Positions 1 through 64,000 of a DNA stretch of 64,000 bases are shown here, one piece after another. How positions within the stretch are numbered: position 1 is the first letter of the stretch; the number at the start of each line of letters is the position of its first letter. Under the pieces are notes generated by a model that saw nothing but the letters and a program-made list of their open reading frames with translations, ran no database searches and was not told the DNA's origin. The translations under genes were made by a program, and so were the position numbers. The DNA comes from Escherichia phage JM10, in the sequence record PP400777. One strand, written 5' to 3'.

Positions 1-1810
1 ATTCTTTACGAAGTTCTGAATCATCACCCATCAACATTTCAAAGAGTTCTTTCCAATTTTCAGGAAGTTTAACTACGTCGTACACAGGGTTCTGAATCAT
101 TTCACGATATTCTGACTTTTCAAGGGAGCCCAATCCCTTGATGTATCGAATACTATGCTTAGGCAGTGTATCTTTAACTTCTTCATACTCAGCTACAGTA
201 TAAAACCATTTTTGAGTTTTGCCAATTTGTGCAATAATTACAGGCGTTTTAACAAAGCGAATACGTCCTTGTTCGAACAATTCAGGCCAATTACTAAAGA
301 AAGCAAGCAAAGCCGGATAAATACTTCCAAGACCGTCATGATCGGCATCGGTCATAATTGCAATATTACGATAGTTCGTATTCTCTGCCTTTTCACCAAG
401 AATAAGACCTGTGATAGCACAGATATCAAAGAGCTCTTTGTTCTTCATCATATCAGCATATGACATACCCCAGCTATTCATCACCTTACCACGTAACGGG
501 AATCCGCCGTGTAGTTCACGGTCACGAACATCAATGAGATAACCAATTGCAGAATCACCTTCTGTTAAGAACAATGTCGTATCTGCATCTTTACCACATT
601 GGTTAGCTTTAATATGCTTATGAACCTTAGCTTTAGTTGCCTTTTTAGCTGCTTTAGTTTCTGCAGCCTTTTCTGCCGCCAATTTACGAGCTAATGCTGC
701 TTCAATTATAGGCATTAAAACTGCTTCAGAATTCAAAATATTTTTTGCCAATTTTTTTGTATCTAATTTAATATGCGTCCGAATTTCGCCATAAGGACTT
801 GTTAAACGCTCTTTTGTTTGGGAATCAAAACGAAGGTTCTTCATTCCACGAACGAACATTAAGAGAGTGAGACATTCCTTGATGCGCGCTTTAGTCACGT
901 CGATTTTATATTTGCGTTTAATAGCCGGAATTAATTCTTCGCAAATGTCGTCCATCACACATTCAATGTGATGACCACCGTTTTTGGTATGGATGTTATT
1001 CACATAAGTTAAATGACGGAAGCCATCTGGTGACCGTCCAATGGCAATAGAGCATCCGTCTTGTTCTTGAATGATGGTCTCTTCATCAAATTGTTTAGCA
1101 AACTTCTTAAAGTTACCTTGAATCTTTTTGCCATTAAATTTAAATTCAATACCAGGATAAACAACCGCCAATGTTTGGAGACGGTCTATAGTAATATCTT
1201 GGTATATTTTTTCAAATTGATTCATTTCAAAATGTGAGAAATCAGGAATAAACTCGACCTTAGTACCGTTGTTTTTAGACGGCTTAGATTTCCAAGAAAT
1301 ATTATCAGCGTTATTAGAACAATTAACGGTCAATTCATTTTTACCATCTGAAGTAGTGCCAACAAAAGAGACAGAAAAAATATTTGTTAATGAAGAACCG
1401 ACACCGTTTTGTCCACCCGTAACACGTTCTTTGTCGTCACCAAAGTTGCCACCGGCTTTTGTACGTGTCCACGCCGCAACTGGTCCTGGAATTTCTTCTC
1501 CTTCAGGAGTAATAACTGTTTCTTGAGGAATACCTCGACCATTATCTTCAACAGTCACTTTATTAGAATTTAAATCAATACTAACGGAAATTTTATTAGC
1601 ATATTTGAAATTGGTTCGAATAGCTTCGTCTACTGAGTTGTCAATAATTTCATCAATTAATTTGAGAACACCTGCAACATATTTAACCTTTTTAAATTCA
1701 CCGAATAGGAAACGTTCTTGTTCTTCATTGGCAACACTTCCAATATACATGCCAGGACGCTTCAAACAATGCTCTTTATCAGATAGCATTTCAATTTTAT
1801 TATCAATCAT
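1..1810 (-). CDS. 39: DNA topoisomerase II large subunit (GyrB-like), partial; continuous through the region that is a separate gene 60 in T4
   Basis: Hand translation from ATG at 1810: MIDNKIEMLSDKEHCLKRPGMYIG...DNSVDEAI...EDNGRGIP (GHKL ATPase), later EGDSA and IMTDADHDGLGS (Toprim), open to position 1. Absent from ORF track because it has no stop inside the window. Confidence 0.85.
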   Translation of the reverse strand, partial: MIDNKIEMLSDKEHCLKRPGMYIGSVANEEQERFLFGEFKKVKYVAGVLKLIDEIIDNSVDEAIRTNFKYANKISVSIDLNSNKVTVEDNGRGIPQETVITPEGEEIPGPVAAWTRTKAGGNFGDDKERVTGGQNGVGSSLTNIFSVSFVGTTSDGKNELTVNCSNNADNISWKSKPSKNNGTKVEFIPDFSHFEMNQFEKIYQDITIDRLQTLAVVYPGIEFKFNGKKIQGNFKKFAKQFDEETIIQEQDGCSIAIGRSPDGFRHLTYVNNIHTKNGGHHIECVMDDICEELIPAIKRKYKIDVTKARIKECLTLLMFVRGMKNLRFDSQTKERLTSPYGEIRTHIKLDTKKLAKNILNSEAVLMPIIEAALARKLAAEKAAETKAAKKATKAKVHKHIKANQCGKDADTTLFLTEGDSAIGYLIDVRDRELHGGFPLRGKVMNSWGMSYADMMKNKELFDICAITGLILGEKAENTNYRNIAIMTDADHDGLGSIYPALLAFFSNWPELFEQGRIRFVKTPVIIAQIGKTQKWFYTVAEYEEVKDTLPKHSIRYIKGLGSLEKSEYREMIQNPVYDVVKLPENWKELFEMLMGDDSELRKE

Positions 1811-2486
1811 TAGATTTTCTCTCAAATTGCATGACTATATTTTTGTATGAACCTTCCGGAAATCCACGTTTAATGCTTTCTTTAGCAAATTTCCCAACCT
1901 TTGGTTTATCCAATTCTAACCATAATTTATATAAAGCAGATTCATATTCCCATACAGGACTTTTACGATTTTTAAGCCCACACTTTATAAGTGCTTCCTT
2001 TGTATGTTTCTTATTATAAAATGGATTGTTTTTGCCACTCATTGCTTTAGAATGTTCCGGGCGCTTAATTCCATACATCGGATTAAGATCGCCTTTCTTG
2101 ATAACGGATTGTAGTTCAATAGTTTCTTCAGAGTGATTGTGTCCATAAAATGGATTTAACTCTTTTGAAACATCCATACCAAAGCACCCATCGACTGTGG
2201 CATAAGACATGTTGAAAAATTTTTCAGATTTAACCACATTATGCAATTTCTGGTAATACAACTCACAAAACGTCGCTTCTTCCCGTGTATCAAATTCGCC
2301 AATAATACATGAATCAAATAAATGAGGATTATCTTTTATCTCTTTATCATAAATTTGTTTATATTTTTTCGACTTTACCGTACCATGATAGTGATTGTTT
2401 GTATGTTTATCAAGATAAGTAGACCCTATATAAAACGGTGGCAACTTATCGCCTGTGTATATTGTTAAGTATGTTATGTATTTCAT
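1803..2486 (-). CDS. GIY-YIG homing endonuclease with NUMOD3 repeats (Seg-like), free-standing
   Basis: N-terminus YITYLTIYTGDKLPPFYIGST (GIY...YIG); three NUMOD3-like repeats NPFYGHNHSEETIE / NPMYGIKRPEHSKAMSG / NNPFYNKKHTKEA; stop overlaps gene 39 start. Confidence 0.7.
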   Translation of the reverse strand: MKYITYLTIYTGDKLPPFYIGSTYLDKHTNNHYHGTVKSKKYKQIYDKEIKDNPHLFDSCIIGEFDTREEATFCELYYQKLHNVVKSEKFFNMSYATVDGCFGMDVSKELNPFYGHNHSEETIELQSVIKKGDLNPMYGIKRPEHSKAMSGKNNPFYNKKHTKEALIKCGLKNRKSPVWEYESALYKLWLELDKPKVGKFAKESIKRGFPEGSYKNIVMQFERKSND

Positions 2487-2492
2487 AAAGGT

Positions 2493-2519
2493 ATTCTATC
2501 ATCCGAAATCTAAAGCAAA
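2493..2519 (-). promoter_or_regulatory. MotA-dependent middle promoter (MotA box TTTGCTTTA, 12 nt, -10 TAGAAT)
   Basis: Minus strand reads TTTGCTTTAGATTTCGGATGATAGAAT, 7 nt upstream of the ATG at 2486. Confidence 0.55.
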
Positions 2520-2535
2520 AAGGGCCGAAGCCCTT
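2514..2535 (-). terminator. Rho-independent terminator (6-bp GC stem, UUCG loop, U-tract)
   Basis: Minus strand AAGGGC-UUCG-GCCCUU followed by UUUUUG; directly after stop of 2534..2959. Confidence 0.6.
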
Positions 2536-2959
2536 ATTTAAATTTAATTTTCTGAAGTGCATCAATTGCAGCCAAACGTCCTTGTTCACTTTTAACTGTA
2601 ATGACCACATCGCCTGATACGATCACCGAACCATCAACAAATTCTATAGAGCCTTTTTTGAAATCGACAGCTGTATCTGGTTCCTGAACTTCTTCAAAGA
2701 ATTTAAATTCTGCACCATAAAGCAGAATATCACCTTGCATACTATGAATAGTTCGGCCATAATCGCCTACGGCTTCTACAGCAATAACCGAAACACCGTA
2801 ACCAATCATCTCTTCCACAATAAAATCTTTGGACAATAAAGTAGTATGCAGATTAGTATTAAGACGTTTACCAGTCGTATTAAGAATTCTCAAGAAATTA
2901 TCTTCCTGTCCTTTGATAATACGATATTTCTTACCAACTTCAAAACCTTTAAAAGCCAT
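2534..2959 (-). CDS. hypothetical early protein, 141 aa (position and size resemble T4 goF; not verified)
   Basis: ORF track; ATG preceded by SD; followed by terminator. Confidence 0.6.
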   Translation of the reverse strand: MAFKGFEVGKKYRIIKGQEDNFLRILNTTGKRLNTNLHTTLLSKDFIVEEMIGYGVSVIAVEAVGDYGRTIHSMQGDILLYGAEFKFFEEVQEPDTAVDFKKGSIEFVDGSVIVSGDVVITVKSEQGRLAAIDALQKIKFK

Positions 2960-2962
2960 AAT

Positions 2963-3141
2963 TAACCCTTCTTAAGTAAGTCGTAAAAACCACCATTCAC
3001 ATGTTTAGGAGCAGAAACCCGACGAGTAGACAGATGATGACATTCAGGGCAAACATCGTTTTCTCGTTCAGAAATTCTTTTAATTTTTTCATATTCATGA
3101 CCACAATCTTCAGATTGACATTTATAGTCGTATAACGGCAT
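2963..3141 (-). CDS. small zinc-ribbon protein, 58 aa (FmdB-like CxxC...CxxC)
   Basis: Hand translation [59 protein letters not shown]; start overlaps upstream stop (TAATG); below ORF-track size cutoff. Confidence 0.55.
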
Positions 3142-3572
3142 TATTGTTCCTTAAAATGTGCTTTCAACATTTGATACAAAGACCATGCCTGGTCGTTATT
3201 TTCGATAGTAATTGTCATCACCGGAAATTCAGACAATTCGTCAAGTTCACCAGAATCTTGCTCTTCGGACGCTTGATACGGATTTCCCACTTCGTCAAAG
3301 AACTCTGCTTCATTCGTGGAGAGCCAGATAAAGTTTTCATCAAGAATATCACCGCCTGTTGCGTATCCAACCGTGCCAGTAGATGTCACAATTTTAGTAG
3401 GACGACCAAGATGGTCAACATCTAATACTTTAAATGGTTCCATGCCAAGACGTCGTGCATAAATCCCATTATCAGTGTGGCCTTTAATAAACTCTTCTTG
3501 GGCACGTTTATCTTTAAATTGGTACCATGAGTTAACGCGGAATTTATTAGCCATTAGTAAGTTTCCTTCCAA
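3141..3572 (-). CDS. hypothetical protein, 143 aa
   Basis: ORF track; tightly packed minus-strand operon. Confidence 0.55.
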
Positions 3573-3778
3573 TAAGTTGTACCGTTTTCAGTGATTTCAC
3601 GGAAGATACCATAGATAGGCATTTCATCACCGAGTTTTTCGTAAACGTAAACCACTTCAGTGTAGCATAAAAATTCAGTCCAGTTTTTCTGTACAACAAC
3701 TAAATCAGGATTAAACAGAACATCTTCAAACTCATCGATGTTTGAATCAGTAGTTACGTTTTTAATGATTTGACGTTT
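3554..3778 (-). CDS. hypothetical protein (start adjusted to MKRQIIKN; track ORF 3554..3826 extends into the SD/promoter)
   Basis: N-terminal ...SKQEENIM is a translated SD (GAGGAG). Confidence 0.45.
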
Positions 3779-3838
3779 CATAATATTCTCCTCTTGTTTT
3801 GATATGTCTATAGTATCATAGACCATAGTTGTTGTACA

Positions 3839-4363
3839 TCATTTTAGCAAAATAAAATCAACTTGTTCCGCCAATGAACGTCTGAACATTAATTGACAAC
3901 TTCCGAGGATGAAATCAGGTGCTTCATAGACCGCGATGTAGTATCCTTTAGCTTTCAAGAGTTCAACATCCACCTGGTCATCAAACCATGCATAAACCGC
4001 GTCAACACTTTCAAATCCAAAATAGAACCCTTTAGCCCAATCTTCACTCAATTCAAATGTGTGCTCAATTCTATAGTATCTTAAGATATTTTGTTCAAGG
4101 AGTTTGTCTTCATTTACTGTAGGACGATTAGGGACATTATAGTTGTCGCCGTGATGGTAGAAGTTACCTGAGAGTATTCCATGCTTATCAAGGAACTCCC
4201 ATGTTTCTTCAGAGTTGTCGGTGCCCGACCAACCGTATGGCGAACGAGGTTCTTTATTCCAAGAGGTTTCCCAAATTCTGACGGCTTTACCATCTTCGAT
4301 AGCAATTCCTGGTAATGATTCACGTTGAGTACAAAAACTACGTTCTACGCGGTAAACTAACAT
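3839..4363 (-). CDS. hypothetical protein, 174 aa
   Basis: ORF track; own early promoter and SD. Confidence 0.6.
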   Translation of the reverse strand: MLVYRVERSFCTQRESLPGIAIEDGKAVRIWETSWNKEPRSPYGWSGTDNSEETWEFLDKHGILSGNFYHHGDNYNVPNRPTVNEDKLLEQNILRYYRIEHTFELSEDWAKGFYFGFESVDAVYAWFDDQVDVELLKAKGYYIAVYEAPDFILGSCQLMFRRSLAEQVDFILLK

Positions 4364-4389
4364 ATTATTCTCCTCTGGTTGATATAGTT

Positions 4390-4418
4390 ATATTACCAAA
4401 ACCAGAGGAGAAGTAAAC
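4390..4418 (-). promoter_or_regulatory. sigma70-type early promoter (-35 GTTTAC, 17 nt, -10 TAATAT) with spacer/SD inverted repeat
   Basis: Minus strand GTTTACTTCTCCTCTGGTTTTGGTAATAT; spacer CTCCTCTGGTT complementary to AACCAGAGGAG at the SD. Confidence 0.6.
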
Positions 4419-4422
4419 AACT

Positions 4423-4842
4423 TTATGCGAAAGCAGCTGGGCTATATTTTTTAATTTGGAATTCAGGAACTACCATGAACTGTCCAGCGAAAACGATGTT
4501 ATAAAGCTTAACACCATCTTCTACCCAACGGTCGCTAATAAATCCAGCGATTTGCTTAGTTTTCCACGGTGTTCCATCAGTTGCCGCAGCAATAGTGAAT
4601 TCATGGTCTTTTTCAACAGAAACTGATCTGCATAGTCCCCATTTGAACGCTTTTTCTTCTGGTTCAATGAACTGGCTTGAGACGTAGCCAATATTACCAT
4701 TAGCATCACGAACTTTAACTTGGTTATGACCAAAAACCGGATCACTCACAGAAAGAACTTCAACCAACTTACCGGCAACTTTAGAGCGAGAAGCAACAGA
4801 TACATATACGTAATCACCTGTAGAGAGATTTACAATATTCAT
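4423..4842 (-). CDS. hypothetical early protein, paralog 1 of a tandem triplet (motB-region family?)
   Basis: C-terminal block ISDRWVEDGVKLYNIVFAGQFMVVPE shared with the next two genes. Confidence 0.6.
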   Translation of the reverse strand: MNIVNLSTGDYVYVSVASRSKVAGKLVEVLSVSDPVFGHNQVKVRDANGNIGYVSSQFIEPEEKAFKWGLCRSVSVEKDHEFTIAAATDGTPWKTKQIAGFISDRWVEDGVKLYNIVFAGQFMVVPEFQIKKYSPAAFA

Positions 4843-4851
4843 AATAATTCC

Positions 4852-5307
4852 TTAAGCTTTACGAGGAGACACATAGCGAGTGATTTCAGATTCTTTAACA
4901 ACTCGGAAGTCACCTAAGAATACGATATTGTATAACTTTTCACCATCTTCAACCCATTGGTCACTAATGAAGCCACACATAGTATCAGTTTTGCTTGGAT
5001 AGCCGTATTCATCGATGAAGTCAAATTCTTTATCAGTCTGGAATTCAACACCTTTACACAAGGCCCATTTGAACTGTACATTAGGCTCAGTAGAAGCAAA
5101 AGCACCACTCACACGAGTTTCCAGGAATTTAGGACTTACGTAAGCGTACTGAGTATCCTGATGTCCAAAACTAGGAATGATTCGAACTTTAACTTCTTTA
5201 ATACGTCCCATGCCATTAGTACGAAGTCCTACTACTTCAACCAGCTTTCCTGCAGCTTTAGAACGAGACGCTGTCGATACACGTTTAATTTCACCAATAT
5301 TAATCAT
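4852..5307 (-). CDS. hypothetical early protein, paralog 2 (start adjusted to MINIGEIKRV)
   Basis: FISDQWVEDGEKLYNIVFLGDFRVV; track ORF N-terminus translates the promoter. Confidence 0.6.
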   Translation of the reverse strand: MINIGEIKRVSTASRSKAAGKLVEVVGLRTNGMGRIKEVKVRIIPSFGHQDTQYAYVSPKFLETRVSGAFASTEPNVQFKWALCKGVEFQTDKEFDFIDEYGYPSKTDTMCGFISDQWVEDGEKLYNIVFLGDFRVVKESEITRYVSPRKA

Positions 5308-5337
5308 ATTTTTTCTCTCTTTGTTTAAGTTGAATTC

Positions 5338-5367
5338 ATTATACTCCATCCATCCTTGGATGTAAAA
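5338..5367 (-). promoter_or_regulatory. early promoter (-35 TTTTAC, -10 TATAAT)
   Basis: Minus strand TTTTACATCCAAGGATGGATGGAGTATAAT. Confidence 0.55.
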
Positions 5368-5369
5368 CA

Positions 5370-5864
5370 TTAATTAAGAATATTAACTACTGCACTACGT
5401 GGAACAACACTAAAATCACCAGCATGAACAACGTTAATAAGTTCAACACCATCTTCAATCCACTGATCAGTTACCCATCCACTCACTGGACCTGCGAACG
5501 GACGTCGAATTGAAACAGCTTTACACAACAAATCAGTAGGCTCAATAGGCTTAATCAGAGTACCGTACATACAAGCGATATCCATATCAATACAGATGTC
5601 TTTAACGGGTTCTACTTCTTCAATAAACAGTTCAAAGTCGGTGCTTGGAAGGGCGGTAGTAGAAATTGTACCGTATGAATTTTTAATTTCTAAGAATAAC
5701 CAAGGGCCTTCCGTTTGTTTGATGAAGTTAACAATAGTGAAACTATTACCTTGAGTGGCACCTAAAATTTCACAAAACTTTTCATAAGCTCGCACTGAAG
5801 CACCGTACCAGTTGATTTGTTTTTCGTCTTTCAGGATGTAAGTAGCCGTAGTATTGATATTCAT
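5370..5864 (-). CDS. hypothetical early protein, paralog 3 (start adjusted to MNINTTATY)
   Basis: WVTDQWIEDGVELINVVHAGDFSVVP. Confidence 0.6.
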   Translation of the reverse strand: MNINTTATYILKDEKQINWYGASVRAYEKFCEILGATQGNSFTIVNFIKQTEGPWLFLEIKNSYGTISTTALPSTDFELFIEEVEPVKDICIDMDIACMYGTLIKPIEPTDLLCKAVSIRRPFAGPVSGWVTDQWIEDGVELINVVHAGDFSVVPRSAVVNILN

Positions 5865-5894
5865 AATGTTTTCCTGTTTGGTTAAGATAGAAAG

Positions 5895-5924
5895 ATTATA
5901 CTCCAACCATCCTTGGATGTAAAC
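5895..5924 (-). promoter_or_regulatory. early promoter (-35 GTTTAC, 18 nt, -10 TATAAT)
   Basis: Minus strand GTTTACATCCAAGGATGGTTGGAGTATAAT; same spacer as promoters at 5338 and 47417. Confidence 0.6.
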
Positions 5925-5929
5925 TGGTT

Positions 5930-6607
5930 TTATCGCTGTTTTACACTTAACGGGTCAGGATTCTCAGGGACATCTTCAAGGCCAAGCGCATAACGCTGAG
6001 CATATTTTAACATCAAAATATCTTTAGCACAATCATGAATACTATCATGGGCAACGAATCCTTTTAGCGTACCCATCGGTAATGGACACATACTTAATCC
6101 TCGTGTCAACGAGTAAGCTTCGATTGCCGTACGAATATCGCGTTGAGCCCAGAATTTAACCGGTTCTAATTTATCAGTATCAATCTCTGGTTCAAGAACA
6201 CCTTCATCACGATAGAGGTCACGAATCAAATCGACCAATATTGGGAAGTCAAAGCTCATACCACGGCACCACATCTGTGATTTCCATTGGTCAACTTTAT
6301 TAGCTCGGCAATAGTCTAAAAAGATTTTAATGCCTTCAAGCGTAGTGACATCATCTTCAGACGGAGCCAGGTTTTTACGCGCTTCAGCCGATTGTTCTTT
6401 CCACCATTTCATAGTGGATTTAGCGAAAACTCGCTTCCCTTTCTGAGAAGCTAAATTAAATTTAATTCGCTTACCTCGTTGAACAAGTTCTTCAAATGAT
6501 TCAACAACTTCAGGGTCGGAATTATATGCAATAACCGCAAGGTCAATAACAGCCGCTTTTGATGTATTGCCGAATGTTTCAAAATCTATAATAACATCAG
6601 TGCTCAT
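5930..6607 (-). CDS. dexA: exonuclease A (DEDD-type 3'-5' exonuclease)
   Basis: 225 aa; N-terminal VIIDFETFG; T4 synteny next to dda. Confidence 0.8.
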   Translation of the reverse strand: MSTDVIIDFETFGNTSKAAVIDLAVIAYNSDPEVVESFEELVQRGKRIKFNLASQKGKRVFAKSTMKWWKEQSAEARKNLAPSEDDVTTLEGIKIFLDYCRANKVDQWKSQMWCRGMSFDFPILVDLIRDLYRDEGVLEPEIDTDKLEPVKFWAQRDIRTAIEAYSLTRGLSMCPLPMGTLKGFVAHDSIHDCAKDILMLKYAQRYALGLEDVPENPDPLSVKQR

Positions 6608-6616
6608 AATTTTCTC

Positions 6617-7930
6617 TCAAATAAAATGGACGTCAAACCGACCACGAGTTGTGCCGACATACAATAACTGTTTAGCTAATTCTGAATCGGCATAATGGAT
6701 ACACGGCGTATAAACAAAGGCCGTGTCAACAGACATACCCTGGGCCTTATGGAAGGTTGATACTGGTAGTGCCTTCACCTTAGTGAACATACGTTTAGCA
6801 TCCCAGAATTCGCTCCATGGAGCTTTACCACCTTTATTCCAGAATTTGTATGTTTCTGCGGTCTTAGCCAAAAACAAATTGAATTTATAAAGCTCTTCTT
6901 CAGAAGAAATAACCTTTATATCTTCGCGGATGTATTCTTCATCATCCCCGTATGTTTCTACTGTAAGATTCCAGTATCGTATCATATATTCGCCTGAAAC
7001 ACCGCGTGCTTTAACGAATGTAGACGTTTCTACAGCGTCTCGAATACGAACGAATTGCCCGTTATTGAAAAGCATTTCGGTCATATTTTTACCATCTAGC
7101 TTATATGTCTTAGTAAATGGCTCTTGTAGAACAATGACCTCGTCTTTAATAAATGGTTTTTCTGTTTCAAGAAGTTTTCGGCGAATAATTGAATTTAACT
7201 TGTCCACCGACTTATTTGTGAATGCCATCATTCGATTTTCGAAAAGGTCTTCAGGAGTTTTAACGATGTTAAAATAGTTCATCATATACGATTTAAGGTC
7301 TGTATATCCGTGAACACCGTGTCCATCAACTACTTTATCGTAAATCCATTTGCCATTACGAATATCAGTCGCAACATCAATAATTGGTGCATTGCTACGT
7401 TTAACTTCTGTAAGGTCGCATTGCACAAAGTCTTTGTGAGTGAAGAAAGGACTTAGATACGCAGTTGATTCGCCTGGGTCTACCGGACGAATCTGGCATC
7501 GGTCGCCGATTCCAATTACTGTACACCATTTAGGGATACTAGCTAACATTATTTTAAACAGAGAACGGTCGCACATTGACGCTTCATCAAATAACAGTAC
7601 ACGACACAAGGCTAAGTCGGGAACCTTTTTCTGTTCAAACAATACGTTTTCTTCGTATGTAGTTGGGTTGATTTTAAGAATGCTATGAATAGTCGATGCT
7701 TCTTGACCCGCAAGTTTGCTTAGAACCTTTTTAGCAGCATGTGTAGGGGCTGCTAAAATAATACCTGATTCTCCGGCAGAAATAAGAGCTTCAACGATGA
7801 ATCTAGTAAGGGTTGTTTTACCTGTACCAGCGGGCCCATTAATAGTTACGTGATGTTTCTTTTCTTTAATAGCGTTCATAACAACGTTGAAGGCGTTTTT
7901 CTGGCCTTCAGTCAAATCATCAAATGTCAT
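6617..7930 (-). CDS. dda: Dda DNA helicase (SF1)
   Basis: 437 aa; Walker A GPAGTGKTT; Walker B LLFDEASM. Confidence 0.9.
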   Translation of the reverse strand: MTFDDLTEGQKNAFNVVMNAIKEKKHHVTINGPAGTGKTTLTRFIVEALISAGESGIILAAPTHAAKKVLSKLAGQEASTIHSILKINPTTYEENVLFEQKKVPDLALCRVLLFDEASMCDRSLFKIMLASIPKWCTVIGIGDRCQIRPVDPGESTAYLSPFFTHKDFVQCDLTEVKRSNAPIIDVATDIRNGKWIYDKVVDGHGVHGYTDLKSYMMNYFNIVKTPEDLFENRMMAFTNKSVDKLNSIIRRKLLETEKPFIKDEVIVLQEPFTKTYKLDGKNMTEMLFNNGQFVRIRDAVETSTFVKARGVSGEYMIRYWNLTVETYGDDEEYIREDIKVISSEEELYKFNLFLAKTAETYKFWNKGGKAPWSEFWDAKRMFTKVKALPVSTFHKAQGMSVDTAFVYTPCIHYADSELAKQLLYVGTTRGRFDVHFI

Positions 7931-8238
7931 CGTAAAGTCCCTGCAATTGGAATACTAACAATACGGCCTGTGTCCAGAATTCGTTGATACAATCTTTGCG
8001 TCTCCGCATCTAGTTTAATGTGTTTCATTTCAAGCTTATTAAACCAGAACTTACGCGGAGTTTCGACCATTCTTAGAACTCCCATTTTTAAATCTGTTTT
8101 ATACTGCGTTTTCAAAGTATCGAAAACTTTATCTGCAATATCCTTTCTAAAAAATACTGCAGGACGATGCTCATCAAGTGGAACCGGGACAGTAAATCCT
8201 TCCATATCTCGATAAACTATTGCATATACATAAACCAT
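7927..8238 (-). CDS. hypothetical protein, 103 aa (dda.1 position)
   Basis: ORF track; start overlaps dda. Confidence 0.5.
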   Translation of the reverse strand: MVYVYAIVYRDMEGFTVPVPLDEHRPAVFFRKDIADKVFDTLKTQYKTDLKMGVLRMVETPRKFWFNKLEMKHIKLDAETQRLYQRILDTGRIVSIPIAGTLR

Positions 8239-8240
8239 AA

Positions 8241-8987
8241 TTAACCTTTAATCAGTTGGAATAATGATGCGCTAAGTGGTAAGCCACGTTTCAATTTTAA
8301 TTTACCAATGAAACCAATCTTTTCAAAACGTTGCAGACCTTGGATAACTTTATCATATGTATCGAAAAGCGATTCAGCGTCAGTTAATTTAGTTTTAGTT
8401 TTCCAGTCAGAGCCTTTAAGAAGAACGTTGAGTTTAGTAAGTTCATGGCCTTCTGCTTGATGTGAGCCATTAATGCGTGCTTTCAAAGCAACAATTCTAA
8501 GTTTAGATTCGTTAGATAAAGGTTGATTTTTCATCATGTTCGCCATATGCTTAACACGATTTTCACGTTTTGCTCGGATTTTTAAAATAGTACCATAAAC
8601 ATTTTTAATTTGGGCCCATTTCTTCTCGTCGAGATTAAGTTTCTCTACTTTACGGGCAGAAGGATTAGCGATACGTCTTGCAATGGCATCACGTTTCACA
8701 ATAAGTTCTTCTAATGTTAAATCAGAACGAGCCGTGTTATATTTTTTCTTAACTGGGATAACATTACCTTTAATGTAGCCTATATCGTTATTAAAACGTT
8801 CTAAGGATAATTTCTCACCTTCAACAGAGTTATTGAAAGATTCGCCTGAGTAAGCGCAGACCTTTTGATCAAGAATGTTTTTAAGGTAATTAAAGTCTAA
8901 GTTAAAATCCTTAGAGCGTCTCTTCGCAGAAGCTCTGGTGTGGTCAAGACGACGATTGATTTTGTTAATTTTATTATTTGATAACAT
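8241..8987 (-). CDS. srd: hypothetical basic protein, 248 aa (T4 srd position)
   Basis: Size and synteny only. Confidence 0.45.
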   Translation of the reverse strand: MLSNNKINKINRRLDHTRASAKRRSKDFNLDFNYLKNILDQKVCAYSGESFNNSVEGEKLSLERFNNDIGYIKGNVIPVKKKYNTARSDLTLEELIVKRDAIARRIANPSARKVEKLNLDEKKWAQIKNVYGTILKIRAKRENRVKHMANMMKNQPLSNESKLRIVALKARINGSHQAEGHELTKLNVLLKGSDWKTKTKLTDAESLFDTYDKVIQGLQRFEKIGFIGKLKLKRGLPLSASLFQLIKG

Positions 8988-9139
8988 AATATTTTCCTCT
9001 GTCTTACGGACGTTAGGTCATTTAGCTGATAAGCTTATAGTATCATGCCCTCAGGTAGTGTACACTCTTTTTTCATAAAATGCTTTAATTTTTTATGTGT
9101 TATAATGGTTCTGAGTTCCATCCGGTTATTCCAATTCAG

Positions 9140-9748
9140 TCAGTAACTGACAATAGACAGATTCCAGATTGTATAACGTCCATCTTGAATAATAGAATCT
9201 ACACGCAGTGTAGTCCCTATAGGGAGCATAAATTCACATTCGTCGGATATAAGTCTAGCATTAGACCGTCTTGTAGCTTCAGGGAAAGCTCCATTGAACT
9301 CACAAGATGGCGCAGCCAGAATCATGTTAAGCATATGTTCACGGAAGTTGAAAGCAAATGGTGCATCTTTGATGCAGAACATATTAAATGTTCCGTAAAA
9401 ATTATACGAAGCAAAGTTACGTGCTACACCGAACACTGGACTGAAGCTCATTACTCTGTCAAATTTAATAATACTACCAATGCCTTTATCATCAAGTGTG
9501 GCCATAGTTTTCTTAGAGATTCCACGATACATTGTCTCAGGAACAGAAGACGTCCAATTTCTACGAACGATTGAACTTAACTCCTGTTGAATACAGTCTG
9601 GCTTGTTTTCCATACACTGCCACAGTACACTTTGTTCAATGTCGCTGAATTGACTATCAATTTCGTACTGCAATACATCTTGATATTCGGGGTTTTGAGC
9701 ACGACGAACCATTTCTTCAATTTCACACTCGTTATACGGCATAAACAT
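9140..9748 (-). CDS. modA: ADP-ribosyltransferase, ModA/ModB family
   Basis: 202 aa; ...TSSVPETMYRGISKK... paralogous to next gene; synteny. Confidence 0.65.
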   Translation of the reverse strand: MFMPYNECEIEEMVRRAQNPEYQDVLQYEIDSQFSDIEQSVLWQCMENKPDCIQQELSSIVRRNWTSSVPETMYRGISKKTMATLDDKGIGSIIKFDRVMSFSPVFGVARNFASYNFYGTFNMFCIKDAPFAFNFREHMLNMILAAPSCEFNGAFPEATRRSNARLISDECEFMLPIGTTLRVDSIIQDGRYTIWNLSIVSY

Positions 9749-9805
9749 TTAGGTTTCTCCTGTGGTTGATAAAGGTATAGTATCATCATCGGAAGAGTTT
9801 GTACA

Positions 9806-10387
9806 CTAAAAATTCAACATTTTCAAATGAATGATTTTGTATAATCGAGATAAAGGGTCATATTCTAAGTCTTCAATTTCCACAATCTCAAATCTAGAGA
9901 TACCTGAGACCATGTACTCTTGTTCAGATTCAATCATATCTAGGACGTCAACACGCGTTTCTTCCATAACATGCTTAGGGTTCTTTCCGGCGAGTACAAT
10001 GTTAATCATGTTTTGGTAGTAATCAAAAATGAATGGAGCATTCCTGAGACTAAGAATAGTGTACGTCTGATATTCCCATCTCCCAGAGAATTGACGAGCT
10101 GTACTGAAATCAGTTGTGAACGATGTTACTCGTCCAGGAGACCAATGGCATCCAACAGAAAGAAGGGAAAGACGTTCTACTTCTTCTGGAGTTACACCAC
10201 GGTAGAGTTCTACTGGTACTGTAGAAGTCATATGCTTACGAACAAGATGGTCTAATCCATAGTGGAAATCCGGGTCTTCCTTAGAATCGGTGCAAGCCCA
10301 GAGAATGTTTTGTTCTTGGCGGGTGAATTTGCTATCAATCAGATTTGTTAGGTATTCACGTTCTTGAAGTTCAGATTGACATGTCAT
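9806..10387 (-). CDS. modB: ADP-ribosyltransferase, ModA/ModB family
   Basis: 193 aa; ...TSTVPVELYRGVTPE... Confidence 0.65.
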   Translation of the reverse strand: MTCQSELQEREYLTNLIDSKFTRQEQNILWACTDSKEDPDFHYGLDHLVRKHMTSTVPVELYRGVTPEEVERLSLLSVGCHWSPGRVTSFTTDFSTARQFSGRWEYQTYTILSLRNAPFIFDYYQNMINIVLAGKNPKHVMEETRVDVLDMIESEQEYMVSGISRFEIVEIEDLEYDPLSRLYKIIHLKMLNF

Positions 10388-10414
10388 GATAGACCTCCAT
10401 TTAAAGATAAGCCT

Positions 10415-10443
10415 ATCATAACACGAGAGGAGGGAATGTAAAC
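10415..10443 (-). promoter_or_regulatory. early promoter (-35 GTTTAC, 17 nt, -10 TATGAT)
   Basis: Minus strand GTTTACATTCCCTCCTCTCGTGTTATGAT upstream of modB. Confidence 0.6.
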
Positions 10444-10603
10444 TACTTTTTAAGCTTTCCTACTAAAGGTCCATCAGGGCCAGGTTGTTCTAACATGAAT
10501 AAGGACGCTTTAAAAAGCAATGTCAACCCTTTCACCATTCGATACCATGTCTCAAAGTCTTTTTCCTTGATTTCTAGTAAGAATTTCTCTTTCAATTTCT
10601 CTT

Positions 10604-10792
10604 TCATTTCCATGGACTCCATGGTGGAGGGTCGTCATAATAAGATGCAAGGTCTTTCAGGGCTTCAACAGGTAAACTAAAGCCGTGACGTTGTATAATA
10701 CTATCTAGTTCATCAACAAGTTCACTACGATGCACTTTAGGAGCCTCAACTTCAGGCTCGCCAAACATACTCATAAGGTCCATATTATTCAC
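10604..10792 (-). CDS. hypothetical protein, 62 aa
   Basis: ORF track. Confidence 0.4.
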   Translation of the reverse strand: MNNMDLMSMFGEPEVEAPKVHRSELVDELDSIIQRHGFSLPVEALKDLASYYDDPPPWSPWK

Positions 10793-11249
10793 CTAAATAA
10801 AAACTAGGCTGCTCGGAGAATGTTTCTAGCGCTACACCTTTTGTCTTAAAAAATTTCCAAATAGCTCGTTGCAAATGGATTAAATCTGCTAATGATGTAA
10901 TAAAGTATTTTTTGGCAAAATACTTATGGTCTCGCTTTTCAAACAAGTCTAAACGCTTTTCAGGATTCACATAAACGGCATTTTCCGTAGATTCATAACC
11001 TAAGTCCTTTATGCCTTCTTCAAGACTAAACGGAGAATTTTTAGAACGAGTAATAGCTCCAACTCGCTCTACACGAATTTTGTAACCTTTAGGAATCTGC
11101 AATTTGCAGAATTCTTCTACGATATATTGCGGATTATTTAGACTTTTGTTAATGAGAATAGCTATTTCTAGTGGAGTCTTATCTTCTACTGGTATATGTT
11201 TAAATGACTTGGCTTCAAGCAAATACATTTTAAATAACATAGCATCCAT
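10785..11249 (-). CDS. hypothetical protein, 154 aa (mrh region)
   Basis: ORF track; synteny. Confidence 0.5.
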   Translation of the reverse strand: MDAMLFKMYLLEAKSFKHIPVEDKTPLEIAILINKSLNNPQYIVEEFCKLQIPKGYKIRVERVGAITRSKNSPFSLEEGIKDLGYESTENAVYVNPEKRLDLFEKRDHKYFAKKYFITSLADLIHLQRAIWKFFKTKGVALETFSEQPSFYLGE

Positions 11250-11424
11250 TATAATTTCCTCGATGGTTCACCCATATAAAGTTTTACAATACGTTCGCCT
11301 TCATCTTCGACGAGCTTCTCTTCATGTTTCTGGAGTTCTTTGACCATTTTCTCTTCAAAAACATCTAACCAATCTTCTGGTTCGACTCCATCATTCCAAC
11401 TTTTAAACCATTTTACTATTCTGT

Positions 11425-11625
11425 TCATTCACAGCTCCCTGAGCTTGAACCACAATCAGAATAACTTGACCCAGAATCACCAGGCCAAGACGATACGTAT
11501 GAATGATTATAACTTGAAGAGCTTGAAGCATTAACCTGTTTTGTTTTTGGACGAATAACTTCTTCCATCATGCCGTCACCAATGTATTCCCAACTTTTTT
11601 CGTGTGTATCAGGAATAGGCATCAT
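11425..11625 (-). CDS. hypothetical protein with Ser-rich C-terminal tail (start uncertain)
   Basis: ...SSSSSYNHSYVSSWPGDSGSSYSDCGSSSGSCE; track ORF 11425..11748 overlaps the upstream ORF. Confidence 0.35.
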   Translation of the reverse strand: MMPIPDTHEKSWEYIGDGMMEEVIRPKTKQVNASSSSSYNHSYVSSWPGDSGSSYSDCGSSSGSCE

Positions 11626-11638
11626 ACCTTCGCCTGGT

Positions 11639-11866
11639 TTAACAGCAAACAACTTCTTCAGCATCGTAAGCATTAATTGTTCCTCGAACAAAACGAACAC
11701 CACCGTCATCCCAACGGATTTCGGCATTAAATTTGACGTCTTCACCATCCATCATGAATGAGTGTACGACTACATCATCATAATATCCAAGACCGTATTT
11801 CAACGAAACTTCTTGAGCAATCAAAGCACCTAATGTGTTATTAGGTTTAATCCAACGATTTAACAT
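11639..11866 (-). CDS. hypothetical protein (start adjusted to MLNRWIKP)
   Basis: Track ORF 11639..11935; N-terminus translates the SD region. Confidence 0.4.
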   Translation of the reverse strand: MLNRWIKPNNTLGALIAQEVSLKYGLGYYDDVVVHSFMMDGEDVKFNAEIRWDDGGVRFVRGTINAYDAEEVVCC

Positions 11867-11933
11867 ATTGTTCTCCTCTTGAGTAAGTAAAAATATCTTA
11901 ACACAGTTTTTAGTTGTTGTAAACTGTAGAAAC

Positions 11934-11962
11934 AAAAAAAAAAAGGAATCCTTCGGGATTCC
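11934..11962 (-). terminator. Rho-independent terminator downstream of soc
   Basis: Minus strand GGAAUCC-CGAA-GGAUUCC followed by 11 U. Confidence 0.8.
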
Positions 11963-11971
11963 TTAAATTAT

Positions 11972-12208
11972 TTAACCACTTACTGGTGTAGGGGTAAACA
12001 TTGCAGCGTTCTTAGTTTTCCAGTCAGCTGCATCAGAAACTACAGTAGAATATGCAGCCTTTTCAGAAGGAAAGGTCTGATAATGAGAATCTGCAATCCG
12101 ATGTTCGTTTGAATAAATTTCAAACGGTACAGAAACTTCCATACCTTTAACTTCTTTGCCTTCACCAGCCGGATGTGTAAAGGTTTTGATATTAACGTAA
12201 CCACCCAT
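11972..12208 (-). CDS. soc: small outer capsid protein Soc
   Basis: 78 aa; GYVNIKTF...HYQTFPSEKAAYSTV matches T4 Soc from memory. Confidence 0.85.
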   Translation of the reverse strand: MGGYVNIKTFTHPAGEGKEVKGMEVSVPFEIYSNEHRIADSHYQTFPSEKAAYSTVVSDAADWKTKNAAMFTPTPVSG

Positions 12209-12239
12209 AATTAACTCCTTTGTTGTTTAATTACAGGTG

Positions 12240-12247
12240 TATTTATA
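12240..12247 (-). promoter_or_regulatory. late promoter TATAAATA upstream of soc
   Basis: Plus tatttata; 32 nt upstream of soc ATG; SD AAGGAG. Confidence 0.7.
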
Positions 12248-12253
12248 ACTTAA

Positions 12254-12775
12254 TCAGTAACCATTATCCTGGCGTTCAAAGTTGTGTTGGTTTTTCAAGT
12301 AGTAAAGTTTAAAGATTTCTTCAGCGGAAAGACCCAGACCTTGGAACATATTCAGAACAAAGTGGAGGATATCAATCATTTCGAATTTAATTTCAAGCTG
12401 GTCTTCAGGAGACAGTTCATCGATACGACGATTTCGATATTCAGCATGTTGTGCTTTCCATGGCTTCCATACACTGCTGGCGGCTTTTTCACCATTGCTC
12501 ATACCACCAAGTGAAGTCAGCAGTTCACGGAATTCATCATCAATATAATCTTTCTGATTACGCAGCCAATCAACAACATCGCCAGCAGTGGCCAATTCAT
12601 CAGGATGTTTGTTATGTTCAGGCTTGTCATTTGCCAGACGAACCTGTAAAGATTTCTGCATATCAAGCATTACCTGCAGTGGGTCTTTATCTTCGTGAAT
12701 CAGAGCATTAAAATAAGCTTCTTCTGCTTTATCAACACCAGAAATAAGTTGGGAACATTCGTTAAAGTGTGCCAT
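12254..12775 (-). CDS. 56: dCTPase/dUTPase gp56 (MazG-like), start at MAHFNECS
   Basis: Synteny soc-56-61; size ~173 aa. Confidence 0.7.
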   Translation of the reverse strand: MAHFNECSQLISGVDKAEEAYFNALIHEDKDPLQVMLDMQKSLQVRLANDKPEHNKHPDELATAGDVVDWLRNQKDYIDDEFRELLTSLGGMSNGEKAASSVWKPWKAQHAEYRNRRIDELSPEDQLEIKFEMIDILHFVLNMFQGLGLSAEEIFKLYYLKNQHNFERQDNGY

Positions 12776-12864
12776 TATTTTTCCTTTCAATTCAGTATAA
12801 GAGAGTTAATTCTAACATTAATTTTATAAAGCGTAATAAATAATAAGGTAACTAAGGAGATATT

Positions 12865-13062
12865 ATGTTTAAACTTCCATCGTTAATCAACGCTATTAAA
12901 GGCAATAAAAAGAAAACTGCTATCGCTGCAATAGTTGTAGGTGGCATTATTTCATGGAACTTCGGGATTGCACCATTGTTAGTTGCCCATGGTGTTATGG
13001 TTCCTTCTGTTCCATTGGATACTGTAGTTGACCTAGCTTTTGCTGTTATAGGGCTGGTCTAA
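12865..13062 (+). CDS. small hydrophobic membrane protein, 65 aa, plus strand
   Basis: SD ctaaggag 7 nt before ATG; fills the only gap between 56 and 61; TM-like AIAAIVVGGIISWNFGIAPLLVAHGVMV. Confidence 0.55.
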   Translation: MFKLPSLINAIKGNKKKTAIAAIVVGGIISWNFGIAPLLVAHGVMVPSVPLDTVVDLAFAVIGLV

Positions 13063-14081
13063 ATTTTAGAATACTGAGATAATCTCATTTTAGCATGCAA
13101 CCCACTTGAAATATTCTGTTTCATATATTCTAAAATTTCTTGTGGTGTTGCATTTTCTTTCATTACCATATCATTCACATCCTTTGATCTCCATGGAGCT
13201 CGATCCCAGAACATGACACGTTCGCCCGCATCAACTAATCGCTTCATGCGAGCTATAGTATCTGGATGCCTAGGTTCATTATCCATTACCCATACCCGAC
13301 GTTCTTTAAATGGTACCACATCTAAATCTATTGAGCCGCCTGTAATAGCGATTGCATTGGGTATGAATAAACTATCAATAGGGCCTTCCATTACCCAGAC
13401 GTCCCCTTCCTTAACACGTTCAACACCATAAATTTTTGTTGCAGACTCAAACGCTTTAATAGTGATATATTTCTGAGGAGCATCTTTACGAAGTGCACGT
13501 CCTTGGAATGACTCGGCCTTCCCATCTTTATTAAAAATAGGAATCACTAAACGTGGTTCAGGAATCTCTTTCTTATATGTGCCAGGTTGAATCTTGTTGA
13601 CCAATTTAGGCCATTCTAATGTGAACCATAATCTGTTCCATGATTCTTTAGGAATACACCGAGACTTAACATATTTCACAATAGGATGCTCTTCAGGCAA
13701 CTTGTCTAGACGAGAACAAGACGGCAAAGAATTTATAGTCTTTTTCTCCGGTTCTGGTTTATGTTCAGGAACCTTTTCAATTTTTGGTTCCATTCTAGCT
13801 TTTTCTTTACGAACTTCCATTAGATATTCGCGATAAAGCTCTTCATCATACTCCTTTAAGTATCCGGAAATTGTATTGTGGTATTGACAGTTATAGCAAT
13901 GTACATTACCAGGAGTACCGCCATAATACCATCCGCGAGCTTTCATTGCATCTGTCTGGGAGTCGCCACAAACTGGACATCGAAATGTTAATTTAAATGT
14001 GCTTGAATTATTGATTTGTCTAAAACGAGGTAGGTGAGAAAACGCACGATAAGCAAATTCATTATCTATCCATTCAGCCAT
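13059..14081 (-). CDS. 61: DNA primase gp61
   Basis: 340 aa; zinc ribbon CPVCGD...CYNC; TOPRIM-like C-terminus. Confidence 0.9.
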   Translation of the reverse strand: MAEWIDNEFAYRAFSHLPRFRQINNSSTFKLTFRCPVCGDSQTDAMKARGWYYGGTPGNVHCYNCQYHNTISGYLKEYDEELYREYLMEVRKEKARMEPKIEKVPEHKPEPEKKTINSLPSCSRLDKLPEEHPIVKYVKSRCIPKESWNRLWFTLEWPKLVNKIQPGTYKKEIPEPRLVIPIFNKDGKAESFQGRALRKDAPQKYITIKAFESATKIYGVERVKEGDVWVMEGPIDSLFIPNAIAITGGSIDLDVVPFKERRVWVMDNEPRHPDTIARMKRLVDAGERVMFWDRAPWRSKDVNDMVMKENATPQEILEYMKQNISSGLHAKMRLSQYSKI

Positions 14082-14120
14082 AGTATTCTCCAGAGGCCTT
14101 AAATTAATAAGGCCATCTTA

Positions 14121-14615
14121 TCACAACTTATTAATATTTACTTTAATTCGCTTTCTTTTCTTGGAATGAATTTGTTCGGGGCCTTTATTTACGACTGCAC
14201 CTGTAGTTGTTCCTGATGCAATAGCTTGAGGGCTGCCACCTGAATCGCCAGCAACCATATCCTCAAATAAAGGGAGCTCTTTAAATATTTCTTTCTGTTG
14301 TTCTTCCGTAATGTTATAGCGTGAAGCTACAGCACTCCAGGCAGACATCATTGAGGCCATTCCATTAAGACCTGGAACAGTGCTCATCATTCGCTTCATT
14401 GAACGAACTGAAGCATGAAAAGGTGTATACGCCGCTTTCTCTTCGGGAGTGGAAGGGCGTTTAAGAACACTTCCACGTTCATCGATGATTTTGGCTTCAT
14501 ATGCTTTCCATTCGGTAAAAGGTTTTTGCATTAGTCGAATAAACTTATATGCGTAAACAGAATCTATTGCAGTGTTAATAATACCCATAGGTACCTCCTG
14601 AGTATATTTAATCAA
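14121..14615 (-). CDS. hypothetical protein, 164 aa (61.1 position)
   Basis: ORF track. Confidence 0.55.
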   Translation of the reverse strand: MIKYTQEVPMGIINTAIDSVYAYKFIRLMQKPFTEWKAYEAKIIDERGSVLKRPSTPEEKAAYTPFHASVRSMKRMMSTVPGLNGMASMMSAWSAVASRYNITEEQQKEIFKELPLFEDMVAGDSGGSPQAIASGTTTGAVVNKGPEQIHSKKRKRIKVNINKL

Positions 14616-14805
14616 TTACAAAGATTGCTTTGTCGCCATTTATATCTGTGACTTCATATGTAGTGCCTTCATACTGTGGAATATTCCAAATTACACCATC
14701 ATTAGCTTTTACGCTAATATGGTATTGGTGTTTTGAAACAACTTCATAATCTTCAAAACTTGTAAAAACACTAATTTTAGAACCAGTGCAAATTGCAGTA
14801 GTCAT
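14608..14805 (-). CDS. hypothetical protein, 65 aa
   Basis: ORF track. Confidence 0.45.
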   Translation of the reverse strand: MTTAICTGSKISVFTSFEDYEVVSKHQYHISVKANDGVIWNIPQYEGTTYEVTDINGDKAIFVID

Positions 14806-14806
14806 T

Positions 14807-15466
14807 TTAACCTCGATTCATAAATGCATTAAATATTTGGTCATCAACAGAAATTTCTAATTCGACTTCAATTGCTTCAGCCTTTTCTTCAAGTGGTAAT
14901 TCGTATCCACACACTACAATTTTTTCATCGATATCAAAATATACAGAAGCAATACGATTAATGTTATTTTCAGTTAAGTCTAAATCAACATCAACATCTT
15001 TTTGACCTACACTTAAAGGATAACTAATACGGGTTATTTTATTATCTTTAACAAAGAGACCACCAACATACTCTGTACTACGTTTGAAGTTTACACGTTT
15101 CCGAAATGAAAGATATGAGGCATCTTTACCATGAGCCCTGCTCATAGGACATAATGAATAGCTAGAATAAGAGATGTCAAATCCTACACCTTCAATATGA
15201 GCCAACGCGCCATGATTAAACCAATTATAATCATATGCCAAATCCATTATATTGTAATATGTGAAAGGCACAGGATTAACATCATATGTTGTACCTTTAA
15301 AATCTGCCCAGGCAACGATTTCGTTATCTTTAACAATTACAAAAATTACACCAATATGGTATCCGTTATTATTTTCATTCGGCGTTATATTATAACATTG
15401 CGCATTAGGAAATTTACCATATTTAAATGGCGCATTTTTGTGCATATAATAAATCATATTATTCAC
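14807..15466 (-). CDS. hypothetical protein, 219 aa (61.2 position)
   Basis: ORF track. Confidence 0.55.
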   Translation of the reverse strand: MNNMIYYMHKNAPFKYGKFPNAQCYNITPNENNNGYHIGVIFVIVKDNEIVAWADFKGTTYDVNPVPFTYYNIMDLAYDYNWFNHGALAHIEGVGFDISYSSYSLCPMSRAHGKDASYLSFRKRVNFKRSTEYVGGLFVKDNKITRISYPLSVGQKDVDVDLDLTENNINRIASVYFDIDEKIVVCGYELPLEEKAEAIEVELEISVDDQIFNAFMNRG

Positions 15467-15752
15467 CTGTGATTTCGGTTACGATATCTTTGTTATCGAA
15501 ATTAGGGTCACAATACAAAACATAGTTGTACTGCATGATACCGCCAGACTTAAGTTGTTCAACAACTTTATTAACCATATTAGGACGGTCTCGTTTAGTG
15601 ATGTTCATGATATCAGAGAAGATTTGTTGTTCAACATCTTCTTGATTTGCAGTCATTGACCACTCACAGAGGTCTTTATCATAACCTGCCGTAACTGGAG
15701 CCGGTGCACATGATACTGCAAGTAAGATTGCTGCCAATGATAACTTTTTCAT
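15459..15752 (-). CDS. sp: periplasmic protein with signal peptide, 97 aa (spackle-like by size and position)
   Basis: MKKLSLAAILLAVSCAPAPVTA signal peptide. Confidence 0.55.
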   Translation of the reverse strand: MKKLSLAAILLAVSCAPAPVTAGYDKDLCEWSMTANQEDVEQQIFSDIMNITKRDRPNMVNKVVEQLKSGGIMQYNYVLYCDPNFDNKDIVTEITGE

Positions 15753-15815
15753 TTTAACTCCTTAGTTGATTTGATAGGACTACTATACTATAGTCCATCT
15801 ATAATGTAAACAAGT

Positions 15816-16064
15816 TTATTCTTTTTCGCGAATAATAATTACTTGTTGAGGCTGCTGAGCAGATTTCTTTTCGGCAACGATAGACCAAATTAAAGTTCCA
15901 ATCCAACCAATCATCGTCCAGTTAAAGAGTAAAGATACAAAGAAGATTGCTGTTGTGCTTTTTGTGCCACGAATAAGTGCGATTACCCAAGGCAACATGT
16001 AAATGATGATTGAACCAATACCTGCGATTAAAACTGCTACTGAACTAGCTACGAATAATTCCAT
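15816..16064 (-). CDS. small membrane protein, superinfection-immunity (Imm)-like
   Basis: 82 aa, two TM; WVIALIRGTKSTTAIFFVSLLFNWTMIGWIGTLIWS. Confidence 0.5.
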   Translation of the reverse strand: MELFVASSVAVLIAGIGSIIIYMLPWVIALIRGTKSTTAIFFVSLLFNWTMIGWIGTLIWSIVAEKKSAQQPQQVIIIREKE

Positions 16065-16125
16065 GTTAATTTCCTCTTGATTTGTTATGTTTATAGTATC
16101 TTATTTTAACTTTGGTGTAAACCAA

Positions 16126-16494
16126 TTAATTAAATTTGTTTAAACGTTCAATACACTGGACGTAGTTATTCGCGATTTGTTTCTGGGTAGGCTCTTTACC
16201 AGTTGTTTCAACATAGCGAATGAATGCGATTTCAGTAGCCTGTAAGCAATGTTCTTTAACGCGTTGTTCTTTTGACAATGCTACAGTATCAGAGTCACGA
16301 TAACGTTGAGCATGGGCATCAGCTTGAATCATTCGATTACCTACAGTAACCGGGTCTTCCACTTCAACTTTAGGTTGTTCATATTGTTTAACATTCGGAT
16401 TGTAAATCAGTTGGCCAACGTTATTAGGAATAAAGCCATGGGCACCACATCCGGTTAATCCGAACACCATTGCTAAAGCGATTAATTTTTTCAT
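16126..16494 (-). CDS. lipoprotein, 122 aa
   Basis: MKKLIALAMVFGLTGC lipobox. Confidence 0.6.
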   Translation of the reverse strand: MKKLIALAMVFGLTGCGAHGFIPNNVGQLIYNPNVKQYEQPKVEVEDPVTVGNRMIQADAHAQRYRDSDTVALSKEQRVKEHCLQATEIAFIRYVETTGKEPTQKQIANNYVQCIERLNKFN

Positions 16495-16554
16495 TTCAAT
16501 TTCCTCTGTAGTTGATAGAAAGATAGTAACACAGTATGTGGTGCTTGTAAACAG

Positions 16555-16806
16555 CTATTTTAAACTTTTGCGAAATTTGCGTTTTTCTTGACGAATCTGT
16601 CGTTTAGTAGGACGTACAGCAAATTTAACGAAGTCTACTTTGCCGTGTGGAAACTTTTCAGATGCTTCACAGTCCATCATTAGTTCCCATCCTTCCAGAA
16701 TAAGAGCTTTCCATTGTGTAGTTGATGCAAATTCATATGTTGATGGTTTAAACACAGTTGAATACATATTATCCTCTGAAATCAGCTTCAAAAACTTTCT
16801 CGTCAT
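16555..16806 (-). CDS. small basic protein with C-terminal VRPTKRQ-R motif
   Basis: ...FAVRPTKRQIRQEKRKFRKSLK; paralog at 44823..45020. Confidence 0.5.
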   Translation of the reverse strand: MTRKFLKLISEDNMYSTVFKPSTYEFASTTQWKALILEGWELMMDCEASEKFPHGKVDFVKFAVRPTKRQIRQEKRKFRKSLK

Positions 16807-16960
16807 TAATAAATGCTTTAACTAATGTTTTGTTCACTTCAGCAAGTTGTACCGTAACCCACTCGATTTCTTCGCGATCACCTGATAACATCATATCTTT
16901 AGTGAACATCTCACCGCTTTTAAACCAACCGATAAAAGTAACTTTAGTTAATTTGCTCAT
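16769..16960 (-). CDS. dmd: small protein, 63 aa, Dmd-like (antitoxin gene 61.5 of T4) by size and N-terminal sequence
   Basis: MSKLTKVTFIGWFKSGEMFTKDMM...; from memory only. Confidence 0.45.
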   Translation of the reverse strand: MSKLTKVTFIGWFKSGEMFTKDMMLSGDREEIEWVTVQLAEVNKTLVKAFINDEKVFEADFRG

Positions 16961-17274
16961 ATTTCCTCACAGAATGCCCATTCAGCATGATAAACTGTAG
17001 CACCTTTAGTATCATTCATTTGAACTACATCTACCGGAGAAATTACTCGATAGAGACGTGGTTCACCTCCATAAGAGCGTGCTGCTCGTCCTGCATAAAT
17101 CTTTGCTAAACCGATATCTTCAGTAAAGAATACACGATCCAAGTTTTTCTTACGTCCAGTTTCAGACAGAACTCCTGTTTCTTCAGGAGGACAAAGCATG
17201 TTTTCGATGTTAGCTGAACTACTTGAGCCGTGATAAAAAATCTTAAATTCTGCTTTACAATCGATGGTTTTCAT
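16957..17274 (-). CDS. hypothetical protein, 105 aa
   Basis: ORF track; early promoter and SD upstream. Confidence 0.55.
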   Translation of the reverse strand: MKTIDCKAEFKIFYHGSSSSANIENMLCPPEETGVLSETGRKKNLDRVFFTEDIGLAKIYAGRAARSYGGEPRLYRVISPVDVVQMNDTKGATVYHAEWAFCEEI

Positions 17275-17300
17275 TTTGTTCTCCAGTAGTTGATAGGTCT

Positions 17301-17329
17301 ATAATAACACAACTACTGGAGAAGTAAAC
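17301..17329 (-). promoter_or_regulatory. early promoter (-35 GTTTAC, 17 nt, TGnTATTAT) with spacer/SD inverted repeat
   Basis: Minus strand GTTTACTTCTCCAGTAGTTGTGTTATTAT; CTCCAGTAGTTG (17281-17292) complementary to CAACTACTGGAG (17311-17322). Confidence 0.65.
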
Positions 17330-17704
17330 TTAAAAACGTAATTTAGATATATCTGCGTTGATTTCGTTTTGGTTTGCGTCGTATGCAATTAAACGAACCG
17401 CTTTAGATGGGTCATTCAATGCATAGAAATGATGGAACATTGCTCGAACGATATCACCATTTACGAGTTCTACCTGGATAGGAGAACCTTTTTCGAGTTG
17501 GAAATGTTCATAAGCTTTGATGGTTCGTAGATAATCAAGTTTTTGATTTCCGGCTCCAACAATTTGTACGATACGTTTGCCAATGTTTTCCATACGAGAT
17601 ACAATAGTTTTAGGAGCAAGAATAACGTAGGTTGCCAGCGGAGAAACTACTTCAACAGTTGTGTTTTCGGTGATTGCAGTAAAAATTGCTTGAGACATAT
17701 TCAT
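17330..17704 (-). CDS. hypothetical protein, 124 aa
   Basis: ORF track. Confidence 0.55.
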   Translation of the reverse strand: MNMSQAIFTAITENTTVEVVSPLATYVILAPKTIVSRMENIGKRIVQIVGAGNQKLDYLRTIKAYEHFQLEKGSPIQVELVNGDIVRAMFHHFYALNDPSKAVRLIAYDANQNEINADISKLRF

Positions 17705-17733
17705 AATGTTTTCCTCTTGGTTGGTGTAAGTAC

Positions 17734-17763
17734 ATCATATCATGCCTAGAGGAAGATGTAAAC
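17734..17763 (-). promoter_or_regulatory. early promoter (-35 GTTTAC, 18 nt, -10 TATGAT)
   Basis: Minus strand GTTTACATCTTCCTCTAGGCATGATATGAT. Confidence 0.5.
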
Positions 17764-17767
17764 CCCG

Positions 17768-17792
17768 AAAGGAGACCGAAGTCTCCTTTTTA
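17768..17792. terminator. GC-rich hairpin after gene 41; U-tract is on the plus-strand side (orientation ambiguous)
   Basis: Plus aaaggagac-cgaa-gtctccttt then tttatt; on minus strand the loop is UUCG but 3' flank is UUUCGGGG. Confidence 0.4.
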
Positions 17793-19235
17793 TTAAAATT
17801 TTAGCTCATTGGCTAAGCTATCTAGGTCAGCCCGTGTTGCTTTGGCTTTACCTACGCGTTCCGTACGATTCACCTCTGCCTGACGCATCTGAGCACCTGC
17901 GTTTTCATTTACTGTGTTAGGTGTGTTCATGCCTTCTTGCTCAATCTCAATCCATTTCTGGTTGCCTTTACGTACACCCATCAGGAATTTATTCCACTTA
18001 TTCTTATCACCGTATCGTGATTTGATTTGTTTGATAAGTTGTTGTTCAGCTTGTGCAAGTTCTTCGGTTTCAATTACAGCCAACATGAAATCTGCCGTTG
18101 CTGGTAAACCTGCTGATTCTGCGATATCACTCATGTTCATGTCTGAAGCATCCCATGCTGCACGTCCTACTTGAGCTGCGGTCCATAGAACTGTTTCAGA
18201 TTCTACTGCTAATGCACGAAGTTCTTCTGCGATAGCTTTAACTAAGGTGTAGCTATTTTCAGTGTAAACTCTGATACGACAAGACCCACAAATACCTAAG
18301 TAATCAACCATGATTACAGATGGCACAAAGTTCTTCTTAAGTTTTAACTCATTAAGCAATGCACGAAATGTATTAGCGTTAGCTCCACCAGTAGGATACT
18401 GTTTAACTACTAAACGTCCTAATGTGGATTTTGAACGCCATTTTTCCATCTTGGCTTTATATTCAGCATAAGATACGTTACCATCATCGATATCATCGAG
18501 TGATACGTCAAGCATGTTTGCATCTATACGCTTAGCACAAACTTCTTCAGCCATTTCCATGGAAATATAAAGAACATTATGACCTGTTTGAAGATAATCT
18601 GCAGCAAGTGAACAAAGGCCTAAAGATTTACCAACGTTAACACCGGCCATTAAAACATTTAGTGTACCTGTTTCAGCACCACCTTTAGTGATTTTATTCA
18701 AAATGTTTAATTTGAACGGGACCTTACGTGCTTTATTTAGATAAGAAAGCCAGCGTGCTTCATAGTCTTCCATCCAGTCATGTCCAACATAACTATCGAA
18801 CGAAATTGAAAGTGCTTGACGCATAATATCAGGAATAGCTCCTACGTCAGGCATTTTCTTGTTACGTTGTTCTGGAGGTAGTTCAGCATTAGACTGAATC
18901 TCAATGATTTTGGACGTAGCATTATACATCGCTTTTTGCTGGACATATTTCTCAGTTTCTTTAACCAACCATTCGTGGTCTTCAGGAGTATCAGCCAATT
19001 TTTCAATTAGGTCTGAAGTTCCTTTATATTCGGCTTCAGTTAAAGAACTGTTATCTAAAGCCACCTTTAACGCATTGATAGATGGCATTGCATTATATTC
19101 GTTAACGTGGCTCTTTATAATTTTAAAGACATTTTTTGCCGGTCCACGCTCAAAGTAATCAGAATCCATATAAGGCCAGACCTTAGAAAAATAAGCCTGA
19201 TCATATACGAGATGAGACAAAATAATTTCTACCAC
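17793..19235 (-). CDS. 41: replicative DNA helicase gp41 (DnaB family)
   Basis: 480 aa; Walker A AGVNVGKS; synteny. Confidence 0.9.
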   Translation of the reverse strand: MVEIILSHLVYDQAYFSKVWPYMDSDYFERGPAKNVFKIIKSHVNEYNAMPSINALKVALDNSSLTEAEYKGTSDLIEKLADTPEDHEWLVKETEKYVQQKAMYNATSKIIEIQSNAELPPEQRNKKMPDVGAIPDIMRQALSISFDSYVGHDWMEDYEARWLSYLNKARKVPFKLNILNKITKGGAETGTLNVLMAGVNVGKSLGLCSLAADYLQTGHNVLYISMEMAEEVCAKRIDANMLDVSLDDIDDGNVSYAEYKAKMEKWRSKSTLGRLVVKQYPTGGANANTFRALLNELKLKKNFVPSVIMVDYLGICGSCRIRVYTENSYTLVKAIAEELRALAVESETVLWTAAQVGRAAWDASDMNMSDIAESAGLPATADFMLAVIETEELAQAEQQLIKQIKSRYGDKNKWNKFLMGVRKGNQKWIEIEQEGMNTPNTVNENAGAQMRQAEVNRTERVGKAKATRADLDSLANELKF

Positions 19236-19244
19236 GATAACTCC

Positions 19245-19607
19245 TTAAAAGAATTTAAATTTTTTCTTGGTTCGTTCATTAAAAGCTTGTTGTACTTGCA
19301 TTGTAACACATTTTTCAACATGTGGTGCAAGTTCTGCTTTTCTGTCCTGGTCAAGAACTGCAAAGTCCATTACGATTTTACCATCAACCCAGTCTAGTTT
19401 TGTAATATAGACTATATGATGAGAACCGTCTTCAAGTGTAATCAGAATCTCTTGAATGACATTTTCCATTGCTGAACGGATAATTTTAAGAGATTCATTA
19501 AACACTCGTTCTTTGCGAATGTCTTCCCCTTCCGAAGAAGGGGATTCATCAACGATTTCTAGATTTAAATCATCGAGATTATTCATCGAAATCTTCCATT
19601 TCGTCAA
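19245..19607 (-). CDS. 40: hypothetical protein, 120 aa (gene 40 position)
   Basis: Synteny between 41 and uvsX. Confidence 0.5.
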   Translation of the reverse strand: MTKWKISMNNLDDLNLEIVDESPSSEGEDIRKERVFNESLKIIRSAMENVIQEILITLEDGSHHIVYITKLDWVDGKIVMDFAVLDQDRKAELAPHVEKCVTMQVQQAFNERTKKKFKFF

Positions 19608-20751
19608 GGTCGTTTTCTATATCTGCTGCAGACGGAGCATCAGAAGTTTTAACCGGAACTTTAGTTGTTGCTTTGCAATTAATAAGGTCGTTAACAGCGT
19701 CATCAACTTCTTTAATAGAAGAGATAGCACCTAGTTTATATTTAGTTTCAATTGCATCTCGGAAAGGCTTATGTTTAAACAACGGCCCCCAGAATTCTAC
19801 ACAATCAGTAGCTTTAGCACGCCATGATTTTTCTTCACGAATCATTTCACCTGTTTCTTCGTCAAGGAATTCACGAGCATACCACCCGGCTTTAGGCTTA
19901 ACTACAAAACCAATTTCAGTTGCCATTTCTAACAAGCCACTGAATGGGTCAATACCGCCATCAAAATTAACCGTGATCGGGAAAGTAGATTTTTCTTTAA
20001 CAGTACGAGATTTTTCAGCTTTCAACGTGAAGTCATAACCGGTCAATTCTGTACCTTCTTTAACCTGACGTTTAGAGATAAAAAATACCGTGTTGGCAGA
20101 ATAAAGAATACCTGTACCACCGCCCATAATCTCTTTAGGATACAATCCGCCGATTTCCATTGCGGTATGGTTAATTGCAACACACGGAATATCTTTAATA
20201 GTCAGATACGGGGTCACAATACGGAAAAGAGATTTAAGTGCCTTAGCACGAGACATATCACCTACAACTTTCTCGTTCAACGCATCTTCGGTTTCTTTCT
20301 TAGATGCAGTATTACCGATTGAATCGATAAAGATAATAACTTTATCACCACGTTCAATCGCGTCAAGCTGATTAGTCATATCGACTTTAAGTTGTTCGAC
20401 AGATTGAATCGGAGTATGAACTACACGGTCTAAATCAACACCCATTGAACGAAAATAAGATTCTGAAGCACCGAATTCTGAGTCATAAAACAAACAGATT
20501 GCATCTTTATATTTCTTCATATACGCTGCAACCATAGTTAGTCCAAACAATGTTTTAAAATGTTTAGAAGGTGCAGCAAAAATAGTCAAGCCTGATTGCA
20601 ATCCTGCATTCAGAGCACCGCCTAGTGCAATATTCAACATCGGAATACGAGTAGGGACTTCATCACGATTATTAAACAGCTTAGACTTAGTCAAGTCTGC
20701 AGTCATTTTAGAAGTAGAAGCTTTAATCAGACGAGATTTTAAATCAGACAT
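19579..20751 (-). CDS. uvsX: UvsX recombinase (RecA family)
   Basis: 390 aa; RecA-like core; synteny. Confidence 0.9.
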   Translation of the reverse strand: MSDLKSRLIKASTSKMTADLTKSKLFNNRDEVPTRIPMLNIALGGALNAGLQSGLTIFAAPSKHFKTLFGLTMVAAYMKKYKDAICLFYDSEFGASESYFRSMGVDLDRVVHTPIQSVEQLKVDMTNQLDAIERGDKVIIFIDSIGNTASKKETEDALNEKVVGDMSRAKALKSLFRIVTPYLTIKDIPCVAINHTAMEIGGLYPKEIMGGGTGILYSANTVFFISKRQVKEGTELTGYDFTLKAEKSRTVKEKSTFPITVNFDGGIDPFSGLLEMATEIGFVVKPKAGWYAREFLDEETGEMIREEKSWRAKATDCVEFWGPLFKHKPFRDAIETKYKLGAISSIKEVDDAVNDLINCKATTKVPVKTSDAPSAADIENDLDEMEDFDE

Positions 20752-20850
20752 TGTATTTTTTCCATAGGCATCATTATATTTTACTCATGTTTAAAAGATA
20801 AGACGATTATATACTAAGGGTTATACAGCATTTAAAACTTTAAATGGCTC

Positions 20851-21399
20851 TTAACGAGCCCATTTGATGATTTCTGTAATCAAATCATTACGTTCGCTTG
20901 CATTAAATCCTATAACTTTGTTAGCACCATCATGATTAAGTAATTGATACGTTTGGATTTTGTTATGAATTGCAAACTCTTCAAAATGTGAAATGACTGT
21001 ATTAAAACCGAATGAAGACAAAGTAATAAGATCGTCTTCAAAACTTTCAGTCATTTCGTTACGTGTTAAAATAATTGTGAACACATCATGGTTTTGGCAA
21101 AGACGAACATAATCCTGTTCATAAACGTCAAGAACCGAGTCCGCATCTTGTCGAATACGTCCATAAACCCAGTTACTAATATATCCACGGTCTAATAGAT
21201 AAATCTTAGTAGGGTCTAAATAATTCAACATCGTTTCGAAACAGCCAACTTCATTTCGAGACTTAACATCGAAACGTCCATCAACTGTTCGTTTAGGGAA
21301 ATCAATCTTTACATATCTTTCACTAATTTCCATTATGTCATTAATGAAAGTTGTTTTACCAGCATTATCCGGGCCATCTACTAAAATAATTTTAGCCAT
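20851..21399 (-). CDS. thymidylate-kinase-like P-loop nucleotide kinase
   Basis: 182 aa; P-loop ILVDGPDNAGKTT; DRY-like motif LDRGYISNWVYG. Confidence 0.55.
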   Translation of the reverse strand: MAKIILVDGPDNAGKTTFINDIMEISERYVKIDFPKRTVDGRFDVKSRNEVGCFETMLNYLDPTKIYLLDRGYISNWVYGRIRQDADSVLDVYEQDYVRLCQNHDVFTIILTRNEMTESFEDDLITLSSFGFNTVISHFEEFAIHNKIQTYQLLNHDGANKVIGFNASERNDLITEIIKWAR

Positions 21400-21400
21400 T

Positions 21401-22300
21401 TTATTCCTCGATTACGACATCTTCGTATTTAGGTATATTATACGGTGAAGAAATTAAAGCGTTAAAGTAGATGAACTCACCAAGACCTGGATGGAATACT
21501 TCTTCAGGATTTTCGAAATATTGAATCTTCGGACGTCCTTTAAGAATTTGATAGTACTCAGTTTTAGTTGGTTTAAAAATTCGAATCAACGCTTCTTCAG
21601 GATACTTATTTCTGTCGAAGCTATTATTTGGATCGGTTATATAAAGCGGTTGGCCTAATTGAATTGCACATTCAACCACTTGTTCAAAACGATAGCACGG
21701 GTCACTAATTCGAAATGGATGAAAAATACCATCTAGATGAATAGGAGCCAAATCACCTACAAGACGCTGCATGATGGAAGGACGTATAACTTTCTGCGTT
21801 ACGATAATCTTATTACCATCTGCACCTGCGTTAACCAGCACTTCTTTTTGACGTTCATTCAACACAGTAGTTTGAAGTGAACGATTAACCGACAACATAT
21901 CAGTTTTTAAGAATTCGTCAATATAAAAACGTGGTTTATTAGGGTCTGCAGTGATATTGAAATTGAATTCCACATCAAAAGCGCCGTCATATCCGGTGAT
22001 ATCTGTGATTAGAAAATCACAATCATAATAAGCAATTAATGAATCAACCACAAATTCATTTTCAGACCAGAAATATTTACGAGTGTTATACGCGTTATCT
22101 TTATACCATAATGGAACAAACTTAAATTCTGGGAAAAGACGTTCGCATTCTTTAATATCGGATGCATTACGTGGATATGTAATCACATCGCCTGGATTAG
22201 CACGGTGCAAATGAAGTTGGAAGTTGCCATCCTTAAGGATAGCATACTGTCCAGTTTCATAAGACCGCATACTCAAAATAGGTACGCGGAAAATAGCCAT
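21401..22300 (-). CDS. hypothetical protein, 299 aa, at the T4 beta-gt position; candidate sugar transferase (inference)
   Basis: No motif recognised by eye; translationally coupled between gene 42 and the Tmk-like gene. Confidence 0.5.
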   Translation of the reverse strand: MAIFRVPILSMRSYETGQYAILKDGNFQLHLHRANPGDVITYPRNASDIKECERLFPEFKFVPLWYKDNAYNTRKYFWSENEFVVDSLIAYYDCDFLITDITGYDGAFDVEFNFNITADPNKPRFYIDEFLKTDMLSVNRSLQTTVLNERQKEVLVNAGADGNKIIVTQKVIRPSIMQRLVGDLAPIHLDGIFHPFRISDPCYRFEQVVECAIQLGQPLYITDPNNSFDRNKYPEEALIRIFKPTKTEYYQILKGRPKIQYFENPEEVFHPGLGEFIYFNALISSPYNIPKYEDVVIEE

Positions 22301-23016
22301 TAGTCAAGGAATCCTTTAACATAATCAAAATCACGTTCAAACACATGGGCACTTACCATGGTATGAGTATAATCACCAACTTCTACACCACATTCGTTAG
22401 CGATATAATGAAGTAATTTTCCTTGGAGATAAAAATCCAACTGCATAACAACAGCACAGTTCTGAGAACGCATATGACAGTGGGTATAAAGCTTACCATC
22501 ACGAATATAATAAGTCACTGAGTCAGTACATGGATATTCAAGCGTTTCGTCTGAATCAAGCAAAGCCTGATCAGAACTTTCTAGAATTTGGAACACAACT
22601 CTTCGAGAGTTAGGCTTCTCTTTAAGTTCTTTTAGAAGAGTTGGTAATTGGGCCGCAATGCGAGGACCATAGAAAGTGTTGAAGTTCGCCGGCAAAACAT
22701 CTGATTTTGGTTTAGAAATAAATTTAGCGACATTAGGATATGCCTTAAACGCTTCTTCTGCGTTGGTACCACCAGAAATCATAAACTTCCAGAAGTCTTC
22801 GGCATATTCATAAGAGATGCGGTTAATACGTGGGTCGGTCATTTTGAATGATGATGGAGTGTCAACAACTACTGTCATAGACCCAATTTCATTACAACGT
22901 CCAATACGAGAATCAGTTACGAATTCCGGGTTTTCTAAAATTTCACGATTGACTGCTTTAAATGCGGTTTGAAAATCTGCGGCTTTGATATATTTCATTG
23001 TGTTATGTTTTCCCAT
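22300..23016 (-). CDS. 42: dCMP hydroxymethylase (thymidylate-synthase fold)
   Basis: 238 aa; PCTDSVTYYIRDGKLYTHCHMRSQNCAVVMQLDF...CGVEVGDYTHTMVSAHVF parallels TS PCH..FQFYV.DGKL.CQLYQRS.D; synteny. Confidence 0.75.
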   Translation of the reverse strand: MGKHNTMKYIKAADFQTAFKAVNREILENPEFVTDSRIGRCNEIGSMTVVVDTPSSFKMTDPRINRISYEYAEDFWKFMISGGTNAEEAFKAYPNVAKFISKPKSDVLPANFNTFYGPRIAAQLPTLLKELKEKPNSRRVVFQILESSDQALLDSDETLEYPCTDSVTYYIRDGKLYTHCHMRSQNCAVVMQLDFYLQGKLLHYIANECGVEVGDYTHTMVSAHVFERDFDYVKGFLD

Positions 23017-23058
23017 GTTTACCTCAATACAATTTATTATATACTCAATTCGTAAAGC

Positions 23059-23298
23059 TTATTTGAATTTCTTGACAATGTTGATATAACGTAAAGCTTC
23101 AGCATCGATACTTCCAAGAACACTATGAAGAAATGCATCAGCGTAGTATTCCAATTGAACAGGTTCTTTAATCACTTTAGCCGCTTTAGTTTCAAACAGG
23201 CCCATCAGGGCCTGTTTAAGAATTTGTTCATTAGTGTTCAGTTTCATAGTCAAAATCTCTTCATTAAGTTGGTGGTTAAAAGTTTTTCTAGAAATCAT
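23059..23298 (-). CDS. hypothetical protein, 79 aa
   Basis: ORF track. Confidence 0.45.
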   Translation of the reverse strand: MISRKTFNHQLNEEILTMKLNTNEQILKQALMGLFETKAAKVIKEPVQLEYYADAFLHSVLGSIDAEALRYINIVKKFK

Positions 23299-24455
23299 TC
23301 CGGGTACCTCAAAGCGTCATCAGAGTTAGTTATATCAATAATAGATATAGAGTTTTCTGCTAACCCGTTTTTAGATAATTGACGTTTATAATATCTTTCA
23401 CAATATGTACACGTCGTCCCGCAGATTTCATTAGCACAATCGAAATCTGGATGTCTGAACCACCTTTTTTCTAAAAAGCCATCTAACAAAGAGGTTTCAA
23501 TATTTACTGTATGTGAAAACTCAGTTTCGTTTTCAAGAGTGAAAATAGTCTCTAAAGGCTTCCACAGTTCTAACAAATTACCTTCAAACTTTTCAGAAGC
23601 GTATGCTTCAAGAACTTTCAAAATGTAGTCTGTACTACCTGTACGTCCTGAAACTTTGAATTGAGTGATACCAATATCATTATAAAGTTTCAAATCTTGA
23701 GGACGAACAAAACGAGTTCTCAACCAGTTAAATGGGTCTGTATCACGAGCTTTAATACAGTGCTGCATAGGATATCCGTTTAAGGATTTAGCATCATCAG
23801 CTGTAACATCAGTACTATGGAAAATATAGCAAGAGTCACGATAGCTACAATGTGTTGTATACCCTTTACCAGCATTAGAACAGAACTCATTTACAAGAAC
23901 TTCAAATATTATATTGTTCTTATTGCAAAACTCTGCTGCACGCTTCAGGAAAGAAACTGAACGGTTCTTATGAATTCCACAGCAGACCTTTTTGATATTA
24001 TATTGGTCATGCAAGTATTTGATTTGAGTTACAGCATCGACATGTAGAATTGTTGAAACTTCAATCTCAATGTCTTTATTGACTTCACGAACAATTTCCA
24101 TAACAACAGGGTTAGCGATAGTAATACGCCATACGCCTATTGACCAAAGATACTGAACATAATCCTGAATAGCTTTCTTCTTCCACTCAACTAGTTCTCT
24201 TTTTGAACCAGGATTTATCGTGTTGAGTGTATAGTTAAAGCAAATACCTAATTCGTTACAACGTTTAACGTAATCTTCTAACATCTTTTTGTCAACGTCA
24301 GGAAGCCTAAAATCAGGTCTGGCTGCTACAAAAGCCATTTCTCTTGTAGAGCCGTATACTTCGTTTATCAAGCTATTAGGATAAGTTTTATTGAGCTCTA
24401 CGATTTTATCAAGAAGAGCTAAATCAAAATTCGTTCCGATTTTAAAAGTATTCAT
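23295..24455 (-). CDS. hypothetical Cys-rich protein, 386 aa; candidate modification enzyme (inference)
   Basis: C-terminal cluster DFDCANEICGTTCTYCERYY (contains CxxxCxxC); inside the sugar operon. Confidence 0.5.
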   Translation of the reverse strand: MNTFKIGTNFDLALLDKIVELNKTYPNSLINEVYGSTREMAFVAARPDFRLPDVDKKMLEDYVKRCNELGICFNYTLNTINPGSKRELVEWKKKAIQDYVQYLWSIGVWRITIANPVVMEIVREVNKDIEIEVSTILHVDAVTQIKYLHDQYNIKKVCCGIHKNRSVSFLKRAAEFCNKNNIIFEVLVNEFCSNAGKGYTTHCSYRDSCYIFHSTDVTADDAKSLNGYPMQHCIKARDTDPFNWLRTRFVRPQDLKLYNDIGITQFKVSGRTGSTDYILKVLEAYASEKFEGNLLELWKPLETIFTLENETEFSHTVNIETSLLDGFLEKRWFRHPDFDCANEICGTTCTYCERYYKRQLSKNGLAENSISIIDITNSDDALRYPE

Positions 24456-24511
24456 TTTTTTGCATCTCGCGTTAATTGATGCGATGGTTTTTGCAGGTCT
24501 TACTTAAATTA

Positions 24512-24898
24512 TTATAGATTAGGTTTATATGATTTAAATGTTTCGAATTCGCCTTTATTCATAAGAGCTTTGAATTCGTCAGGACGCATAGCTTTGTCGT
24601 CGATAATCCAATCATATACTGGTTTATGTGTTAGCAAATTATGGTACTTCAAGCCAATGTTTGCCAAGTTCTGAATCAGACTTGGGAGAATGTCAATTGC
24701 TATACGTCCAGGACCTACTGACTTCATACCGCGAGCAGTGTAAAGCGTTATTGTATGCCCTGCATCATACAGAGCATTAATGGCAGACACCATTTCGACG
24801 TCTGGTTTGAAGTTCACGTAATCACGATTGTTATTCCACTCTGTTATACAATCATCGACATCAAAACAAAGATTAAGCATGTTTTCTACACGGTGCAT
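24512..24898 (-). CDS. HAD-superfamily phosphatase (sugar-phosphate phosphatase-like)
   Basis: Motif I LCFDVDDCIT near N-terminus; start probably at an internal Met overlapping the upstream stop. Confidence 0.6.
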   Translation of the reverse strand: MHRVENMLNLCFDVDDCITEWNNNRDYVNFKPDVEMVSAINALYDAGHTITLYTARGMKSVGPGRIAIDILPSLIQNLANIGLKYHNLLTHKPVYDWIIDDKAMRPDEFKALMNKGEFETFKSYKPNL

Positions 24899-26583
24899 TA
24901 GATTCGTTCCCATTGATGAGTGATATCGCCACCGATTGGACGATAGGAAACACCAGTTTCTTTATCAGTTAGTACCCATTTACCAGGATTTTTTGTAATC
25001 AGAGTAGCCGTTACAGGTTCTGCTACGTCATAACTAATAGAGCCGTCCTGAAGTACACGGCCCATGTTACGTAATTGCTTAGTCAGAAGTTCCATACCTT
25101 TATAATATGCGGCTACCGCTTTAAGTGGATTATTCTTGAAATAACCACCTAATGCAATCCAGATAATTGCCACTGCCAAATGATGATACTCGTTAAACGA
25201 ACTCATCTTTCCATATTTGTAAACTAATGGATTGATGTTAATAGTCACATTACAAGTTGTTTCATCAATAGTAAACTGTCCCCAGGTCGGATTAGCATTG
25301 AATTCATCATAACCTGAAACAGCATAAAGCACTTTAGCTTCATCATACAATTTTGGCCCGTAAATCTTGGTTTCGCCAAAATATCCACGAGGGTCGATAA
25401 ACTTGACTTCGCCGTTATCAGTAATCATAGTATTACTGAAGTTCGGGTCACCGTGAATAACAGAGTACTGCCCCTGAGAACGGTTATGATAACGAATAAG
25501 GTGTTCTAAAGCTTGTTTCAGCATTGGCTTCAGACGTCCAATCTTAGTGTAGTTCACATGTGTGATTTTACCAAATGAATCAATCAATGGTTGAATGCTT
25601 TCACAACGATCAATAACTTTCGTATAGAATTCTTTAGTGAAATCACGACGAACAGTTTCAGGACTTACAAAATAAGTGTCTGTGCTGAATTTCAGTGCAT
25701 CTAAAATTGCATCAACAATTTGTGGACGAGCAAGACTTGATTTGGATTTAATATATTCAAATGCCGGCTTACCTTTAATGCGTTCCATTTCAAAGTTATT
25801 TTCATTAACAGAAACTAACTGAGGAACTGAATCTGATTTCACTTTAAGATACCATGAAATCTCATCTTTCTGAAGAGCTCGACCTTGTTCAGTTAATGCG
25901 AATTTAGTTACAGTTTCTTCACCAATTTCAACTGCATTAAAACTACGATTAAGTTCACGAACTTCATGAGCTTTTTCAAGTTTAGGCATATCACCTAAAT
26001 CAATTATATTCATAAGCTCTGATTTATTGAATGCGCCGCTGTAAAGGAATTCTACAAAATCACGTCCTTTGCAGTATTCATGAATTTCCTCATCGGTAGA
26101 ACCCATATAGAATTCCCAGTCTTTGAACTGATAAATTCCTACAACATTACCACCTGTTGAACCTACGTTAGTGATATTTTCACCGTCGAAATTATAGCGA
26201 CATTCGTCACCCTTAACATAGATTGCGTTGACATTCCAAGACCATGAACCAAAATCAGGAATAATATCGCACCAGTTAACAATTACGTTATGGCCATCTA
26301 AATCTTTGTGTAATTTAGCAAGAGCATAAGCAGATCCGTATGCTTCATCAACTGTACGAATAGTCACATTGAACCCTTCTTGCTCACAATAAGCTCGAAC
26401 AGTTTCAGCAAATTTTGAATGAACTACTACAATAATTTCATCTGCGCCAAGGTCAGAATAAATTGTATACAAATTGCTCAGAATAGTGTCTTGTTTATAG
26501 TTAACAAGCACCTTAGGAATATGATGCGTTATTGGATACAAACGAGTTGCCAGTCCAGCACCAAGAATAACAGCTTTTTTCAT
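24898..26583 (-). CDS. bifunctional sugar-1-phosphate nucleotidyltransferase (N-terminal) / protein-kinase-like sugar kinase (C-terminal)
   Basis: 561 aa; N-terminus MKKAVILGAGLATRLYPIT (RmlA-like G-x-G-T-R-L); C-terminal HGDPNFSN (HGDxxxxN) and FIDPRG (APH/choline-kinase family). Confidence 0.7.
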   Translation of the reverse strand: MKKAVILGAGLATRLYPITHHIPKVLVNYKQDTILSNLYTIYSDLGADEIIVVVHSKFAETVRAYCEQEGFNVTIRTVDEAYGSAYALAKLHKDLDGHNVIVNWCDIIPDFGSWSWNVNAIYVKGDECRYNFDGENITNVGSTGGNVVGIYQFKDWEFYMGSTDEEIHEYCKGRDFVEFLYSGAFNKSELMNIIDLGDMPKLEKAHEVRELNRSFNAVEIGEETVTKFALTEQGRALQKDEISWYLKVKSDSVPQLVSVNENNFEMERIKGKPAFEYIKSKSSLARPQIVDAILDALKFSTDTYFVSPETVRRDFTKEFYTKVIDRCESIQPLIDSFGKITHVNYTKIGRLKPMLKQALEHLIRYHNRSQGQYSVIHGDPNFSNTMITDNGEVKFIDPRGYFGETKIYGPKLYDEAKVLYAVSGYDEFNANPTWGQFTIDETTCNVTININPLVYKYGKMSSFNEYHHLAVAIIWIALGGYFKNNPLKAVAAYYKGMELLTKQLRNMGRVLQDGSISYDVAEPVTATLITKNPGKWVLTDKETGVSYRPIGGDITHQWERI

Positions 26584-26624
26584 GTTGTGGTCCTCATTGG
26601 TAAGTAGGAGTATTGTACACTATT

Positions 26625-26768
26625 CTAGTTAAAGCATTCATACTTCGCTTGTAGTCCAATCATAATCCATCCGATTATAAGAGTCGGAACCATTACTGGA
26701 GCCGTTAAGCTCCAGTAGATAGTCATGACAAGCATCAATAGTAAAAGTCCTATTGTTATTGCTTTCAT
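26625..26768 (-). CDS. small membrane protein, 47 aa
   Basis: Hand translation MKAITIGLLLLMLVMTIYWSLTAPVMVPTLIIGWIMIGLQAKYECFN; ATGA start/stop overlap with the SIS gene; SD GAGG. Confidence 0.45.
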   Translation of the reverse strand: MKAITIGLLLLMLVMTIYWSLTAPVMVPTLIIGWIMIGLQAKYECFN

Positions 26769-27400
26769 TGCTCGCCTCGTAACATGGCACCTAGTGCACC
26801 GCCTGGATGGAACTTAAGGAAGTCATTAGAGGTAAATCCACGTTCAGACGAAAGGTTGATAGCAAACGTATCGATAAGCGCTAACAACAATGTAGTGGAC
26901 ATAGTCGGAGCCAGAGAATTCTCATCAACCTCTACTGCGATGCCTGTACAGAACGTATAATCAAAAAGAGCTTCGTATTCTTGTGGAATGTCAGGGTTAC
27001 AATGTAACAGAATCTGTTTAACCTGAGGACGAATCATACGAAGATGTTTAGCAACACCTATCATTTCTTCAGTCTTACCAGAACGACTGATGTGAACTAA
27101 TACATCATTAGGTGCAATAAATCCTGCGTCACCATGAGAATAATGCCCGGTGTTCAAATACATGCTAGGAATACCGAGTGAAGCAAAAGTCTCGGAAGCT
27201 TTAGTTGCGATATTAGCATTCTTACCAACACCTGTAATAATTACTCGGCTTTCATAATTACTAAGTCCCGGGCGTCGAAGAGTTTCTAGAATAGCATTAT
27301 AACGAGCAGGGTTTTGACTAATTACTTTGGCCATAGCGGCCAAAGAAGAAGCTTGTTTTATGATTGCGTCAATAGCGATAGTAATAGGAGTAGTTTTCAT
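26765..27400 (-). CDS. SIS-domain sugar-phosphate isomerase (arabinose-5-phosphate isomerase KdsD/GutQ-like, no CBS domains)
   Basis: 211 aa; VIITGVGKNANIA, SRSGKTEE, HPGGALG. Confidence 0.7.
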   Translation of the reverse strand: MKTTPITIAIDAIIKQASSLAAMAKVISQNPARYNAILETLRRPGLSNYESRVIITGVGKNANIATKASETFASLGIPSMYLNTGHYSHGDAGFIAPNDVLVHISRSGKTEEMIGVAKHLRMIRPQVKQILLHCNPDIPQEYEALFDYTFCTGIAVEVDENSLAPTMSTTLLLALIDTFAINLSSERGFTSNDFLKFHPGGALGAMLRGEQ

Positions 27401-27440
27401 ATTTCTCTCATTTAATTAGTTTACCGTCCATGACATTATA

Positions 27441-30152
27441 TCAAAAATCGAACATATCGAACAGAGATGCTTTCTTCTCGTAATCGAGTTTCGCTGCTGA
27501 TGTGAATCCTTCAAGTGGTTTAATAAATGTCTTCTCAAGGAGAACAGTGTAGTCCATCCAATGAAGTACGTCGTCTTTAATTAAATCTGTGATTTCAGTG
27601 CCAGAAGGCCATGCGATACATTTATCACCGAATGGGTTTCCTTCACGTAAAGGCAGAACATATACTTTTTCACCTTCTACAACTTGCGGTGCATCGATAT
27701 TACCTTTGATAGCCCGGTTATACGTCAGAATTCCACGAATATGGAACGGGCATTTGGGACCAGGGAATCCACCGACATCATATTTAGCAATGTTATTCGC
27801 AGAAGATACCGACGCGATGCTAATATAATTCAATTGACGGAATTCTTTTTCAAACTCTTTAAAATATTCTTGTAATGATTCTTCACCTTCTTGAAGCATA
27901 CGACGAATACATTCTTTAAGAGCTTTCTGTACTGCTTTAGGGGTCGAAGATTTCTGAGTCTCTAGACCCATGATTTTGAGTTTAGGCTCAGCGTAACGAG
28001 TGCCTTCCATATCCCACACGTTTAATGCATAACGTTTCTTACCAGTCCAGAATCCACCAATACCTTTAGAACCGAGCGGAGGACCAGCGATAGCTTCTCG
28101 GTCCATGAACATTAAGTGTTGTTTATTGTTCATGTATTCACACATTTCACGGAAACCTCTATCAATAGCAGGTTCCATACGTTCACGAGCGAACTTATCT
28201 AAGAAGTCTACCCAATGGTTGGTATCACGGAATTTAGATTCACCAACCTTATCGATAATTTTATCAGCAGATACGTAAATAGAGTCTGTATCACCATAAA
28301 GAACGAAAGCTTCACCTTCTGTACCACAAACTTCATTCAGATATTCATTAACTTTACGTTCAATCCACTGTAAAGCCATTTGCCCGAATGTTGTGATTGC
28401 AGTAGCATTACGCAAATCATAATAACGGAACCAAACGTTTCCAAGTGCACCATAAAGCGAGTTGATGAGCAATTTACGGTTAATCTGTGCAGTCATACCT
28501 GCAACTTCAGTACGTTGAGCTCTAAACAACATTTCATTAAGAGATTTAGCAGACAACTTTTTAATCTTTTCTTTAATCTCAACGCTGAAGTCGAAACGAT
28601 AATCAACATCTAACGGTTCGTCAACAGAAAGATTAGGATTATGCAATGCCTCTTTAATTATTTCACCATTACGTTGAGCTGCAAGCATGTAACCTTTATG
28701 TTCTTTACGTTGATTAAAGACCTTAGTGATTTCAGTTGGAACTACACCATCACGGTCTTTATAATACATCATGCCGTTAGGAGAACAACTGTACACATCT
28801 GAAGGACGTTCAGCGATTGCGTTAATATAATCATGCAGTGGAGCTACTTTAAACGTTCCTGCTATTGTTTCCGGGCTAATATTCACTTGGCGAATAATAC
28901 TTGGATACAGAGATGTAAGGTCGAAACTCATTACATATTTGTATCGATTTGGAATAGGTTCCTTAACAAAAGCGCCAGGATAAGGTTGAACTGGGTGAGA
29001 ACGACCTTGTGGAATCACCTTGTTCTGTTCTTTAAGGCTATTAAAAATAATAGCATCCCATGTTTTAATTGGGCTAAACACAGATTGAATCTGTATCTTA
29101 GCATAATAACCCATGTCCAAACTCAAGTTGATGAACTGACGCTTAGCATCAATTTGCAATACACGATACACGTCGATAATGTTATAAGAAATATATCGTT
29201 GGTGATTGCTTTCACGAAGCTTAGAAATAGGGCCGTCATATTTCAGTTTACCAACGTTCAATTCAAATTCTGAAATGTAATCCAGAGAATACGACGGTTG
29301 ATTGGTAAAAGAGAATTTTTTGTAAAGGTCAATGTAATCAAGAACAGAGATACCGAACAATGTAATGATTTCACGAGAACCATACATGTTTTCGATAACT
29401 TTAACACGAGTTTTACGATGTGGTGATAAACGTTTCGCAGTAGATTCGCCAAAAATATTCTTGATTCGGTTATACACATATGGAATATCAAATGACTCAA
29501 CGTTCCATCCAGTCAAAATGACAGGAGTTTTCTGTTGCCAGAAGTTGAGATATTCCATCAACAATTCTTTTTCGTTATCGAACGGCATATAAATGATTTT
29601 ATCAATAATTTCGGATGGAACTTCATCACCGCCTTGTTCTTGAAGCTTAGCCGCAATTTCGATAGACCATTCTTCTACATTACCATACGGAGAATTCAAT
29701 AGATCAAATACGTAGAACCTGTCGTCAATTGAGTCATAATGGGTGATAGCATCAATCGGATGTTTTGCTTGTGACGGCTCAGGGAACCCATCCGGAGATG
29801 TTACTTCGATGTCGAAGTTAGCCACACGAATTTTTGTATGGTCGTATTTGATTTCATAGTTATAAGTGTCAGACAAATACGCCAATTTGAAATCGTCCAT
29901 GCCAAGTGCTTCAAGTCCGATATCTTCCATGCGTTTAATCCATTGGGAGGCATCACGCATATTAGCGAACAACTTACGAGTACACGGCTTACCGTAGATA
30001 TCGAAATATTTCGTAGCCTGACTTTCTGGACAATGAGCAAACAGTGATGGTTTATATTCTACTTCACGAGTACGTTCACGGCCATTAGAATCGATGTAAC
30101 GTTCAAAAATTGAATCACCAATCTGTTCAACCGTTAAGTAAAATTCTTTCAT
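27441..30152 (-). CDS. 43: DNA polymerase gp43 (family B)
   Basis: 903 aa; exonuclease and polymerase motifs (YGDTDS); synteny. Confidence 0.95.
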   Translation of the reverse strand: MKEFYLTVEQIGDSIFERYIDSNGRERTREVEYKPSLFAHCPESQATKYFDIYGKPCTRKLFANMRDASQWIKRMEDIGLEALGMDDFKLAYLSDTYNYEIKYDHTKIRVANFDIEVTSPDGFPEPSQAKHPIDAITHYDSIDDRFYVFDLLNSPYGNVEEWSIEIAAKLQEQGGDEVPSEIIDKIIYMPFDNEKELLMEYLNFWQQKTPVILTGWNVESFDIPYVYNRIKNIFGESTAKRLSPHRKTRVKVIENMYGSREIITLFGISVLDYIDLYKKFSFTNQPSYSLDYISEFELNVGKLKYDGPISKLRESNHQRYISYNIIDVYRVLQIDAKRQFINLSLDMGYYAKIQIQSVFSPIKTWDAIIFNSLKEQNKVIPQGRSHPVQPYPGAFVKEPIPNRYKYVMSFDLTSLYPSIIRQVNISPETIAGTFKVAPLHDYINAIAERPSDVYSCSPNGMMYYKDRDGVVPTEITKVFNQRKEHKGYMLAAQRNGEIIKEALHNPNLSVDEPLDVDYRFDFSVEIKEKIKKLSAKSLNEMLFRAQRTEVAGMTAQINRKLLINSLYGALGNVWFRYYDLRNATAITTFGQMALQWIERKVNEYLNEVCGTEGEAFVLYGDTDSIYVSADKIIDKVGESKFRDTNHWVDFLDKFARERMEPAIDRGFREMCEYMNNKQHLMFMDREAIAGPPLGSKGIGGFWTGKKRYALNVWDMEGTRYAEPKLKIMGLETQKSSTPKAVQKALKECIRRMLQEGEESLQEYFKEFEKEFRQLNYISIASVSSANNIAKYDVGGFPGPKCPFHIRGILTYNRAIKGNIDAPQVVEGEKVYVLPLREGNPFGDKCIAWPSGTEITDLIKDDVLHWMDYTVLLEKTFIKPLEGFTSAAKLDYEKKASLFDMFDF

Positions 30153-30199
30153 TTAATTTCCTTTAGACGAGTTATTGTCTTTTGTTTGTTGATGAACTT

Positions 30200-30230
30200 A
30201 TTATACTCCAAATGGGACCGAAGTCCCATT
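30200..30230 (-). promoter_or_regulatory. stem-loop (UUCG loop) plus TATAAT-like element in the regA-43 intergenic region; candidate gene 43 regulatory structure
   Basis: Minus strand AAUGGGAC-UUCG-GUCCCAUU then UGGAGUAUAAU; about 50 nt upstream of gene 43 ATG. Confidence 0.35.
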
Positions 30231-30233
30231 GCT

Positions 30234-30602
30234 TTAATTACCAATTGTATATTTTGCTTTCAAAGTCCAGTCATCTTTCTGTTTAAAAGAGATAACACGG
30301 AAGTTATTAGTAAGGCCAAACAGATCTTCACGAGCAGAGTCTTCAATAACAATCAATCCCCAGTCTTCAAGCAACTGGGCAATCGAATCACGTCGCTTAT
30401 AGTCTTCACCGTCAATATCAACCTGACGTCCATCCATACGCAACATTTCTTTAAAGTGGACGATGTAGTATTTACCTTGCTTTTGGAGGATATGACAGGA
30501 CTGATAAAGAACTTTATCCTTGTTATTAGCGATGCCCATACGGGTCAAAGTCTCTTTGACTTTCAGAAAATCTTCGGGGTTCTTCAATTTAATTTCAATC
30601 AT
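30234..30602 (-). CDS. regA: translational repressor RegA
   Basis: MIEIKLKNPEDFLKVKETLTRMGIANNKDKVLYQSCHILQK matches T4 RegA from memory. Confidence 0.9.
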   Translation of the reverse strand: MIEIKLKNPEDFLKVKETLTRMGIANNKDKVLYQSCHILQKQGKYYIVHFKEMLRMDGRQVDIDGEDYKRRDSIAQLLEDWGLIVIEDSAREDLFGLTNNFRVISFKQKDDWTLKAKYTIGN

Positions 30603-30604
30603 TT

Positions 30605-31168
30605 TTACCATTCCAATGCTAATTTTTTAAATTGTTTTTGTTCTTTCACATTTTTTGTAACTTCTTTGAGAAACTCATCAGTGACCATGGCCTTCAGTTC
30701 TTTAAGGACTATTGACAACTTGTTATTTTTTTCAAGGAGCCGCTTATACTCAGTAGCATCATTCATGTTGATTGTGTAATGTTTCATCAACAGTTTGATA
30801 ACTAGTAACTCTGAAGTGTCTTCGACTAGTTTAGCCCATTTAGAGAATCGACGACCACGAGGAATTGCCGCCATCATATAGTTGAAGTGTGCTTCATCAC
30901 TTAATTCGGAACCGACTAAGTTCATCATGTAAACAGCTGGCATACATTCTGGGAACTGGGATAATGAGTTCTCAACCATAAATTTTGAGTAGTCGACCTG
31001 AGCAATTGACATAGATTTCTTTTCATTAATAGCATTAATGATTTTAAAGAATTCATTCTCAGGTTTTTCTTTAAACATGTCAGCACATTTTTGAATCGCA
31101 TCAGCGTCATTAGACTTCCATGCAATTTGGTGCTCGTTAAGCTGGACGTCATCATCGAATAAGTTCAT
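30605..31168 (-). CDS. 62: clamp loader small subunit gp62
   Basis: 187 aa; synteny 44-62-regA. Confidence 0.8.
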
Positions 31169-31169
31169 A

Positions 31170-32132
31170 TTATTTCCAAGTCAGTTCGCAGGTCAGTTGA
31201 AGAAGCATATACATAACATGTAATTCAATATTACTTGCTAGTCCATGAAACTTATTGTTTTCGCCTGCAATTTCATAAAGCGAAATAATACTTTTACCAG
31301 GTGCAACTTGGTCATAACATTCTGAAACTAATTTATCGATGAACCATGAATAATCTGCGGCATATTTTGGAGCTAATGCACGAAGCTGTTTGATATCTTT
31401 GTTCTTCATTGCTTCGATAACATCAGAGACTGTGCCACGGTCATTAGTTACGATAGACAAAATACCCGCATCAAGAACACCTTTAGACGAGTACTGGTCT
31501 AATTGACCAATTGTACGACGAAAGTCCGGGAAGTTCTTTTTAACCAGAGCTGCAACAACTTTCATATCAGCGATTTCGATATTTTCGTTCTTACAGATTT
31601 CAACCATGCGATGAATCATTTTCTTCATCATTGAGATTTTATCTTCTTCGGTTGGACGTCCGAATTCGATAACTCGACAACGACTGCGTAACGGTTCGAT
31701 AATTCCATCGATGTTGTTGGCAGTAATAATAATAGAACAGTTACTAGAGAATTCTTCCATGAATGTACGAAGGTGCCGTTGTGATTCAGCAAGGCCACTA
31801 CGGTCAAATTCATCGATAACGATAACTTTCGGCTTGCCTTCCATTGAGACTGAACGAGCGAATGCAGTTAACGGACCACGCACAAAATCAATCTTACAAT
31901 CAGAACCGTTGACGAACATCATTTCGGCATTGATATCATTACATAATGCTTTTGCTACGGTTGTTTTACCTGTACCAGGAGAAGGAGAGTGCAAAATAAT
32001 ATGAGGAAGTTTTCCTTTAGATACTAAAGACTTGAATGTTTCATGGTCATACGCAGGCAGAATACATTCGTCAATGGAAGAAGGACGATATTTCTGTTCT
32101 AGAATGTGTTCTTTGGAATTGATAGTAATCAT
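31170..32132 (-). CDS. 44: clamp loader ATPase gp44 (AAA+)
   Basis: 320 aa; Walker [11 protein letters not shown]; Walker B VIVIDEFD. Confidence 0.9.
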
Positions 32133-32207
32133 GTAATTTTCCTCATTATCATTAAACTGGAGGATTTCTCCTCCATAATCGTATCACAATAAACGTAAAG
32201 CTTTGAC

Positions 32208-32894
32208 TTAGAAGTCGTGAGTAGAATCGGCTTCCATCGCAATAACATAACTTACTTGAGAGCTTTCAAACTTAGCTGCAACTTTATCACCAGATCCCCA
32301 CAACATTACTTTATAGTTACCTGGCTGGATTTTCATATTAGCCATATTGATTACGAAGTTAAAGTTATTAGAACCGTCATAATCAGTAAGAGTCAAAGAA
32401 TACTTAGGACGAGTTAGTCCGGAATCTTCAACTTTATTATAGCCATTGATAACAATTTTACCATCTTTATTTGTAATAGCAATTGTATCAATCTGAAGAC
32501 CACGTGAAACTCGAAGTAATTGTTGAAGGTCTTCGGCTTTAATTTCAGTAATCACAGAAGCCACTGGGAATTGAATTGGCTTATTAGGAAAAACAATGGT
32601 GCTCTTGTCAGCGGCAGGCCAATAAACTGTGGAACGTGTATCTGCAATTTTAATATTGCCATCAGTGTGCATTGAAATTTCAGCATCATCAGACACTAGA
32701 CTCAAAATGCTTAAGAAGCTATTCAAATCATAAAGTGCTACGTCAAAATCAATTTCATCAGAGATATTTGCTTCCGCATAAGTGGTGCCATTAACTGCAC
32801 GAGTCATAATAAATTTACCTTGACTCAGCAGAATGCCGGAGTTAATAGAGGCAAAGTTTTTCAGAATAGCGATAGTATCTTTAGACAGTTTCAT
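32208..32894 (-). CDS. 45: sliding clamp gp45 (start at MKLSKDT)
   Basis: Near-identical to T4 gp45 from memory (FIMTRAVNGTTYAEANISD...EADSTHDF). Confidence 0.9.
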   Translation of the reverse strand: MKLSKDTIAILKNFASINSGILLSQGKFIMTRAVNGTTYAEANISDEIDFDVALYDLNSFLSILSLVSDDAEISMHTDGNIKIADTRSTVYWPAADKSTIVFPNKPIQFPVASVITEIKAEDLQQLLRVSRGLQIDTIAITNKDGKIVINGYNKVEDSGLTRPKYSLTLTDYDGSNNFNFVINMANMKIQPGNYKVMLWGSGDKVAAKFESSQVSYVIAMEADSTHDF

Positions 32895-32936
32895 TTTATT
32901 TCCTTTCAAGACAATTCAAAGTTTATAACAAATTTA

Positions 32937-33353
32937 TTATGCAGCAACCATCTGCTTTTTAATAGCTTCAGGCAGTGATTCAATATATTCTGGAATTTTA
33001 GAAGCAACAATTTCGCCAGCTGCAATTAGTTGTTCGTCGGCATCAACACAGTAGAAATCTTCAAGGCGTTCAGAACCGTCTTTATCAAGAACGATTTTAG
33101 CACCTGCTTCGATAGAATCTTTATAGTGCTTACGCATCAAATGAATCCACATATCAGACACATCGTTATCAATAAAACCATAAATCATAAAACGAGTTTC
33201 TTGTGGCAAAGATTGGAGTTTTTTAGCACTTGCGTCATCACAATGCAGGACCCATGCTTTACGAACACGATTATGGTTATGCGGGTTAGCGTCAGTACGG
33301 ATAGAAGTAACTTTCAGATCAGCAGCAGTGAAACCTTTAGCAGTAGTAAACAT
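32937..33353 (-). CDS. rpbA: hypothetical protein, 138 aa (T4 rpbA position)
   Basis: Synteny between 45 and 46. Confidence 0.5.
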   Translation of the reverse strand: MFTTAKGFTAADLKVTSIRTDANPHNHNRVRKAWVLHCDDASAKKLQSLPQETRFMIYGFIDNDVSDMWIHLMRKHYKDSIEAGAKIVLDKDGSERLEDFYCVDADEQLIAAGEIVASKIPEYIESLPEAIKKQMVAA

Positions 33354-33365
33354 ATTATTTCTCTC

Positions 33366-33566
33366 TTATTCGTAGAAGTCGGTAACTGTCCATGCGGAAT
33401 TGCGATTAGACATTATTTTATTATACTCATCTTTAAAAGCAGATTTGAGCATTTGTTCAGTAACAATATGTTCTTCACCTGAAAACGTATTGGTCAAAAC
33501 ATATTTTTTAATTTCAGGGACAACTAGAAGATGTTGGCCAGTTGAATACTCCATGTTGTTCTCCAT
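33366..33566 (-). CDS. hypothetical protein, 66 aa (45.2 position)
   Basis: ORF track. Confidence 0.45.
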   Translation of the reverse strand: MENNMEYSTGQHLLVVPEIKKYVLTNTFSGEEHIVTEQMLKSAFKDEYNKIMSNRNSAWTVTDFYE

Positions 33567-33608
33567 TTAATTTGATGTGGTCATTATAACCACATCATGT
33601 TAAAGCGT

Positions 33609-35297
33609 TTATGAAACAGTCATTACCGTAAATCGTCCAACTTTGCTCATTTGAAGATGTTGTCCATAAGCTTGTGGGTCATGGTCTCTGTGACTAATTA
33701 TAAACACGTTTGCATCGGTTAGAGAGTTAAGAATTGTTGAAATAGCTTTAATACCTTCAGAATCAGTCGCGGAATCCATGACTTCGTCCATAATTAATGT
33801 ATTGATTCTAACACCAGAGACCTTTTCAGCGATATCTCGCCATGTAAACAACAATGCGATATCGATACGTGCCTTTTCACCTTGACTAAATGAAGCATAA
33901 CTGAATTCTTCACGTCCACGTGATTTTATAGATTCATTGAATTCTTCGTCAATAGAAAACACATAATCAGCTTCCATGATTTTAAGATAATGGTTAATCT
34001 GCTTGTTGAACAGAGGCACATATTTTTTAATGATAGCACCTTTAATACCAGAATCTTTTAACATATCTGTGATAATACCACGATGGTATTTTTCAAGAAC
34101 GATATCCGATTTTGTTTTAATGATTTTATCAAGTTCTTTTTGAAGCAAAGCTATCTCATCGGCATGGTCGATAAATTCCGCCGAGGCTTGTTCTATTGCA
34201 GCTTTAACTTTCTTAGCTTTATCAATAGTGGCAATCATTGCTTGTTTCTTGGTACGAATATCAGATGCAAGGTCCTGTTTAGTCTTAACATTAGCTCTAT
34301 ATTCGTCCACTAGGACACTCAGATTATCTCTGTGACATGTAAGTTGCTCGAATGAGTGATTACATTCGTGAAGCTTATCGGTAATCTTAGAGACAATAGG
34401 ATCACCCTGGTGCAACTGCGATGCACAAGTAGGACATGTACCACCATCATGATACATCTTAATAACTTTGTTATACGAGTCAATTTTAGATTTAATCAAG
34501 AATGCTTCTTGTCCGATCTTGTTGAATGCCTCAGTAGGGTCTTCATCAAGAACGATATTAAGTAGACGCTCGTTAGCTTCTTCGATTTCTGCTTTTAATG
34601 AACGAGCTTCTTTGGCTAGGTCGTCATACATATTCTGTAGACGCGCTACATTATCACCAGATAATTTCTTTTGACGTTCGATATTCTCGTTATAAATCTT
34701 AATTTGTTGGATAATACCATCTTTCTTGGCATCGAGAACTTGTCCCTGGGAATTAAGTTCTCGAACTTGAGACTTATTGATTTTATCCATTTCAGCGAGT
34801 GTGCCGACTTCTAAAAGGTCTTCGACAAGTTTTCTACGAGCAGGGGTGCTAAGAGCCATGAAAGGGGTATACCCTGCCGTCCCAAGCACAACGATTTGTT
34901 TAAAAGACGCGTATGACATTCCGATGCTACGTTCAAATTCTTCTTGGAAGTCACGACTGCTGGCAGATTCATCGAGACGAACACCGTCAACGGAGATTTC
35001 GAAAATATTGGGCTTTTGGCCACGTCTAATGAAGTATTTTTTATCATCGAATTCCATCCAAAGCTCAACTAAGAGCTCTTTCTTGTTCGTGCTATTAATG
35101 ATTTGTCCTTTCTTAACATCACGAAATGGTTTACCGAAAAGTCCGAAAGTAATGGCTTCTAACATCGTAGATTTACCACCGCCATTTTTACCAGTGATTA
35201 ATGTCTTTTGGACTTTATCTAATTGGATATCAATAGGATTCCCACCTACCGACATGATGTTTTGATAACGAACACGATTTAATTTAAATGATTTCAT
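33609..35297 (-). CDS. 46: recombination endonuclease subunit gp46 (Rad50/SbcC-like ATPase)
   Basis: 562 aa; Walker A GKNGGGKST; coiled-coil middle; C-terminal ABC signature region. Confidence 0.9.
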   Translation of the reverse strand: MKSFKLNRVRYQNIMSVGGNPIDIQLDKVQKTLITGKNGGGKSTMLEAITFGLFGKPFRDVKKGQIINSTNKKELLVELWMEFDDKKYFIRRGQKPNIFEISVDGVRLDESASSRDFQEEFERSIGMSYASFKQIVVLGTAGYTPFMALSTPARRKLVEDLLEVGTLAEMDKINKSQVRELNSQGQVLDAKKDGIIQQIKIYNENIERQKKLSGDNVARLQNMYDDLAKEARSLKAEIEEANERLLNIVLDEDPTEAFNKIGQEAFLIKSKIDSYNKVIKMYHDGGTCPTCASQLHQGDPIVSKITDKLHECNHSFEQLTCHRDNLSVLVDEYRANVKTKQDLASDIRTKKQAMIATIDKAKKVKAAIEQASAEFIDHADEIALLQKELDKIIKTKSDIVLEKYHRGIITDMLKDSGIKGAIIKKYVPLFNKQINHYLKIMEADYVFSIDEEFNESIKSRGREEFSYASFSQGEKARIDIALLFTWRDIAEKVSGVRINTLIMDEVMDSATDSEGIKAISTILNSLTDANVFIISHRDHDPQAYGQHLQMSKVGRFTVMTVS

Positions 35298-35548
35298 ATG
35301 TATTCTCTTCGAATGAAGTCCTCTACATATTTTAACATGTCATCCCTATCAGCAAAATATTCATCTAGTTCTGCATACATAACAACACCTGGTGCGTACT
35401 CACAGGTAACATATATTGTTCCAAAGAAACGAGGAGTTGATTCCTCGTAATTCTCAGTCCATTCAACGATACCAATATAACCGTCACCAATACTAAATTC
35501 ATGACGATGGATTTCATAATCAGTCTTCGTCATTATACGCATCCTCAA
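35294..35548 (-). CDS. hypothetical protein, 84 aa (46.1 position)
   Basis: ORF track. Confidence 0.45.
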   Translation of the reverse strand: MRMRIMTKTDYEIHRHEFSIGDGYIGIVEWTENYEESTPRFFGTIYVTCEYAPGVVMYAELDEYFADRDDMLKYVEDFIRREYI

Positions 35549-35774
35549 TACACGCTTCAGCCATTTTAAGAATAGAGCCGGGAGTATCGTTGTCCATTAT
35601 ATTAAAGCTAAATTCAATAGCCCAGTCGGTGCAGACATGAACTGCTTTAACTTCATTGCCTTCAACACGTAATGGTTCAATCCAATACTTGATAGTGTTC
35701 TCGAATCCATCATCTTTAACGTCTATTTCAACTTCAAGCCCAAGACCAGCATTATTAAATTCATCTAAAGTCAT
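35520..35774 (-). CDS. hypothetical protein, 84 aa (46.2 position)
   Basis: ORF track. Confidence 0.45.
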   Translation of the reverse strand: MTLDEFNNAGLGLEVEIDVKDDGFENTIKYWIEPLRVEGNEVKAVHVCTDWAIEFSFNIMDNDTPGSILKMAEACIEDAYNDED

Positions 35775-36790
35775 TGTGTCGCCTCAATATAAAGTTCGTT
35801 GGAATATTTGACCAGCGCTTCTCTGTCTTCGTCTGAGATATCTGGAATCGCGTCAATATATTCTTTAATGATATCTTGAAGTGATTTAATCTCGATTTCC
35901 TGGTCGTCATCAGATTCAACACTGTTATCAACTTTAGAAACCATACGAAGAGAGTGAACTACTTTTTCAAGTTCAGATTCAAACTTAGTCAACTCTGAAT
36001 CAATTTCTGATACTATAACACGTACGGCTAGATTAGTATAATCAGAATAATTGATTTTGCCTTTAAATGGATAAGTGATTCGTCGATGCCATGTTGTTTC
36101 ATTAGGAATAAATTCCATACGTTCAACATCAGTGTCAAATACCCAGAATCCGCGAGGGTCGTTCTCATCACCTGCAGTAAGGGTCCATGGTGTCCCAATA
36201 TATTTGACGTTAGCCGCTTCAGAGATTGTGTGGAAGTGGCCGGACCAGACTTGTTTATAGGTCTTTAAGAAATCAGGTTCAAGCCCGTGAGACTTCATCC
36301 CTTTATAGAAATAAAAGCCATTCAGTTCCCAATGACCAACACAATACGCGGCAGAAGAAGTCTTGATGTGCTCTAAGATTTCACCTGTATTTTCTTCGCA
36401 CATCCATGGAACGATATCAATCAGACATCCGTCAAAATCTACAGTAGTCGGATGCTCGTAAATAGTAAAGTTTTCAAATTGAGTTAACAATTCAGAAACA
36501 GTGTTAGGTGTTATTGTATTCTTAAACGCCATGTCATGGTTTCCTATCGTGACATGAACGTGAATGCCTGCTTTAGAAATCATATCAACGATTTCACGAT
36601 TGAATTCCATTGTACGATGTGTTATTGCTTTACGGACGTCAAACCAATCACCGTACTGAATCCAAGTTTTAATCCCGTGTTTCTTAGAGTATTCAATTGC
36701 TTGACGAATACCGTCACGTTGAATATCTTGAACCCATGGGTCGTCTTGTTTGACTCCGATATGGAAGTCGCCTAAGTGCAAAATTTTCAT
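35771..36790 (-). CDS. 47: recombination nuclease subunit gp47 (Mre11/SbcD-like phosphoesterase)
   Basis: 339 aa; MKILHLGDFHIG; GNHD. Confidence 0.9.
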   Translation of the reverse strand: MKILHLGDFHIGVKQDDPWVQDIQRDGIRQAIEYSKKHGIKTWIQYGDWFDVRKAITHRTMEFNREIVDMISKAGIHVHVTIGNHDMAFKNTITPNTVSELLTQFENFTIYEHPTTVDFDGCLIDIVPWMCEENTGEILEHIKTSSAAYCVGHWELNGFYFYKGMKSHGLEPDFLKTYKQVWSGHFHTISEAANVKYIGTPWTLTAGDENDPRGFWVFDTDVERMEFIPNETTWHRRITYPFKGKINYSDYTNLAVRVIVSEIDSELTKFESELEKVVHSLRMVSKVDNSVESDDDQEIEIKSLQDIIKEYIDAIPDISDEDREALVKYSNELYIEATQ

Positions 36791-36813
36791 ATTATTTCCT
36801 CATTAGTTAATTC

Positions 36814-36839
36814 ATTCTATCATCCGTTTATAAAGCAAA
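36814..36839 (-). promoter_or_regulatory. MotA-dependent middle promoter upstream of gene 47 (TTTGCTTTA, 11 nt, TAGAAT)
   Basis: Minus strand TTTGCTTTATAAACGGATGATAGAAT. Confidence 0.6.
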
Positions 36840-36860
36840 AAAGGAACTCCGAAGAGTTCC
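36837..36860 (-). terminator. Rho-independent terminator (UUCG loop, U6)
   Basis: Minus strand GGAACUC-UUCG-GAGUUCC-UUUUUU. Confidence 0.65.
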
Positions 36861-37033
36861 TATCCACATAGTACACCGTACAAAGGCTCATTTGAACTTT
36901 TAAATCGAATGGGCTTGTATGTAATAGTTCCTTCGGCTTTAGCTTTATCGTAAGACTCTTTAAAACGTCTCATTCTTTCTGCTTTGCCTTTACGGATTTT
37001 ATCGAAATTTTCAGAGGTCAGGTCGTTCGTCAT
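36860..37033 (-). CDS. small basic protein, 57 aa
   Basis: Hand translation MTNDLTSENFDKIRKGKAERMRRFKESYDKAKAEGTITYKPIRFKSSNEPLYGVLCG; ends at the terminator; below track cutoff. Confidence 0.4.
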   Translation of the reverse strand: MTNDLTSENFDKIRKGKAERMRRFKESYDKAKAEGTITYKPIRFKSSNEPLYGVLCG

Positions 37034-37072
37034 GCATAATCATCTCTCAGAAAATACCTAAACCGATTTCTC

Positions 37073-37294
37073 TCATCGTTTCCACCATTTCTTAACTTGA
37101 AATGAATCAACCCACACGAGTTGTTTTGGGTCAGCCTTTACAATAGGCGGACAAATTTCTGTAATAGAACCGTCGTGATATTCCTTTTCAGAGATTTTAA
37201 CACAAAGAGGACCTCCCAATTTAAGGGTGAACCCTGCGTTCAGCTTCAGACGTTTAAACTTTGTTTGAACTAGCGCCATTAATGATGTCCTCAA
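37073..37294 (-). CDS. hypothetical protein, 73 aa
   Basis: ORF track; overlaps next ORF, start uncertain. Confidence 0.35.
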   Translation of the reverse strand: MRTSLMALVQTKFKRLKLNAGFTLKLGGPLCVKISEKEYHDGSITEICPPIVKADPKQLVWVDSFQVKKWWKR

Positions 37295-37577
37295 TAGCCT
37301 GACGTGTAGTAACCCACTGGATTTTAATTAACTTGTCATTATATGGTTGTCGTAGAATATCCCGAGATTTCTTAATAGCATATTCGTAAGCTTCGAAGTT
37401 GTTTTTAATTGCTGCTTCTTGAGCATGAGCATAAAGACGGTTTAGTTCAAAACGATTCTTTTTAAGAATCTTTTCGGATTTTTTACGTGCTTCAGCTTCA
37501 TTTTTCTTTTGGATTTCTTGTAGCATTTTAGCTACTGCATCTTCTGCTTCTTTATTTTCAATAATCTCGGTAGTCAT
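37254..37577 (-). CDS. hypothetical helical, Lys/Glu-rich protein, 107 aa
   Basis: ORF track. Confidence 0.45.
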   Translation of the reverse strand: MTTEIIENKEAEDAVAKMLQEIQKKNEAEARKKSEKILKKNRFELNRLYAHAQEAAIKNNFEAYEYAIKKSRDILRQPYNDKLIKIQWVTTRQAIEDIINGASSNKV

Positions 37578-37578
37578 A

Positions 37579-37794
37579 TTATCTCATTAAATTAAAATAA
37601 AAACGTCCATCCTCTTCAATACAGAACTCATACTCAACCGGAGTCCCATTTATCGAAAATGACACGTCATGTGGGTTCAAAGGGTCGATGTCAAAATTAA
37701 TTTTAAATTCACGACCCAACAATTTTACCAAATAAGGGATTGCTTCGTCAAAAGGTTCTTCTAAGTAGTTAGAGATGTCAATTGTCATCCTCAT
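37579..37794 (-). CDS. hypothetical protein (start adjusted downstream of gene 55 stop)
   Basis: Track ORF 37579..37872 overlaps gene 55 by about 95 nt. Confidence 0.4.
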
Positions 37795-38353
37795 ATAAAA
37801 AATCCAAACTAGGCGAATCGCTAACAACTTCCTTCTTTTCAGCCCCAGGAGCTTTATAAGCGGATTCTTCATAACGCGTCATTTTATCGTAGATGTCTTG
37901 AATAAACGTTTCATCTACCAACGCTACCATATCATCGTCATGACTGTCGTAGACATTATGAACGAAGTAACTATATTTCTTTGCAACTTCCTTACGTTCT
38001 TTTTTGATACGTTGGACAAAAGCATTAAAACAAGCTCGAGTTATGTATGCATGTGGGTTATTGTACTTAGTTTCGTCGAAATTATGAAGTCCCTTAATAG
38101 AGGCTTCAATACCATCTGCAATCATCTCCTGCTTCCAAGACTGGGTATATCCTGAAAAGTTGAAACGTTTGGACAGGCCTTCGGCGATAAGCATAATTGC
38201 TAAACCGATGGTATCATTCTGACGAATAATTTTGTTTGGGTCTTTATTATTTAAGAGCTCCTTTTTCCACTCGATTATAGCGGCGAGAAGCTCTTTATTA
38301 TTCACATAGTTATTTTTATGTTTTTGTTCAGTCATAAGTACCTCTTGGCTCAA
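37778..38353 (-). CDS. 55: late-transcription sigma factor gp55
   Basis: 191 aa; synteny; sequence pattern recalled from T4 gp55. Confidence 0.85.
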
Positions 38354-38490
38354 TTCATAGGTCTATTATATCATAATATTTAGAGACCTATCTTAAAGCA
38401 CGAGATACTATCAAAGATACGTAACTTTCATAAAGTTGTCGACTTAAAATTCACTAAACTTTTCTTCGGTTATAGCGATTCAAGATAGTT

Positions 38491-38718
38491 TCATTCTATT
38501 TCCTTTGCTGCAAATAAGGCAGCATCCAACGAATCAAATTGGTCAACAAAATCAATATTTAACGCATCGTCAACCGTAGCATATAACCACCATTGTTTGA
38601 ATTCATATTCAAGAATAAATCCAGGACCTTCAATCTGAGGAAGACCTAGGCTATTTGTACCAACTTCGTAACCAGCTAGACGCAGGTCATTAATCAAAGT
38701 TTCTGTTAATACGCTCAT
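38491..38718 (-). CDS. hypothetical protein, 75 aa (55.x region)
   Basis: ORF track. Confidence 0.45.
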   Translation of the reverse strand: MSVLTETLINDLRLAGYEVGTNSLGLPQIEGPGFILEYEFKQWWLYATVDDALNIDFVDQFDSLDAALFAAKEIE

Positions 38719-39086
38719 TTTGCCGCCTTAACAATTTTCAGGTCAACGAATTTTTTCTTACGCTGATTTTTCATACGACGGATAGTCTTTTCAGAGATTT
38801 CATGTTTCTGATAAGCTTTAGATTCAACACCAAATGCAGCAACGTCAAATTCAGAAAGAATATATTGTACTAGAATTTCGCGAATAGAATTACGTCCAAT
38901 TTTCTGGTCGTGTTTTTGCATGATTTCATAAAGACGGAATTCCCACGCGTCAAGAACTTGAGGAGTAACAATATTGCCGGATTCCAGAAGAGCAACAACT
39001 TTATCGAAAGCGAAAGAATTAACTACGTTTTTGATTTTAGTAGACATATTATTTTCCTCGGTTATTTTATTATCCAATGAGAGCAT
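38715..39086 (-). CDS. hypothetical protein, 123 aa
   Basis: ORF track. Confidence 0.5.
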   Translation of the reverse strand: MLSLDNKITEENNMSTKIKNVVNSFAFDKVVALLESGNIVTPQVLDAWEFRLYEIMQKHDQKIGRNSIREILVQYILSEFDVAAFGVESKAYQKHEISEKTIRRMKNQRKKKFVDLKIVKAAK

Positions 39087-39116
39087 TATACTCTGCTCTC
39101 AAGAGTTTGTAAATCG

Positions 39117-39329
39117 TTATCCGAACTTTTTAGCGCCTTTCCAGCCTTCGTACATAACTGCACAAGTCAGTAGTACAGCGTGCTGGCATTCTTTGTATTT
39201 GTAAATCCAGAACCAGCGTAAGAAGTCTTCATCCTCAACACCGTTGAGTTTCATATTGGCAAAGAATTCGGCACGTTCTTCACGAAGCTTTTGCGATAAC
39301 ATAGATTCAGGATTCATTTTGTGTTCCAC
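39117..39329 (-). CDS. hypothetical protein, 70 aa
   Basis: ORF track. Confidence 0.4.
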   Translation of the reverse strand: MEHKMNPESMLSQKLREERAEFFANMKLNGVEDEDFLRWFWIYKYKECQHAVLLTCAVMYEGWKGAKKFG

Positions 39330-39541
39330 GCCCCATTTTCATCGATGAACTTAATCCAGTCATTTACAGACCATTTAGTTGTATCACCCTTTGAATTAAC
39401 ATTTAAAGTATATAATCCATGCTTAAAAAGCATTCGTTTTATATTCATAATTTCCTCAACTGTAACGATAACATTCGTTAGCTTTACGTTTGGCTTCAGT
39501 ATGAGAAGTATTATAATCATAATCTTCTTTACTGTAAACAT
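39314..39541 (-). CDS. hypothetical protein, 75 aa
   Basis: ORF track. Confidence 0.4.
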   Translation of the reverse strand: MFTVKKIMIIILLILKPNVKLTNVIVTVEEIMNIKRMLFKHGLYTLNVNSKGDTTKWSVNDWIKFIDENGAWNTK

Positions 39542-39776
39542 CTTTTTTCAACTTACGAACTTCTTTGCGGAGTTGTCGATTCATTTCGTTCTTGACTTCA
39601 GAATCAACGCCTTTCATACGTTTCCATTTATCTGAGCGGAAAATGTTTTCAACCATGTCTTTGTGGCTAACACCGTCAGGAGCTTTACGTTTACCAAAAT
39701 AGTCATAATCACGAACTTTCAAATCTTTACGACGATACGTTTTACCCATAAGTACCTCAGAGGTTGATTGATACAA
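39456..39776 (-). CDS. hypothetical basic protein, 106 aa
   Basis: ORF track; overlaps neighbours, start uncertain. Confidence 0.4.
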   Translation of the reverse strand: MYQSTSEVLMGKTYRRKDLKVRDYDYFGKRKAPDGVSHKDMVENIFRSDKWKRMKGVDSEVKNEMNRQLRKEVRKLKKDVYSKEDYDYNTSHTEAKRKANECYRYS

Positions 39777-40005
39777 CGCGTTTGATAAAATTCACTTCAC
39801 TTACTGAAAGGTCTTTAAGACCGATTGATTCTAAACGCTGAATAAAAGTCAACATTGGGATATAGTCCCAATGTGTTTTAGACGTTTGATAAGTACGGAC
39901 GCCATTAGCAATTTCAACGTTCAAATCGGAAATGGTAACGAATACCGGTCGCTCATCATTAACTTTAAGGGTTAGAACAACTTTCTTTGAATCTAAACTA
40001 ATCAT
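39757..40005 (-). CDS. hypothetical protein, 82 aa
   Basis: ORF track. Confidence 0.45.
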   Translation of the reverse strand: MISLDSKKVVLTLKVNDERPVFVTISDLNVEIANGVRTYQTSKTHWDYIPMLTFIQRLESIGLKDLSVSEVNFIKRVVSINL

Positions 40006-40304
40006 GGCTTAATTTCCTTCGCAATTGAACAGAAGATACCACGGTCACAAAGCATTTCACCAATTTCTGGATATTTGATTGAACGGTACCAAACATCCAG
40101 GCTTGAAACTCTGGTTATCTGTACTGCATTACCGTTGACAGAATAGTACTGGTCAACCTTAATTTCTTTATCTTCAATTGTCATTTTATTTTCCTCTATA
40201 GTAGATGGTTTAATCTTAACACATCTATTGAGGATGTAAACTGTTTTATGAAAATATTTTTGTTTTGAGAGGGGCACAAGGAGATAGTGAAGTGAAGATT
40301 CCAA
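40002..40304 (-). CDS. hypothetical protein, 100 aa
   Basis: ORF track. Confidence 0.45.
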   Translation of the reverse strand: MESSLHYLLVPLSKQKYFHKTVYILNRCVKIKPSTIEENKMTIEDKEIKVDQYYSVNGNAVQITRVSSLDVWYRSIKYPEIGEMLCDRGIFCSIAKEIKP

Positions 40305-40349
40305 TGGATTATATTAGAAATGAGATAAAGAAGACCAGGCGGCACCTGG

Positions 40350-40658
40350 TCAATCTTCTATGATATCAGAGTCATATCCTAATGAAATCAAGGACTTTTT
40401 AAACTCTGCAATATTCTTTTGTTTCTTATCATTTAAAAATATGACAGGATAACGAATATTAAGTGAAGTGAATCCTGCACGTTTAGCAAGAGATACGATT
40501 AAAGGACGGTCATATTCAATCTTACCATTATTAGTGAGGACTTTATAAAATGTATAAGGAGCATTGAGTTCCTTTAAAAGTTTTGTAACAGTATAACATC
40601 CTGGACAACGTCCAACTTCTTCAGGGATGCCATAAATTTCAATCTTGTTGTGTTCCAC
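40350..40658 (-). CDS. nrdH: glutaredoxin-like protein NrdH
   Basis: 102 aa; CPGC redox motif near N-terminus; synteny with nrdG/nrdD. Confidence 0.7.
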   Translation of the reverse strand: MEHNKIEIYGIPEEVGRCPGCYTVTKLLKELNAPYTFYKVLTNNGKIEYDRPLIVSLAKRAGFTSLNIRYPVIFLNDKKQKNIAEFKKSLISLGYDSDIIED

Positions 40659-40660
40659 AA

Positions 40661-40873
40661 TTATTCCTTGCCAAGAACAGAATTCAGTTTATTAGTAATT
40701 TTGTCCAAACGTTCATTGAATTCGCTGGAGGATAAACCCTTTTCCGGAGAAATTAAACTAATCATGAAAAATACAACAGTAAAAGGAATAAGAAAAATAG
40801 CTCCAACTGCCATAAACAAAAAGAACGTTACAGTTGTAAGAAAATCAGCTAAACCTTTACGAAATTTATACAT
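40661..40873 (-). CDS. small membrane protein, 70 aa
   Basis: TM segments FLFMAVGAIFLIPFTVVFFMISLI. Confidence 0.45.
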   Translation of the reverse strand: MYKFRKGLADFLTTVTFFLFMAVGAIFLIPFTVVFFMISLISPEKGLSSSEFNERLDKITNKLNSVLGKE

Positions 40874-40983
40874 ATTTACCCTTAATTAACTAAGCATTGA
40901 TAAGCACTAAACTATATTGCGAATAAAATTCTGGACCAAAACGAAAAATCATATCATTTATAGTATCCATAATGTAATTCAAT

Positions 40984-41454
40984 TTAATCATGTTTCCACA
41001 CCCCATCAGTATTTGACCAAAGTCGCTGATTATCTGATCCTCGCCACAGCTTTTTAGTCGGAAGATTTTTCTCATACTTCCCATCAATAATAACATCAAC
41101 ATATTTAAGCATTTCTAGTTGTTTAATATCTTCAAACTTATATCCTGTCCACAACCAAATGCTTTTATTTGGATAAAGATTTTTAATAGTTTGAACCACA
41201 GAGTGAATCACATCTCTGTTATCAGGATAGAGAGGGTCACCTCCGGTTATAGTCAATCCTTCTATATAATCATTATTCAAACATTCAATTAATTGTTCTA
41301 GTGTTTCACCAGTGAATGGAATACCATTTCTAGCATTCCATGTTGATTTATTATAACACCCTTCGCATTTATGCAAACAACCTGTGACGAAAAGAACGAC
41401 CCTGCAACCAGGGCCATTCACAAAATCGCAAGGATAAAATCTATCATAATTCAT
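40984..41454 (-). CDS. nrdG: anaerobic ribonucleotide reductase activating protein NrdG (radical SAM)
   Basis: 156 aa; CDFVNGPGCRVVLFVTGCLHKCEGCYN. Confidence 0.9.
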   Translation of the reverse strand: MNYDRFYPCDFVNGPGCRVVLFVTGCLHKCEGCYNKSTWNARNGIPFTGETLEQLIECLNNDYIEGLTITGGDPLYPDNRDVIHSVVQTIKNLYPNKSIWLWTGYKFEDIKQLEMLKYVDVIIDGKYEKNLPTKKLWRGSDNQRLWSNTDGVWKHD

Positions 41455-42756
41455 TGGTGTTTAACCCTATGCATGATTTCTTTATTTTTACCAAGATTAA
41501 ATCCGCGTTCGTTCGGATTTCCCAAATAACCGCATGTTCTTCTTATGGTGTTCATCTTTTTAGGATCACTTTCTCCACAAACTGAACAAACAAATCCGTT
41601 TTCAGTAGGAGTCATTTCATGGGTACTTCCACATGTAAAACATTTATCTACTGGCATATTAACACCAAAATAATCTAAATGTTGTGCAGCATAATCCCAG
41701 ACAGCCTCAAGTCCCTTTAAATTGTTTTTCATATCTGGAAGTTCAACATAAGAAATGTGACCACCTGTCGCAATGAAATGATATGGCGCTTCACGAGAAA
41801 TCTTTTCAAACGGAGTAATATTTTCTTCTACTGAAACATGGAAACTGTTAGTGTACCAGCCTTTATCGGTGACATCCTTTACACTTCCATATTTTTCTGT
41901 ATCAAGTTTACAGAAGCGATAACAAAGGTTTTCAGCAGGAGTAGAATATAAACTAAAAGCAAATCCAGTTCTTTCAGACCACTGTTTAAGATGAGCATTC
42001 ATTTTAGTTAAAATTTCTTGTCCAATATCACGACCGACAAGAATATTCAATTCGTGAATACCGATGTATCCCAAAGACACTGAACTTCTACCGTTTTTAA
42101 ATAACTCAATTATGTCGTCATCAGGTTTAAGACGAACCCCGAATGCACCTTCTTGGTAAAGAATAGGAGCTACAGTTGCTTTAACACCCTTTAAAGAACT
42201 AATTCTACACATCAAGGCTTCAAAACACAGATCCATTCGTTCATTAAATAGCTCAACAAATTTCTGTTCATTGAACTGTGTTCCAATATAAGAATCTAAC
42301 GCAATACGAGGAAGATTCAATGTTACAACACCAAGATTATTACGTCCGTCAAGAATTTCATTTCCAGTTGAATCTTTCCATACACTCAAGAAACTACGAC
42401 AGCCCATTGGAGAAACTGGAACTGAAGAACCAGTAATAGCTTTATTATTCTTAGCTGAAATAATATCAGGATACATCCTTTTGCTTGCGCACTCTAAAGC
42501 AAGTTGCTTAATGTCGTAATTCGGATCGTCTTTATAAAGATTAACGCCTTCTTCAACGAACATAACAAGCTTAGGGAAAATAGGAGTTATCCCATCACGT
42601 CCAAGACCTTTAATACGATTTTTCAGAATTGCTTTCTGAATCATTCGTTCGGTCCAGTCAGTTCCCGTACCAAATGTAATTGTTACAAAAGGAGTCTGTC
42701 CGTTTGAACTGAAAAGTGTATTTACTTCATCATTATATTCAGCATGAGTCGCAAAT
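41451..42756 (-). CDS. nrdD: anaerobic ribonucleotide reductase NrdD, exon 2 (5' boundary approximate)
   Basis: C-terminal zinc ribbon CFTCGSTHE...CSVCG and glycyl-radical region; ends KNKEIMHRVKHQ; upstream exon separated by about 1 kb. Confidence 0.8.
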
Positions 42757-43527
42757 TCATGCCCGTTTATATGAAACAACAAAATTTGGATAGTCCATAG
42801 ATATGCAACGTTCTTTTATAGTGCTAGGATGAAAATTTAGCGCTTTAGCTGCTTCTATATAAGACGTATACTTAATACCGTCAACAACCACATATTCAGG
42901 AACTTTATGAATAGTAGTCTTAATACTCAAAACAAGAGGATGAGTTTCGACTTCACTTTCAGTGCAATTTAAATATTCCGCTGCTTTTTTAAAACTTCTA
43001 AAAGTTTTATTTTTAAGCTTTATCGATACTTGTTTTTTACTTTTTCGACTATTGATATTATTTTGCACATGTTCCTTAGATCTTCCGTTTTTAGCATAAT
43101 ATTCAGCTACAGAAGATTTTATATTGTTTTTATGAGATTCGGATAACACTTTACCCTTATGAGCATCTCTTAATTTTTGAATATGTTCTTCAGTATCCGG
43201 ATGCTTATAAAACTTTTTACCGCCTATGGATTTATTTAAACATTTTTTGCTATAAAAATATTTACGTATGACCTCTTCTTCATGTTTTAATGCATCTTTA
43301 TAACTATCAAATGTTTTTAAAATTATCCATTTAGTAGGTGTATCAGTTTTTAAGCGTTCATTTATATACTTAGATGACGTTGTGTAAGTTTTCCAGTTTG
43401 TGGGCTTGTTTTTAATTGTTCTAAATTTTTTATAACCGATATAAATGTCGCCATTAGAAAACTTAACTAAGTATGTAAATGCGTCTTTATCTTTTATTTT
43501 AGTACAACGTCTTTTTATCCATTTCAT
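42757..43527 (-). CDS. intron-encoded GIY-YIG homing endonuclease (I-TevII-like)
   Basis: 256 aa; DAFTYLVKFSNGDIYIGYKK (GIY-YIG); NUMOD3-like AHKGKVLSESHKNNI; inside the nrdD intron. Confidence 0.75.
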   Translation of the reverse strand: MKWIKRRCTKIKDKDAFTYLVKFSNGDIYIGYKKFRTIKNKPTNWKTYTTSSKYINERLKTDTPTKWIILKTFDSYKDALKHEEEVIRKYFYSKKCLNKSIGGKKFYKHPDTEEHIQKLRDAHKGKVLSESHKNNIKSSVAEYYAKNGRSKEHVQNNINSRKSKKQVSIKLKNKTFRSFKKAAEYLNCTESEVETHPLVLSIKTTIHKVPEYVVVDGIKYTSYIEAAKALNFHPSTIKERCISMDYPNFVVSYKRA

Positions 43528-43790
43528 TGTTTCACCTCGTATTCATAAGATAATCTTATTTATACAAGATGACTGCTGCATGTCGCCATGCAGATTAGAC
43601 TATATCTTCATCTTTCGATGCCGGCCGTTTCGAATAGCATTAGCTTCTATTCTACACCGCTACATTCATCACGGTTAGTCGTTAGGCATTTAGTTCAAAA
43701 GAACATTTAGCACGGGATTGTCTACTAGAGAGGTTCCCCGTTTAGACCGGTTTTACATGAGCCTGAATTAAATTAACTCATACGCCTGGA
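42757..43790 (-). mobile_element. group I self-splicing intron interrupting nrdD (boundaries approximate)
   Basis: NrdD reading frame broken between 42782 and 43768; intron RNA contains CUAAACGGGGAACCUCUCUAGUAGACAAUCCCGUGCUAAAU, recalled as T4 nrdD (sunY) intron core. Confidence 0.75.
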
Positions 43791-44313
43791 ATGCATCGTA
43801 TACATCTTTTTCTGTTTTAGATTGAGCATAATTCAACGCATCAGCGATTTGCCATTTTTCTGCATCCTCAATATGTTTTGCATAGGTGCGTTTAACATAA
43901 GGAGAAAGAACTTTATCTACATTCGCAAATGTAGTTCCGCCATACTGGTGTGAAGCAACTTGTGCGGTAATTTGTGCCATAATTGCAGTAGCAACACCAA
44001 TAGATTTAGGCGTTTCAATTTGAGCATTGCCTAATTTAAATCCATTCTCAAGCATCCCCTTTAAATCGACTAAACAGCAATTGGTAAACGGAAGAGCAGG
44101 AGAATAATCAATATCATGCATGTGAATGATTCCACTTTCATGCGCATTCATAATAAAAGACGGGACCATATTTTTGGCAATGTGCTTAGACACAATACCA
44201 GCCATAAGGTCCCGTTGAGTTGGAAAAACACGAGAATCTTTATTAGCATTCTCGTTTAAAAGATCTTTATTAGTTTTATGAATCAGTCCTTCAATTTCTT
44301 TTTCAATTTTCAT
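43768..44313 (-). CDS. nrdD: anaerobic ribonucleotide reductase NrdD, exon 1 (3' boundary approximate)
   Basis: 181-aa ORF ending inside the intron; exon 1 plus exon 2 total about 605 aa. Confidence 0.8.
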   Translation of the reverse strand: MKIEKEIEGLIHKTNKDLLNENANKDSRVFPTQRDLMAGIVSKHIAKNMVPSFIMNAHESGIIHMHDIDYSPALPFTNCCLVDLKGMLENGFKLGNAQIETPKSIGVATAIMAQITAQVASHQYGGTTFANVDKVLSPYVKRTYAKHIEDAEKWQIADALNYAQSKTEKDVYDAFQAYELI

Positions 44314-44783
44314 TTTAAACTCTTTCTAAGCTGCTTTTTGAATGAAGCTATTAATTGTGTTTTAGTATCAGATTCATTATATTCAAATCCTCTTTGAAGC
44401 ATCTCAGCCATCATTTCCTCTTTACCTAGTCTTGAGAACTCTTTAGTTTTGTCTGGAACAAAATTAGGATGGATATTATTATCAGAATAATCTTGTTTCA
44501 AATAAGCAAGAAGAGCTTCAAGCCATTCGAGGTAGTCAACATCACGTCCTTTAAGACCGGAACGGTTGAACTTATGCTTCATTTGACCTTCTGCTGCGTT
44601 GCACAGATTACAGAGTAATCCACGAACTCTACCGGCTTTTGGCCCGTTTAATTCGTGGTCGTGGTCAAGATGGTTACCTTGAACATCAGGGTCTAATTCA
44701 CGGTGGCAAATAGGACACTTACCGTTCTGTGCATCATAAAATTTTTGTTTTTCTTCTTTATATTTTGCGCCTGATAATAACAT
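44310..44783 (-). CDS. 49: recombination endonuclease VII (Holliday junction resolvase) gp49
   Basis: 157 aa; KCPICHRELDPDVQGNHLDHDHELNGPKAGRVRGLLCNLCNAAEG; near-identical to T4 gp49 from memory. Confidence 0.95.
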   Translation of the reverse strand: MLLSGAKYKEEKQKFYDAQNGKCPICHRELDPDVQGNHLDHDHELNGPKAGRVRGLLCNLCNAAEGQMKHKFNRSGLKGRDVDYLEWLEALLAYLKQDYSDNNIHPNFVPDKTKEFSRLGKEEMMAEMLQRGFEYNESDTKTQLIASFKKQLRKSLK

Positions 44784-44822
44784 GATAAACCCTTACCTTA
44801 AATAGATAAGGGTATTTATAAT

Positions 44823-45020
44823 TTAGTAAACGTTATAAAAGTTACGATGAGAACGTTTAGCTTTGCGAAGCTGACGTTTAGTAGGACGAACTGTAAATGG
44901 TTGTCCAGAGAAAAAATTCGGATCGGTTTTAATAAGCAAATACCAATCATGCTTGCCATTTTTTAATAAACGGTACAATAATTTAACTTGCATAATAATC
45001 TCTTCCCATTTCCATGTCAA
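44823..45020 (-). CDS. small basic protein with C-terminal VRPTKRQ-R motif, 65 aa
   Basis: ...FTVRPTKRQLRKAKRSHRNFYNVY; paralog at 16555..16806. Confidence 0.5.
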   Translation of the reverse strand: MTWKWEEIIMQVKLLYRLLKNGKHDWYLLIKTDPNFFSGQPFTVRPTKRQLRKAKRSHRNFYNVY

Positions 45021-45121
45021 TTAATTCATTTATTGAAGGCTCATCATAACATGTTTCTTCGTCGTTGTAAACTGTTTCGACGTCTGGCTCGACAGTCTCC
45101 CATCGAGCCGAATACCACGGT

Positions 45122-45457
45122 TTAACCGCGGAGTTTATTGAGCTCTTCATAATCAATCCAGGATTCTAGTCCGGATGGCAAAGCTGATTCAATGTTCCAC
45201 AGAAGCTCTTCGATGGCTTGTAGGCGATTATATTCTTCAACAGTAATAGTAACCATTGTTTCAGGCTTTTTAACCAACATGTCATTCATCAGAATATACA
45301 GGTCTTCACAAACAGCCGGGTCGTCCCATGTCCATATTTCAGCATCTCGAACCAATGAAGTCGGAATCGAATTTAAAACTTCAAGCTTAGTAGGAGCGTC
45401 AGGGCCAAGAAGAGTTGCTACAAATTTATATGCTTTGGCGAAATCAATATTGTTCAT
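45122..45457 (-). CDS. hypothetical acidic protein, 111 aa
   Basis: ORF track. Confidence 0.5.
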   Translation of the reverse strand: MNNIDFAKAYKFVATLLGPDAPTKLEVLNSIPTSLVRDAEIWTWDDPAVCEDLYILMNDMLVKKPETMVTITVEEYNRLQAIEELLWNIESALPSGLESWIDYEELNKLRG

Positions 45458-45717
45458 TTAAAATATTCTCGCAGTTGGTCAAATCCACCAATATGACTTC
45501 CGTCAGGAGCAAACACTTGAGGCATAGTCAATCCGACTTGTGATTCACGCCCAAGCTTAACCAGAAGCTCAGCAATTTTCTCATCATCGAACACACCTTT
45601 TTCTGGCATAACATTAATGAATTCGAACGGCTGTTTCTTAACAGCCAGCAATCGTTTCGCATTATCACAATAAATGCATTTATGAATAGTAGAGTCATAA
45701 CCGTACACTTTAAACAT
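45454..45717 (-). CDS. nrdC: glutaredoxin/thioredoxin NrdC (start at MFKVYG)
   Basis: YGYDSTIHKCIYCDNAKRLL...GGFDQLREYFK matches T4 NrdC from memory. Confidence 0.9.
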   Translation of the reverse strand: MFKVYGYDSTIHKCIYCDNAKRLLAVKKQPFEFINVMPEKGVFDDEKIAELLVKLGRESQVGLTMPQVFAPDGSHIGGFDQLREYFK

Positions 45718-46123
45718 TATTTTTCCTTTCATCGATTAAATATGCAACACCAAATACAATACATGTAATAAAACCTGTGATACCGATAGAGAACATCAAC
45801 ACTGTACCAAAGAACCAAATCAGGTTATCTTTAGTAGTTTGTTTGATATCCATCTCACGAATTTCTATAGCTATCGTATCACCTTTATTCAGAAGCGTAT
45901 AAAATGATGGAGATACATGCCTGTCAAAAACTCGTCCTTGTTCATCTTTATAAACTGCAATAAATTCTAATTTAGAATATTTTCCTGTAGATTGTCCTGA
46001 GATTAGCTCTACTACCTCCACAGGAATTACTTTAGTTTCCATATAAGTATTCTGGCTGTTCCAAATGAATGGAATAATGGCAAAAACTAAAGCTGCGATA
46101 AAACAACGAAGGCTATATCTCAT
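45710..46123 (-). CDS. membrane protein, 137 aa
   Basis: N- and C-terminal TM helices. Confidence 0.5.
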   Translation of the reverse strand: MRYSLRCFIAALVFAIIPFIWNSQNTYMETKVIPVEVVELISGQSTGKYSKLEFIAVYKDEQGRVFDRHVSPSFYTLLNKGDTIAIEIREMDIKQTTKDNLIWFFGTVLMFSIGITGFITCIVFGVAYLIDERKNNV

Positions 46124-46428
46124 TATAATGTTCTCTCAAATTTGTGGAAGCATTTACGACATTTCAATTTCAAGTTATCAGTGGTCCAGTTAACCAGTTG
46201 GACTTGGATAGTTCCACATTCCGGACATGGGTGTTTTGCTGCCGATTTGGCAGCATTTTCACGTCGTTCAACCATTTTCATTATTTCGTCCCATGCCGGA
46301 GGAACGAACTCTTCTTCACCGTGGATTTTATTTCTCTGAACAAATTCAATCTTTGAACTATCGTCAATAAACTTAACCAAGCGGTGACTAGTGTTCATAT
46401 CAATATCCTCTAAAAGACGTAGGTTCAT
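46123..46428 (-). CDS. zinc-ribbon protein, 101 aa
   Basis: CPECG...CRKC. Confidence 0.5.
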   Translation of the reverse strand: MNLRLLEDIDMNTSHRLVKFIDDSSKIEFVQRNKIHGEEEFVPPAWDEIMKMVERRENAAKSAAKHPCPECGTIQVQLVNWTTDNLKLKCRKCFHKFERTL

Positions 46429-47378
46429 TATAACACCTCAATGGCATTTCGTAAACCATCCGCTTTCGCATTCAGAGCTTTTAACGATTTAGTCTGTTCT
46501 TTAATCTGAGCTTCGACTTCTTTCAGACGAGATTTGAGATATTCGCGTTCTTCTCTTAAGTTATCAACTTTTTCTGCTTTAGGCTCTTTAATAGGCTTAG
46601 GTTTATACGTATTAGGGTTCTTCAGCTTAATTTGAATACGAGAACTGAATAACATTGAACCGTTATCTTCGGATTCGTCGAACGTTTCAACAACATCCAT
46701 AGTCTCTAACAATGTAATAAGTTTATAAGACAACGAACGAACGGTTTTGTTATGCTTATTAATTTCTTCGGCTTTCATGGTACCGAGATTACGTGAGTAG
46801 TAATAAGGAACCTGGATATCAATTGACAATGATGCGTTACCATTACCAGTTGGTTTGAATACTGCAGTAACCCAATCTTTAACATGAACTTTATTTGTAC
46901 GACCATCACCGCCTGTGAATAATTTACGAGAATGTTTAAAAAGCATATTCACTTGGTTATTGAATTCACAAGCAAATTTATCAGCAAATTTAGTTTCAGG
47001 AATGGTAGAGAACCAATCAGCCAAATGAGCCTTTTTAACATCATTAACAATAGTGAATTCAACCAAATCGGTTTTAGATGTCACAGATTTAATAAAGCTC
47101 GGCTTCATAAAGTTTTTGATGTTATCACGAGCTACAGTAGAAGATAATAAACGAGAACGTTTGAACCATTGAAGCAGTGTCCCTAATGAATGAGAATATG
47201 CATTCTGAGTATCTTTACAGATATGATTTTCTTGGCCTGTGTATGTACCAAAATCGCGAAGAATACCACTTACTACATCTCGGTGTGGAACATCAAATCC
47301 TAGTGCACCAGAAGCGCGCTGAGCATGAACGTTAGCGATAAGACCGGCAAAGTATTCAATGTAATGTGAACGTGTCAT
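46428..47378 (-). CDS. hypothetical protein with C-terminal coiled coil, 316 aa
   Basis: ORF track; own early promoter. Confidence 0.6.
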   Translation of the reverse strand: MTRSHYIEYFAGLIANVHAQRASGALGFDVPHRDVVSGILRDFGTYTGQENHICKDTQNAYSHSLGTLLQWFKRSRLLSSTVARDNIKNFMKPSFIKSVTSKTDLVEFTIVNDVKKAHLADWFSTIPETKFADKFACEFNNQVNMLFKHSRKLFTGGDGRTNKVHVKDWVTAVFKPTGNGNASLSIDIQVPYYYSRNLGTMKAEEINKHNKTVRSLSYKLITLLETMDVVETFDESEDNGSMLFSSRIQIKLKNPNTYKPKPIKEPKAEKVDNLREEREYLKSRLKEVEAQIKEQTKSLKALNAKADGLRNAIEVL

Positions 47379-47416
47379 AATATTTTCCTCTCGTTAAGAT
47401 AGAAAGATTATACTCC

Positions 47417-47445
47417 AACCATCCTTGGTTGTACATCATTCCTTA
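47417..47445 (-). promoter_or_regulatory. early promoter (-35 TGTACA, -10 TATAAT), same spacer cassette as promoters at 5338 and 5895
   Basis: Minus strand TGTACAACCAAGGATGGTTGGAGTATAAT. Confidence 0.5.
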
Positions 47446-48431
47446 AGAAGTTTTACTACCTGAATAAGATTAGCTCGTTCTGTTTTATTTTTACCATTTA
47501 AGCCTGCTAATCGTGAGATTTCATAGTCAGTCTGTTGAATAGTTACATTAAGTTCGTTAATCAAAGCTTCAAAGTATTTGATTTGCTCAGCATGTTTTGA
47601 TTCAAATTTCTGAACCGGAATAACGTCTTGGTTCAGTTCATCAATAAGGTCTTTAAGAGCATCTTCTTGGTTGATATCATATTCAACTTCTTTTATTTCT
47701 TCAGCGAGCTCGTCTTTATATCTAACGTCTTTTAGTCCTGGTGCTGGTCCTGAAATCTCTTCTTTAAGAGTACAAACATATCCAATACGGTATCCAATGC
47801 CGTCTCGCTTGATATCAACTTCGTCGATAAATCCACAATGTTTAAGACCGGAGCCGATTAGGTCAAAATATCCTTGACGTCGTCCTTCAAACGTTACACG
47901 AACTACTAAAACGGTTTTACCTGCAACCTTTTGAAGCTCGCATTTATAAAAGTCTGTTGAACCTGAATAACGCGGATGAGTTTTAAAGTTCATCTGACGA
48001 TCTAGACCCATTTGTAAGCGTGCTGATACAGCCAGAAAACGTGTTTGGTTCTCGTTAAGATGAGCAACAATCCATTTCAAAGGCATTTTACCCTGTTCAC
48101 GACCGAACAAATCAGTACGTCCTAAATTACGCAGGATATTGTTAGAGTTAATCATCGACAGAATGTTAAGTTTATTCAGCGCGCTGAAGATTCCATCGGC
48201 CATTGATTTTCCGTAACCTTTACACGCTTTAATAAGTGCTCGCGGTAGATTAGTATAGATTTCAGGCGGCATATGAAAATCAAATTTACTAACCAGTAAT
48301 TGATGAACTTGGATAGCAATTTGTTCATAATTAAGTGCTCTGCGATCGTTATGGTCTTTAAACCACACTTTAATCTGTGAAGCACATAAACCGTTAATTT
48401 CATGTTTTACCGCATCAGATGTAATGCTCAT
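47436..48431 (-). CDS. hypothetical protein with C-terminal coiled coil, 331 aa
   Basis: ORF track. Confidence 0.6.
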   Translation of the reverse strand: MSITSDAVKHEINGLCASQIKVWFKDHNDRRALNYEQIAIQVHQLLVSKFDFHMPPEIYTNLPRALIKACKGYGKSMADGIFSALNKLNILSMINSNNILRNLGRTDLFGREQGKMPLKWIVAHLNENQTRFLAVSARLQMGLDRQMNFKTHPRYSGSTDFYKCELQKVAGKTVLVVRVTFEGRRQGYFDLIGSGLKHCGFIDEVDIKRDGIGYRIGYVCTLKEEISGPAPGLKDVRYKDELAEEIKEVEYDINQEDALKDLIDELNQDVIPVQKFESKHAEQIKYFEALINELNVTIQQTDYEISRLAGLNGKNKTERANLIQVVKLLKE

Positions 48432-48493
48432 AACTATTTCCTCAGATTGAATTGGAACTCAAAACCATTATAACCCGTCCTTGGGTAAAGCGT

Positions 48494-49021
48494 TTATGCG
48501 TGAACCGTCTTTAAACGTTCTTCAAATTTCCGAAGAGTACTAATACGTTCTGCTTTCTGTTTTGTATAGTTTGCAATACGTTCTGAAGTGAGAGCGTATC
48601 GTTCGTTTACTGTTTCTTTCATGAAGTCAGGGATTTCACGAGAAGCTTTAATTTCATCAAACTTATCGAGTACTGCCTGGTCTTCAGCGATTAAATTTTC
48701 GTACATCTCGATATCTTTCTTGATAAACTCGATATCTTCCTGGGTTACTTTGGATAAATGAGATGCTTTATCCTTTTTGTACTGCTCGTTAGTTTCACGA
48801 GACCAGAATAATGTACGTTTTTTGTTAGTGTTTTTGTAGACTTCCACAATTCCAACCGAATCGATGATAACAATCCAATTCCAGCGAGATTTGAAAATCT
48901 GACCTCCGTCCACGGTAATCTCGTTACCATAAGCAACGTCATTAAAGAACTTGCTTTGTGCTTCAGATTTAAATTTACCGTCGTTATAATTTACCAGGTT
49001 GAAAATATCTTTAGCGTTCAT
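48494..49021 (-). CDS. hypothetical protein, 175 aa
   Basis: ORF track; early promoter and SD upstream. Confidence 0.55.
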   Translation of the reverse strand: MNAKDIFNLVNYNDGKFKSEAQSKFFNDVAYGNEITVDGGQIFKSRWNWIVIIDSVGIVEVYKNTNKKRTLFWSRETNEQYKKDKASHLSKVTQEDIEFIKKDIEMYENLIAEDQAVLDKFDEIKASREIPDFMKETVNERYALTSERIANYTKQKAERISTLRKFEERLKTVHA

Positions 49022-49048
49022 GTTTTACCTCCAGTAGTTGATAGGTCT

Positions 49049-49077
49049 ATAATAACATAACCGTAGACCTTGTAAAC
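49049..49077 (-). promoter_or_regulatory. early promoter (-35 GTTTAC, 17 nt, TGTTATTAT)
   Basis: Minus strand GTTTACAAGGTCTACGGTTATGTTATTAT. Confidence 0.6.
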
Positions 49078-49079
49078 AA

Positions 49080-49367
49080 CTAAAAGAAACTTTTTTCGGT
49101 ATTTTTTCCACTGAACCAAACAGACTTCGGGATTTTTTGTAATTTTTCAGATTTAAGTTTCTCTTCCTGTTCTTTCTTATATACACCCTTGTCGTACTGG
49201 AGCATCTCTATGGCATTCTTTTGCAAACGATCTAAGGTAATTAAGGCTTTAGTTTTTCCTTTCAAGGAAGAGTCCTGGCGAACCTCCTCACTATATTGCA
49301 TCGTAGAACTAACCATACGATGAGCATAGAGTTCGACTGCGGCTTTAATTTTTTGCATAAAATCCAT
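49080..49367 (-). CDS. hypothetical protein, 95 aa
   Basis: ORF track. Confidence 0.45.
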   Translation of the reverse strand: MDFMQKIKAAVELYAHRMVSSTMQYSEEVRQDSSLKGKTKALITLDRLQKNAIEMLQYDKGVYKKEQEEKLKSEKLQKIPKSVWFSGKNTEKSFF

Positions 49368-49505
49368 AACATATCCTCTTTGATTTGTACATCATTATTT
49401 TTAAATATTTCTATGCCCTCAGTAGGTTCCTGGTGTCCTTCTTTGAGGTAAGCCATATGATTATTCATCTTTATGGCTTTTGTTACCTCAGAACTTCCTA
49501 TAAGC

Positions 49506-50507
49506 TTATTTCAGTAAAGTTACTTCAGAGATTTCCTCCCAACCATCTTTATCAGTTGAAATAAAATCTGCTACATAAAGAGCCGTACGTAATGATACAT
49601 TGCGAAGACGAGATACGTTAGCCTTCATCCAGGACAATGCTTTATACGTTTCTGCATCCGTCAGACCACGTTTCTGCATCATGTCAGTAGATAATATTAC
49701 ATCTTCAACTCGAACCATAATCTCTTCATTAGAGTGTACTCCAAGGTCCAAATACACTGAACGAGATACTAAAGCTTGAAGGTGTGGAGCAAGTTTAGAA
49801 CCGCGTTCTAACTCTTTATCGATATCAACGTTTGTAATGAAAACGATAGTACCTTCAAACTCAAATTCTTTATCAATACCCTTATCATCGAGATAAGATG
49901 ACGCAGTGCTCCAACAAACTTTGCGTTTATCTCCGGTATCTAATGCTGCTTTAAGAAGGTTCAAGATGTCCATATCTGAGAATACGTCAACGTCGTCGAT
50001 TAAGAGAACGCTGTCTGCATCACGGTTGAGCCAAAGTTGTTCGTAAAGGCCGATACCAGAGATTTTACCATTAATGCTTTTGTATTTGATGAAACCATTA
50101 TCATTAGCATTATTAAGCGCTTTATCCAGAGAATACGTCTTACCAATACCGGCTGCACCTGAAATAATGAGTGAACGAATTTTGCCATCAATAATGCCAT
50201 TCGTCATCATGTTCATTACTTTAAAGCGTTTGTTGATACGAGTTTTCATATCTTCAGTGCTTTCAACAACTGCAACCGGTGACGTCTCAACTCCTTCCAT
50301 TACGATGTCTGATTTGAAGACCCATACTCCACGTTCAGAACCATCAATCATAACGAAAATTTTACCATCACCTAAGTGGGAACATTCAGGATTAAGCTTT
50401 GCCGGGAACCAGGTCTTTGTGGCGACATAAGAACCAGAGATTTCGTTATTACGGTAGATACCTTTTTTGATTTGAACGTTGAACATTTTATTCTCCAATT
50501 TACTCAT
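49506..50507 (-). CDS. P-loop ATPase (AAA-like), 333 aa
   Basis: Walker A ISGAAGIGKTYS; Walker B VLLIDDVDVF. Confidence 0.6.
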   Translation of the reverse strand: MSKLENKMFNVQIKKGIYRNNEISGSYVATKTWFPAKLNPECSHLGDGKIFVMIDGSERGVWVFKSDIVMEGVETSPVAVVESTEDMKTRINKRFKVMNMMTNGIIDGKIRSLIISGAAGIGKTYSLDKALNNANDNGFIKYKSINGKISGIGLYEQLWLNRDADSVLLIDDVDVFSDMDILNLLKAALDTGDKRKVCWSTASSYLDDKGIDKEFEFEGTIVFITNVDIDKELERGSKLAPHLQALVSRSVYLDLGVHSNEEIMVRVEDVILSTDMMQKRGLTDAETYKALSWMKANVSRLRNVSLRTALYVADFISTDKDGWEEISEVTLLK

Positions 50508-50524
50508 TTCGTTTCGATAGGTCT

Positions 50525-50553
50525 ATAATAACATGTTTAAAGCAAAAGTAAAC
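50525..50553 (-). promoter_or_regulatory. early promoter (-35 GTTTAC, 17 nt, TGTTATTAT)
   Basis: Minus strand GTTTACTTTTGCTTTAAACATGTTATTAT. Confidence 0.55.
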
Positions 50554-50555
50554 AA

Positions 50556-50774
50556 TTATTTGCGACGAGATTTTTTGGTAAGAGGTTGAAAGAACACTGC
50601 TTTACCGGCTGGGGTTAAGGTGACTCGTAACGCATTACCGATTCCTAAGGATGCTTTAACTAGACCTTTAGCTTTCAGTTCACCGAATGCTTGACGTTGG
50701 TCTGCATCACGAGTGTTAACCATAAGACCTTTATCACCAGTTTCACGAATCATTTCTAACATTTTGGTTTTCAT
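50556..50774 (-). CDS. small protein, 72 aa (start adjusted to MKTKMLEM)
   Basis: Track ORF 50556..50831 N-terminus translates promoter/SD. Confidence 0.45.
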   Translation of the reverse strand: MKTKMLEMIRETGDKGLMVNTRDADQRQAFGELKAKGLVKASLGIGNALRVTLTPAGKAVFFQPLTKKSRRK

Positions 50775-50882
50775 TTTGTTCTCCTCTTGTTTTGATAGGT
50801 CTATAATAACATATCCTAAAAGCATGTACACTACTTTTTAAAAATATTTTGACCCCCTAAAGGGACCCGAAGGTCCCCACAT

Positions 50883-51164
50883 TTACTTATCGCACTTAGC
50901 AACATAATTAGGCATATCACAGAATACGGAGCGAGTAACTACTCGACCCTTTGACCATGCTTCAGTTGCTTGTCCGGCCGTGCTATTAATATAGCTTGAT
51001 TTAATGTTCTCAATACCCTGAGAATGTGATGCATTTACCGAACCATTAGAAGGCCCAGAAGTCTGGTTACCACCAGCTCCTGTACTACCGTTGGCTGCAC
51101 CCGTGGTAGCACCAACAGAGAATGCCATCATTACTGCGAATAAACCAATTACTAATTTTTTCAT
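50883..51164 (-). CDS. secreted Gly/Ser-rich small protein with signal peptide, 93 aa
   Basis: MKKLVIGLFAVMMAFSVGA signal; late promoter TATAAATA 33 nt upstream. Confidence 0.55.
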   Translation of the reverse strand: MKKLVIGLFAVMMAFSVGATTGAANGSTGAGGNQTSGPSNGSVNASHSQGIENIKSSYINSTAGQATEAWSKGRVVTRSVFCDMPNYVAKCDK

Positions 51165-51195
51165 ATTTACCTCAAGTTAATGGTTATTTATCTAT

Positions 51196-52182
51196 TTATT
51201 TATAGTAAGAATTATGATTTTCGAGATAGACTTGCTCAAGGAAATCATCCCAGAAACTCATATCTACTTTTTGTTGCATACCATTCTTGGCAGCTTGTTC
51301 CGATGCTTGTTCAACTTGGTCAACGATATCTTCTAGGAATTCTTGTACAGTTTTAAACGTATGTTTACCAAGCTTAACATCGAGAATAAATGGAGCATCC
51401 TGAAGTGGGTAAACCAGGTCGCCGGTTTTGTAAATTTCCAATAATTGAAGTCCACCACGACATGCATGACTCAATGCTTTCCAGTCAATACCTTCGTTGG
51501 CTTCAGCCTTACGAGCACGTTCGCCATAGTTCTCTTCCAGTTTAACCAGGATGGCATTGAACTCTTTATTGGTTAACGTATCTTGGAATTTACGGTCTAA
51601 CAGATTATAGAATGTTTGCTTACCTGTTTTCTCGTTTTCGGTTTCAACCCACGAAGCAAATTCACCTACAGGCAGAACATTCTTCATATGTGATAAACGA
51701 ATTACTGCACCATTATCAAAGTATTGTCCCCATTCATTAGAACGTTTAAGGGCTTGACGAAGAACAGCCAGTCGAGAACCCTTGACACCGTATTTAGAAG
51801 CTTGCTTACGGACATACCCTAAATAAGATTTCATGTTAGTGGTATAGAAACGAGACCTGTTATCTTGAATATACTTCCATACATCAGGCAAATCAGATTT
51901 AACTACTAGACTTTGTGGAGTGTGAAGCATATCTAATGCGACGGTTTCACCATCCGCAGCTAGTTTAAAGAAATATTTGAGACTATATAACTCATGGTCC
52001 ACGTCGTCTTTTGTGTTCTTAGAAGATGTGTTATTCGTGTTCTTGCTCATGTGTTCTTTAACGTTACCGGACAAGATATCACGAGCATGAGGGACATAAA
52101 TTTCTTTAAAATCGACGTCAGATTCAGGAGTAGACGTTCCATAAAGGTGGCTACCAAAGTAAGCCTTAACAATCGTTTTCAT
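51196..52182 (-). CDS. nucleotidyltransferase (Pol-beta superfamily) with C-terminal helical domain, 328 aa
   Basis: N-terminal YFGSHLYGTSTPESDVDF (G-S...D-x-D) and third acidic residue in VALDMLH. Confidence 0.55.
   Translation of the reverse strand: MKTIVKAYFGSHLYGTSTPESDVDFKEIYVPHARDILSGNVKEHMSKNTNNTSSKNTKDDVDHELYSLKYFFKLAADGETVALDMLHTPQSLVVKSDLPDVWKYIQDNRSRFYTTNMKSYLGYVRKQASKYGVKGSRLAVLRQALKRSNEWGQYFDNGAVIRLSHMKNVLPVGEFASWVETENEKTGKQTFYNLLDRKFQDTLTNKEFNAILVKLEENYGERARKAEANEGIDWKALSHACRGGLQLLEIYKTGDLVYPLQDAPFILDVKLGKHTFKTVQEFLEDIVDQVEQASEQAAKNGMQQKVDMSFWDDFLEQVYLENHNSYYK
51197..51204 (-). promoter_or_regulatory. late promoter TATAAATA upstream of the secreted-protein gene
   Basis: Plus tatttata at 51197-51204. 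Confidence 0.5.
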
Positions 52183-52580
52183 TATTTAGCCTTATATTCA
52201 AGAGTAGGACAGACTTTTTCTTTACGAGCTTTAAGGTATTCACCTATTAATGATTTCTTACGTTCAATAGGCTCAAGTCCATTTTTAATTCGTTCTTGGT
52301 TTTGCGCAATGAGCTCAATTTCTTTATAATATTTTCTGTCGTTATATTTGTCTAACAACCAAGACGGACCAATTACTAACCCGGTAGCAATAAAATCCAT
52401 GACTGCTACAATTAAAATGCCTAAACCAATTGAAGCCGGAACTAATGTCCATAGACTGCTAAAAACAAAGAATTTAGTTAAAATTTCCTGGCAAATGATT
52501 GTGACTGCTGCTAAAATCACAAATCCAATAATTGAAGCAGCCAATACCGGGATTAACGTTTTCCAAAAATAAGCACACAA
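52182..52580 (-). CDS. membrane protein, about 3 TM; start codon uncertain (track ORF begins at TTG)
   Basis: TM segments LIPVLAASIIGFVILAAVTIIC and LGILIVAVMDFIATGLVIG; stop overlaps the NTase start. Confidence 0.4.
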   Translation of the reverse strand: MCAYFWKTLIPVLAASIIGFVILAAVTIICQEILTKFFVFSSLWTLVPASIGLGILIVAVMDFIATGLVIGPSWLLDKYNDRKYYKEIELIAQNQERIKNGLEPIERKKSLIGEYLKARKEKVCPTLEYKAK

Positions 52581-52664
52581 CGTTTTCGGACGATTCTATG
52601 TACTATTGAACGCGGTATAAAGTTTAAAGTGCCAAGAGTTTTCATTGATAATCATAATAATTCC

Positions 52665-53207
52665 TTATTTCAAAGTTGGGATAATAGAATCGAGATAAGC
52701 TTTAAGAGCAACTGCCTCATCTTTGTCTAATGTAATGATATGTTGACGAAGGTCATCAATTTGGCGAATAACTACGACATCACCATCTTCATAAGAAGGA
52801 TTAACGCCTAGGACTGTTGTATAGTCAGGGCGGTCCTGATTTGTAATAAAAGCATTACGGCATTTAGCCCATTGAAGTTTGGCCTTTTTGGCTGTTTCAG
52901 ATTCCATGAATTCTTTCACCTTAGTGACAAATGTTTTCCAATTATTAATAGAAAAACATTCATCTTCGGTTTCGATATTAACCCCACTATAAAGTCCGTG
53001 ATAAAAACGAACTTGAAGGTCTTCATCAATGTTAATTACAGATGCATGACCCGGTGGATTGAGTTTCAAAATCTTGTCTAGTTCCATAGGAAGAATAGTA
53101 ACAACATCATCTTCTTGCGTCAGAACGTACGCATAACCACGTTTTTCGATACATAAATCACCAAACAACTCAGTCGTTTCAATTACAGTTTTCATATTAT
53201 TCACCAA
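52665..53207 (-). CDS. hypothetical protein, 180 aa
   Basis: ORF track. Confidence 0.55.
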   Translation of the reverse strand: MVNNMKTVIETTELFGDLCIEKRGYAYVLTQEDDVVTILPMELDKILKLNPPGHASVINIDEDLQVRFYHGLYSGVNIETEDECFSINNWKTFVTKVKEFMESETAKKAKLQWAKCRNAFITNQDRPDYTTVLGVNPSYEDGDVVVIRQIDDLRQHIITLDKDEAVALKAYLDSIIPTLK

Positions 53208-53295
53208 TTAAAGTTTCAACAAAATTCACCAAATCATTCTGACGAGCATCAACCTGATTTCTATAAAAATTAAATAAGATTAGCTTGTTCACAGG

Positions 53296-53406
53296 TCATT
53301 TTACCATACTCGCTTCAATAAGATTCATTACACCATTTACCATGTTATACGTAAACATCGGATAATTGTATTGTATCACAACGTATACGATAAGCAAAAG
53401 TTTCAT
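53296..53406 (-). CDS. possible small hydrophobic peptide, 36 aa
   Basis: Hand translation MKLLLIVYVVIQYNYPMFTYNMVNGVMNLIEASMVK; SD GGAG; own early promoter; below track cutoff. Confidence 0.3.
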   Translation of the reverse strand: MKLLLIVYVVIQYNYPMFTYNMVNGVMNLIEASMVK

Positions 53407-53425
53407 TTTGTTCTCCATTTGTTTT

Positions 53426-53464
53426 GGTAGGACTACTATAACATAGTCCTACCAAGTTGTAAAC
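53426..53464 (-). promoter_or_regulatory. early promoter with perfect 10-bp palindrome flanking the -10
   Basis: Plus ggtaggacta-ctataaca-tagtcctacc; -35 GTTTAC at 53459-53464. Confidence 0.5.
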
Positions 53465-53697
53465 TACCGATTGTGTTTTAAATGTTGATAAAGTTCTTCA
53501 ACTTGTTTAGGGTCCAAAACAATTAAGTCATTTTCTTGACGAAGATAAATCCATCCCTTATCCCCAGGACCATTTTTACAAAACATCACCACCATATCAT
53601 CATCTTTAGCGCTTTCAGGTAAAAGTTCAAGTACACCGTCTTCAGATTTTCCAGTATAATCGTAAAGCATAATATCCTCACATAATCTCGTTAACAT
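53464..53697 (-). CDS. hypothetical protein, 77 aa
   Basis: ORF track. Confidence 0.45.
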   Translation of the reverse strand: MLTRLCEDIMLYDYTGKSEDGVLELLPESAKDDDMVVMFCKNGPGDKGWIYLRQENDLIVLDPKQVEELYQHLKHNR

Positions 53698-53926
53698 ACA
53701 TTTGCAATTCGGTGTGGGCGTCAGCCATCTTTTTCATAGCTCTGTTAATGTCGATGTCTCCATCTTCGCAACCATGAGCATTTTCCCAATCAGATACCGC
53801 ATTAGCGTACTCTTCAATCAAAAACATTAACTTAGAAATTTTTTCTTTACGTGACATAACGTTCTCCTCTAGTAAGTAAGGTTTACTATAACACAACCTG
53901 AGGAGAAGTAAACTGATAGATGCCAA
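53678..53926 (-). CDS. hypothetical protein, 82 aa
   Basis: ORF track. Confidence 0.45.
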   Translation of the reverse strand: MASISLLLLRLCYSKPYLLEENVMSRKEKISKLMFLIEEYANAVSDWENAHGCEDGDIDINRAMKKMADAHTELQMYVNEIM

Positions 53927-53958
53927 AAAGCCCCAACCTTTCGGAAGGGGCTAGTAAA

Positions 53959-54261
53959 TTAGATAGATGTAGGCTCTAATTTTATTTTCATGAACTCAGC
54001 AAATTGTCTGGCAGTTTTTATGCCTTGTTCATGACATTCAAATGCATCATCACAGGGGCTATTTTTGTAATGCTTTGCCATATACTTATAGAATTTTTCA
54101 GAATTCTCGACATTTTGAATTTCAAACAAAGTATATACGTTTTTAATCCCTGATTCCATAAAGTTATCAAAATATGGGTCGATATATGCAGTACCAACGA
54201 TAGGAGTTGTTGCTGCAAAAAACCACAGCATCGCCATGACAGCTATCGCTCTTAAGGCCAT
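53959..54261 (-). CDS. rI: lysis inhibition regulator RI (periplasmic antiholin-like)
   Basis: 100 aa; N-terminal signal-anchor; DPYFDNFMESGIKNVYTLFE...NSPCDDAFEC matches T4 RI pattern from memory. Confidence 0.8.
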   Translation of the reverse strand: MALRAIAVMAMLWFFAATTPIVGTAYIDPYFDNFMESGIKNVYTLFEIQNVENSEKFYKYMAKHYKNSPCDDAFECHEQGIKTARQFAEFMKIKLEPTSI

Positions 54262-54273
54262 ATAGGCCTCCTG

Positions 54274-54486
54274 TTAATTTTGGCCAGTATTTATTTTTCG
54301 CCTTTGGACGGCCTTAACATCTGTGAGGTATTTTTCCAGCTTGCGCTTGCGTGTATAATCAGCTTTAGAACCAGTTTGACGGATATCCTCGTTTAAATGA
54401 GAAATAGAATGTCCTAATTCTCTTCGGATTTCATCCAATTGGGTTACAGTAAGATTACGAAGTTGTCTTTCGTTTAATTGCTGCAT
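54274..54486 (-). CDS. hypothetical protein, 70 aa
   Basis: ORF track; between rI and tk. Confidence 0.45.
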
Positions 54487-54513
54487 ATATACCTCTTGGT
54501 TAGATATTAGTAT

Positions 54514-55095
54514 TTATAACAACCCTGTCAAATCATTCCAATGCTTCCGGCATAATGACACGTATCTATCGGTATCACCAATTTCAATTTGACTGCCATC
54601 TGTAATTGGAAGTCCGTCTTCCGTGACTCTAGCTACCATTGTGGCCTTTTTACCGCAATGACAGACACCTTTAAGTTCAACAAGCTTATCGGCAATAGCC
54701 ATTAATGCTTGAGAACCTTCAAATAGATTACCTTTAAAATCTGTTCGTAGTCCATATGCCATTACCGGCACATTGTATACGTCAACAATACGACTAAGTT
54801 GATACACCTTTTCAGTAGTTAAGAACTGAGCTTCGTCAACAAATACACAATGAATATCCTTTTGTGCTGCAGCCCATTTATAGAATTCAAAGATATCCAT
54901 GTCTTTTGTAATTATATTGGCATCCTGACGAATACCAATACGAGAGACTATTTCACCTTTTGAATCACGAGTATCAATAGCCGGTTTAAGAACTAATACA
55001 CCCATGCCACGTTCTTTATAGTTATGTGCGGCAGTAAGTAATGAAGCAGACTTACCGGCGTTCATAGCGGCATATGTAAAAATTAAACTAGCCAT
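54514..55095 (-). CDS. tk: thymidine kinase
   Basis: 193 aa; P-loop MNAGKS; C-terminal zinc motif CHCG...CRKH. Confidence 0.9.
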   Translation of the reverse strand: MASLIFTYAAMNAGKSASLLTAAHNYKERGMGVLVLKPAIDTRDSKGEIVSRIGIRQDANIITKDMDIFEFYKWAAAQKDIHCVFVDEAQFLTTEKVYQLSRIVDVYNVPVMAYGLRTDFKGNLFEGSQALMAIADKLVELKGVCHCGKKATMVARVTEDGLPITDGSQIEIGDTDRYVSLCRKHWNDLTGLL

Positions 55096-55104
55096 AAGAG
55101 TCCC

Positions 55105-55287
55105 TTATAGTGAATTCACGTAGTCAATGAGTTCTTGTTCTTTCCTGTCAAATGATTCCATCAATGCGTGATATTCTTCGTCCGTCAAAGGAGCATATTC
55201 ATCGTACGCATTGGTGGCTGCTTGTTCATCCAATAGGTCATGGATAAGTTCGAACAGTTTAGCTTTCTCTTCTTTAGTTAATTTCAT
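55105..55287 (-). CDS. hypothetical acidic protein, 60 aa
   Basis: ORF track. Confidence 0.45.
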   Translation of the reverse strand: MKLTKEEKAKLFELIHDLLDEQAATNAYDEYAPLTDEEYHALMESFDRKEQELIDYVNSL

Positions 55288-55778
55288 TTAGGTTCCAAAT
55301 CAACAATCACAATTTCTAGTTTAGTGGAATACGTATCTAAAATCTCTTCGATGACATCCCAGTTTCCACCACCAATACCTGCACCAATTCTTGGCATATA
55401 AATTACAGGCTTTGTTATCTTATTCTTTCCGAATTCATTTAATTCTATTATACAATTCATTAAAGCAGAGTACTCAAAATTAGGTCCCGGCTCAAACTGT
55501 GTATAAAGATTAAAGCAATAAGCTTTATGGGTCTTAAAATATTTTTCATAAACCGAATAAGACCCGAGTTTAGACTCATCTCCGAATTCGGTTTGAAGTT
55601 TATCGGCTTCCAGAATTTTTGGATAAGCCTTTGCTAATTGTCCTGCTACACCAGCGCCCATTGTATGAAAACAATTACACCCATGCGCAATATTATTACC
55701 TTTAGAAAACAGGGCGACAATATCGCCCTTGATATAGTTTTTAATCACTTGCTGCAAGTCCTCTAGTATAAGAGTCAA
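55284..55778 (-). CDS. macro-domain protein (ADP-ribose binding/hydrolase-like)
   Basis: 164 aa; NIAHGCNCFHTMGAGVAGQLAKAYP and GAGIGGG. Confidence 0.6.
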   Translation of the reverse strand: MTLILEDLQQVIKNYIKGDIVALFSKGNNIAHGCNCFHTMGAGVAGQLAKAYPKILEADKLQTEFGDESKLGSYSVYEKYFKTHKAYCFNLYTQFEPGPNFEYSALMNCIIELNEFGKNKITKPVIYMPRIGAGIGGGNWDVIEEILDTYSTKLEIVIVDLEPK

Positions 55779-56088
55779 CTAGGCGGTCCACCATAGAATT
55801 GCATGCTGCCTTATCTTTAGGTTCCGCCACCGAGCATTCTAATATTTGCCATTTTTTATAGTATCTTTTAATTAAGGTAGACGCCTTGAACCTACTAGAC
55901 GCCCCATCTTTTTCTCCGTCTTTATACGCATATAACAATTTTTGTGAAAAATCTACTTTACACTCTTGACTTTTACCACAATAATCAGACGCCGTTCTGT
56001 TTGTATACTCCGTTACATCAGTATATGTAGTATTAGCAAGAGCGTTAAATGAAACCAAGCCAACTATTAAAGCCAACATTTTGGTCAT
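55741..56088 (-). CDS. vs: secreted protein, 115 aa (T4 vs position)
   Basis: Signal peptide MTKMLALIVGLVSFNALA; synteny. Confidence 0.5.
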   Translation of the reverse strand: MTKMLALIVGLVSFNALANTTYTDVTEYTNRTASDYCGKSQECKVDFSQKLLYAYKDGEKDGASSRFKASTLIKRYYKKWQILECSVAEPKDKAACNSMVDRLVDSYTRGLAASD

Positions 56089-56627
56089 TCTTTTATTTCC
56101 AGTAGTTTATTTGATTTAAGGTAATTAGCCTTTTCTAGGACTTCAGAAGCATATTTACTTCCAGCACTTGTCTTCCATCCTGCATTATATGAGGATATAG
56201 CTTTTCTTATATCCCCGTTATGTATATTTAACCAATAAGAAAATTCGATATAAGCCCATCTGGCTGAATTAGACCGCTTAGATAGCATTTTCTTAATTTG
56301 GGCATCAGTCATATTATAACCAAGCTGGTTAATTCTTGCCCTCATTGTCGGTAGATAATTTTGGAACATTCCATACGCATGGTGACCTTTCTTATCTTTA
56401 AGATTAATACCGGCAGATGATTCCTGCCATAGTATTGCGGCCATTATGTATCCAAGTCCTTTCTTATGCATATTTTCATGCGTTTTAAATTTTCCGTCCT
56501 TAGAAAACTGTTCCCCAAACTGATAAGCATAATTCAAGTTATCGAGTTGGACATTACTAAAAGTATGCTCGGAGCTATGTGCTGATAATGAAAGAGCAAA
56601 TAGACCAGCGAGTAGTGCTTTTCTCAT
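56085..56627 (-). CDS. secreted lytic-transglycosylase-like protein (vs.1 position)
   Basis: Signal peptide; AAILWQESSAG catalytic-Glu context. Confidence 0.55.
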   Translation of the reverse strand: MRKALLAGLFALSLSAHSSEHTFSNVQLDNLNYAYQFGEQFSKDGKFKTHENMHKKGLGYIMAAILWQESSAGINLKDKKGHHAYGMFQNYLPTMRARINQLGYNMTDAQIKKMLSKRSNSARWAYIEFSYWLNIHNGDIRKAISSYNAGWKTSAGSKYASEVLEKANYLKSNKLLEIKE

Positions 56628-56635
56628 GTTTACCT

Positions 56636-57094
56636 CTAGATTTTAATCACTGCTTTAGAAGCTTTTCCTGGTAGTCGTTTATTGTTAATAATAGCCATTC
56701 TGCATTGAAGAGACTTCATTTTGAATGCTGGATTTTCGCGACAAACTGTAAGTCCTAACCAAAGATTTCCATCAGTTATTTCTAAACGGCCTGGGCGATA
56801 TTCGACACCTTCGACAAAATCTTCATCAACATCTGGACGTGCCGGCATTGATAAAAATTCTGCAACTTCTTTAACATGATTTTTTACTTTATGAAATAAT
56901 TCAAAAACGTAATTCTCATCTATTTCTCTCTGGATGGCACGATCTAAGAGATGTTGAGAATACTTGATATGAAAGCCTGGTAGTCCAAGAGACTTTGCAG
57001 CATCTTTTATACTGGCATTTATTTTGCGGAACTCCGTTTCAAAGATTCGACGGAGTTTATTACGGCGGATAAAAACGTCTGAATTGATAGTCAT
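56636..57094 (-). CDS. regB: endoribonuclease RegB
   Basis: 152 aa; MTINSDVFIRRNKLRR...YSQHLLDRAIQREIDE...LQCRMAIINNKRLPGKASKAVIK matches T4 RegB from memory. Confidence 0.9.
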   Translation of the reverse strand: MTINSDVFIRRNKLRRIFETEFRKINASIKDAAKSLGLPGFHIKYSQHLLDRAIQREIDENYVFELFHKVKNHVKEVAEFLSMPARPDVDEDFVEGVEYRPGRLEITDGNLWLGLTVCRENPAFKMKSLQCRMAIINNKRLPGKASKAVIKI

Positions 57095-57122
57095 TTTGAT
57101 TTCTCCTCTAGTTGACAGGTCT

Positions 57123-57151
57123 ATAGTAACACAACTAGAGGAGAAGTAAAC
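57123..57151 (-). promoter_or_regulatory. early promoter upstream of regB with perfect 12-bp spacer/SD inverted repeat
   Basis: Minus strand GTTTACTTCTCCTCTAGTTGTGTTACTAT; CTCCTCTAGTTG (57103-57114, SD) complementary to CAACTAGAGGAG (57132-57143). Confidence 0.65.
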
Positions 57152-57155
57152 TACT

Positions 57156-57371
57156 TTATTGATAAAATGGAGTTAAAGCCCAAGATTCTTTAGATACTAT
57201 ATTGGCGAAATGCCTCATCTCTTCGATTTGGCGACGACGCTGGTCAGCATAGTCTTCTTCGCCTTCTTCCTTACAATCTTCAAGGTCTTCTTCAAGATAC
57301 TTTAAGTATTCACTACAAATTTTGTTGACCTTTTCTTGAAAGTCCAATAACCCAGTAATAGTAGAAGCCAT
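57156..57371 (-). CDS. hypothetical acidic protein, 71 aa
   Basis: ORF track. Confidence 0.45.
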   Translation of the reverse strand: MASTITGLLDFQEKVNKICSEYLKYLEEDLEDCKEEGEEDYADQRRRQIEEMRHFANIVSKESWALTPFYQ

Positions 57372-57373
57372 TA

Positions 57374-57637
57374 GTATTTTTCCTCAGGTCGAAATACTGC
57401 ACGACATGCCCACATGCTGGCTTCTTTTAGATGTTGCTTAGCATACTTAAGAGCCTGCACTGCATCCATATCTTCTTTGGTTTGTTGCTCTGTTTCATTT
57501 TCTTTCAAGATATATGCTTCTTCAATCAGAGCATCAAACAACAATCCAAGACGGACTTCGGCATCTTTAATAGCGTTCACTTTACCGATTTTATCATCGG
57601 TATGCGGCTTGTAGCCTTTGATGTCTTCAATCGACAT
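57374..57637 (-). CDS. hypothetical protein (start adjusted to MSIEDIKGYK)
   Basis: Track ORF 57371..57805 overlaps next ORF. Confidence 0.4.
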
Positions 57638-57851
57638 AAGGAATTTCCTCATCAGTGGCAAGGTCATATTCGACCAATTGGATAGGCTCATTAATACCAT
57701 ATCCACGTACAGTGATATCAGTTGACGGATATTTTCCAGTAATATCACCCGTTCTAAATGCTTCAATGAATGATTGCTCGCCTGAGCAACTAAACCAGGC
57801 GGCAAAACATTTTAAAACATCTTCAGACCCTTCTATAATCAATTTAGCCAT
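57627..57851 (-). CDS. hypothetical protein, 74 aa
   Basis: ORF track. Confidence 0.45.
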   Translation of the reverse strand: MAKLIIEGSEDVLKCFAAWFSCSGEQSFIEAFRTGDITGKYPSTDITVRGYGINEPIQLVEYDLATDEEIPYVD

Positions 57852-58213
57852 TATAGACTCTCAGTAAAGGTACGAGCGATAACGTCGCGCTGCTGTTCCG
57901 GAGTCAGAGAGTTAAAGCGAACTGCATAACCGGATACACGGATGGTCAGCTGCGGATATTTTTCCGGATGCTTAACTGCATCTTCCAGAGTTTCACGACG
58001 CAGAACGTTAACGTTCAGATGTTGACCACCTTCAATTTTAACTTTAGGTTGATGTTCAATTTCAATTTCACGGGCATGCAAACCGTAGAAAATTTCCGGG
58101 TCTACAATAGCGTCTTCTTTAAAAGTCTTAGAGACAATAATCCGGGCTTGAGTACCGTCTTCAAAATAAATAGTGCCTTTATGCGCACCTTCAAGAATTT
58201 GATATGCTTTCAT
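57851..58213 (-). CDS. autonomous glycyl radical cofactor (GrcA/YfiD-like)
   Basis: 120 aa; C-terminal half [59 protein letters not shown] recalled as essentially identical to E. coli GrcA, including RVSGY. Confidence 0.8.
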
Positions 58214-58219
58214 ATAACC

Positions 58220-58528
58220 TCAATTAGAAAATAAATTTATCCAAGTTTTTTCTTTAATCAAAAATGGGTCGGAATTAAACGCCATTAAACTTTGAGTGAT
58301 TAATCCCTTAAATGGCCCATCAATAAATTCCATTTTGAAATGCGGAATACTAGTCATCAACCGTGCATTAGGAGCAGTACAAAGAACCTGCTGCCCTGCG
58401 AACGGACCTTTAGTCAAACGATATCGTTTAGGTTTAAAATGGTAAATCTCGTAATTTTCTACAAGAGCCCTTTTATTGCATACTGGGCTGTTATAACAAT
58501 ATTCAAAAACTTCAATAGTGGTCATCAT
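58220..58528 (-). CDS. hypothetical protein (start adjusted to MMTTIEVF)
   Basis: Track ORF 58220..58591. Confidence 0.4.
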   Translation of the reverse strand: MMTTIEVFEYCYNSPVCNKRALVENYEIYHFKPKRYRLTKGPFAGQQVLCTAPNARLMTSIPHFKMEFIDGPFKGLITQSLMAFNSDPFLIKEKTWINLFSN

Positions 58529-59064
58529 TGCATTCCAATCACAAAAAATTGAGGACGAGCAATACCGCCGATGCAATATTTGCTTTTGCAACAGTGTTGG
58601 ACTGTTTTAATATGGACATTGTAAATCTTATCCATATCAGGAGCTTTAATAGGCTCGTCAATTATGTACAGAATACGAGAAAGCGTTAATCCACGGAATT
58701 TAGAACCTTCATTGCCAATAAAACTACGAACAGAATCAGTAAATAAACGGAATCGAATATCATCGCTAGAATAACGAGAAAATTCTTTTTTAATGTTGCC
58801 AGCAGAAATTTTAGCATAAGCTGAAGTATTAGAAAGAACAATAACAGTTCCGCCATCATACAACCAATTAGCAGCGAAGTTAGTCACAGCAATTGATTTA
58901 CCTGATTGTCTGCCGCCGTCTAAACGAAGTGTACAGTACTGCTTGAGTACATCTTCAAATGGTGGGACATAACCGTTCTTACAAATTTCTTCTACTCTAG
59001 CATCAGAATGGTGTGTAAAAGCATTCATCAGGGATAGATAAGGTCCAGTTAAAAATGTTCTCAT
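58525..59064 (-). CDS. P-loop NTPase, 179 aa
   Basis: Walker A DGGRQSGKS; Walker B ILYIIDEP. Confidence 0.55.
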   Translation of the reverse strand: MRTFLTGPYLSLMNAFTHHSDARVEEICKNGYVPPFEDVLKQYCTLRLDGGRQSGKSIAVTNFAANWLYDGGTVIVLSNTSAYAKISAGNIKKEFSRYSSDDIRFRLFTDSVRSFIGNEGSKFRGLTLSRILYIIDEPIKAPDMDKIYNVHIKTVQHCCKSKYCIGGIARPQFFVIGMQ

Positions 59065-59177
59065 TTAGTTTCTCTTTTAGGTTGGGCCATTCCGTGGCGC
59101 ATGAATTGTCCATTTCTGTATTTACCCCTCCAAGTAATTATGAATATACTATCACAATTCTAGGAGAAAGTAAACTG

Positions 59178-59480
59178 TTATTTACCTTTAATTACTTTAG
59201 CTGCTTCGATAGCCGCTTGCTGAAGGTCATCCATAGACATACCGAATTTAGAAGCAAAGTTATCAATTTTCTTTTCGACAGCATTCAAAGGCTTTGCCTG
59301 TTTACCTTCATTAGCGCCAGGAAGAGCGAGAATACGCTCTTTGTCAATATAAAGGCTTACAAGTTTCTTACGGTCTTTATCGGACAAATCATGAAATGAA
59401 TGGGCCTTTTTATTTATAGCGGCTTCTAATTTACCTGCACTCACTCGCGCTTCAGTAATAAATTCTTGATAGGTTTTCAT
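59178..59480 (-). CDS. internal protein (IPII-like) with capsid-targeting N-terminus
   Basis: 100 aa; starts MKTYQEFITEA. Confidence 0.7.
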   Translation of the reverse strand: MKTYQEFITEARVSAGKLEAAINKKAHSFHDLSDKDRKKLVSLYIDKERILALPGANEGKQAKPLNAVEKKIDNFASKFGMSMDDLQQAAIEAAKVIKGK

Positions 59481-59508
59481 GTGTTTCCTTGTTTGTTTTG
59501 ATAGAGTA

Positions 59509-59538
59509 ATTATACCATATTAATACTTAAGCGTAAAC
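59509..59538 (-). promoter_or_regulatory. early promoter (-35 GTTTAC, 18 nt, -10 TATAAT)
   Basis: Plus attata 59509-59514 and gtaaac 59533-59538. Confidence 0.5.
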
Positions 59539-59541
59539 CGT

Positions 59542-59804
59542 TTAAGCTTTACCGCCAGAAATAATTCCGAAGTTGTTAAAATCATATCCAATATCGTCAA
59601 CATCTACTTTAGGACTTGCTACAACATAAGCAATTTCACTACGTTTTGCATAGGTGTTTTGATTTCTTTACCATCGCCACCTAAGAAAGAATACCCATTA
59701 CGTTTTAATGAGCCAAAGTCTTCCGCATCACCAATGAAAGCTTTAACTTTAAATTTAGGACCTTTGGCATCTGCTTCAACGATAAATTCTTGATACATTT
59801 TCAT
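59542..59804 (-). pseudogene. internal-protein paralog interrupted by an apparent frameshift
   Basis: 61-aa ORF begins MKMYQEFIVEA and stops at 59619; an adjacent frame is open from 59667 to 59542 (RNQNTYAKRSEIAYVVASPKVDVDDIGYDFNNFGIISGGKA); A/T runs near 59643-59660. Confidence 0.4.
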
Positions 59805-59971
59805 TTTTCCTTAGTAAATTGATTTACCAAAGTATTTGTACCAAGTCGGGCGTTGAGCAATTTTTTATCTAAGCGTGCTTGACTTATCGCAATGGACGCT
59901 TCGGACGGGTCATAATTTCCTCCAAGTAGTTGATGAATGTATAGTATCAAAACCCTTGGAGGAAGTAAACA

Positions 59972-60253
59972 CTATTTTTCTGAAGCGCCTGAAATATATT
60001 TTTCAAGACGTTGTTTCATCAGCGAGCCGTTCTTAGCAATTTCTTCCGGTTTATCGCACATACGCAACAAGGCTTCAAGCTTAACGATATCACTGGTGCG
60101 CTCAAATTTGCGAGTATCTATCTTACTAGCAAGTTCAGAAATACGTGCTAATAGACTTTCAGCTTCAACCAAAGCTGCACCTAGCTTAGTTGCAAATGTG
60201 TCAGTAGCTTCGTTAAGAATAGATTCTGATAAAAATTCACTATATGTTTTCAT
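59972..60253 (-). CDS. internal protein (IPIII-position) with capsid-targeting N-terminus (start at [11 protein letters not shown])
   Basis: MKTYSEFL; synteny adjacent to e. Confidence 0.6.
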
Positions 60254-60738
60254 ATATACGCTTTCCAAGTTCCTGTTTTAAATGTTGAGATTACGCGTTT
60301 CGCGCGATTAGGTGTCTGACGATACCATTTAGATTGGGCTAGATTTACTGCCGCCTCGTCCCAACGTTTCTGTTGAAGCATACGAAGAGAATTAGTAAAA
60401 CCGGCGACGCCTGCTACACCCATTTGGAAGACCATATTGACCAATGCACATCGACGAACCGCATCTAAAGAATCATATACCGGTTTAAGTTTAGCATTAC
60501 CCAAGATTCCGCGAACGGCTTTATCAACGTCTTCATTAAATAGCTTTTCAGCCTCATCAAGGGTAATTGTACCGTTGCATTTACGACCGATAATTCTGTC
60601 AAGTTCAGCTTTAGCTACGGCTAAAGACGGGTTCTTTGTTACTAAATGGCCTATGCCAATCGTCCAAAAGCCTTCAGTGTCTTTATATAAAGTCAGTCTA
60701 AGACCTTCGTCATTACGAAGCATTTCAAATATATTCAT
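60250..60738 (-). CDS. e: lysozyme (endolysin), start at MNIFEML
   Basis: [31 protein letters not shown]...[29 protein letters not shown] matches T4 lysozyme from memory. Confidence 0.95.
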
Positions 60739-60740
60739 AA

Positions 60741-60764
60741 TACCTCCCACGTTTATAGGAGGTA
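60741..60764 (-). promoter_or_regulatory. SD-sequestering hairpin with embedded late-promoter-like TATAAACG upstream of e
   Basis: Minus strand UACCUCC-UAUAAACGU-GGGAGGUA; 3' arm is the SD GGGAGG. Confidence 0.6.
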
Positions 60765-60772
60765 TTTATTAC

Positions 60773-61231
60773 TTATAGGAGGGTAGTGAGCACCTTATAT
60801 AATGATTTGCCCATTACATATTCCCATTGAGAAGGTTTAATTAAAGCGAATGCATCAAATTCAGGAATCTGTCGTCCGTCTGGGAATGTATGATAGGAAT
60901 TACAAACACTGTTTCTGAATTGCTCGTGCTCTACAGGGATGGTATATTGGAACAGATGAATATTCTTATTGTCTGAGTAATGATGTTCACCTAGGTCTTT
61001 CAGGAAGGCAGGGTCATATTGTGTAAACCCAGTTTCTTCTTCGCATTCACGAATAGCGGCTTCAATAGGAGATTCGCCAGGTTCGACACGGCCTTTAGGA
61101 ATATCCCACCGATGGGCTAATGCACCTTTAGGACGAGAACCAGTTACACGCCCCATGAATAATTCTTTATCTTTGGTAAGGAAAATAATACCGGCTGATA
61201 GTTCTTTCACTTTATTTTTCTTACTCATCAT
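60773..61231 (-). CDS. nudE: Nudix hydrolase
   Basis: 152 aa; Nudix box GRVEPGESPIEAAIRECEEETGF. Confidence 0.85.
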   Translation of the reverse strand: MMSKKNKVKELSAGIIFLTKDKELFMGRVTGSRPKGALAHRWDIPKGRVEPGESPIEAAIRECEEETGFTQYDPAFLKDLGEHHYSDNKNIHLFQYTIPVEHEQFRNSVCNSYHTFPDGRQIPEFDAFALIKPSQWEYVMGKSLYKVLTTLL

Positions 61232-61472
61232 CTCGGTCCAATGATTTGGCCATTAATTCGGACATAAATTCTTCAAGGCGCGTTTCTTTAGATGGACTTT
61301 CACTATTAGAGATCGCAAGTTTGTAATCTGCAATAGGACAGAACATATCAAGGTCCATATTAAGGTCGTCTTTGATTTTTTCTTCTGACACATCTTTATC
61401 GTATGTGTACAGATAACTATCACATGATTCTGATTTAATGTAAATTGCTATACTCATCTCAAATTCCTGCAT
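61221..61472 (-). CDS. hypothetical acidic protein, 83 aa
   Basis: ORF track. Confidence 0.45.
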   Translation of the reverse strand: MQEFEMSIAIYIKSESCDSYLYTYDKDVSEEKIKDDLNMDLDMFCPIADYKLAISNSESPSKETRLEEFMSELMAKSLDRDDE

Positions 61473-61945
61473 TCGGTAATAAAACGTTCAACTTCATTAT
61501 TCTTGGCTTTTATCTTGTCTTTATGTTCTTGTAAACTACTTTTAATAAGATTAATAATGATGCCTACAGTACCTCCACCAATAATACCACCAATAATACT
61601 TACAATAGTAGATGATAATAAGATAGCGATAATATCTAGTACAGCAAAGGCACTTACTTTAGTACTAAAAAACCATACCGACGGTACAAATATAATCCAT
61701 CCTGTTATCCATTGGCACTTATTGAAAAACTTTTCAAGCTCAGCTTGGGTTGTTCGTATTACTTCATCGATAGGTTGATATCCATTAATGTATCTGTTCA
61801 CGATAATACCTGCTGGTTTGTCGATTTTAAATGCTTGACAATGGTGTTTCACTAAGTAGGATGGACATCCTGTCCAATCTACTGAATAGTATGAAATACC
61901 TTCGTCGCCATCGCCCATGTTTGACCAGTGAATTTTCTGTATCAT
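61454..61945 (-). CDS. membrane protein with Gly-zipper TM region, 163 aa
   Basis: TM IIFVPSVWFFS... and IIGGIIGGGTVGIIINLI. Confidence 0.5.
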   Translation of the reverse strand: MIQKIHWSNMGDGDEGISYYSVDWTGCPSYLVKHHCQAFKIDKPAGIIVNRYINGYQPIDEVIRTTQAELEKFFNKCQWITGWIIFVPSVWFFSTKVSAFAVLDIIAILLSSTIVSIIGGIIGGGTVGIIINLIKSSLQEHKDKIKAKNNEVERFITECRNLR

Positions 61946-62631
61946 TACCAGCCTTCCATAGGGAATTCCAGATAAACTTGGGCATTGACACGAATTTCAT
62001 TGGTAATCTTTTTAACTCGGTCTGTACTACGAGATACACGTCCGAACCAACGCCATCCGTTACTAATTGCACGAGAACCAGTGTGCCATGTTTGCCAATC
62101 AAACTGAAGAAGAGTACGATCTGGAGCTTCCCATTTCTCTAGTTCACCTTTTTCAATTTTTTCGAGGACTTCTTTGTGCCACTGACGATAGATAAGTTCG
62201 CCATCAGGAATCTGACTGAACTCTGCAGTTCCTGTTGCAAAATGAGTAGGACACACATCAGCGTTAACAAGACCAAGAATATGTTCAGACAAATAGCGAG
62301 GATTGTCATAGTCAGGTTGTCCTGCAGTAATAAAGTGTTGACCAACTGGAATATCAGGGCGAGGAACATCATCATGGTGATATCCAGGAATAGCAGGGTA
62401 CCAGCCAGGCATCAGCATGTGGACTCGTGAATCAAATACTACATCCGAGTCTTTCCAATCGTCAGGAAGATTTTGGATAAAGCTACGAGTAATTGGGCCG
62501 CCATTATCAAAAGCAAAATTTAAATCGCAGTTAAAGAACATAGGCTCGTTTTTAATCTGGTCGTTTTTAATCGCATGAGCAAAACCACCTACTGCACGAG
62601 CTTGACTATTAAACACTTTAGAACTATTCAT
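61945..62631 (-). CDS. hypothetical protein, 228 aa
   Basis: ORF track; coupled start/stop. Confidence 0.55.
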   Translation of the reverse strand: MNSSKVFNSQARAVGGFAHAIKNDQIKNEPMFFNCDLNFAFDNGGPITRSFIQNLPDDWKDSDVVFDSRVHMLMPGWYPAIPGYHHDDVPRPDIPVGQHFITAGQPDYDNPRYLSEHILGLVNADVCPTHFATGTAEFSQIPDGELIYRQWHKEVLEKIEKGELEKWEAPDRTLLQFDWQTWHTGSRAISNGWRWFGRVSRSTDRVKKITNEIRVNAQVYLEFPMEGW

Positions 62632-62632
62632 A

Positions 62633-62938
62633 TTATTTTCCTCGGCATTCTTTAATGAAATTTTCTAGATTGGTAGATTCAATAGCTTTTTTACGAGCTT
62701 CTGCGTGTTCTTCTTCGGACAATTTACATTTATAATTGACCCAGACATTATGGTCAAAACTAGTCGTGGCATATAATAACAAAGCTCCGACGAATAATAA
62801 AAACGGTGATAAGAATACAAAACCAGGAACACCATCCATACTGTAAGCCTTTTGTAATACTGCAACAGAAAGAGCTACGTAAAAAGGTGTTGCAAATATT
62901 GTAAAAAGACCGATTCGATTGGTTTCGCCTAATTTCAT
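62633..62938 (-). CDS. membrane protein, 101 aa
   Basis: Two TM helices; palindrome-containing early promoter upstream. Confidence 0.5.
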   Translation of the reverse strand: MKLGETNRIGLFTIFATPFYVALSVAVLQKAYSMDGVPGFVFLSPFLLFVGALLLYATTSFDHNVWVNYKCKLSEEEHAEARKKAIESTNLENFIKECRGK

Positions 62939-62959
62939 AATATTCTCCTCATGTTTTAA

Positions 62960-62996
62960 TAGGACTACTATAACATAGTCCTATAATTGTGTAAAC
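62960..62996 (-). promoter_or_regulatory. early promoter with TAGGACTA/TAGTCCTA palindrome flanking the -10
   Basis: Plus taggacta-ctataaca-tagtccta; -35 GTTTAC at 62991-62996. Confidence 0.5.
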
Positions 62997-63008
62997 AGTT
63001 TTGCGAAA

Positions 63009-63965
63009 TTATTTGAAAGGTTTTACAATATTGAAATTTTGTTTGAAACGTTTGACGTAATCATCATGTCCTAAGCTTTGGTACATACTTACTACTTTGC
63101 TGTAGTTTTCCCAGGCATACTCACGGAACCAACCGGAGGTTATGCTTGTACAGACTTTTTCCAATGCCATCATGAAACTGGCTTCAGGGTTAATTTTAAA
63201 GTCATTAGGAATCTGAGAACGTTCTAATGCTAGTACACATGATTCTTCATATACACCGGCCAATTTGACCATTTCTGGTAACGATTCGAACTTCTCGCGT
63301 GAGGTCATTACTTCAGAACCATCTTTCATGTAAAATGTATAAGCCGGACGGTCTGTTAGTGCAATGGCTTCGTGAATAGTATCGTGGTCATATGTATAGA
63401 TGTCATCTTTAAAGAACGCACTTTTAGAAGTGTCAAGAACCGGGTGAGCATAGTTCAAGGTTTCTTTCTGGCGTTTCAGCATAATTTCGGTAAGTTCATC
63501 GTTCAGTGTAACACCTTTACCACGAAGATACTGAATATGGTTCATAGTCTTTAAAAAGAATGGATTATTTTTCTTGAAACGATGAGACATCTTAATTGCA
63601 AGACATATCTCAGGAGTTGCCCAGTAAAACCCGTTCAAACGGTCTTTAGTCAAATTTTTCTTGGCGTATTTTAAAAGGTCATAAGAAGACGTGAAATCTT
63701 CAGGAGTGAGTTCACCGACTAATTCACGGACATTAGTGATTGCCGGAACAATATATGCTTCAAAATGAGTTTCGCGTCCATTATGGAAGCATTTGAAAAC
63801 TTGGACATCAGGGTTATCTTGGTGAACATATACACCCATCATTTGATTTTTGAATGCATTCCAAGAACATTGGTCCGCAATAAAGTCCCAATCACTATTT
63901 TTAATAGCGCTAGAATCAATAAGACCGTGATAGTGAAGTGCACGAGAACCAATAACCAACATCAT
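63009..63965 (-). CDS. hypothetical protein, 318 aa, N-terminus weakly nucleotidyltransferase-like
   Basis: MMLVIGSRALHYHGLIDSSAIKNSDWDFI (G-S...S-D-x-D); speculative. Confidence 0.5.
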   Translation of the reverse strand: MMLVIGSRALHYHGLIDSSAIKNSDWDFIADQCSWNAFKNQMMGVYVHQDNPDVQVFKCFHNGRETHFEAYIVPAITNVRELVGELTPEDFTSSYDLLKYAKKNLTKDRLNGFYWATPEICLAIKMSHRFKKNNPFFLKTMNHIQYLRGKGVTLNDELTEIMLKRQKETLNYAHPVLDTSKSAFFKDDIYTYDHDTIHEAIALTDRPAYTFYMKDGSEVMTSREKFESLPEMVKLAGVYEESCVLALERSQIPNDFKINPEASFMMALEKVCTSITSGWFREYAWENYSKVVSMYQSLGHDDYVKRFKQNFNIVKPFK

Positions 63966-64000
63966 AATATTTTCCTCGGATTAATTCATTAACTTAAATT

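Follow-up and report, generated by a model that had tools for sequence, protein, structure and literature searches.

Why does one short open reading frame (ORF) run against all of the early genes that surround it in the genome of Escherichia phage JM10? The window that we analyzed, a stretch of 64,000 nucleotides from sequence record PP400777, comes from a T-even phage of the Mosigvirus (RB69/HX01) type and represents its early-gene region, and the 1.9-kb stretch around the ORF is 97-98% identical to the corresponding DNA of numerous Escherichia phages, among them vB_EcoM_NBG1 and HX01. The ORF lies in the gap between gene 56 and gene 61 (12776-13058), and is oriented divergently from the former and convergently with the latter (Table 1). 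A first-pass annotation had described it as a hydrophobic ORF of 65 amino acids preceded by a strong Shine-Dalgarno sequence, and we confirmed its coordinates, its ATG start codon, the 5-nt spacing between AAGGAG and this codon, and the hydrophobic character of its product (GRAVY 1.19). The same annotation held that the ORF fills exactly the gap between the two minus-strand genes, which is correct only as an approximation. The ORF does take up the right-hand 194 nt, but 89 nt to its left are not covered, and at its other end it runs 4 nt into the stop codon of the primase gene. The 89 nt left over are a divergent promoter region.

Table 1. Features of the locus between genes 56 and 61, with positions counted along the 64,000-nt window.
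Feature	Position	Strand	Basis and remarks
Gene 56 (dCTPase / NTP pyrophosphohydrolase)	12254..12775	-	PHROG 173, E=1.6e-45; annotation of relatives (98%-identical phages)
Candidate gene 56 middle promoter: MotA-box-like CGCTTTA (12833->12827), 12-nt spacer, TAGAAT (12814->12809)	12809..12833	-	Direct reading against the MotA-box consensus
Late-promoter-like -10 element AATAAATA, A(-13) variant	12835..12842	+	Pattern search; 22 nt before ATG
Shine-Dalgarno sequence AAGGAG	12854..12859	+	Read directly; 5 nt before ATG
Coding sequence of the 65-aa protein MFKLPSLINAIKGNKKKTAIAAIVVGGIISWNFGIAPLLVAHGVMVPSVPLDTVVDLAFAVIGLV	12865..13062	+	ATG start, TAA stop; ORF listing; PHROG 2024
Long helix, residues 15-41, predicted transmembrane; contains W31-N32-F33 (12955-12963) and P37	12907..12987	+	AlphaFold2, hydropathy
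C-terminal 24 residues: proline-containing loop H42-P50 (conserved G43, P47), acidic D52, short hydrophobic helix 51-62	12988..13059	+	Predicted periplasmic/interface
4-nt overlap of convergent stop codons: TAA of the small gene (+), TAG of gene 61 (-)	13059..13062	.	Direct reading
Gene 61 (DNA primase)	13059..14081	-	PHROG 47, E=1.7e-101; annotation of relatives (98%-identical phages)

The ORF had also been singled out as the one convincing plus-strand coding region of the 64 kb, a statement that holds in two crude checks on plus-strand ORFs of at least 40 amino acids. When these were screened against a greedily built map of minus-strand ORFs, this was the sole candidate outside the map that combines an ATG, a Shine-Dalgarno sequence and a protein-like translation. 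Its codon-usage score (0.347 bits per codon, versus 0.392 +/- 0.084 for the bona fide long genes of the window) is the best among the 56 plus-strand ATG-initiated ORFs of at least 55 amino acids. The runner-up by codon usage, a plus-strand ORF at 52399, proved to be an antisense frame inside a minus-strand ORF for a membrane protein.

The length of such an ORF is by itself not significant in AT-rich DNA, and its significance comes from conservation. In three independent within-clade pairs, we counted 26.5 synonymous versus 16.5 non-synonymous differences, corresponding to a pN/pS ratio of 0.21 (binomial p=1.1e-6). This frame is the best of the six, with no stops, whereas the other five give a weaker signal or none and have 2-26 stop-containing codons. 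Between clades, pS is saturated at 0.55-0.8 and pN is 0.32-0.37, and the length variants that occur are in-frame deletions of three amino acids (P0005, P0032). These comparisons show that the reading frame is under purifying selection, and it has been kept beside the primase gene across many genera of the T-even phages (Tevenvirinae), T4 itself included. The proposal that the locus carries a real gene for a small protein is thus borne out by the pN/pS ratio, by conservation and by gene-like codon usage, and we regard it as almost certain from these sequence data.

The contrary reading is that the DNA between genes 56 and 61 is a spacer for minus-strand signals, namely a terminator for gene 61 and a middle promoter and origin region for gene 56, and that the frame is accidental. 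Three observations could be cited for this reading: the T4 reference genome has no annotation at the locus, the annotation of Yersinia phage fPS-2 puts a minus-strand terminator across the 5' end of the frame, with a middle promoter immediately past it, and T4 has a hairpin plus U-run at this place. However, an accidental frame would not be expected to show an excess of synonymous change specific to that frame, to be free of stops in approximately 690 genomes, or to retain a protein identity of 45-55% despite saturated synonymous sites. The idea of a conserved minus-strand terminator inside the ORF, which the fPS-2 annotation had suggested, was rejected. The hairpin and U-run of T4 are not conserved, being absent from the window and from the P8 clade, and the minus-strand folds of the window have energies no better than those of shuffled sequences (z=-0.01 and +0.25). 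Likewise, no match to any Rfam family was found anywhere in the window. Given the pattern of conservation, we therefore set the non-coding spacer aside as very improbable, and treat the ORF as a gene in what follows.

How widely is this gene distributed? The predicted protein matches PHROG 2024 (E=3.9e-27), a family labelled function unknown, with residues 1-65 aligned to positions 1-65 of a 65-position profile, and all 14 of the diverse relatives that we compared match the same family. Membership in this family is further supported by the gene having the same position and orientation beside primase. Searches with tblastn retrieved 692 phage records with a homologue, in 685 of which the match is near full length, with identities of 90-100% in Mosigviruses, approximately 55% in Tequatroviruses (including T4) and approximately 45% in Gapriverviruses and one Yersinia phage. 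The protein is identical to those of vB_EcoM_NBG1 and mar005P1. A profile search of 1.84 billion representative proteins returned only ten small clusters, all of one family. These clusters led us to a second, more divergent subfamily, whose members come from Gelderlandvirus (S16 gp16.1), Moonvirus, Jiaodavirus (KPV15), Enterobacter phages and a T4-like contig of metagenomic origin. Members of PHROG 2024 have been named RB32ORF030w (RB51/RB32), gp16.1 (Salmonella phage S16) and g031 (fPS-2), and are listed as 'hypothetical protein' in hundreds of Tequatrovirus and Mosigvirus records.

The genomic setting is as persistent as the sequence. Wherever we inspected the locus, the gene is encoded on the opposite strand from its neighbors and either adjoins the 3' end of the primase gene or is parted from it only by an insertion or spacer; this position and orientation are shared by the window, HX01, T4, S16, Moon, KPV15 and the metagenomic locus L017. 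The tail-to-tail overlap of stop codons with primase also recurs in T4, S16, Moon and L017. Two exceptions to direct abutment are phage P8, which has a homing endonuclease gene between the two, and CJ20, which has a 118-nt spacer; the ORF is intact in both. The upstream neighbor, in contrast, is variable, being gene 56 in the window, dam in T4, a gene for a homing endonuclease in fPS-2, and small genes of other kinds in Moon and L017, and the small gene and its signals persist whatever this neighbor is.

The description of the gene as 'lone' is accurate for the window, where our search for a paralogue elsewhere found none, although some Gapriverviruses have two tandem paralogues. In these phages, the additional copy is of the second-subfamily type and lies directly downstream of the first. 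In the example at L011 (2707-2907), it starts 8 nt past the stop codon of the first copy, and it is this paralogue whose end overlaps the stop codon of primase. A remnant of such a tandem paralogue persists in phage P8.

The T4 homologue has 66 codons (17738-17938, plus strand) and is preceded by the ribosome-binding site AAAGGAGG. The curated T4 genome (NC_000866.4) has no feature between dam, which ends at 17625, and gene 61, which extends from 17935, although automatic annotations of T4 do call this ORF. Our search of the literature for the ORF under its various names, for T4 ribosome profiling and for unannotated small proteins found nothing relevant. The paper on fPS-2 does not mention g031, and two transposon-sequencing preprints do not discuss the locus. 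We know of no phenotype that maps to it.

The DNA upstream of the start codon suggests when the gene is expressed. We compared the 60 nt before this codon in eight lineages, whose sequences here share 21-42% ungapped identity and are otherwise unalignable. TAAATA is the only 6-mer common to the upstream regions of all eight, and not one of 2000 shuffles yielded any shared 6-mer. Three 5-mers are shared in all, of which two lie within TAAATA and the remaining one is AGGAG of the ribosome-binding site. The conserved 6-mer is embedded in AATAAATA in the window, in GATAAATA in T4, in CATAAATA in three clades and in ATTAAATA in two, and it resembles the -10 element of T4 late promoters. None of the lineages compared has the perfect late consensus TATAAATA at this place. 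In the window, the motif predicts a transcription start near position 12848 and hence a leader of approximately 17 nt, and the predicted fold of the mRNA leaves both the Shine-Dalgarno sequence and the AUG unpaired. In S16, Moon and KPV15, transcription from the proximal motif would give a leader of no more than about 7-9 nt, although another motif lies further upstream in KPV15.

Such sequences are scarce in this early region. The pattern NATAAATA is depleted in the window (13 sites versus approximately 30 expected), with only three sites on the plus strand, and the pattern VATAAATA occurs seven times versus 22 expected. The perfect consensus TATAAATA is present at six sites, all on the minus strand, one of which (12240-12247) precedes the late gene soc. 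A search for a plus-strand promoter of the sigma-70 type found none. The candidate middle promoter of gene 56 stands back-to-back with the late-promoter core, and the annotation of fPS-2 has a 'predicted middle promoter' at the corresponding position.

T4 late promoters, which depend on gp55, gp33 and gp45, have an element of the TATAAATA type approximately 6 nt upstream of the transcription start and lack a -35 element. Departures from the late consensus have precedent in T4. Among 50 listed T4 late sites, 32 have the perfect sequence TATAAATA and nine have A at position -13, which is the commonest variant of T4 late promoters, and variants are used both in vitro and in vivo (Geiduschek and Kassavetis, PMC2988020). 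T4 early and middle transcripts are all of one polarity, and late transcripts can have either (PMC2988020). Because the small gene lies on the strand opposite to that early and middle polarity, late expression would be expected, where we infer by analogy that the T4 rule carries over to Mosigvirus. The promoter-like core and the strand together make late timing quite probable in our judgment. Furthermore, the absence of the perfect consensus may, if read cautiously, reflect selection for modest expression.

A search for a plus-strand terminator downstream of the gene and through gene 61 found no terminator-like site. Because there is none before or within gene 61, a late RNA would either continue antisense into the primase gene or be ended by Rho. 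This raises the alternative that the RNA rather than the protein is what matters, such that a late plus-strand transcript starting at 12848 shuts down primase expression and the ORF is secondary. Such a transcript would also be antisense to any read-through from gene 61 into gene 56, and the 4-nt overlap of stop codons, which leaves a terminator no room, is an arrangement kept in several genera. Yet an antisense RNA leaves unexplained the selection at the amino-acid level, the conserved Shine-Dalgarno sequence, the in-frame indels and the retention of paralogues, and the ORF stays intact in P8 and CJ20 despite the insert or spacer that precedes primase there. We consider it improbable that antisense control is the principal function; at most, an antisense effect would be an additional role of a gene whose main product is the protein.

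What kind of protein is this? Across the homologous proteins tested, GRAVY values range from 1.19 to 1.61, and maxima of Kyte-Doolittle hydropathy over 19 residues range from 1.8 to 2.6, with 1.9 for the protein of the window. An AlphaFold2 model (mean pLDDT 85) has helices at residues 3-11, 15-41 and 51-62. The N-terminus is lysine-rich (MFKLPSLINAIKGNKKK); in total, the long helix has five K/R residues ahead of it and none behind it, where there are two acidic residues. This distribution of basic residues before and acidic residues after the helix suggests an N-in, C-out orientation, and the modeled protein is therefore likely to be a single-span protein of that topology. A crude estimate of the free energy of helix insertion, computed as a simple sum, is marginal in the window and T4 proteins (+0.8 to +2.4 kcal/mol) and clearly favorable only in Gaprivervirus-type (P8-clade) proteins. 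Weighing the structural model together with these values, we are fairly confident that the protein inserts into a membrane. The original description of a small, divergently transcribed membrane protein accordingly finds support in the hydropathy, the charge layout and the AlphaFold2 helix, the divergence being from gene 56.

The two subfamilies have a common core of the form W-N-[F/Y]-x3-P-x-A-x3-G-x2-[L/V]-P, followed by an acidic residue. W31, P37 and G43 are invariant in both subfamilies and N32 is nearly so. Asn and Trp residues midway along a membrane helix are a usual sign of specific contacts with another helix.

A hydrophobic helix that follows a basic N-terminus might also be a signal peptide. 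Under this alternative, residues 1-41 would direct export through Sec, and signal peptidase I would free the 24-residue peptide HGVMVPSVPLDTVVDLAFAVIGLV to act in the periplasm. The layout does resemble the n, h and c regions of a signal peptide, with K/R residues at the N-terminus only, and the invariant P37 lies five residues before the A41/H42 junction, which has the small-x-small form in two clades, reading AIA/HG in T4 and ALA/HG in the Yersinia/Gaprivervirus clade. However, the hydrophobic helix is 23-27 residues long, and the cores of Sec signal peptides are far shorter than this. The best-conserved residues of the family (W-N-F/Y and P) would fall inside the supposedly disposable part. 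Nor is a cleavage motif consistently present: the protein of the window reads LVA/HG, with a large residue at -3, and the second subfamily reads ALAYG, ASTHG or AAFYG. A secreted peptide is thus unlikely, and we prefer a protein that keeps its helix in the membrane.

That the gene is genuine, is expressed late and encodes a membrane protein are three claims that, taken jointly, we believe on balance to be correct. If so, a plausible sequence of events can be proposed. RNA polymerase carrying gp55 would transcribe the gene late in infection from the deliberately non-consensus promoter AATAAATA at 12835-12842, yielding a transcript with a short leader and a strong ribosome-binding site that then runs antisense into gene 61. 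The product would be an inner-membrane microprotein of 60-70 residues, with its lysine-rich N-terminus in the cytoplasm, one helix (approximately residues 15-41) across the membrane, and a proline-containing loop and short C-terminal helix at the periplasmic face. The W-N-F/Y...P motif would mediate helix-helix association with another membrane protein or with a second copy of itself, and this association would modulate an envelope event late in infection. On the strength of the model, the protein is probably a low-dose, single-span microprotein of the inner membrane that binds a membrane partner or oligomerizes through its intramembrane motif.

The identity of the envelope event is a matter for speculation from the anatomy of the protein. 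The first-pass annotation had pointed out that small membrane proteins of phages often act in exclusion or in the timing of lysis. Lysis timing or lysis inhibition is the most attractive single guess, being a late process at the membrane that is characteristic of T-even phages, although we would hold to it only loosely. Counteraction of a host membrane protein or defense effector seems to us an equally speculative option, and a part in membrane-associated virion assembly may be slightly less plausible still. T4 Imm and Sp, which act in superinfection exclusion, are made early in infection, and because of this timing, a gene expressed late is easier to reconcile with a function in lysis or at the envelope than with exclusion, which we deem improbable.

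A more specific form of the lysis hypothesis is that the protein is an accessory holin or antiholin, one that permeabilizes the inner membrane or directly gates the T holin. Its size, its transmembrane helix and its probable late expression suit such a role, its homologue in vB_EcoM_OE5505 is named 'Holin' in one UniProt entry, and the tandem paralogues of Gapriverviruses are reminiscent of holin/antiholin pairs. But that label stands on a single entry among hundreds that are called hypothetical, and there is no match to a Pfam or PHROG holin family; the best score, to GTA_holin_3TM (E=0.1), was obtained with one of 14 members and is noise. In the genera examined, no lysis gene adjoins the small gene, whose neighbors in the window encode a dCTPase and a primase. 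A dual-start motif is not conserved either, given that an extra Met6 occurs in the T4 clade only. T-even phages already have the T holin, the antiholin system of RI and RIII, and spanins. We judge a holin or antiholin function unlikely, and retain as the preferred reading a microprotein that acts through helix-helix contacts on an envelope event.

This gene is ordinary in kind, and automatic annotation has already listed it as a hypothetical ORF in hundreds of T4-like genomes, such that our finding is useful rather than surprising. It has some practical interest in that the T4 reference annotation lacks a gene that is clearly under selection throughout the subfamily. T4 is the reference for the group, and transcriptomic, proteomic and CRISPRi screens still take their gene list from its curated genome. 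Since the gene is absent from that list, it is invisible to such screens. Mass spectrometry, for its part, routinely misses small hydrophobic proteins. Adding the gene to the T4 annotation would be cheap, and would supply a defined candidate for late membrane phenomena that lack an explanation, among them the timing and the inhibition of lysis, assembly bound to the membrane and evasion of defenses that act there. We also entertain, as a tentative possibility against which the balance still tips, that T4 and every one of its enterobacterial relatives have this overlooked late gene, whose microprotein, sometimes encoded as a tandem pair and held at a low dose by the non-consensus promoter, controls an unexplained envelope step at the end of infection. 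If this were true, the step might be the tuning of lysis timing by the T holin and RI, the initiation of heads or baseplates anchored to the membrane, or the neutralization of a membrane-embedded host defense effector that is triggered by late proteins, and the same transcript might silence primase by an antisense effect as well.

Direct homology searches place the protein in no characterized group. A Pfam search with the protein of the window gave no match, NCBIfam and Pfam searches with 14 members gave nothing usable, the best hit in a sequence search of the PDB had E=3.5, and Foldseek against viral structures retrieved family members only. No match was found to the T4_Spackle and Imm families, and Spackle is a separate gene nearby in relatives. 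A likeness to AaeX (P....F/Y-G-L-S/T-x-P-P-I..E) was striking to the eye but was rejected as noise level: it was seen for one of 14 members (E=0.013, 15.8 bits versus a cutoff of 82), with an E-value similar to those of random, unrelated hits and an hhalign probability of 19%.

Comparison with known systems is one of architecture. The T4 proteins RI, Imm, Sp, Ac and RIII are likewise small, have an N-terminal membrane-targeting helix and act at the envelope. RI is also a late protein and works by way of a short stretch in the periplasm, whereas the periplasmic part of the small protein, at approximately 24 residues, is too short for an RI-like domain. Imm and Sp are early proteins, unlike the product of a gene with a late-promoter core. 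None of these T4 small envelope proteins has detectable sequence or profile similarity to the small protein, and their genomic locations differ from that of its gene. Holins of classes II and III, such as the lambdoid S21 pinholin and T4 T, share with it that they are late, small, inserted in the membrane and likely to oligomerize via transmembrane helices. However, these holins have two helices, or one helix and a large periplasmic domain, whereas the small protein has one full helix, and its gene does not lie in a lysis cassette. A functional analogy may be drawn with the bacterial regulatory microproteins AcrZ, MgrB, MgtS and AaeX, which have no homology to the small protein but are similarly built, comprising 30-70 residues with a single helix that binds a larger membrane protein inside the bilayer. 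Contacts of this type typically involve a conserved polar residue in the helix, which in the small protein would be N32.

Gene 56 and gene 61 are separated by an insertion hotspot, as is evident in T4 (locus L002), fPS-2 (L004) and P8 (L005). The T4 insertion is dam, and in fPS-2 and P8 homing endonuclease genes reside on either side of the small membrane-protein gene. Despite these insertions, the small gene and its late-promoter core are retained every time in fPS-2, P8 and T4.

The curated T4 reference NC_000866.4 leaves the 309 bp that separate dam from gene 61 without any annotated feature. The T4 homologue of the small gene has a strong Shine-Dalgarno site, as well as GATAAATA upstream, and its exact protein sequence is matched in raw-read assemblies only, being absent from NCBI protein records. 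Within the first codons of this homologue there is also a minus-strand hairpin followed by a U-run, resembling a terminator that would end gene 61 transcription. The fPS-2 record annotates a terminator at the equivalent place, and the T4 hairpin is not conserved in the window (equivalent positions 12865-12900) or in the P8 clade.

In some Gapriverviruses, of the VR26/VR25 type, the small gene is followed in tandem by a paralogue, which starts 8 nt past the first copy and shares nucleotides with the primase stop codon. A homing endonuclease has taken the place of most of this paralogue in Yersinia phage P8.

Coordinates of features in the window and in related phage loci
Feature	Location	Strand	Details
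T4 homologue of small gene	L002 3239-3439 = NC_000866.4 17738-17938	+	66 codons, 55% identity
T4 hairpin AUGGCAUUAACAAGUGCCAU, then U-run	L002 about 3241-3275	-	inside small gene's first codons
Tandem paralogue of small gene	L011 (Gaprivervirus) 2707-2907; also in L015, L016, L021		66 aa, MGTLFYQIWKLTSKKDKKLIMGFLALDIFLWNLLVVPIAATQGVHLPQVTMGHIHSIIGYFTGIPS
Paralogue remnant, Yersinia phage P8	L005 2185-2313		record label 'DNA packaging ATPase'
HX01 tiny annotated CDSs	L001 726-923 and 2068-2145	+	
132-aa ORF	window 52182-52580	-	2 or 3 strongly hydrophobic segments
ORF-poor stretches, 200-300 nt	window 58214-58524, 55779-56084, 43528-43767, 37034-37253, 1165-1802		
Candidate gene 56 promoter	within window 12809-12842	-	MotA-box-like CGCTTTA, 12-nt spacer, TAGAAT
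Late-type candidate promoter AATAAATA	within window 12809-12842	+	

Three more tiny plus-strand CDSs (25-37 aa) are annotated near the small gene in the HX01 RefSeq record (L001), and these look like over-prediction. The annotation at L001 2068-2145, which corresponds approximately to window 12767-12844, extends over the divergent promoter region that separates the small gene from gene 56. Elsewhere in the window, the second-best plus-strand codon score belongs to the antisense frame of the 132-aa ORF, which apparently encodes another small membrane protein of the early region. In the five ORF-poor stretches, any minus-strand ORF falls short of 40 aa, the plus strand offers no convincing ORF, and none of the stretches matches an Rfam family.

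Across the whole window, the late-promoter octamer shows a strand bias, and its near-variants are scarcer than expected. The minus strand carries every one of the six TATAAATA sites, including one ahead of soc (12240-12247), and VATAAATA occurs 7 times versus approximately 22 expected from shuffles. We also observed that two candidate promoters are arranged back-to-back within 35 bp at window 12809-12842. The one assigned to gene 56 occupies the position of oriA in T4.

Follow-up and report, generated by a model that had tools for sequence, protein, structure and literature searches.

Candidate masks of the Shine-Dalgarno sequence embedded in the promoters of a subset of early genes in RB69- and T4-type phages

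At a subset of immediate-early genes of T4-type phages, the spacer between the −35 and −10 boxes, or in some lineages the −10 box together with the discriminator, is the reverse complement of the gene's own Shine-Dalgarno (SD) region. We consider it fairly probable that these sequences are masks that restrict translation to the transcripts issued from the gene's own early promoter. According to this scenario, an RNA entering from upstream would hold both arms and fold into a hairpin of 10-15 bp that buries GGAG; the hairpin would prevent 30S binding and the cistron would stay silent in the read-through RNA. The RNA started locally would begin 2-5 nt before the 3′ arm, without the 5′ arm, and its open leader would be translated. 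In this way, the synthesis of RegB, DenV, MotB.2, ModB and ORF040c/Dmd would be tied to the brief period of early-promoter firing, and, where the junction leaves no room for a terminator, the genes would be shielded from delayed-early or middle read-through. Judged by sequence comparison, the masks are a real, selected and gene-specific feature, and their interpretation as a device for own-promoter-only translation is plausible, with strong support from the comparisons. The presence of read-through transcripts at the masked genes, the formation of the hairpin in vivo and its blocking of initiation are inferred.

The window analysed is the whole stretch of 64,000 nucleotides from Escherichia phage JM10 (PP400777), which shares about 98% identity with coliphage RB69 (Mosigvirus, a T4-type myovirus). 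It spans the early region, from the topoisomerase to motB, dda, modA/B, soc, gene 41, uvsX, gene 43, nrdC, tk, regB and e, and all its genes are carried by the minus strand. A strong early-type unit was defined as a perfect GTTTAC followed by a −10 box, an SD and an ATG, and 22 such units were found in the window. The first-pass annotation had seen in the promoter/SD pairing a general design feature, which overstates its extent. Indeed, a clear difference between read-through and local RNA was found in seven of the 22 strong units of the window and in about 4-6 of the 23 present between 0 and 77 kb of T4, and the other 15 units of the window showed essentially none. Predicted masking is a gene-specific trait of about a third of the early promoters. 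Apart from the unit at 59970, the units lie in synteny conserved with RB69, and RB69 promoters had been predicted independently at all eight promoters discussed here (Nolan et al. 2006, supplement). An Rfam scan of the whole window gave 0 matches at the family gathering score.

Table 1. Predicted masked units of the window and the gene e hairpin, all on the minus strand. Opening energies are those of the SD core, in kcal/mol, for the read-through and the local RNA; RB69 promoters are those of the list of Nolan et al. 2006.
Unit	Span (strand)	−35	−10	ATG	Predicted stem	5′ arm	3′ arm	Opening, read-through vs local	RB69 promoter	Upstream element
ORF040c	17272..17329 (−)	GTTTAC 17329-17324	TATTAT 17306-17301	17274-17272	14 bp perfect, loop 17 nt	TTCTCCAGTAGTTG 17323-17310	CAACTACTGGAGAA 17292-17279, SD GGAG inside	13.4 vs 2.0	Pe:20537	ORF041c stop TAA (17332-17330), abutting −35
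regB	57092..57151 (−)	57151-57146	TACTAT 57128-57123	57094-57092	14 bp perfect, loop 17 nt	TTCTCCTCTAGTTG 57145-57132	CAACTAGAGGAGAA 57114-57101	12.7 vs 2.0	Pe:61376	stop TAA (57158-57156), 4 nt from −35
motB.2	4361..4418 (−)	4418-4413	TAATAT 4395-4390	4363-4361	13 bp perfect, loop 19 nt	TTCTCCTCTGGTT 4412-4400	AACCAGAGGAGAA 4380-4368	12.8 vs 3.9	Pe:7443	stop TAA (4425-4423), 4 nt from −35
denV remnant	59911..59970 (−)	59970-59965		59913-59911	10 bp	TTCCTCCAAG 59964-59955	CTTGGAGGAA 59926-59917	11.2 vs 2.4	Pe:64934	
mobD.2a (weaker)	53855..53913 (−)	53913-53908		53857-53855	8 bp + imperfect extension	TTCTCCTC 53907-53900	GAGGAGAA 53869-53862	8.0 vs 3.2		terminator-like hairpin (about 53958-53925)
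modB (alternative architecture)	10385..10443 (−)		TATGAT			−10/discriminator, TATGAT+AGGCT...	SD-AUG region, GGAGGTCTATCATG	7.9 vs 2.7		
55.6-like ORF (moderate)	40182..40241 (−)				6+4 bp, internal loop	spacer CCTCAATAGATG	CATCTA..GAGG	7.5 vs 0.9		
gene e (lysozyme) hairpin, positive control	60736..60775 (−)				60766-60739, directly 5′ of ATG	AATACCTCC	GGAGGTATT			

On the coding strand, a unit opens with GTTTAC (−35) and the 5′ arm; a loop that holds the −10 box comes next, then the 3′ arm with GGAGAA at its end, 4-6 nt and the ATG (Table 1). The promoters are of the early type, GTTTAC-N17/18-TAnnnT, and a unit measures 55-60 nt between upstream stop codon and ATG. The 5′ arm begins right after GTTTAC and ends 5′ of the −10 box, and is therefore absent from RNA that the local promoter initiates; the SD lies within the 3′ arm. 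This is the geometry that the first-pass annotation had described, with both arms in the read-through RNA and the 5′ arm missing from the local one. The four sequence pairs that it quoted were recovered at their + strand coordinates, the genes themselves lying on the minus strand. The complementarity of 11-12 nt that it reported is present, but the perfect stems are longer: an unbiased scan of the window for perfect inverted repeats gave two stems of 14 bp (17323/17279 and 57145/57101), one of 13 bp (4412/4368) and one of 10 bp (59964/59917). The same scan recovered the gene e hairpin (60766/60739). The pair at 53861-53900, called weaker there, corresponds to the 8-bp stem of mobD.2a with its imperfect extension. 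The 10-bp stem belongs to the denV remnant, a unit absent from the earlier list, in which only nine codons follow the ATG because denV carries an internal deletion here. In the ORF040c operon, dmd and 61.4 come after RB69ORF040c.

Such long stems are not expected by chance. Three perfect stems of at least 13 bp with loops of 10-40 nt were observed in the window, against 0.045 expected from 200 dinucleotide shuffles. At 9 bp, the stems were at background (14 observed, 10 expected from dinucleotide shuffles), so that only the long stems are individually significant. Moreover, when spacers and leaders were swapped among the 22 strong promoters, the four strongest spacers each paired best with their own leader (rank 1/22), and the mean own-duplex energy was −8.9 kcal/mol, versus −6.6 +/− 0.5 kcal/mol in the permutations (p about 5e-5).

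The accessibility of the SD was expressed as the free energy required to open its core, the local RNA being taken to start 7 nt after the −10 box; in all units, the transcription start sites were predicted from the promoter position. The mean unpaired probability over 17 nt was too coarse a measure and was replaced by this opening energy. Comparing the folding of read-through and promoter-initiated RNA, as the first-pass annotation had suggested, was in line with its idea: opening the SD is predicted to cost 11-13 kcal/mol in the read-through RNA versus 2-4 kcal/mol in the local RNA in four units, and the difference extends to the weaker units (Table 1). The read-through RNAs have a predicted minimum free energy (MFE) of −23 to −26 kcal/mol with z scores of −3 to −4.9 as given by the folding tool, and the promoter-initiated leaders are less stably folded than shuffled versions of themselves (z +0.6 to +1.7). 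For ORF040c, the MFE and z score are −25 and −4.9 for the read-through RNA, and −1.0 and +1.1 for the local one.

We then compared regB loci gathered from viral and metagenome contigs. The regB stem is kept among the orthologues, with changes in both strands of its variable core: the core reads CTCTAGTTG/CAACTAGAG in RB69-type phages, CTCTTGACTG/CAGTTAAGAG with two G.U pairs in T4-type phages, and CTCTTTATG/CATAAAGAG, CTGTAAGT/ACTTACAG, CTGTAG/CTACAG or ATCCTCTCTG/CAGAGAGGAT in other lineages. In one lineage the −10 region pairs with the SD-AUG region, and in another the −35 region pairs with the AUG region. A MAFFT alignment of the leaders placed the stems out of register and was replaced by duplex tests and an arm-anchored alignment. 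In the alignment-free duplex test, own versus swapped, the best partner of the regB promoter arm was its own leader for 10 of the 11 lineage variants. When the arms and leaders of eight representative lineages were deranged, 0 of 14,833 derangements reached the observed mean pairing. In the arm-anchored ungapped alignment, whose anchoring was partly fitted to the structure, all 15 pairs are altered on both sides; the covariation score of regB is 0.628, versus 0.267 after shuffling (0/500) and 0.14-0.26 in slid registers. A count of pairs on units pooled by pairing score was set aside, because selecting on pairing makes the percentage of paired positions circular.

The denV gene gave a consistent picture. 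All 26 distinct T4-like upstream regions with an early-type promoter show a predicted ddG of at least 4 kcal/mol for the read-through over the local RNA, whether the +1 is placed 6, 7 or 8 nt after the −10 box. These masks follow at least two architectures, the spacer pairing with the SD or the −10/discriminator pairing with the SD-AUG region, and use at least eight different arm sequences among the 26 lineages. What is conserved at denV is the predicted masking of the translation initiation region (TIR) by a promoter-embedded sequence, and not any sequence. For both regB and denV orthologues, the covariation of the predicted arms shows that the pairing is under selection. In T4 itself (23 strong units, 0-77 kb), the predicted read-through/local values are 10.4/2.5 for denV, 10.7/2.9 for regB, 13.4/2.9 for nrdC.8, 12.6/1.7 for modB, 10.2/5.4 for motB.2 and 7.2/2.2 for e.8. 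The regB stem of T4 is equivalent to that of the window. For motB.2, the orthologue search returned three RB69-like loci only and T4 serves as the comparison; its motB.2 shows the same effect as that of the window with different arms.

The masks also have a characteristic position relative to the upstream gene. In the four strong units and in modB, 0-4 nt separate the upstream stop codon from the −35 box, or the two overlap; in the strong units, the stop codon is 6-10 nt from the 5′ arm. The weaker units have gaps of 29-108 nt with terminator-like hairpins. A junction was called tight when at most 6 nt separated the stop codon from the −35 box, and the count covered 134 distinct units, taken from every T4-like locus collected. 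Of the 78 tight junctions, 23 had a stem of at least 10 bp, as against two of the 56 loose junctions (Fisher p 9e-5, related phages being counted as separate units, which are not phylogenetically independent). No long stem is present at the remaining 55 tight junctions, which indicates that the selective logic is gene-specific. Where an ORF040c orthologue has gained a terminator upstream, only 5-6 bp of pairing are left, and true terminator hairpins sit at other promoters, in inverse association with the long stems. Such an inverse relation between predicted stems and terminators is a prediction of a read-through-related RNA function.

The tightness of these junctions, found in every strong unit, and the near confinement of long stems to them would also fit a translational coupling, in which the hairpin stays closed until the ribosome ending the abutting upstream ORF melts the stem, so that both genes are translated in step. 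When a ribosome sits at a stop codon, its mRNA channel and helicase extend about 5-10 nt further downstream. With this footprint, 0-3 of the 14 bp would be opened and GGAG would still be paired. Moreover, the gene e hairpin, whose stop-to-arm spacing is equal (7 nt in T4, 6 nt in the window), still represses translation of the read-through RNA about 100-fold in T4 (PMC3014915); this spacing together with this repression argues against an efficient opening by terminating ribosomes, and we consider coupling unlikely. Another reading takes the units as PeSL-type cassettes, whose stem-loop would serve as a terminator or attenuator and as a substrate for the homologous recombination that shuffles genes, the SD pairing being incidental. 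PeSL cassettes are known in RB49/phi1, PST/T4 and nt-1/KVP40, and are present in numerous copies where T4-type genomes have their early, hyperplastic regions (Arbiol 2010 PMC2839356; Comeau 2014 PMC4122927). Our units match their composite of an AT-rich region, a sigma-70-like promoter, a stem-loop between the −35 and −10 boxes or over the −10 box, an SD and an ATG, which together fill the short intergenic space. In addition, about 90% identity is found between the units at 17329 and 57151 along 60 nt, and rearrangements (the internal deletion of denV and a replaced segment) adjoin the unit at 59970. However, a U-tract is absent after every stem: the 3′ arms are followed by CAAAAUG, AUCAAAAUG, UAAUAUG or AUUAUG, and the terminator scan does not call them, so that these predicted stems are not canonical intrinsic terminators. 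The inverse association with true terminators speaks in the same direction. The SD is always inside the 3′ arm, and the TIR is still masked where lineages switch architecture, which would not follow from a role in termination or recombination. PeSL stems, which have been read as terminators/attenuators and recombination sites, are G-run/C-run in RB49 and lie just upstream of the promoter in PST/T4; SD pairing is not described in the PeSL papers, which analysed phages other than the RB69 type (Comeau 2014 PMC4122927 for the RB49 stems), whereas here the 3′ arm is the SD and the arms co-vary. This explanation therefore seems to us quite unlikely.

The pairing might also act on mRNA decay, by shielding GGAG from RegB or from RNase E/G, or by stabilising the 3′ end of the upstream message. 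RegB cuts GGAG in early SDs and is readily inhibited by secondary structure, and a structure problem was met with modB RNA (Durand 2006 PMC1702504). The 3′ arms resemble the RegB/S1 site, GGAG (or GGAU) and an A-rich heptamer, as seen in GGAGAACAAAA, GGAGAAAUCAA and GGAGAAUAAUA, which are predicted to be single-stranded only in the local transcript, and regB, motB.2 and modB are RegB targets in T4. Nevertheless, the RegB/S1 site is a single-stranded recognition site for a nuclease and not a hairpin, and the most consistently conserved mask (26/26 lineages) is that of denV, whose SD is RegB-resistant in T4. Since a paired SD would be untranslatable whether cut or uncut, protection would add to translational masking and not replace it; as the sole explanation it is very unlikely. 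Finally, the repeats could play their role in DNA, as a cruciform or hairpin in supercoiled or single-stranded DNA, a protein-binding palindrome or a means of tuning the spacer, or reflect the shared ancestry of a cassette without selected pairing. Perfect palindromes are identical on both strands, other palindromes of the window are centred on the −10 box and leave the SD untouched, and symmetric scoring of the stems gave four G.U versus two A.C, a count that does not discriminate between RNA-level and DNA-level selection. Against this, compensatory changes are found in many lineages, which rules out plain ancestry. One arm is always the SD/TIR and the other always upstream of the +1 despite the change of architecture, and the fact that the stems go with abutting upstream ORFs suggests a role in read-through RNA. 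The two sense-strand G.U pairs of the T4 regB stem would be A.C mismatches on the other strand. A function in DNA or mere descent is thus most improbable.

The masking of read-through RNA is in itself a well-known type of mechanism. The first-pass annotation had called it documented for a few T4 genes, which is correct for the late-promoter cases e, soc, 49 and I-TevI (PMC3014915, section 29, from McPheeters et al. 1986 and later work), where the logic has been established by experiment, and not for early promoters; the list of masked genes in PMC3014915 is without regB, denV, motB.2 and modB. As in that class, the SD and/or the AUG would be held in a helix, and the promoter of the gene itself would overlap the 5′ strand of that helix: the longer RNA is predicted to form stable stems of 10-14 bp that include GGAG, and the 5′ strand lies upstream of the proximal start if the predicted promoters are used with the +1 at 6-8 nt after the −10 box. 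By contrast, the promoters are of the early type here and not late promoters (gp55, TATAAATA), and the 5′ arm is the −35/−10 spacer or the −10/discriminator. Late promoters delay the expression of e, soc, 49 and I-TevI until late, whereas sigma-70-type early promoters would confine expression to the immediate-early burst. The same own-transcript-only logic is familiar from a transposon. In IS10, as Davis, Simons and Kleckner reportedly described in 1985, the transcript of the proximal sigma-70 promoter is translatable, and transcripts from outside carry a complement that sequesters the ribosome-binding site. The IS10 case differs in being a single transposase locus that guards against external promoters, where the phage masks are a recurrent and gene-specific early feature. 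This fold-back inhibition of IS10/Tn10 is cited in PMC13181058.

Masking of the SD by an early promoter is not described in the T4 reviews, the PeSL papers, the RB69 genome paper, the RegB target paper or the results of full-text searches, a coverage that ends short of the older T4 literature. The type of mechanism being known, it is the early-promoter version and its occurrence at these genes that we did not find described. Valerie and colleagues are said to have noted in 1986 stem-loops before some ORFs of this T4 region, including denV, and Mosig and colleagues reportedly discussed hairpins in the dda-56 region in 1998. Parts of early-promoter masking may therefore already be in the older literature.

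A restriction of translation to own-promoter transcripts fits regB well, since the production of RegB is under tight control. According to the T4 review, this control operates via early promoter shut-off and the cleavage by RegB of its own SD, and the regB promoter has been characterised experimentally as a typical early promoter. Several processes could weaken the effect of a mask. Rho-dependent termination or RNA processing could remove the read-through RNA and make the mask irrelevant, and a ribosome that terminates 6-10 nt upstream might melt part of the stem. RegB has been suggested to act on nascent RNA before structures form (Durand 2006 PMC1702504), and ribosomes might do the same. If the masks work, synthesis of the RegB RNase, the ModB ADP-ribosyltransferase and the DenV nicking glycosylase, which are potentially harmful, would be limited to the first two or three minutes, despite the location of their genes inside longer transcription units. 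This would add a cis-acting layer to the T4 early shut-off, which has long been studied and is incompletely understood. It would also mean, in the reading of genomes, that operon-style read-through is no guarantee of the expression of every cistron and, in engineering, that the gene behind an early promoter of T4 or RB69 would be unmasked or silenced if this promoter were moved or deleted. PeSL-like stem-loops would gain a second possible function, which is testable.

We propose more tentatively, as a possibility that we would not yet call probable, that T4-type phages share a conserved own-promoter-only immediate-early set (regB, denV, modB, motB.2 and nrdC.8, and the ORF040c-dmd operon in the RB69 type), with an anti-TIR sequence inside the promoter. 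The mask would have been re-invented repeatedly in at least two architectures, would replace the terminator at tight junctions, and would give the early-to-middle switch a layer not recognised before, which would act in addition to RegB and promoter shut-off. A scan of viral contigs with the pattern GTTTACTTCTCC-N11-TANNNT gave a bimodal distribution, in which chance matches pair over at most 5 bp. In the T4-like matches, TTCTCC pairs with a GGAGAA located 4-6 nt 5′ of the ATG, and several new variable cores were found among them.

Besides pairing with an arm in the −35/−10 spacer, the Shine-Dalgarno sequence (SD) can be masked in a second manner, in which the SD-AUG region pairs with the −10 hexamer and discriminator, as in ATGTCCTCCTA/TAGGAGGACAT. 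The window has this pairing at modB, and many lineages have it at denV. At four early promoters of the window, P53913, P11924, P17763 and P40241 (named by the coordinate at which the −35 starts), predicted SD masking is weak or absent, and all four have a terminator-like hairpin upstream.

In jumbo-phage contigs of 345-378 kb carrying denV homologues (loci L234, L238, L239 and L244), a strong terminator hairpin lies directly 5' of the gene and replaces the GTTTAC-type promoter with its masking arm. A 359-kb viral contig (L130, IMGVR_UViG_3300015606_001334) carries a promoter-spacer/leader stem of 15 bp, TCTTCTCGTTTTGAA/TTCAAAGCGAGAAGA, of the same design as those of the window; the contig is much larger and probably does not belong to a T4-type phage.

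In JM10 itself, denV is, judging from its sequence, a pseudogene. The promoter/hairpin/ATG unit is followed by the reading frame MTRPKRPLR* (window 59905-59917, minus strand), and about 298 bp internal to the gene are absent relative to RB69 (reference RB69 64558-64854). Moreover, window 59104-59450 gave no match to RB69 63316-64089, the ORF123c/124c region; by this comparison the segment represents a replacement within the hyperplastic region that separates vs.8 from denV.

The lysozyme gene e, our positive control, has a hairpin of the classic type. The nudE stop codon precedes its 5' arm by 6 nt in the window versus 7 nt in T4, which we counted as the same spacing, and this spacing matches that of the early-promoter units of the window.

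Positions of hairpins, masks and leaders
Feature	Position	Strand	Remark
Gene e hairpin, classic type	60739-60775	−	arms AATACCTCC/GGAGGTATT, ATG directly 3'
−10/discriminator with SD-AUG mask	10385-10443	−	modB
−10/discriminator with SD-AUG mask	loci L214, L221, L222, L229, L231-L233, L235-L237, L242		denV
−10-centred palindromes	53424-53455; 62959-62984; units 39114, 49077, 15811	−	
Early leaders with extended consensus (examples)	17301-17272; 49048-49019; 50802-50773	−	
Terminator-like hairpin + U-run	about 53925-53958	−	just 5' of P53913
Terminator-like hairpin + U-run	about 11942-11965	−	just 5' of P11924
Terminator-like hairpin + U-run	about 17765-17790	−	just 5' of P17763
Terminator-like hairpin + U-run	about 40332-40352	−	just 5' of P40241

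Many early leaders of the window share the extended consensus TAttAT-AGACCTATCAACTAC-GGAGAA-CAAAATG, which fits the RegB/S1 site, where an A-rich heptamer follows GGAG. When initiated at the promoter, early leaders are predicted to fold less well than their own shuffled versions.

The window also holds a second class of promoter hairpins, palindromes with the −10 at their centre, such as the 11-bp TTGGTAGGACT atgtTATAGT AGTCCTACCAA. They resemble the stems "overlapping the −10" among the RB49 promoter-early stem-loop (PeSL) cassettes; the SD lies outside the stem, and its modelled accessibility is unaltered.

Follow-up and report, generated by a model that had tools for sequence, protein, structure and literature searches.

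Gene content of the locus

A block of nine minus-strand ORFs lying between uvsX and gene 43 was identified in Escherichia phage JM10 (PP400777), from which a stretch of 64,000 nucleotides (the window) was analyzed (Table 1). Neighboring ORFs overlap by 1-16 nt or are otherwise separated by gaps of no more than 56 nt, and a search for minus-strand terminator-like sites inside the block found none. An initial annotation, made from the letters alone, had described nine tightly coupled genes at this location. All nine ORFs, both flanks, the tight spacing and every motif quoted from the translations were recovered.

About 150 phage genomes (Mosigvirus) carry the block at 98% identity from end to end and, because of this conservation, it is not a chance feature. 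The window as a whole belongs to Mosigvirus and is 96-98% identical to RB69 at the nucleotide level. In tblastn searches, RB69p045-p055 matched the window collinearly and one-to-one with 94-100% amino acid identity, in the same order, on the same strand and with the same flanks. In the window, the counterparts of gp46:47 and gp52:53 are each one unbroken ORF, whereas gp46:47 is annotated as two ORFs and gp52:53 is split in the RB69 record; the latter split was put down to a sequencing error by Lee et al. (PMC13326640). Relative to RB69, extra homing-endonuclease genes are present elsewhere in the window.

Table 1. Genes of the JM10 cluster, its flanks and the separately located dCTPase
Feature	Position	Strand	Description
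gp56-type dCTPase	12257..12775	-	outside the nine-ORF interval; 97% identity to RB69p028; Pfam dUTPase_2
uvsX	20751-19579		flank of the nine-ORF block
Thymidylate-kinase-like P-loop kinase; RB69 gp45 ortholog	20851..21399	-	182 aa
GT-B glycosyltransferase; RB69 gp46:47 ortholog	21401..22300	-	299 aa
5-Hydroxy-dCMP synthase, TS fold, flavin/O2-dependent; RB69 gp48 ortholog	22300..23016	-	238 aa; Thymidylat_synt 2e-15
Helical protein; RB69 gp49 ortholog	23059..23298	-	79 aa; fills the U32-adjacent slot held by chorismate mutase in relatives
Peptidase_U32-family protein, putative Fe-S protein; RB69 gp50 ortholog	23295..24455	-	386 aa; 13 Cys; Pfam PF01136 7e-11 (above cutoff)
HAD-type phosphatase; RB69 gp51, HY126 AfhF ortholog	24512..24913	-	133 aa
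Arabinose-5-P 1-kinase (C-terminal) and UDP-arabinofuranose pyrophosphorylase (N-terminal); RB69 gp52:53, HY126 AfhE ortholog	24898..26583	-	561 aa
Hydrophobic peptide; RB69 gp54 ortholog	26625..26768	-	47 aa; 94% to RB69p054
D-Arabinose-5-phosphate isomerase, predicted (SIS domain); RB69 gp55 ortholog	26765..27400	-	211 aa
Gene 43 (DNA polymerase)	30152-27441		flank of the nine-ORF block

Genes of the sugar branch

The genes of a UDP-arabinose route, encoding an arabinose-5-phosphate (A5P) isomerase, a kinase/nucleotidyltransferase and a HAD phosphatase, are all present by domain and family matches. The 211-aa SIS protein matches Pfam SIS (1e-9), the NCBIfam families KpsF/GutQ (9e-32) and KdsD (4e-30), the PHROG family 'arabinose 5-phosphate isomerase' (3e-116) and the PDB entries 3etn (1e-24) and 2xhz (2e-18), and shows 97.6% amino acid identity to RB69p055. 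The role of the RB69 isomerase is a predicted one (PMC13326640). The 561-aa fusion protein carries an NTP_transferase match (8e-10) at residues 3-99 and weak kinase-fold matches at residues 344-409, and is similar to the cytidylyltransferase of PDB 1jyk (2e-5). The 133-aa HAD protein is near-identical to PDB 9IQW (8e-88), matches the NCBIfam capsule-biosynthesis HAD phosphatase (4e-13) and is 99% identical to RB69p051. The start codon of its gene may lie at 24898, as in the RB69 annotation.

Kinase and nucleotidyltransferase activities have been demonstrated for AfhE of HY126 (He et al., Nat Chem Biol 2026, cited in PMC13326640). AfhF of HY126 converts arabinose-1,5-bisphosphate to arabinose-1-phosphate, and the two enzymes together make UDP-arabinose (both as cited in PMC13326640). 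In JM10, the SIS enzyme is predicted to convert ribulose-5-phosphate to A5P, the C-terminal kinase domain of the fusion protein would phosphorylate C1 (demonstrated for AfhE), the HAD phosphatase would then take off the 5-phosphate (demonstrated for AfhF) and the N-terminal nucleotidyltransferase domain would form UDP-arabinofuranose (demonstrated for AfhE). The roles that the initial annotation had guessed for these three proteins agree with the family matches and with the published pathway (PMC13326640), but its sequence of steps, with dephosphorylation before C1 phosphorylation, was reversed. In the published order, the kinase makes arabinose-1,5-bisphosphate from A5P, the HAD enzyme removes the 5-phosphate and uridylylation follows (He et al. 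2026, as cited in PMC13326640).

The 47-aa ORF has a T4 homolog between genes 42 and imm (57% identity) and, because of this, is by its sequence a conserved T-even small ORF that is not specific to the cassette. Its PHROG match is a family of unknown function, and the peptide probably lies outside the arabinose pathway.

Genes of the base branch

The 238-aa TS-fold protein is about 97% identical to PDB 9IQC/9IR2/9IQU (3e-160) and 98.7% identical to RB69p048, and shares 26% identity with T4 gp42. Alignment with E. coli ThyA and T4 gp42 places E160, C163, N186 and D194 at ThyA positions L143, C146, D169 and N177, respectively. The 5hodCMP-synthase signature (L143E, D169N, N177D and the catalytic Cys, in ThyA numbering) is present in full, whereas T4 gp42 has Asp at the D169 position. 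Judged by these residues, the enzyme is a 5hodCMP synthase and not a dCMP hydroxymethylase, and its earlier naming as gp42 is replaced. The RB69 ortholog, gp48, makes 5hodC that incorporates 18O from 18O2 (PMC13326640).

The gp56-type dCTPase, which is listed among the pathway genes in Table 1 of PMC13326640, is required for complete cytosine replacement. A dNMP kinase gene is also located elsewhere, outside the nine-ORF interval. The dCTPase would supply dCMP to the TS-fold enzyme, which with flavin and O2 would convert it to 5-hydroxy-dCMP, a reaction that both RB69 gp48 and its homolog in HY126 have been shown to catalyze. Phosphorylation to 5hodCTP would then fall to the phage dNMP kinase together with host kinases, and the polymerase would insert 5hodCTP instead of dCTP. 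The 182-aa kinase matches the PHROG thymidylate kinase family (2e-45) and, weakly, an NCBIfam dTMP kinase, and is 99.5% identical to RB69p045; every T4-like relative examined has its gene along with the cassette. JM10 also encodes an anaerobic ribonucleotide reductase.

Arabinosyl transfer

Domain searches of the 299-aa protein against Pfam and NCBIfam returned no family match. Its AF2 model (pLDDT 94.8) has a GT-B fold, and a Foldseek search of the PDB retrieved MshA 3c4q (5e-6), 6kih and the HY126 glycosyltransferase 9ir0 (8e-5). On the basis of this model, the protein is predicted to be the first (base-proximal) arabinosyltransferase, which would add arabinose to the 5-OH. The gene for the second arabinosyltransferase (RB69 gp3) is located just beyond the left edge of the window, and its product would add the second arabinose. 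DNA modified in this way withstands restriction and CRISPR nucleases. Related transferases of phage DLP3 use UDP-Araf as donor in vitro, and Lee et al. saw no activity of individual transferases on 5hoC DNA (PMC13326640).

Assignment of the cluster

On account of the nucleotide identity to RB69, the interval is very probably the Mosigvirus arabinosyl-5-hydroxycytosine (ara-5hoC) DNA hypermodification cluster, gene-for-gene orthologous to RB69 gp45-gp55. The closest known systems are this RB69 cluster and the homologous Afh genes of HY126. The JM10 hydroxylase and phosphatase are near-identical to the structures 9IQC and 9IQW; JM10 differs from RB69 in being a separate isolate.

The cluster is already known and not new. 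A UDP-arabinose pathway was already proposed in 2018 for this module, sited between the genes for the polymerase and UvsX (PMC6024577), and the RB69-type pathway was worked out in 2025-26 (Mahler 2025 and He 2026, both via Lee et al.; Lee 2026, PMC13326640). The chemistry and enzymology of RB69 gp45-gp55 have been published (Lee et al., NAR 2026, PMC13326640). In RB69 DNA, 5-O-arabinosyl- and di-arabinosyl-2'-deoxycytidine replace dC, and the linkage determined by NMR and MS is an ether from 5-hydroxycytosine (PMC13326640). The modifications 5-ara-dC and 5-ara-ara-dC were independently confirmed in phage NP, a Mosigvirus (PMC13390438).

Measured against this work, the central idea of the initial annotation, that phage-made activated arabinose is placed on a modified cytosine, was right (RB69 orthology; PMC13326640). 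The acceptor that it named, hmC, gives way to 5-hydroxycytosine, whose C5 carries the sugar through a direct ether bond. Neither is the pathway complete and self-contained in the interval: the RB69 gp3-type transferase, the dCTPase and the dNMP kinase are all encoded outside it. The analysis is a re-derivation from raw sequence of a published pathway, and its value lies in correct annotation of the base as arabinosyl-5-hydroxycytosine and not hmC. Correct annotation bears on forecasts of the restriction, CRISPR and type IV defences that the phage evades or triggers, and is also relevant to phage therapy and sequencing work.

Comparison with the T4 system and related phages

The T4 genes for hmC glucosylation encode the gp42 dCMP hydroxymethylase, alpha-gt, beta-gt, the gp56 dCTPase and the gp1 dNMP kinase. 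The two systems share a common plan, in which dCTP is destroyed, a TS-fold enzyme encoded in the same slot modifies dCMP, and the product is incorporated and then glycosylated. T4 employs folate-dependent hydroxymethylation and glucose from host UDP-glucose, whereas the JM10 cluster would employ flavin- and O2-dependent hydroxylation and arabinofuranose from a phage-made UDP-sugar. The 299-aa transferase, used as a tblastn query against the T4 uvsX-gene 43 locus, which holds beta-gt, gave no match. RB69 is without the alpha-gt and beta-gt genes (Thomas et al. 2018, PMC6024577).

A T4-style pathway, in which a gp42 hydroxymethylase provides hmC, the hydroxymethyl group receives arabinose (ara-hmC) and A5P is dephosphorylated and then phosphorylated at C1, would agree with the position of the TS-fold gene, with the name dCMP hydroxymethylase used in many GenBank records and with the report of ara-hmC for RB69 in 2018 (PMC6024577). 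It is nevertheless highly improbable. The ara-hmC assignment has since been described as erroneous (PMC13390438), and is already refuted for RB69; the ether linkage and the 18O in the gp48 product (PMC13326640), the Asn at ThyA D169, the low identity to T4 gp42 and the published action of the kinase before the phosphatase (cited in PMC13326640) all argue against it. Even less credible is that the sugar genes serve the host envelope (Kdo, capsule or LPS precursors) as auxiliary metabolic genes, have nothing to do with DNA modification and are located near nucleotide genes by chance, as their best families (KdsD/GutQ/KpsF, 'capsule biosynthesis phosphatase' and GlmU/MurU-like nucleotidyltransferases) and the corresponding names used by GenBank annotators might suggest, since the sugar genes, hydroxylase and GT-B transferase occur together in at least 11 phage genera and also in distant viral contigs, arabinose is present on the DNA (PMC13326640, PMC6024577, PMC13390438), and UDP-arabinose is both the product of AfhE/AfhF and, as UDP-Araf, the donor of the DLP3 transferases (see above).

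The ara-5hoC cassette has relatives in the Acinetobacter phages DLP3 and Maestro and in Dhakavirus JS98, which have in common with JM10 the TS-fold hydroxylase, the GT299-type transferase, the nucleotidyltransferase/kinase fusion, the HAD phosphatase and the Tmk-like kinase. These three phages are without the U32 gene and without the slot for chorismate mutase or the 79-aa protein, and JS98 gave no match to the SIS isomerase either. DLP3, which encodes additional transferases, forms tri-arabinosyl-5hoC (PMC13326640).

The U32 protein

The two orphan proteins of the block had been proposed, one or both, as sugar transferases. This stands for the 299-aa protein, by the GT-B fold of its model, but not for the 386-aa protein, which is a Peptidase_U32 protein, and a putative Fe-S protein, by its Pfam match and by the top PDB match of its AF2 model (pLDDT 92.9), the U32 protein 5d88. 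Ten Cys are invariant among 51 homologs; four of them (C192, C203, C209 and C233) lie in the U32-motif region and six elsewhere.

Comparison with RlhA by hhalign gave a probability of 83% (E=9e-6, 206 columns) and paired E190/C203/C209 with E161/C169/C176 of RlhA. In a mafft alignment, C192/C203/C209 are paired with 4Fe-4S ligands 1, 3 and 4 of the U32 motif; the register is ambiguous between the two alignments, and the spacing departs from the family motif (C-X10-C-X5-C-X23-C in the phage protein versus the recurrent C-X6-C-X15-C-X3/4-C). RlhA, in which C169/C176 are essential, is a U32 protein that makes 5-hydroxycytidine (ho5C2501) without O2, using prephenate. The phage protein resembles it in having candidate counterparts of the functionally important E161/C169/C176 and a C-terminal Cys cluster, and differs in forming a distinct subfamily of about 360-390 aa without DUF3656. 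Other E. coli U32 proteins are paired with O2-dependent enzymes, namely TrhP (prephenate) with TrhO (O2), and UbiU/UbiV with UbiI/H/F. Similarly, the phage U32 gene shares its cassette with the gene of an O2-dependent enzyme yielding a product of the same kind, and in related phages it is linked to the gene of an enzyme that forms prephenate. The substrates established for U32 proteins are RNA or a quinone and not a deoxynucleotide, and direct in vitro activity of RlhA, TrhP and UbiU/V had not been demonstrated as of PMC10990095.

A Pfam-validated chorismate mutase gene adjoins the U32 gene in 51 phage records. Among 34 distant viral loci, which contain U32, transferase and sugar genes without a nearby cytosine-hydroxylase-type TS homolog, a chorismate mutase lies beside U32 in 11, four of these being DAHP-synthase-chorismate mutase fusions. 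The JM10 window contains no chorismate mutase.

The two enzymes are distributed in three classes. Both are present in T4-like phages of Enterobacterales and Shewanella; the TS enzyme only is found in Acinetobacter and Rhizobium phages, none of those examined having a U32 gene, and also in Dhakavirus; U32 only is found in the 34 loci, which are low-GC and metagenomic. Dhakavirus, an E. coli phage with the TS enzyme only, breaks a simple aerobe/anaerobe split.

These comparisons tentatively suggest, at somewhat less than even chances, that the 386-aa protein may be an O2-independent, prephenate-dependent pyrimidine C5 hydroxylase that provides an anaerobic back-up route to 5-hydroxycytosine. A phage that, like JM10, removes dCTP from the pool and encodes an anaerobic ribonucleotide reductase would need an O2-free source of 5hoC to replicate in anoxic hosts, because the known hydroxylase needs O2. 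The U32 route would stand in for the O2/flavin TS-fold enzyme in oxygen-free hosts, for example in the gut. In relatives, the phage chorismate mutase, sometimes fused to DAHP synthase, would provide the oxygen donor, and Mosigviruses would use host prephenate. No statement of this idea was found in the searchable literature, in which He et al. 2026 and Mahler et al. 2025 were covered as relayed by Lee et al. If it is true, DNA precursors would join RNA and quinones as targets of the prephenate-dependent U32 chemistry, and the phage enzyme could offer a tractable in vitro substrate, something still missing from the field in 2024 (PMC10990095).

The 79-aa neighbor

The 79-aa ORF was considered as an AroQ (CM_2) chorismate mutase and rejected, as it has no CM_2 domain and its hhalign comparison with the phage chorismate mutase alignment gave a probability of 0.2%. 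Searches of Pfam and NCBIfam, CM_2 included, returned no match to it with cutoffs relaxed to E=10 or E=1. Homologs of the 79-aa protein adjoin a true chorismate mutase in Yersinia phage TG1 and Serratia phage 92A1.

Organization and identity of the cassette

Nine minus-strand open reading frames (ORFs) are located at 20851-27400 between uvsX and gene 43, as described in the initial annotation, and every motif quoted there was found in the translations. The same domains were returned by family scans, namely a SIS/KdsD-GutQ-type isomerase, an NTP-transferase with a C-terminal kinase-like region, a HAD "capsule biosynthesis" phosphatase, a thymidylate-synthase (TS) fold and a weak Tmk-like P-loop. 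The gene junctions are overlaps or gaps of at most 56 nt. No minus-strand terminator-like site was detected inside the block by a promoter and terminator scan, which is informative solely in this respect, as its counts were not above those for shuffled sequence.

The cassette block occurs at full length and 98% identity in about 150 phage genomes. RB69 shows 96-98% nucleotide identity with the window, which is of a Mosigvirus, and RB69p045-p055 are collinear one-to-one orthologs of the nine ORFs (94-100% amino-acid identity). The 299-aa and 561-aa proteins are encoded by one ORF each in the window and by two each in the RB69 record (p046/p047 and p052/p053, respectively), splits that have been put down to sequencing errors (Lee et al. 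2026, PMC13326640). The cassette is a published system and is not novel; the reasoning first applied to it was largely sound, with an outdated base assignment.

Coordinates of features in the window and in the compared phage loci and viral metagenome contigs (L-numbers)
Feature	Location	Coordinates	Strand	Remarks
227-aa ORF	window	1803-2486	-	three NUMOD3 motifs (Pfam 9e-12), GIY-YIG-like N-terminus
dCTPase gp56	window	12257-12775	-	outside the nine-ORF interval
uvsX	window	20751-19579	-	flank of cassette
47-aa hydrophobic ORF	window	26625-26768	-	between SIS and NT/kinase genes
Gene 43	window	30152-27441	-	flank of cassette
NrdG	window	40984-41454
Split nrdD with homing-endonuclease gene	window	41451-44313 (41451-42782, 42757-43527, 43768-44313)	-
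114-aa "chorismate mutase domain" protein	L002 (Serratia phage LC53)	5160-5504
166-aa ORF	L007 (phage JS98)	2854-3354		isomerase slot
DAHP-synthase-family + C-terminal CM fusions	L047; L049; L051; L048	8399-9430; 7290-8354; 8323-9384; 3-968		both Pfam domains above cutoff
U32 region	L015 (61-kb viral contig)	6028-9000 and 12073-13179		U32 between GT299-like (overlaps U32 start) and TAGT-family genes
Radical-SAM/SPASM gene close to U32	L016; L017; L012; L010	4980-6011; 4972-6000; 12160-13185; 1-249		distant phage contigs

Base modification and sugar route

Arabinose on RB69 DNA was found by Thomas et al. 2018 (PMC6024577). In RB69 DNA, 5-hydroxycytosine (5hoC) bearing one or two arabinoses takes the place of cytosine, and the sugar is joined to C5 by a direct ether link, as established by MS and NMR; the TS homolog gp48 is a flavin-carrying enzyme that produces 5-hydroxy-dCMP with oxygen from 18O2 (Lee et al. 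2026, PMC13326640). A second Mosigvirus was independently confirmed to contain 5-ara-dC and 5-ara-ara-dC, and the earlier hmC assignment was termed erroneous (PMC13390438).

The 238-aa TS-fold protein of the window shows about 97% identity to PDB 9IQC/9IR2/9IQU (3e-160). Alignment with E. coli ThyA and T4 gp42 places E160, C163, N186 and D194 at the positions of ThyA L143, C146, D169 and N177, respectively; at the D169 position, Asp is retained in T4 gp42. This residue set is the 5hodCMP synthase signature given by Lee et al. (PMC13326640). The central proposal of the initial annotation, that a phage-made activated arabinose is moved onto a modified cytosine, holds, but the base acted on is 5hoC instead of hmC, given the published RB69 chemistry and the signature in the window enzyme.

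According to He et al. 2026, as cited in PMC13326640, the phage HY126 NT/kinase fusion AfhE (equivalent to gp52:53) is bifunctional: it first adds a phosphate to C1 of arabinose-5-P; the 5-phosphate is then taken off by the HAD enzyme AfhF (equivalent to gp51), and the N-terminal domain of AfhE subsequently forms UDP-arabinofuranose. The phosphatase had been placed before the kinase; in this route the order is reversed. The HAD protein of the window is near-identical to PDB 9IQW (8e-88). The 299-aa protein gave no match in a sequence search of the PDB, and its predicted model (pLDDT 94.8) adopts a GT-B fold with matches including MshA, sucrose-phosphate synthase and a "phage HY126 glycosyltransferase with UDP". 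The proteins gp46:47 and gp3 have been proposed as the first and second arabinosyltransferases, respectively (PMC13326640). Contrary to what had been suggested, the interval does not hold the entire pathway, since the dCTPase gp56 is encoded elsewhere in the window and gp3 is past its left edge; the first nucleotide of the window aligns with RB69 position 3674, just beyond gp3.

The U32 protein gp50

The 386-aa protein, described earlier as Cys-rich and as a candidate transferase, is a member of the Peptidase_U32 family (7e-11) with a U32 TIM-barrel fold instead of a glycosyltransferase fold. No match was found in the PDB by sequence search, and its AF2 model (pLDDT 92.9) matches 5d88, the sole solved U32 protein. 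Ten cysteines are invariant in 51 U32 homologs (down to 48% identity): C158, C177, C192, C203, C209, C233 and the C-terminal C340-X4-C345-X3-C349-X2-C352.

All characterised U32 proteins have been implicated in O2-independent hydroxylation dependent on Fe-S clusters and prephenate (PMC5727448, PMC6599085, PMC10990095, PMC6747719). RlhA forms 5-hydroxycytidine at C2501 of 23S rRNA (PMC5727448), TrhP forms ho5U34 and has the O2-dependent partner TrhO (PMC6599085), and the oxygen donor of UbiU/UbiV is prephenate (PMC10990095; PMC6747719). Profile comparison of gp50 with RlhA gave E=9e-6 over 206 columns; UbiU and TrhP are weaker matches. In this comparison, the invariant E190/C203/C209 of gp50 (SCYIFHS) align with E161/C169/C176 of RlhA (QCYISHA). 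C169 and C176 of RlhA are essential, as is its C-terminal Cys cluster, and the E161A variant leaves only a trace of product (PMC5727448). The ligand assignment in gp50 is plausible but not settled, because a mafft alignment gives another register.

The most economical reading, offered tentatively and conditional at each step, is that gp50 might be an O2-independent, prephenate-dependent C5 hydroxylase through which 5hoC could be formed anaerobically. Besides the dCTPase, genes for NrdG and NrdD (anaerobic ribonucleotide reductase) are present in the window, which suggests that the phage is equipped for replication without O2 while excluding dC; yet the known hydroxylase requires O2, and this gives a physiological logic to an O2-independent gp50 route. 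As an alternative, gp50 could be a sugar or base reductase, the label of Lee et al., whose sole description of it, based on fold matches, is "sugar or heterocycle reductase" (PMC13326640). Another alternative is hydroxylation of host or phage RNA.

Papers that cite He et al. 2026 and Mahler et al. 2025, two studies that may already address gp50, contained nothing on the U32 gene. Per-gene essentiality of the cassette is not reported in a Tn-seq preprint on phages LC53 and Bas46. The U32/chorismate mutase (CM) module is a testable lead, and it is what lifts the result above plain rediscovery.

Distribution of U32 and chorismate mutase

A Pfam-validated CM_2 chorismate mutase adjoins U32 in 51 phage records of about 12 genera. 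These two genes have moved together in Shewanella phage Thanatos-2, where their placement with respect to the TS gene is different. Mosigviruses, including that of the window, are without CM and keep only the 79-aa non-CM protein.

U32 was detected in 221 phage records, and the host genera listed are all Enterobacterales or Shewanella. Phage records for Acinetobacter (57) and Rhizobium (22) also contain the TS hydroxylase homolog; U32 was not seen among these, and the published DLP3 cluster is likewise without U32 (PMC13326640). The correlation with host is one-sided, because U32 was not found in the E. coli phage JS98 (Dhakavirus). Phages with and without U32 make products of the same kind, which speaks against an additional chemical step and favours a role for U32 that is redundant or conditional. 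Among the cassette proteins compared across genera, U32 ranks first or near first in conservation (79-87% identity vs 44-72% for most neighbours).

The JS98 locus keeps the NT/kinase, HAD, kinase, TS and transferase genes, and no match to the SIS isomerase, U32 or the small ORF/CM was found in it. An unrelated ORF occupies the isomerase slot, and JS98 may use host KdsD/GutQ for arabinose-5-P.

A profile scan of viral contigs yielded 49 U32 loci, 15 T4-like and 34 distant. The TS hydroxylase is present in all 15 T4-like loci. The distant proteins show 34-55% identity, many are on contigs of 150-295 kb, and those sampled have low GC. Within ±10 kb of distant U32 genes were found a transferase like the 299-aa protein (GT299-like; 18/34), an AfhE-like NT/kinase (16/34), a SIS isomerase (9/34), a chorismate mutase (11/34, four of these fused to a DAHP-synthase domain) and a TS-fold gene (1/34). 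This last gene, on L038, was rejected as a hydroxylase, being a canonical ThyA (L143/D169/N177). The genes are usually arranged as GT-SIS-NT/kinase-(DAHPS-CM)-U32, or with GT overlapping U32, and seven more metagenome contexts agree with these loci. The DAHPS-CM fusion genes adjoin U32 and follow the GT299-like, SIS and NT/kinase genes; they look like a phage-borne route towards prephenate.

A stand-alone DAHP_synth_1-family gene directly follows U32 on L011. On L015, the GT299-like gene is on one side of U32 and a DNA glycosyltransferase of the TAGT family (TET-associated) on the other, with a dUTPase/dCTP-deaminase and a UDP-galactopyranose mutase nearby; a TS-fold or Tet gene was not seen on this contig, which may carry a different glycosylated hydroxy-pyrimidine system. 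The radical-SAM/SPASM gene is just upstream of the GT299-like/U32 pair on L016 and L017.

Small open reading frames

In T4 (L019, about 6231), a counterpart with 57% identity to the 47-aa ORF is located between genes 42 and imm; the 47-aa ORF is therefore a conserved unannotated T-even small ORF outside the arabinose cassette. The 79-aa ORF was considered as a diverged chorismate mutase and rejected: it has no family match, its hhalign probability is 0.2%, and in Yersinia phage TG1 and Serratia phage 92A1 a small protein of this type has a true CM as its neighbour. The N-terminus of the 114-aa LC53 protein, MRRINHTMNELVIK, resembles MNRINHNLNERLVK, the N-terminus of the 79-aa family member in phage 92A1 (blastp E=0.002), and the LC53 protein looks like a fusion or deletion linking the start of the small ORF to CM.

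Anaerobic reductase region and homing endonucleases

The nrdD gene of the window consists of an N-terminal part of 181 aa (Pfam NRDD positions 1-141) and a C-terminal part of 443 aa (positions 145-562), separated by a GIY-YIG/NUMOD1 homing-endonuclease gene. This split bears on the anaerobic argument for the JM10 isolate. Shigella phage SHSML-52-1 has the same nrdD annotation. At least 80% of the nrdD segment is covered in 67 records, and a single nrdD is annotated in several others among the matches listed. The 227-aa ORF, which probably encodes a Seg-type homing endonuclease, is within a segment of about 820 bp beside gene 39 that has no RB69 counterpart at that position.
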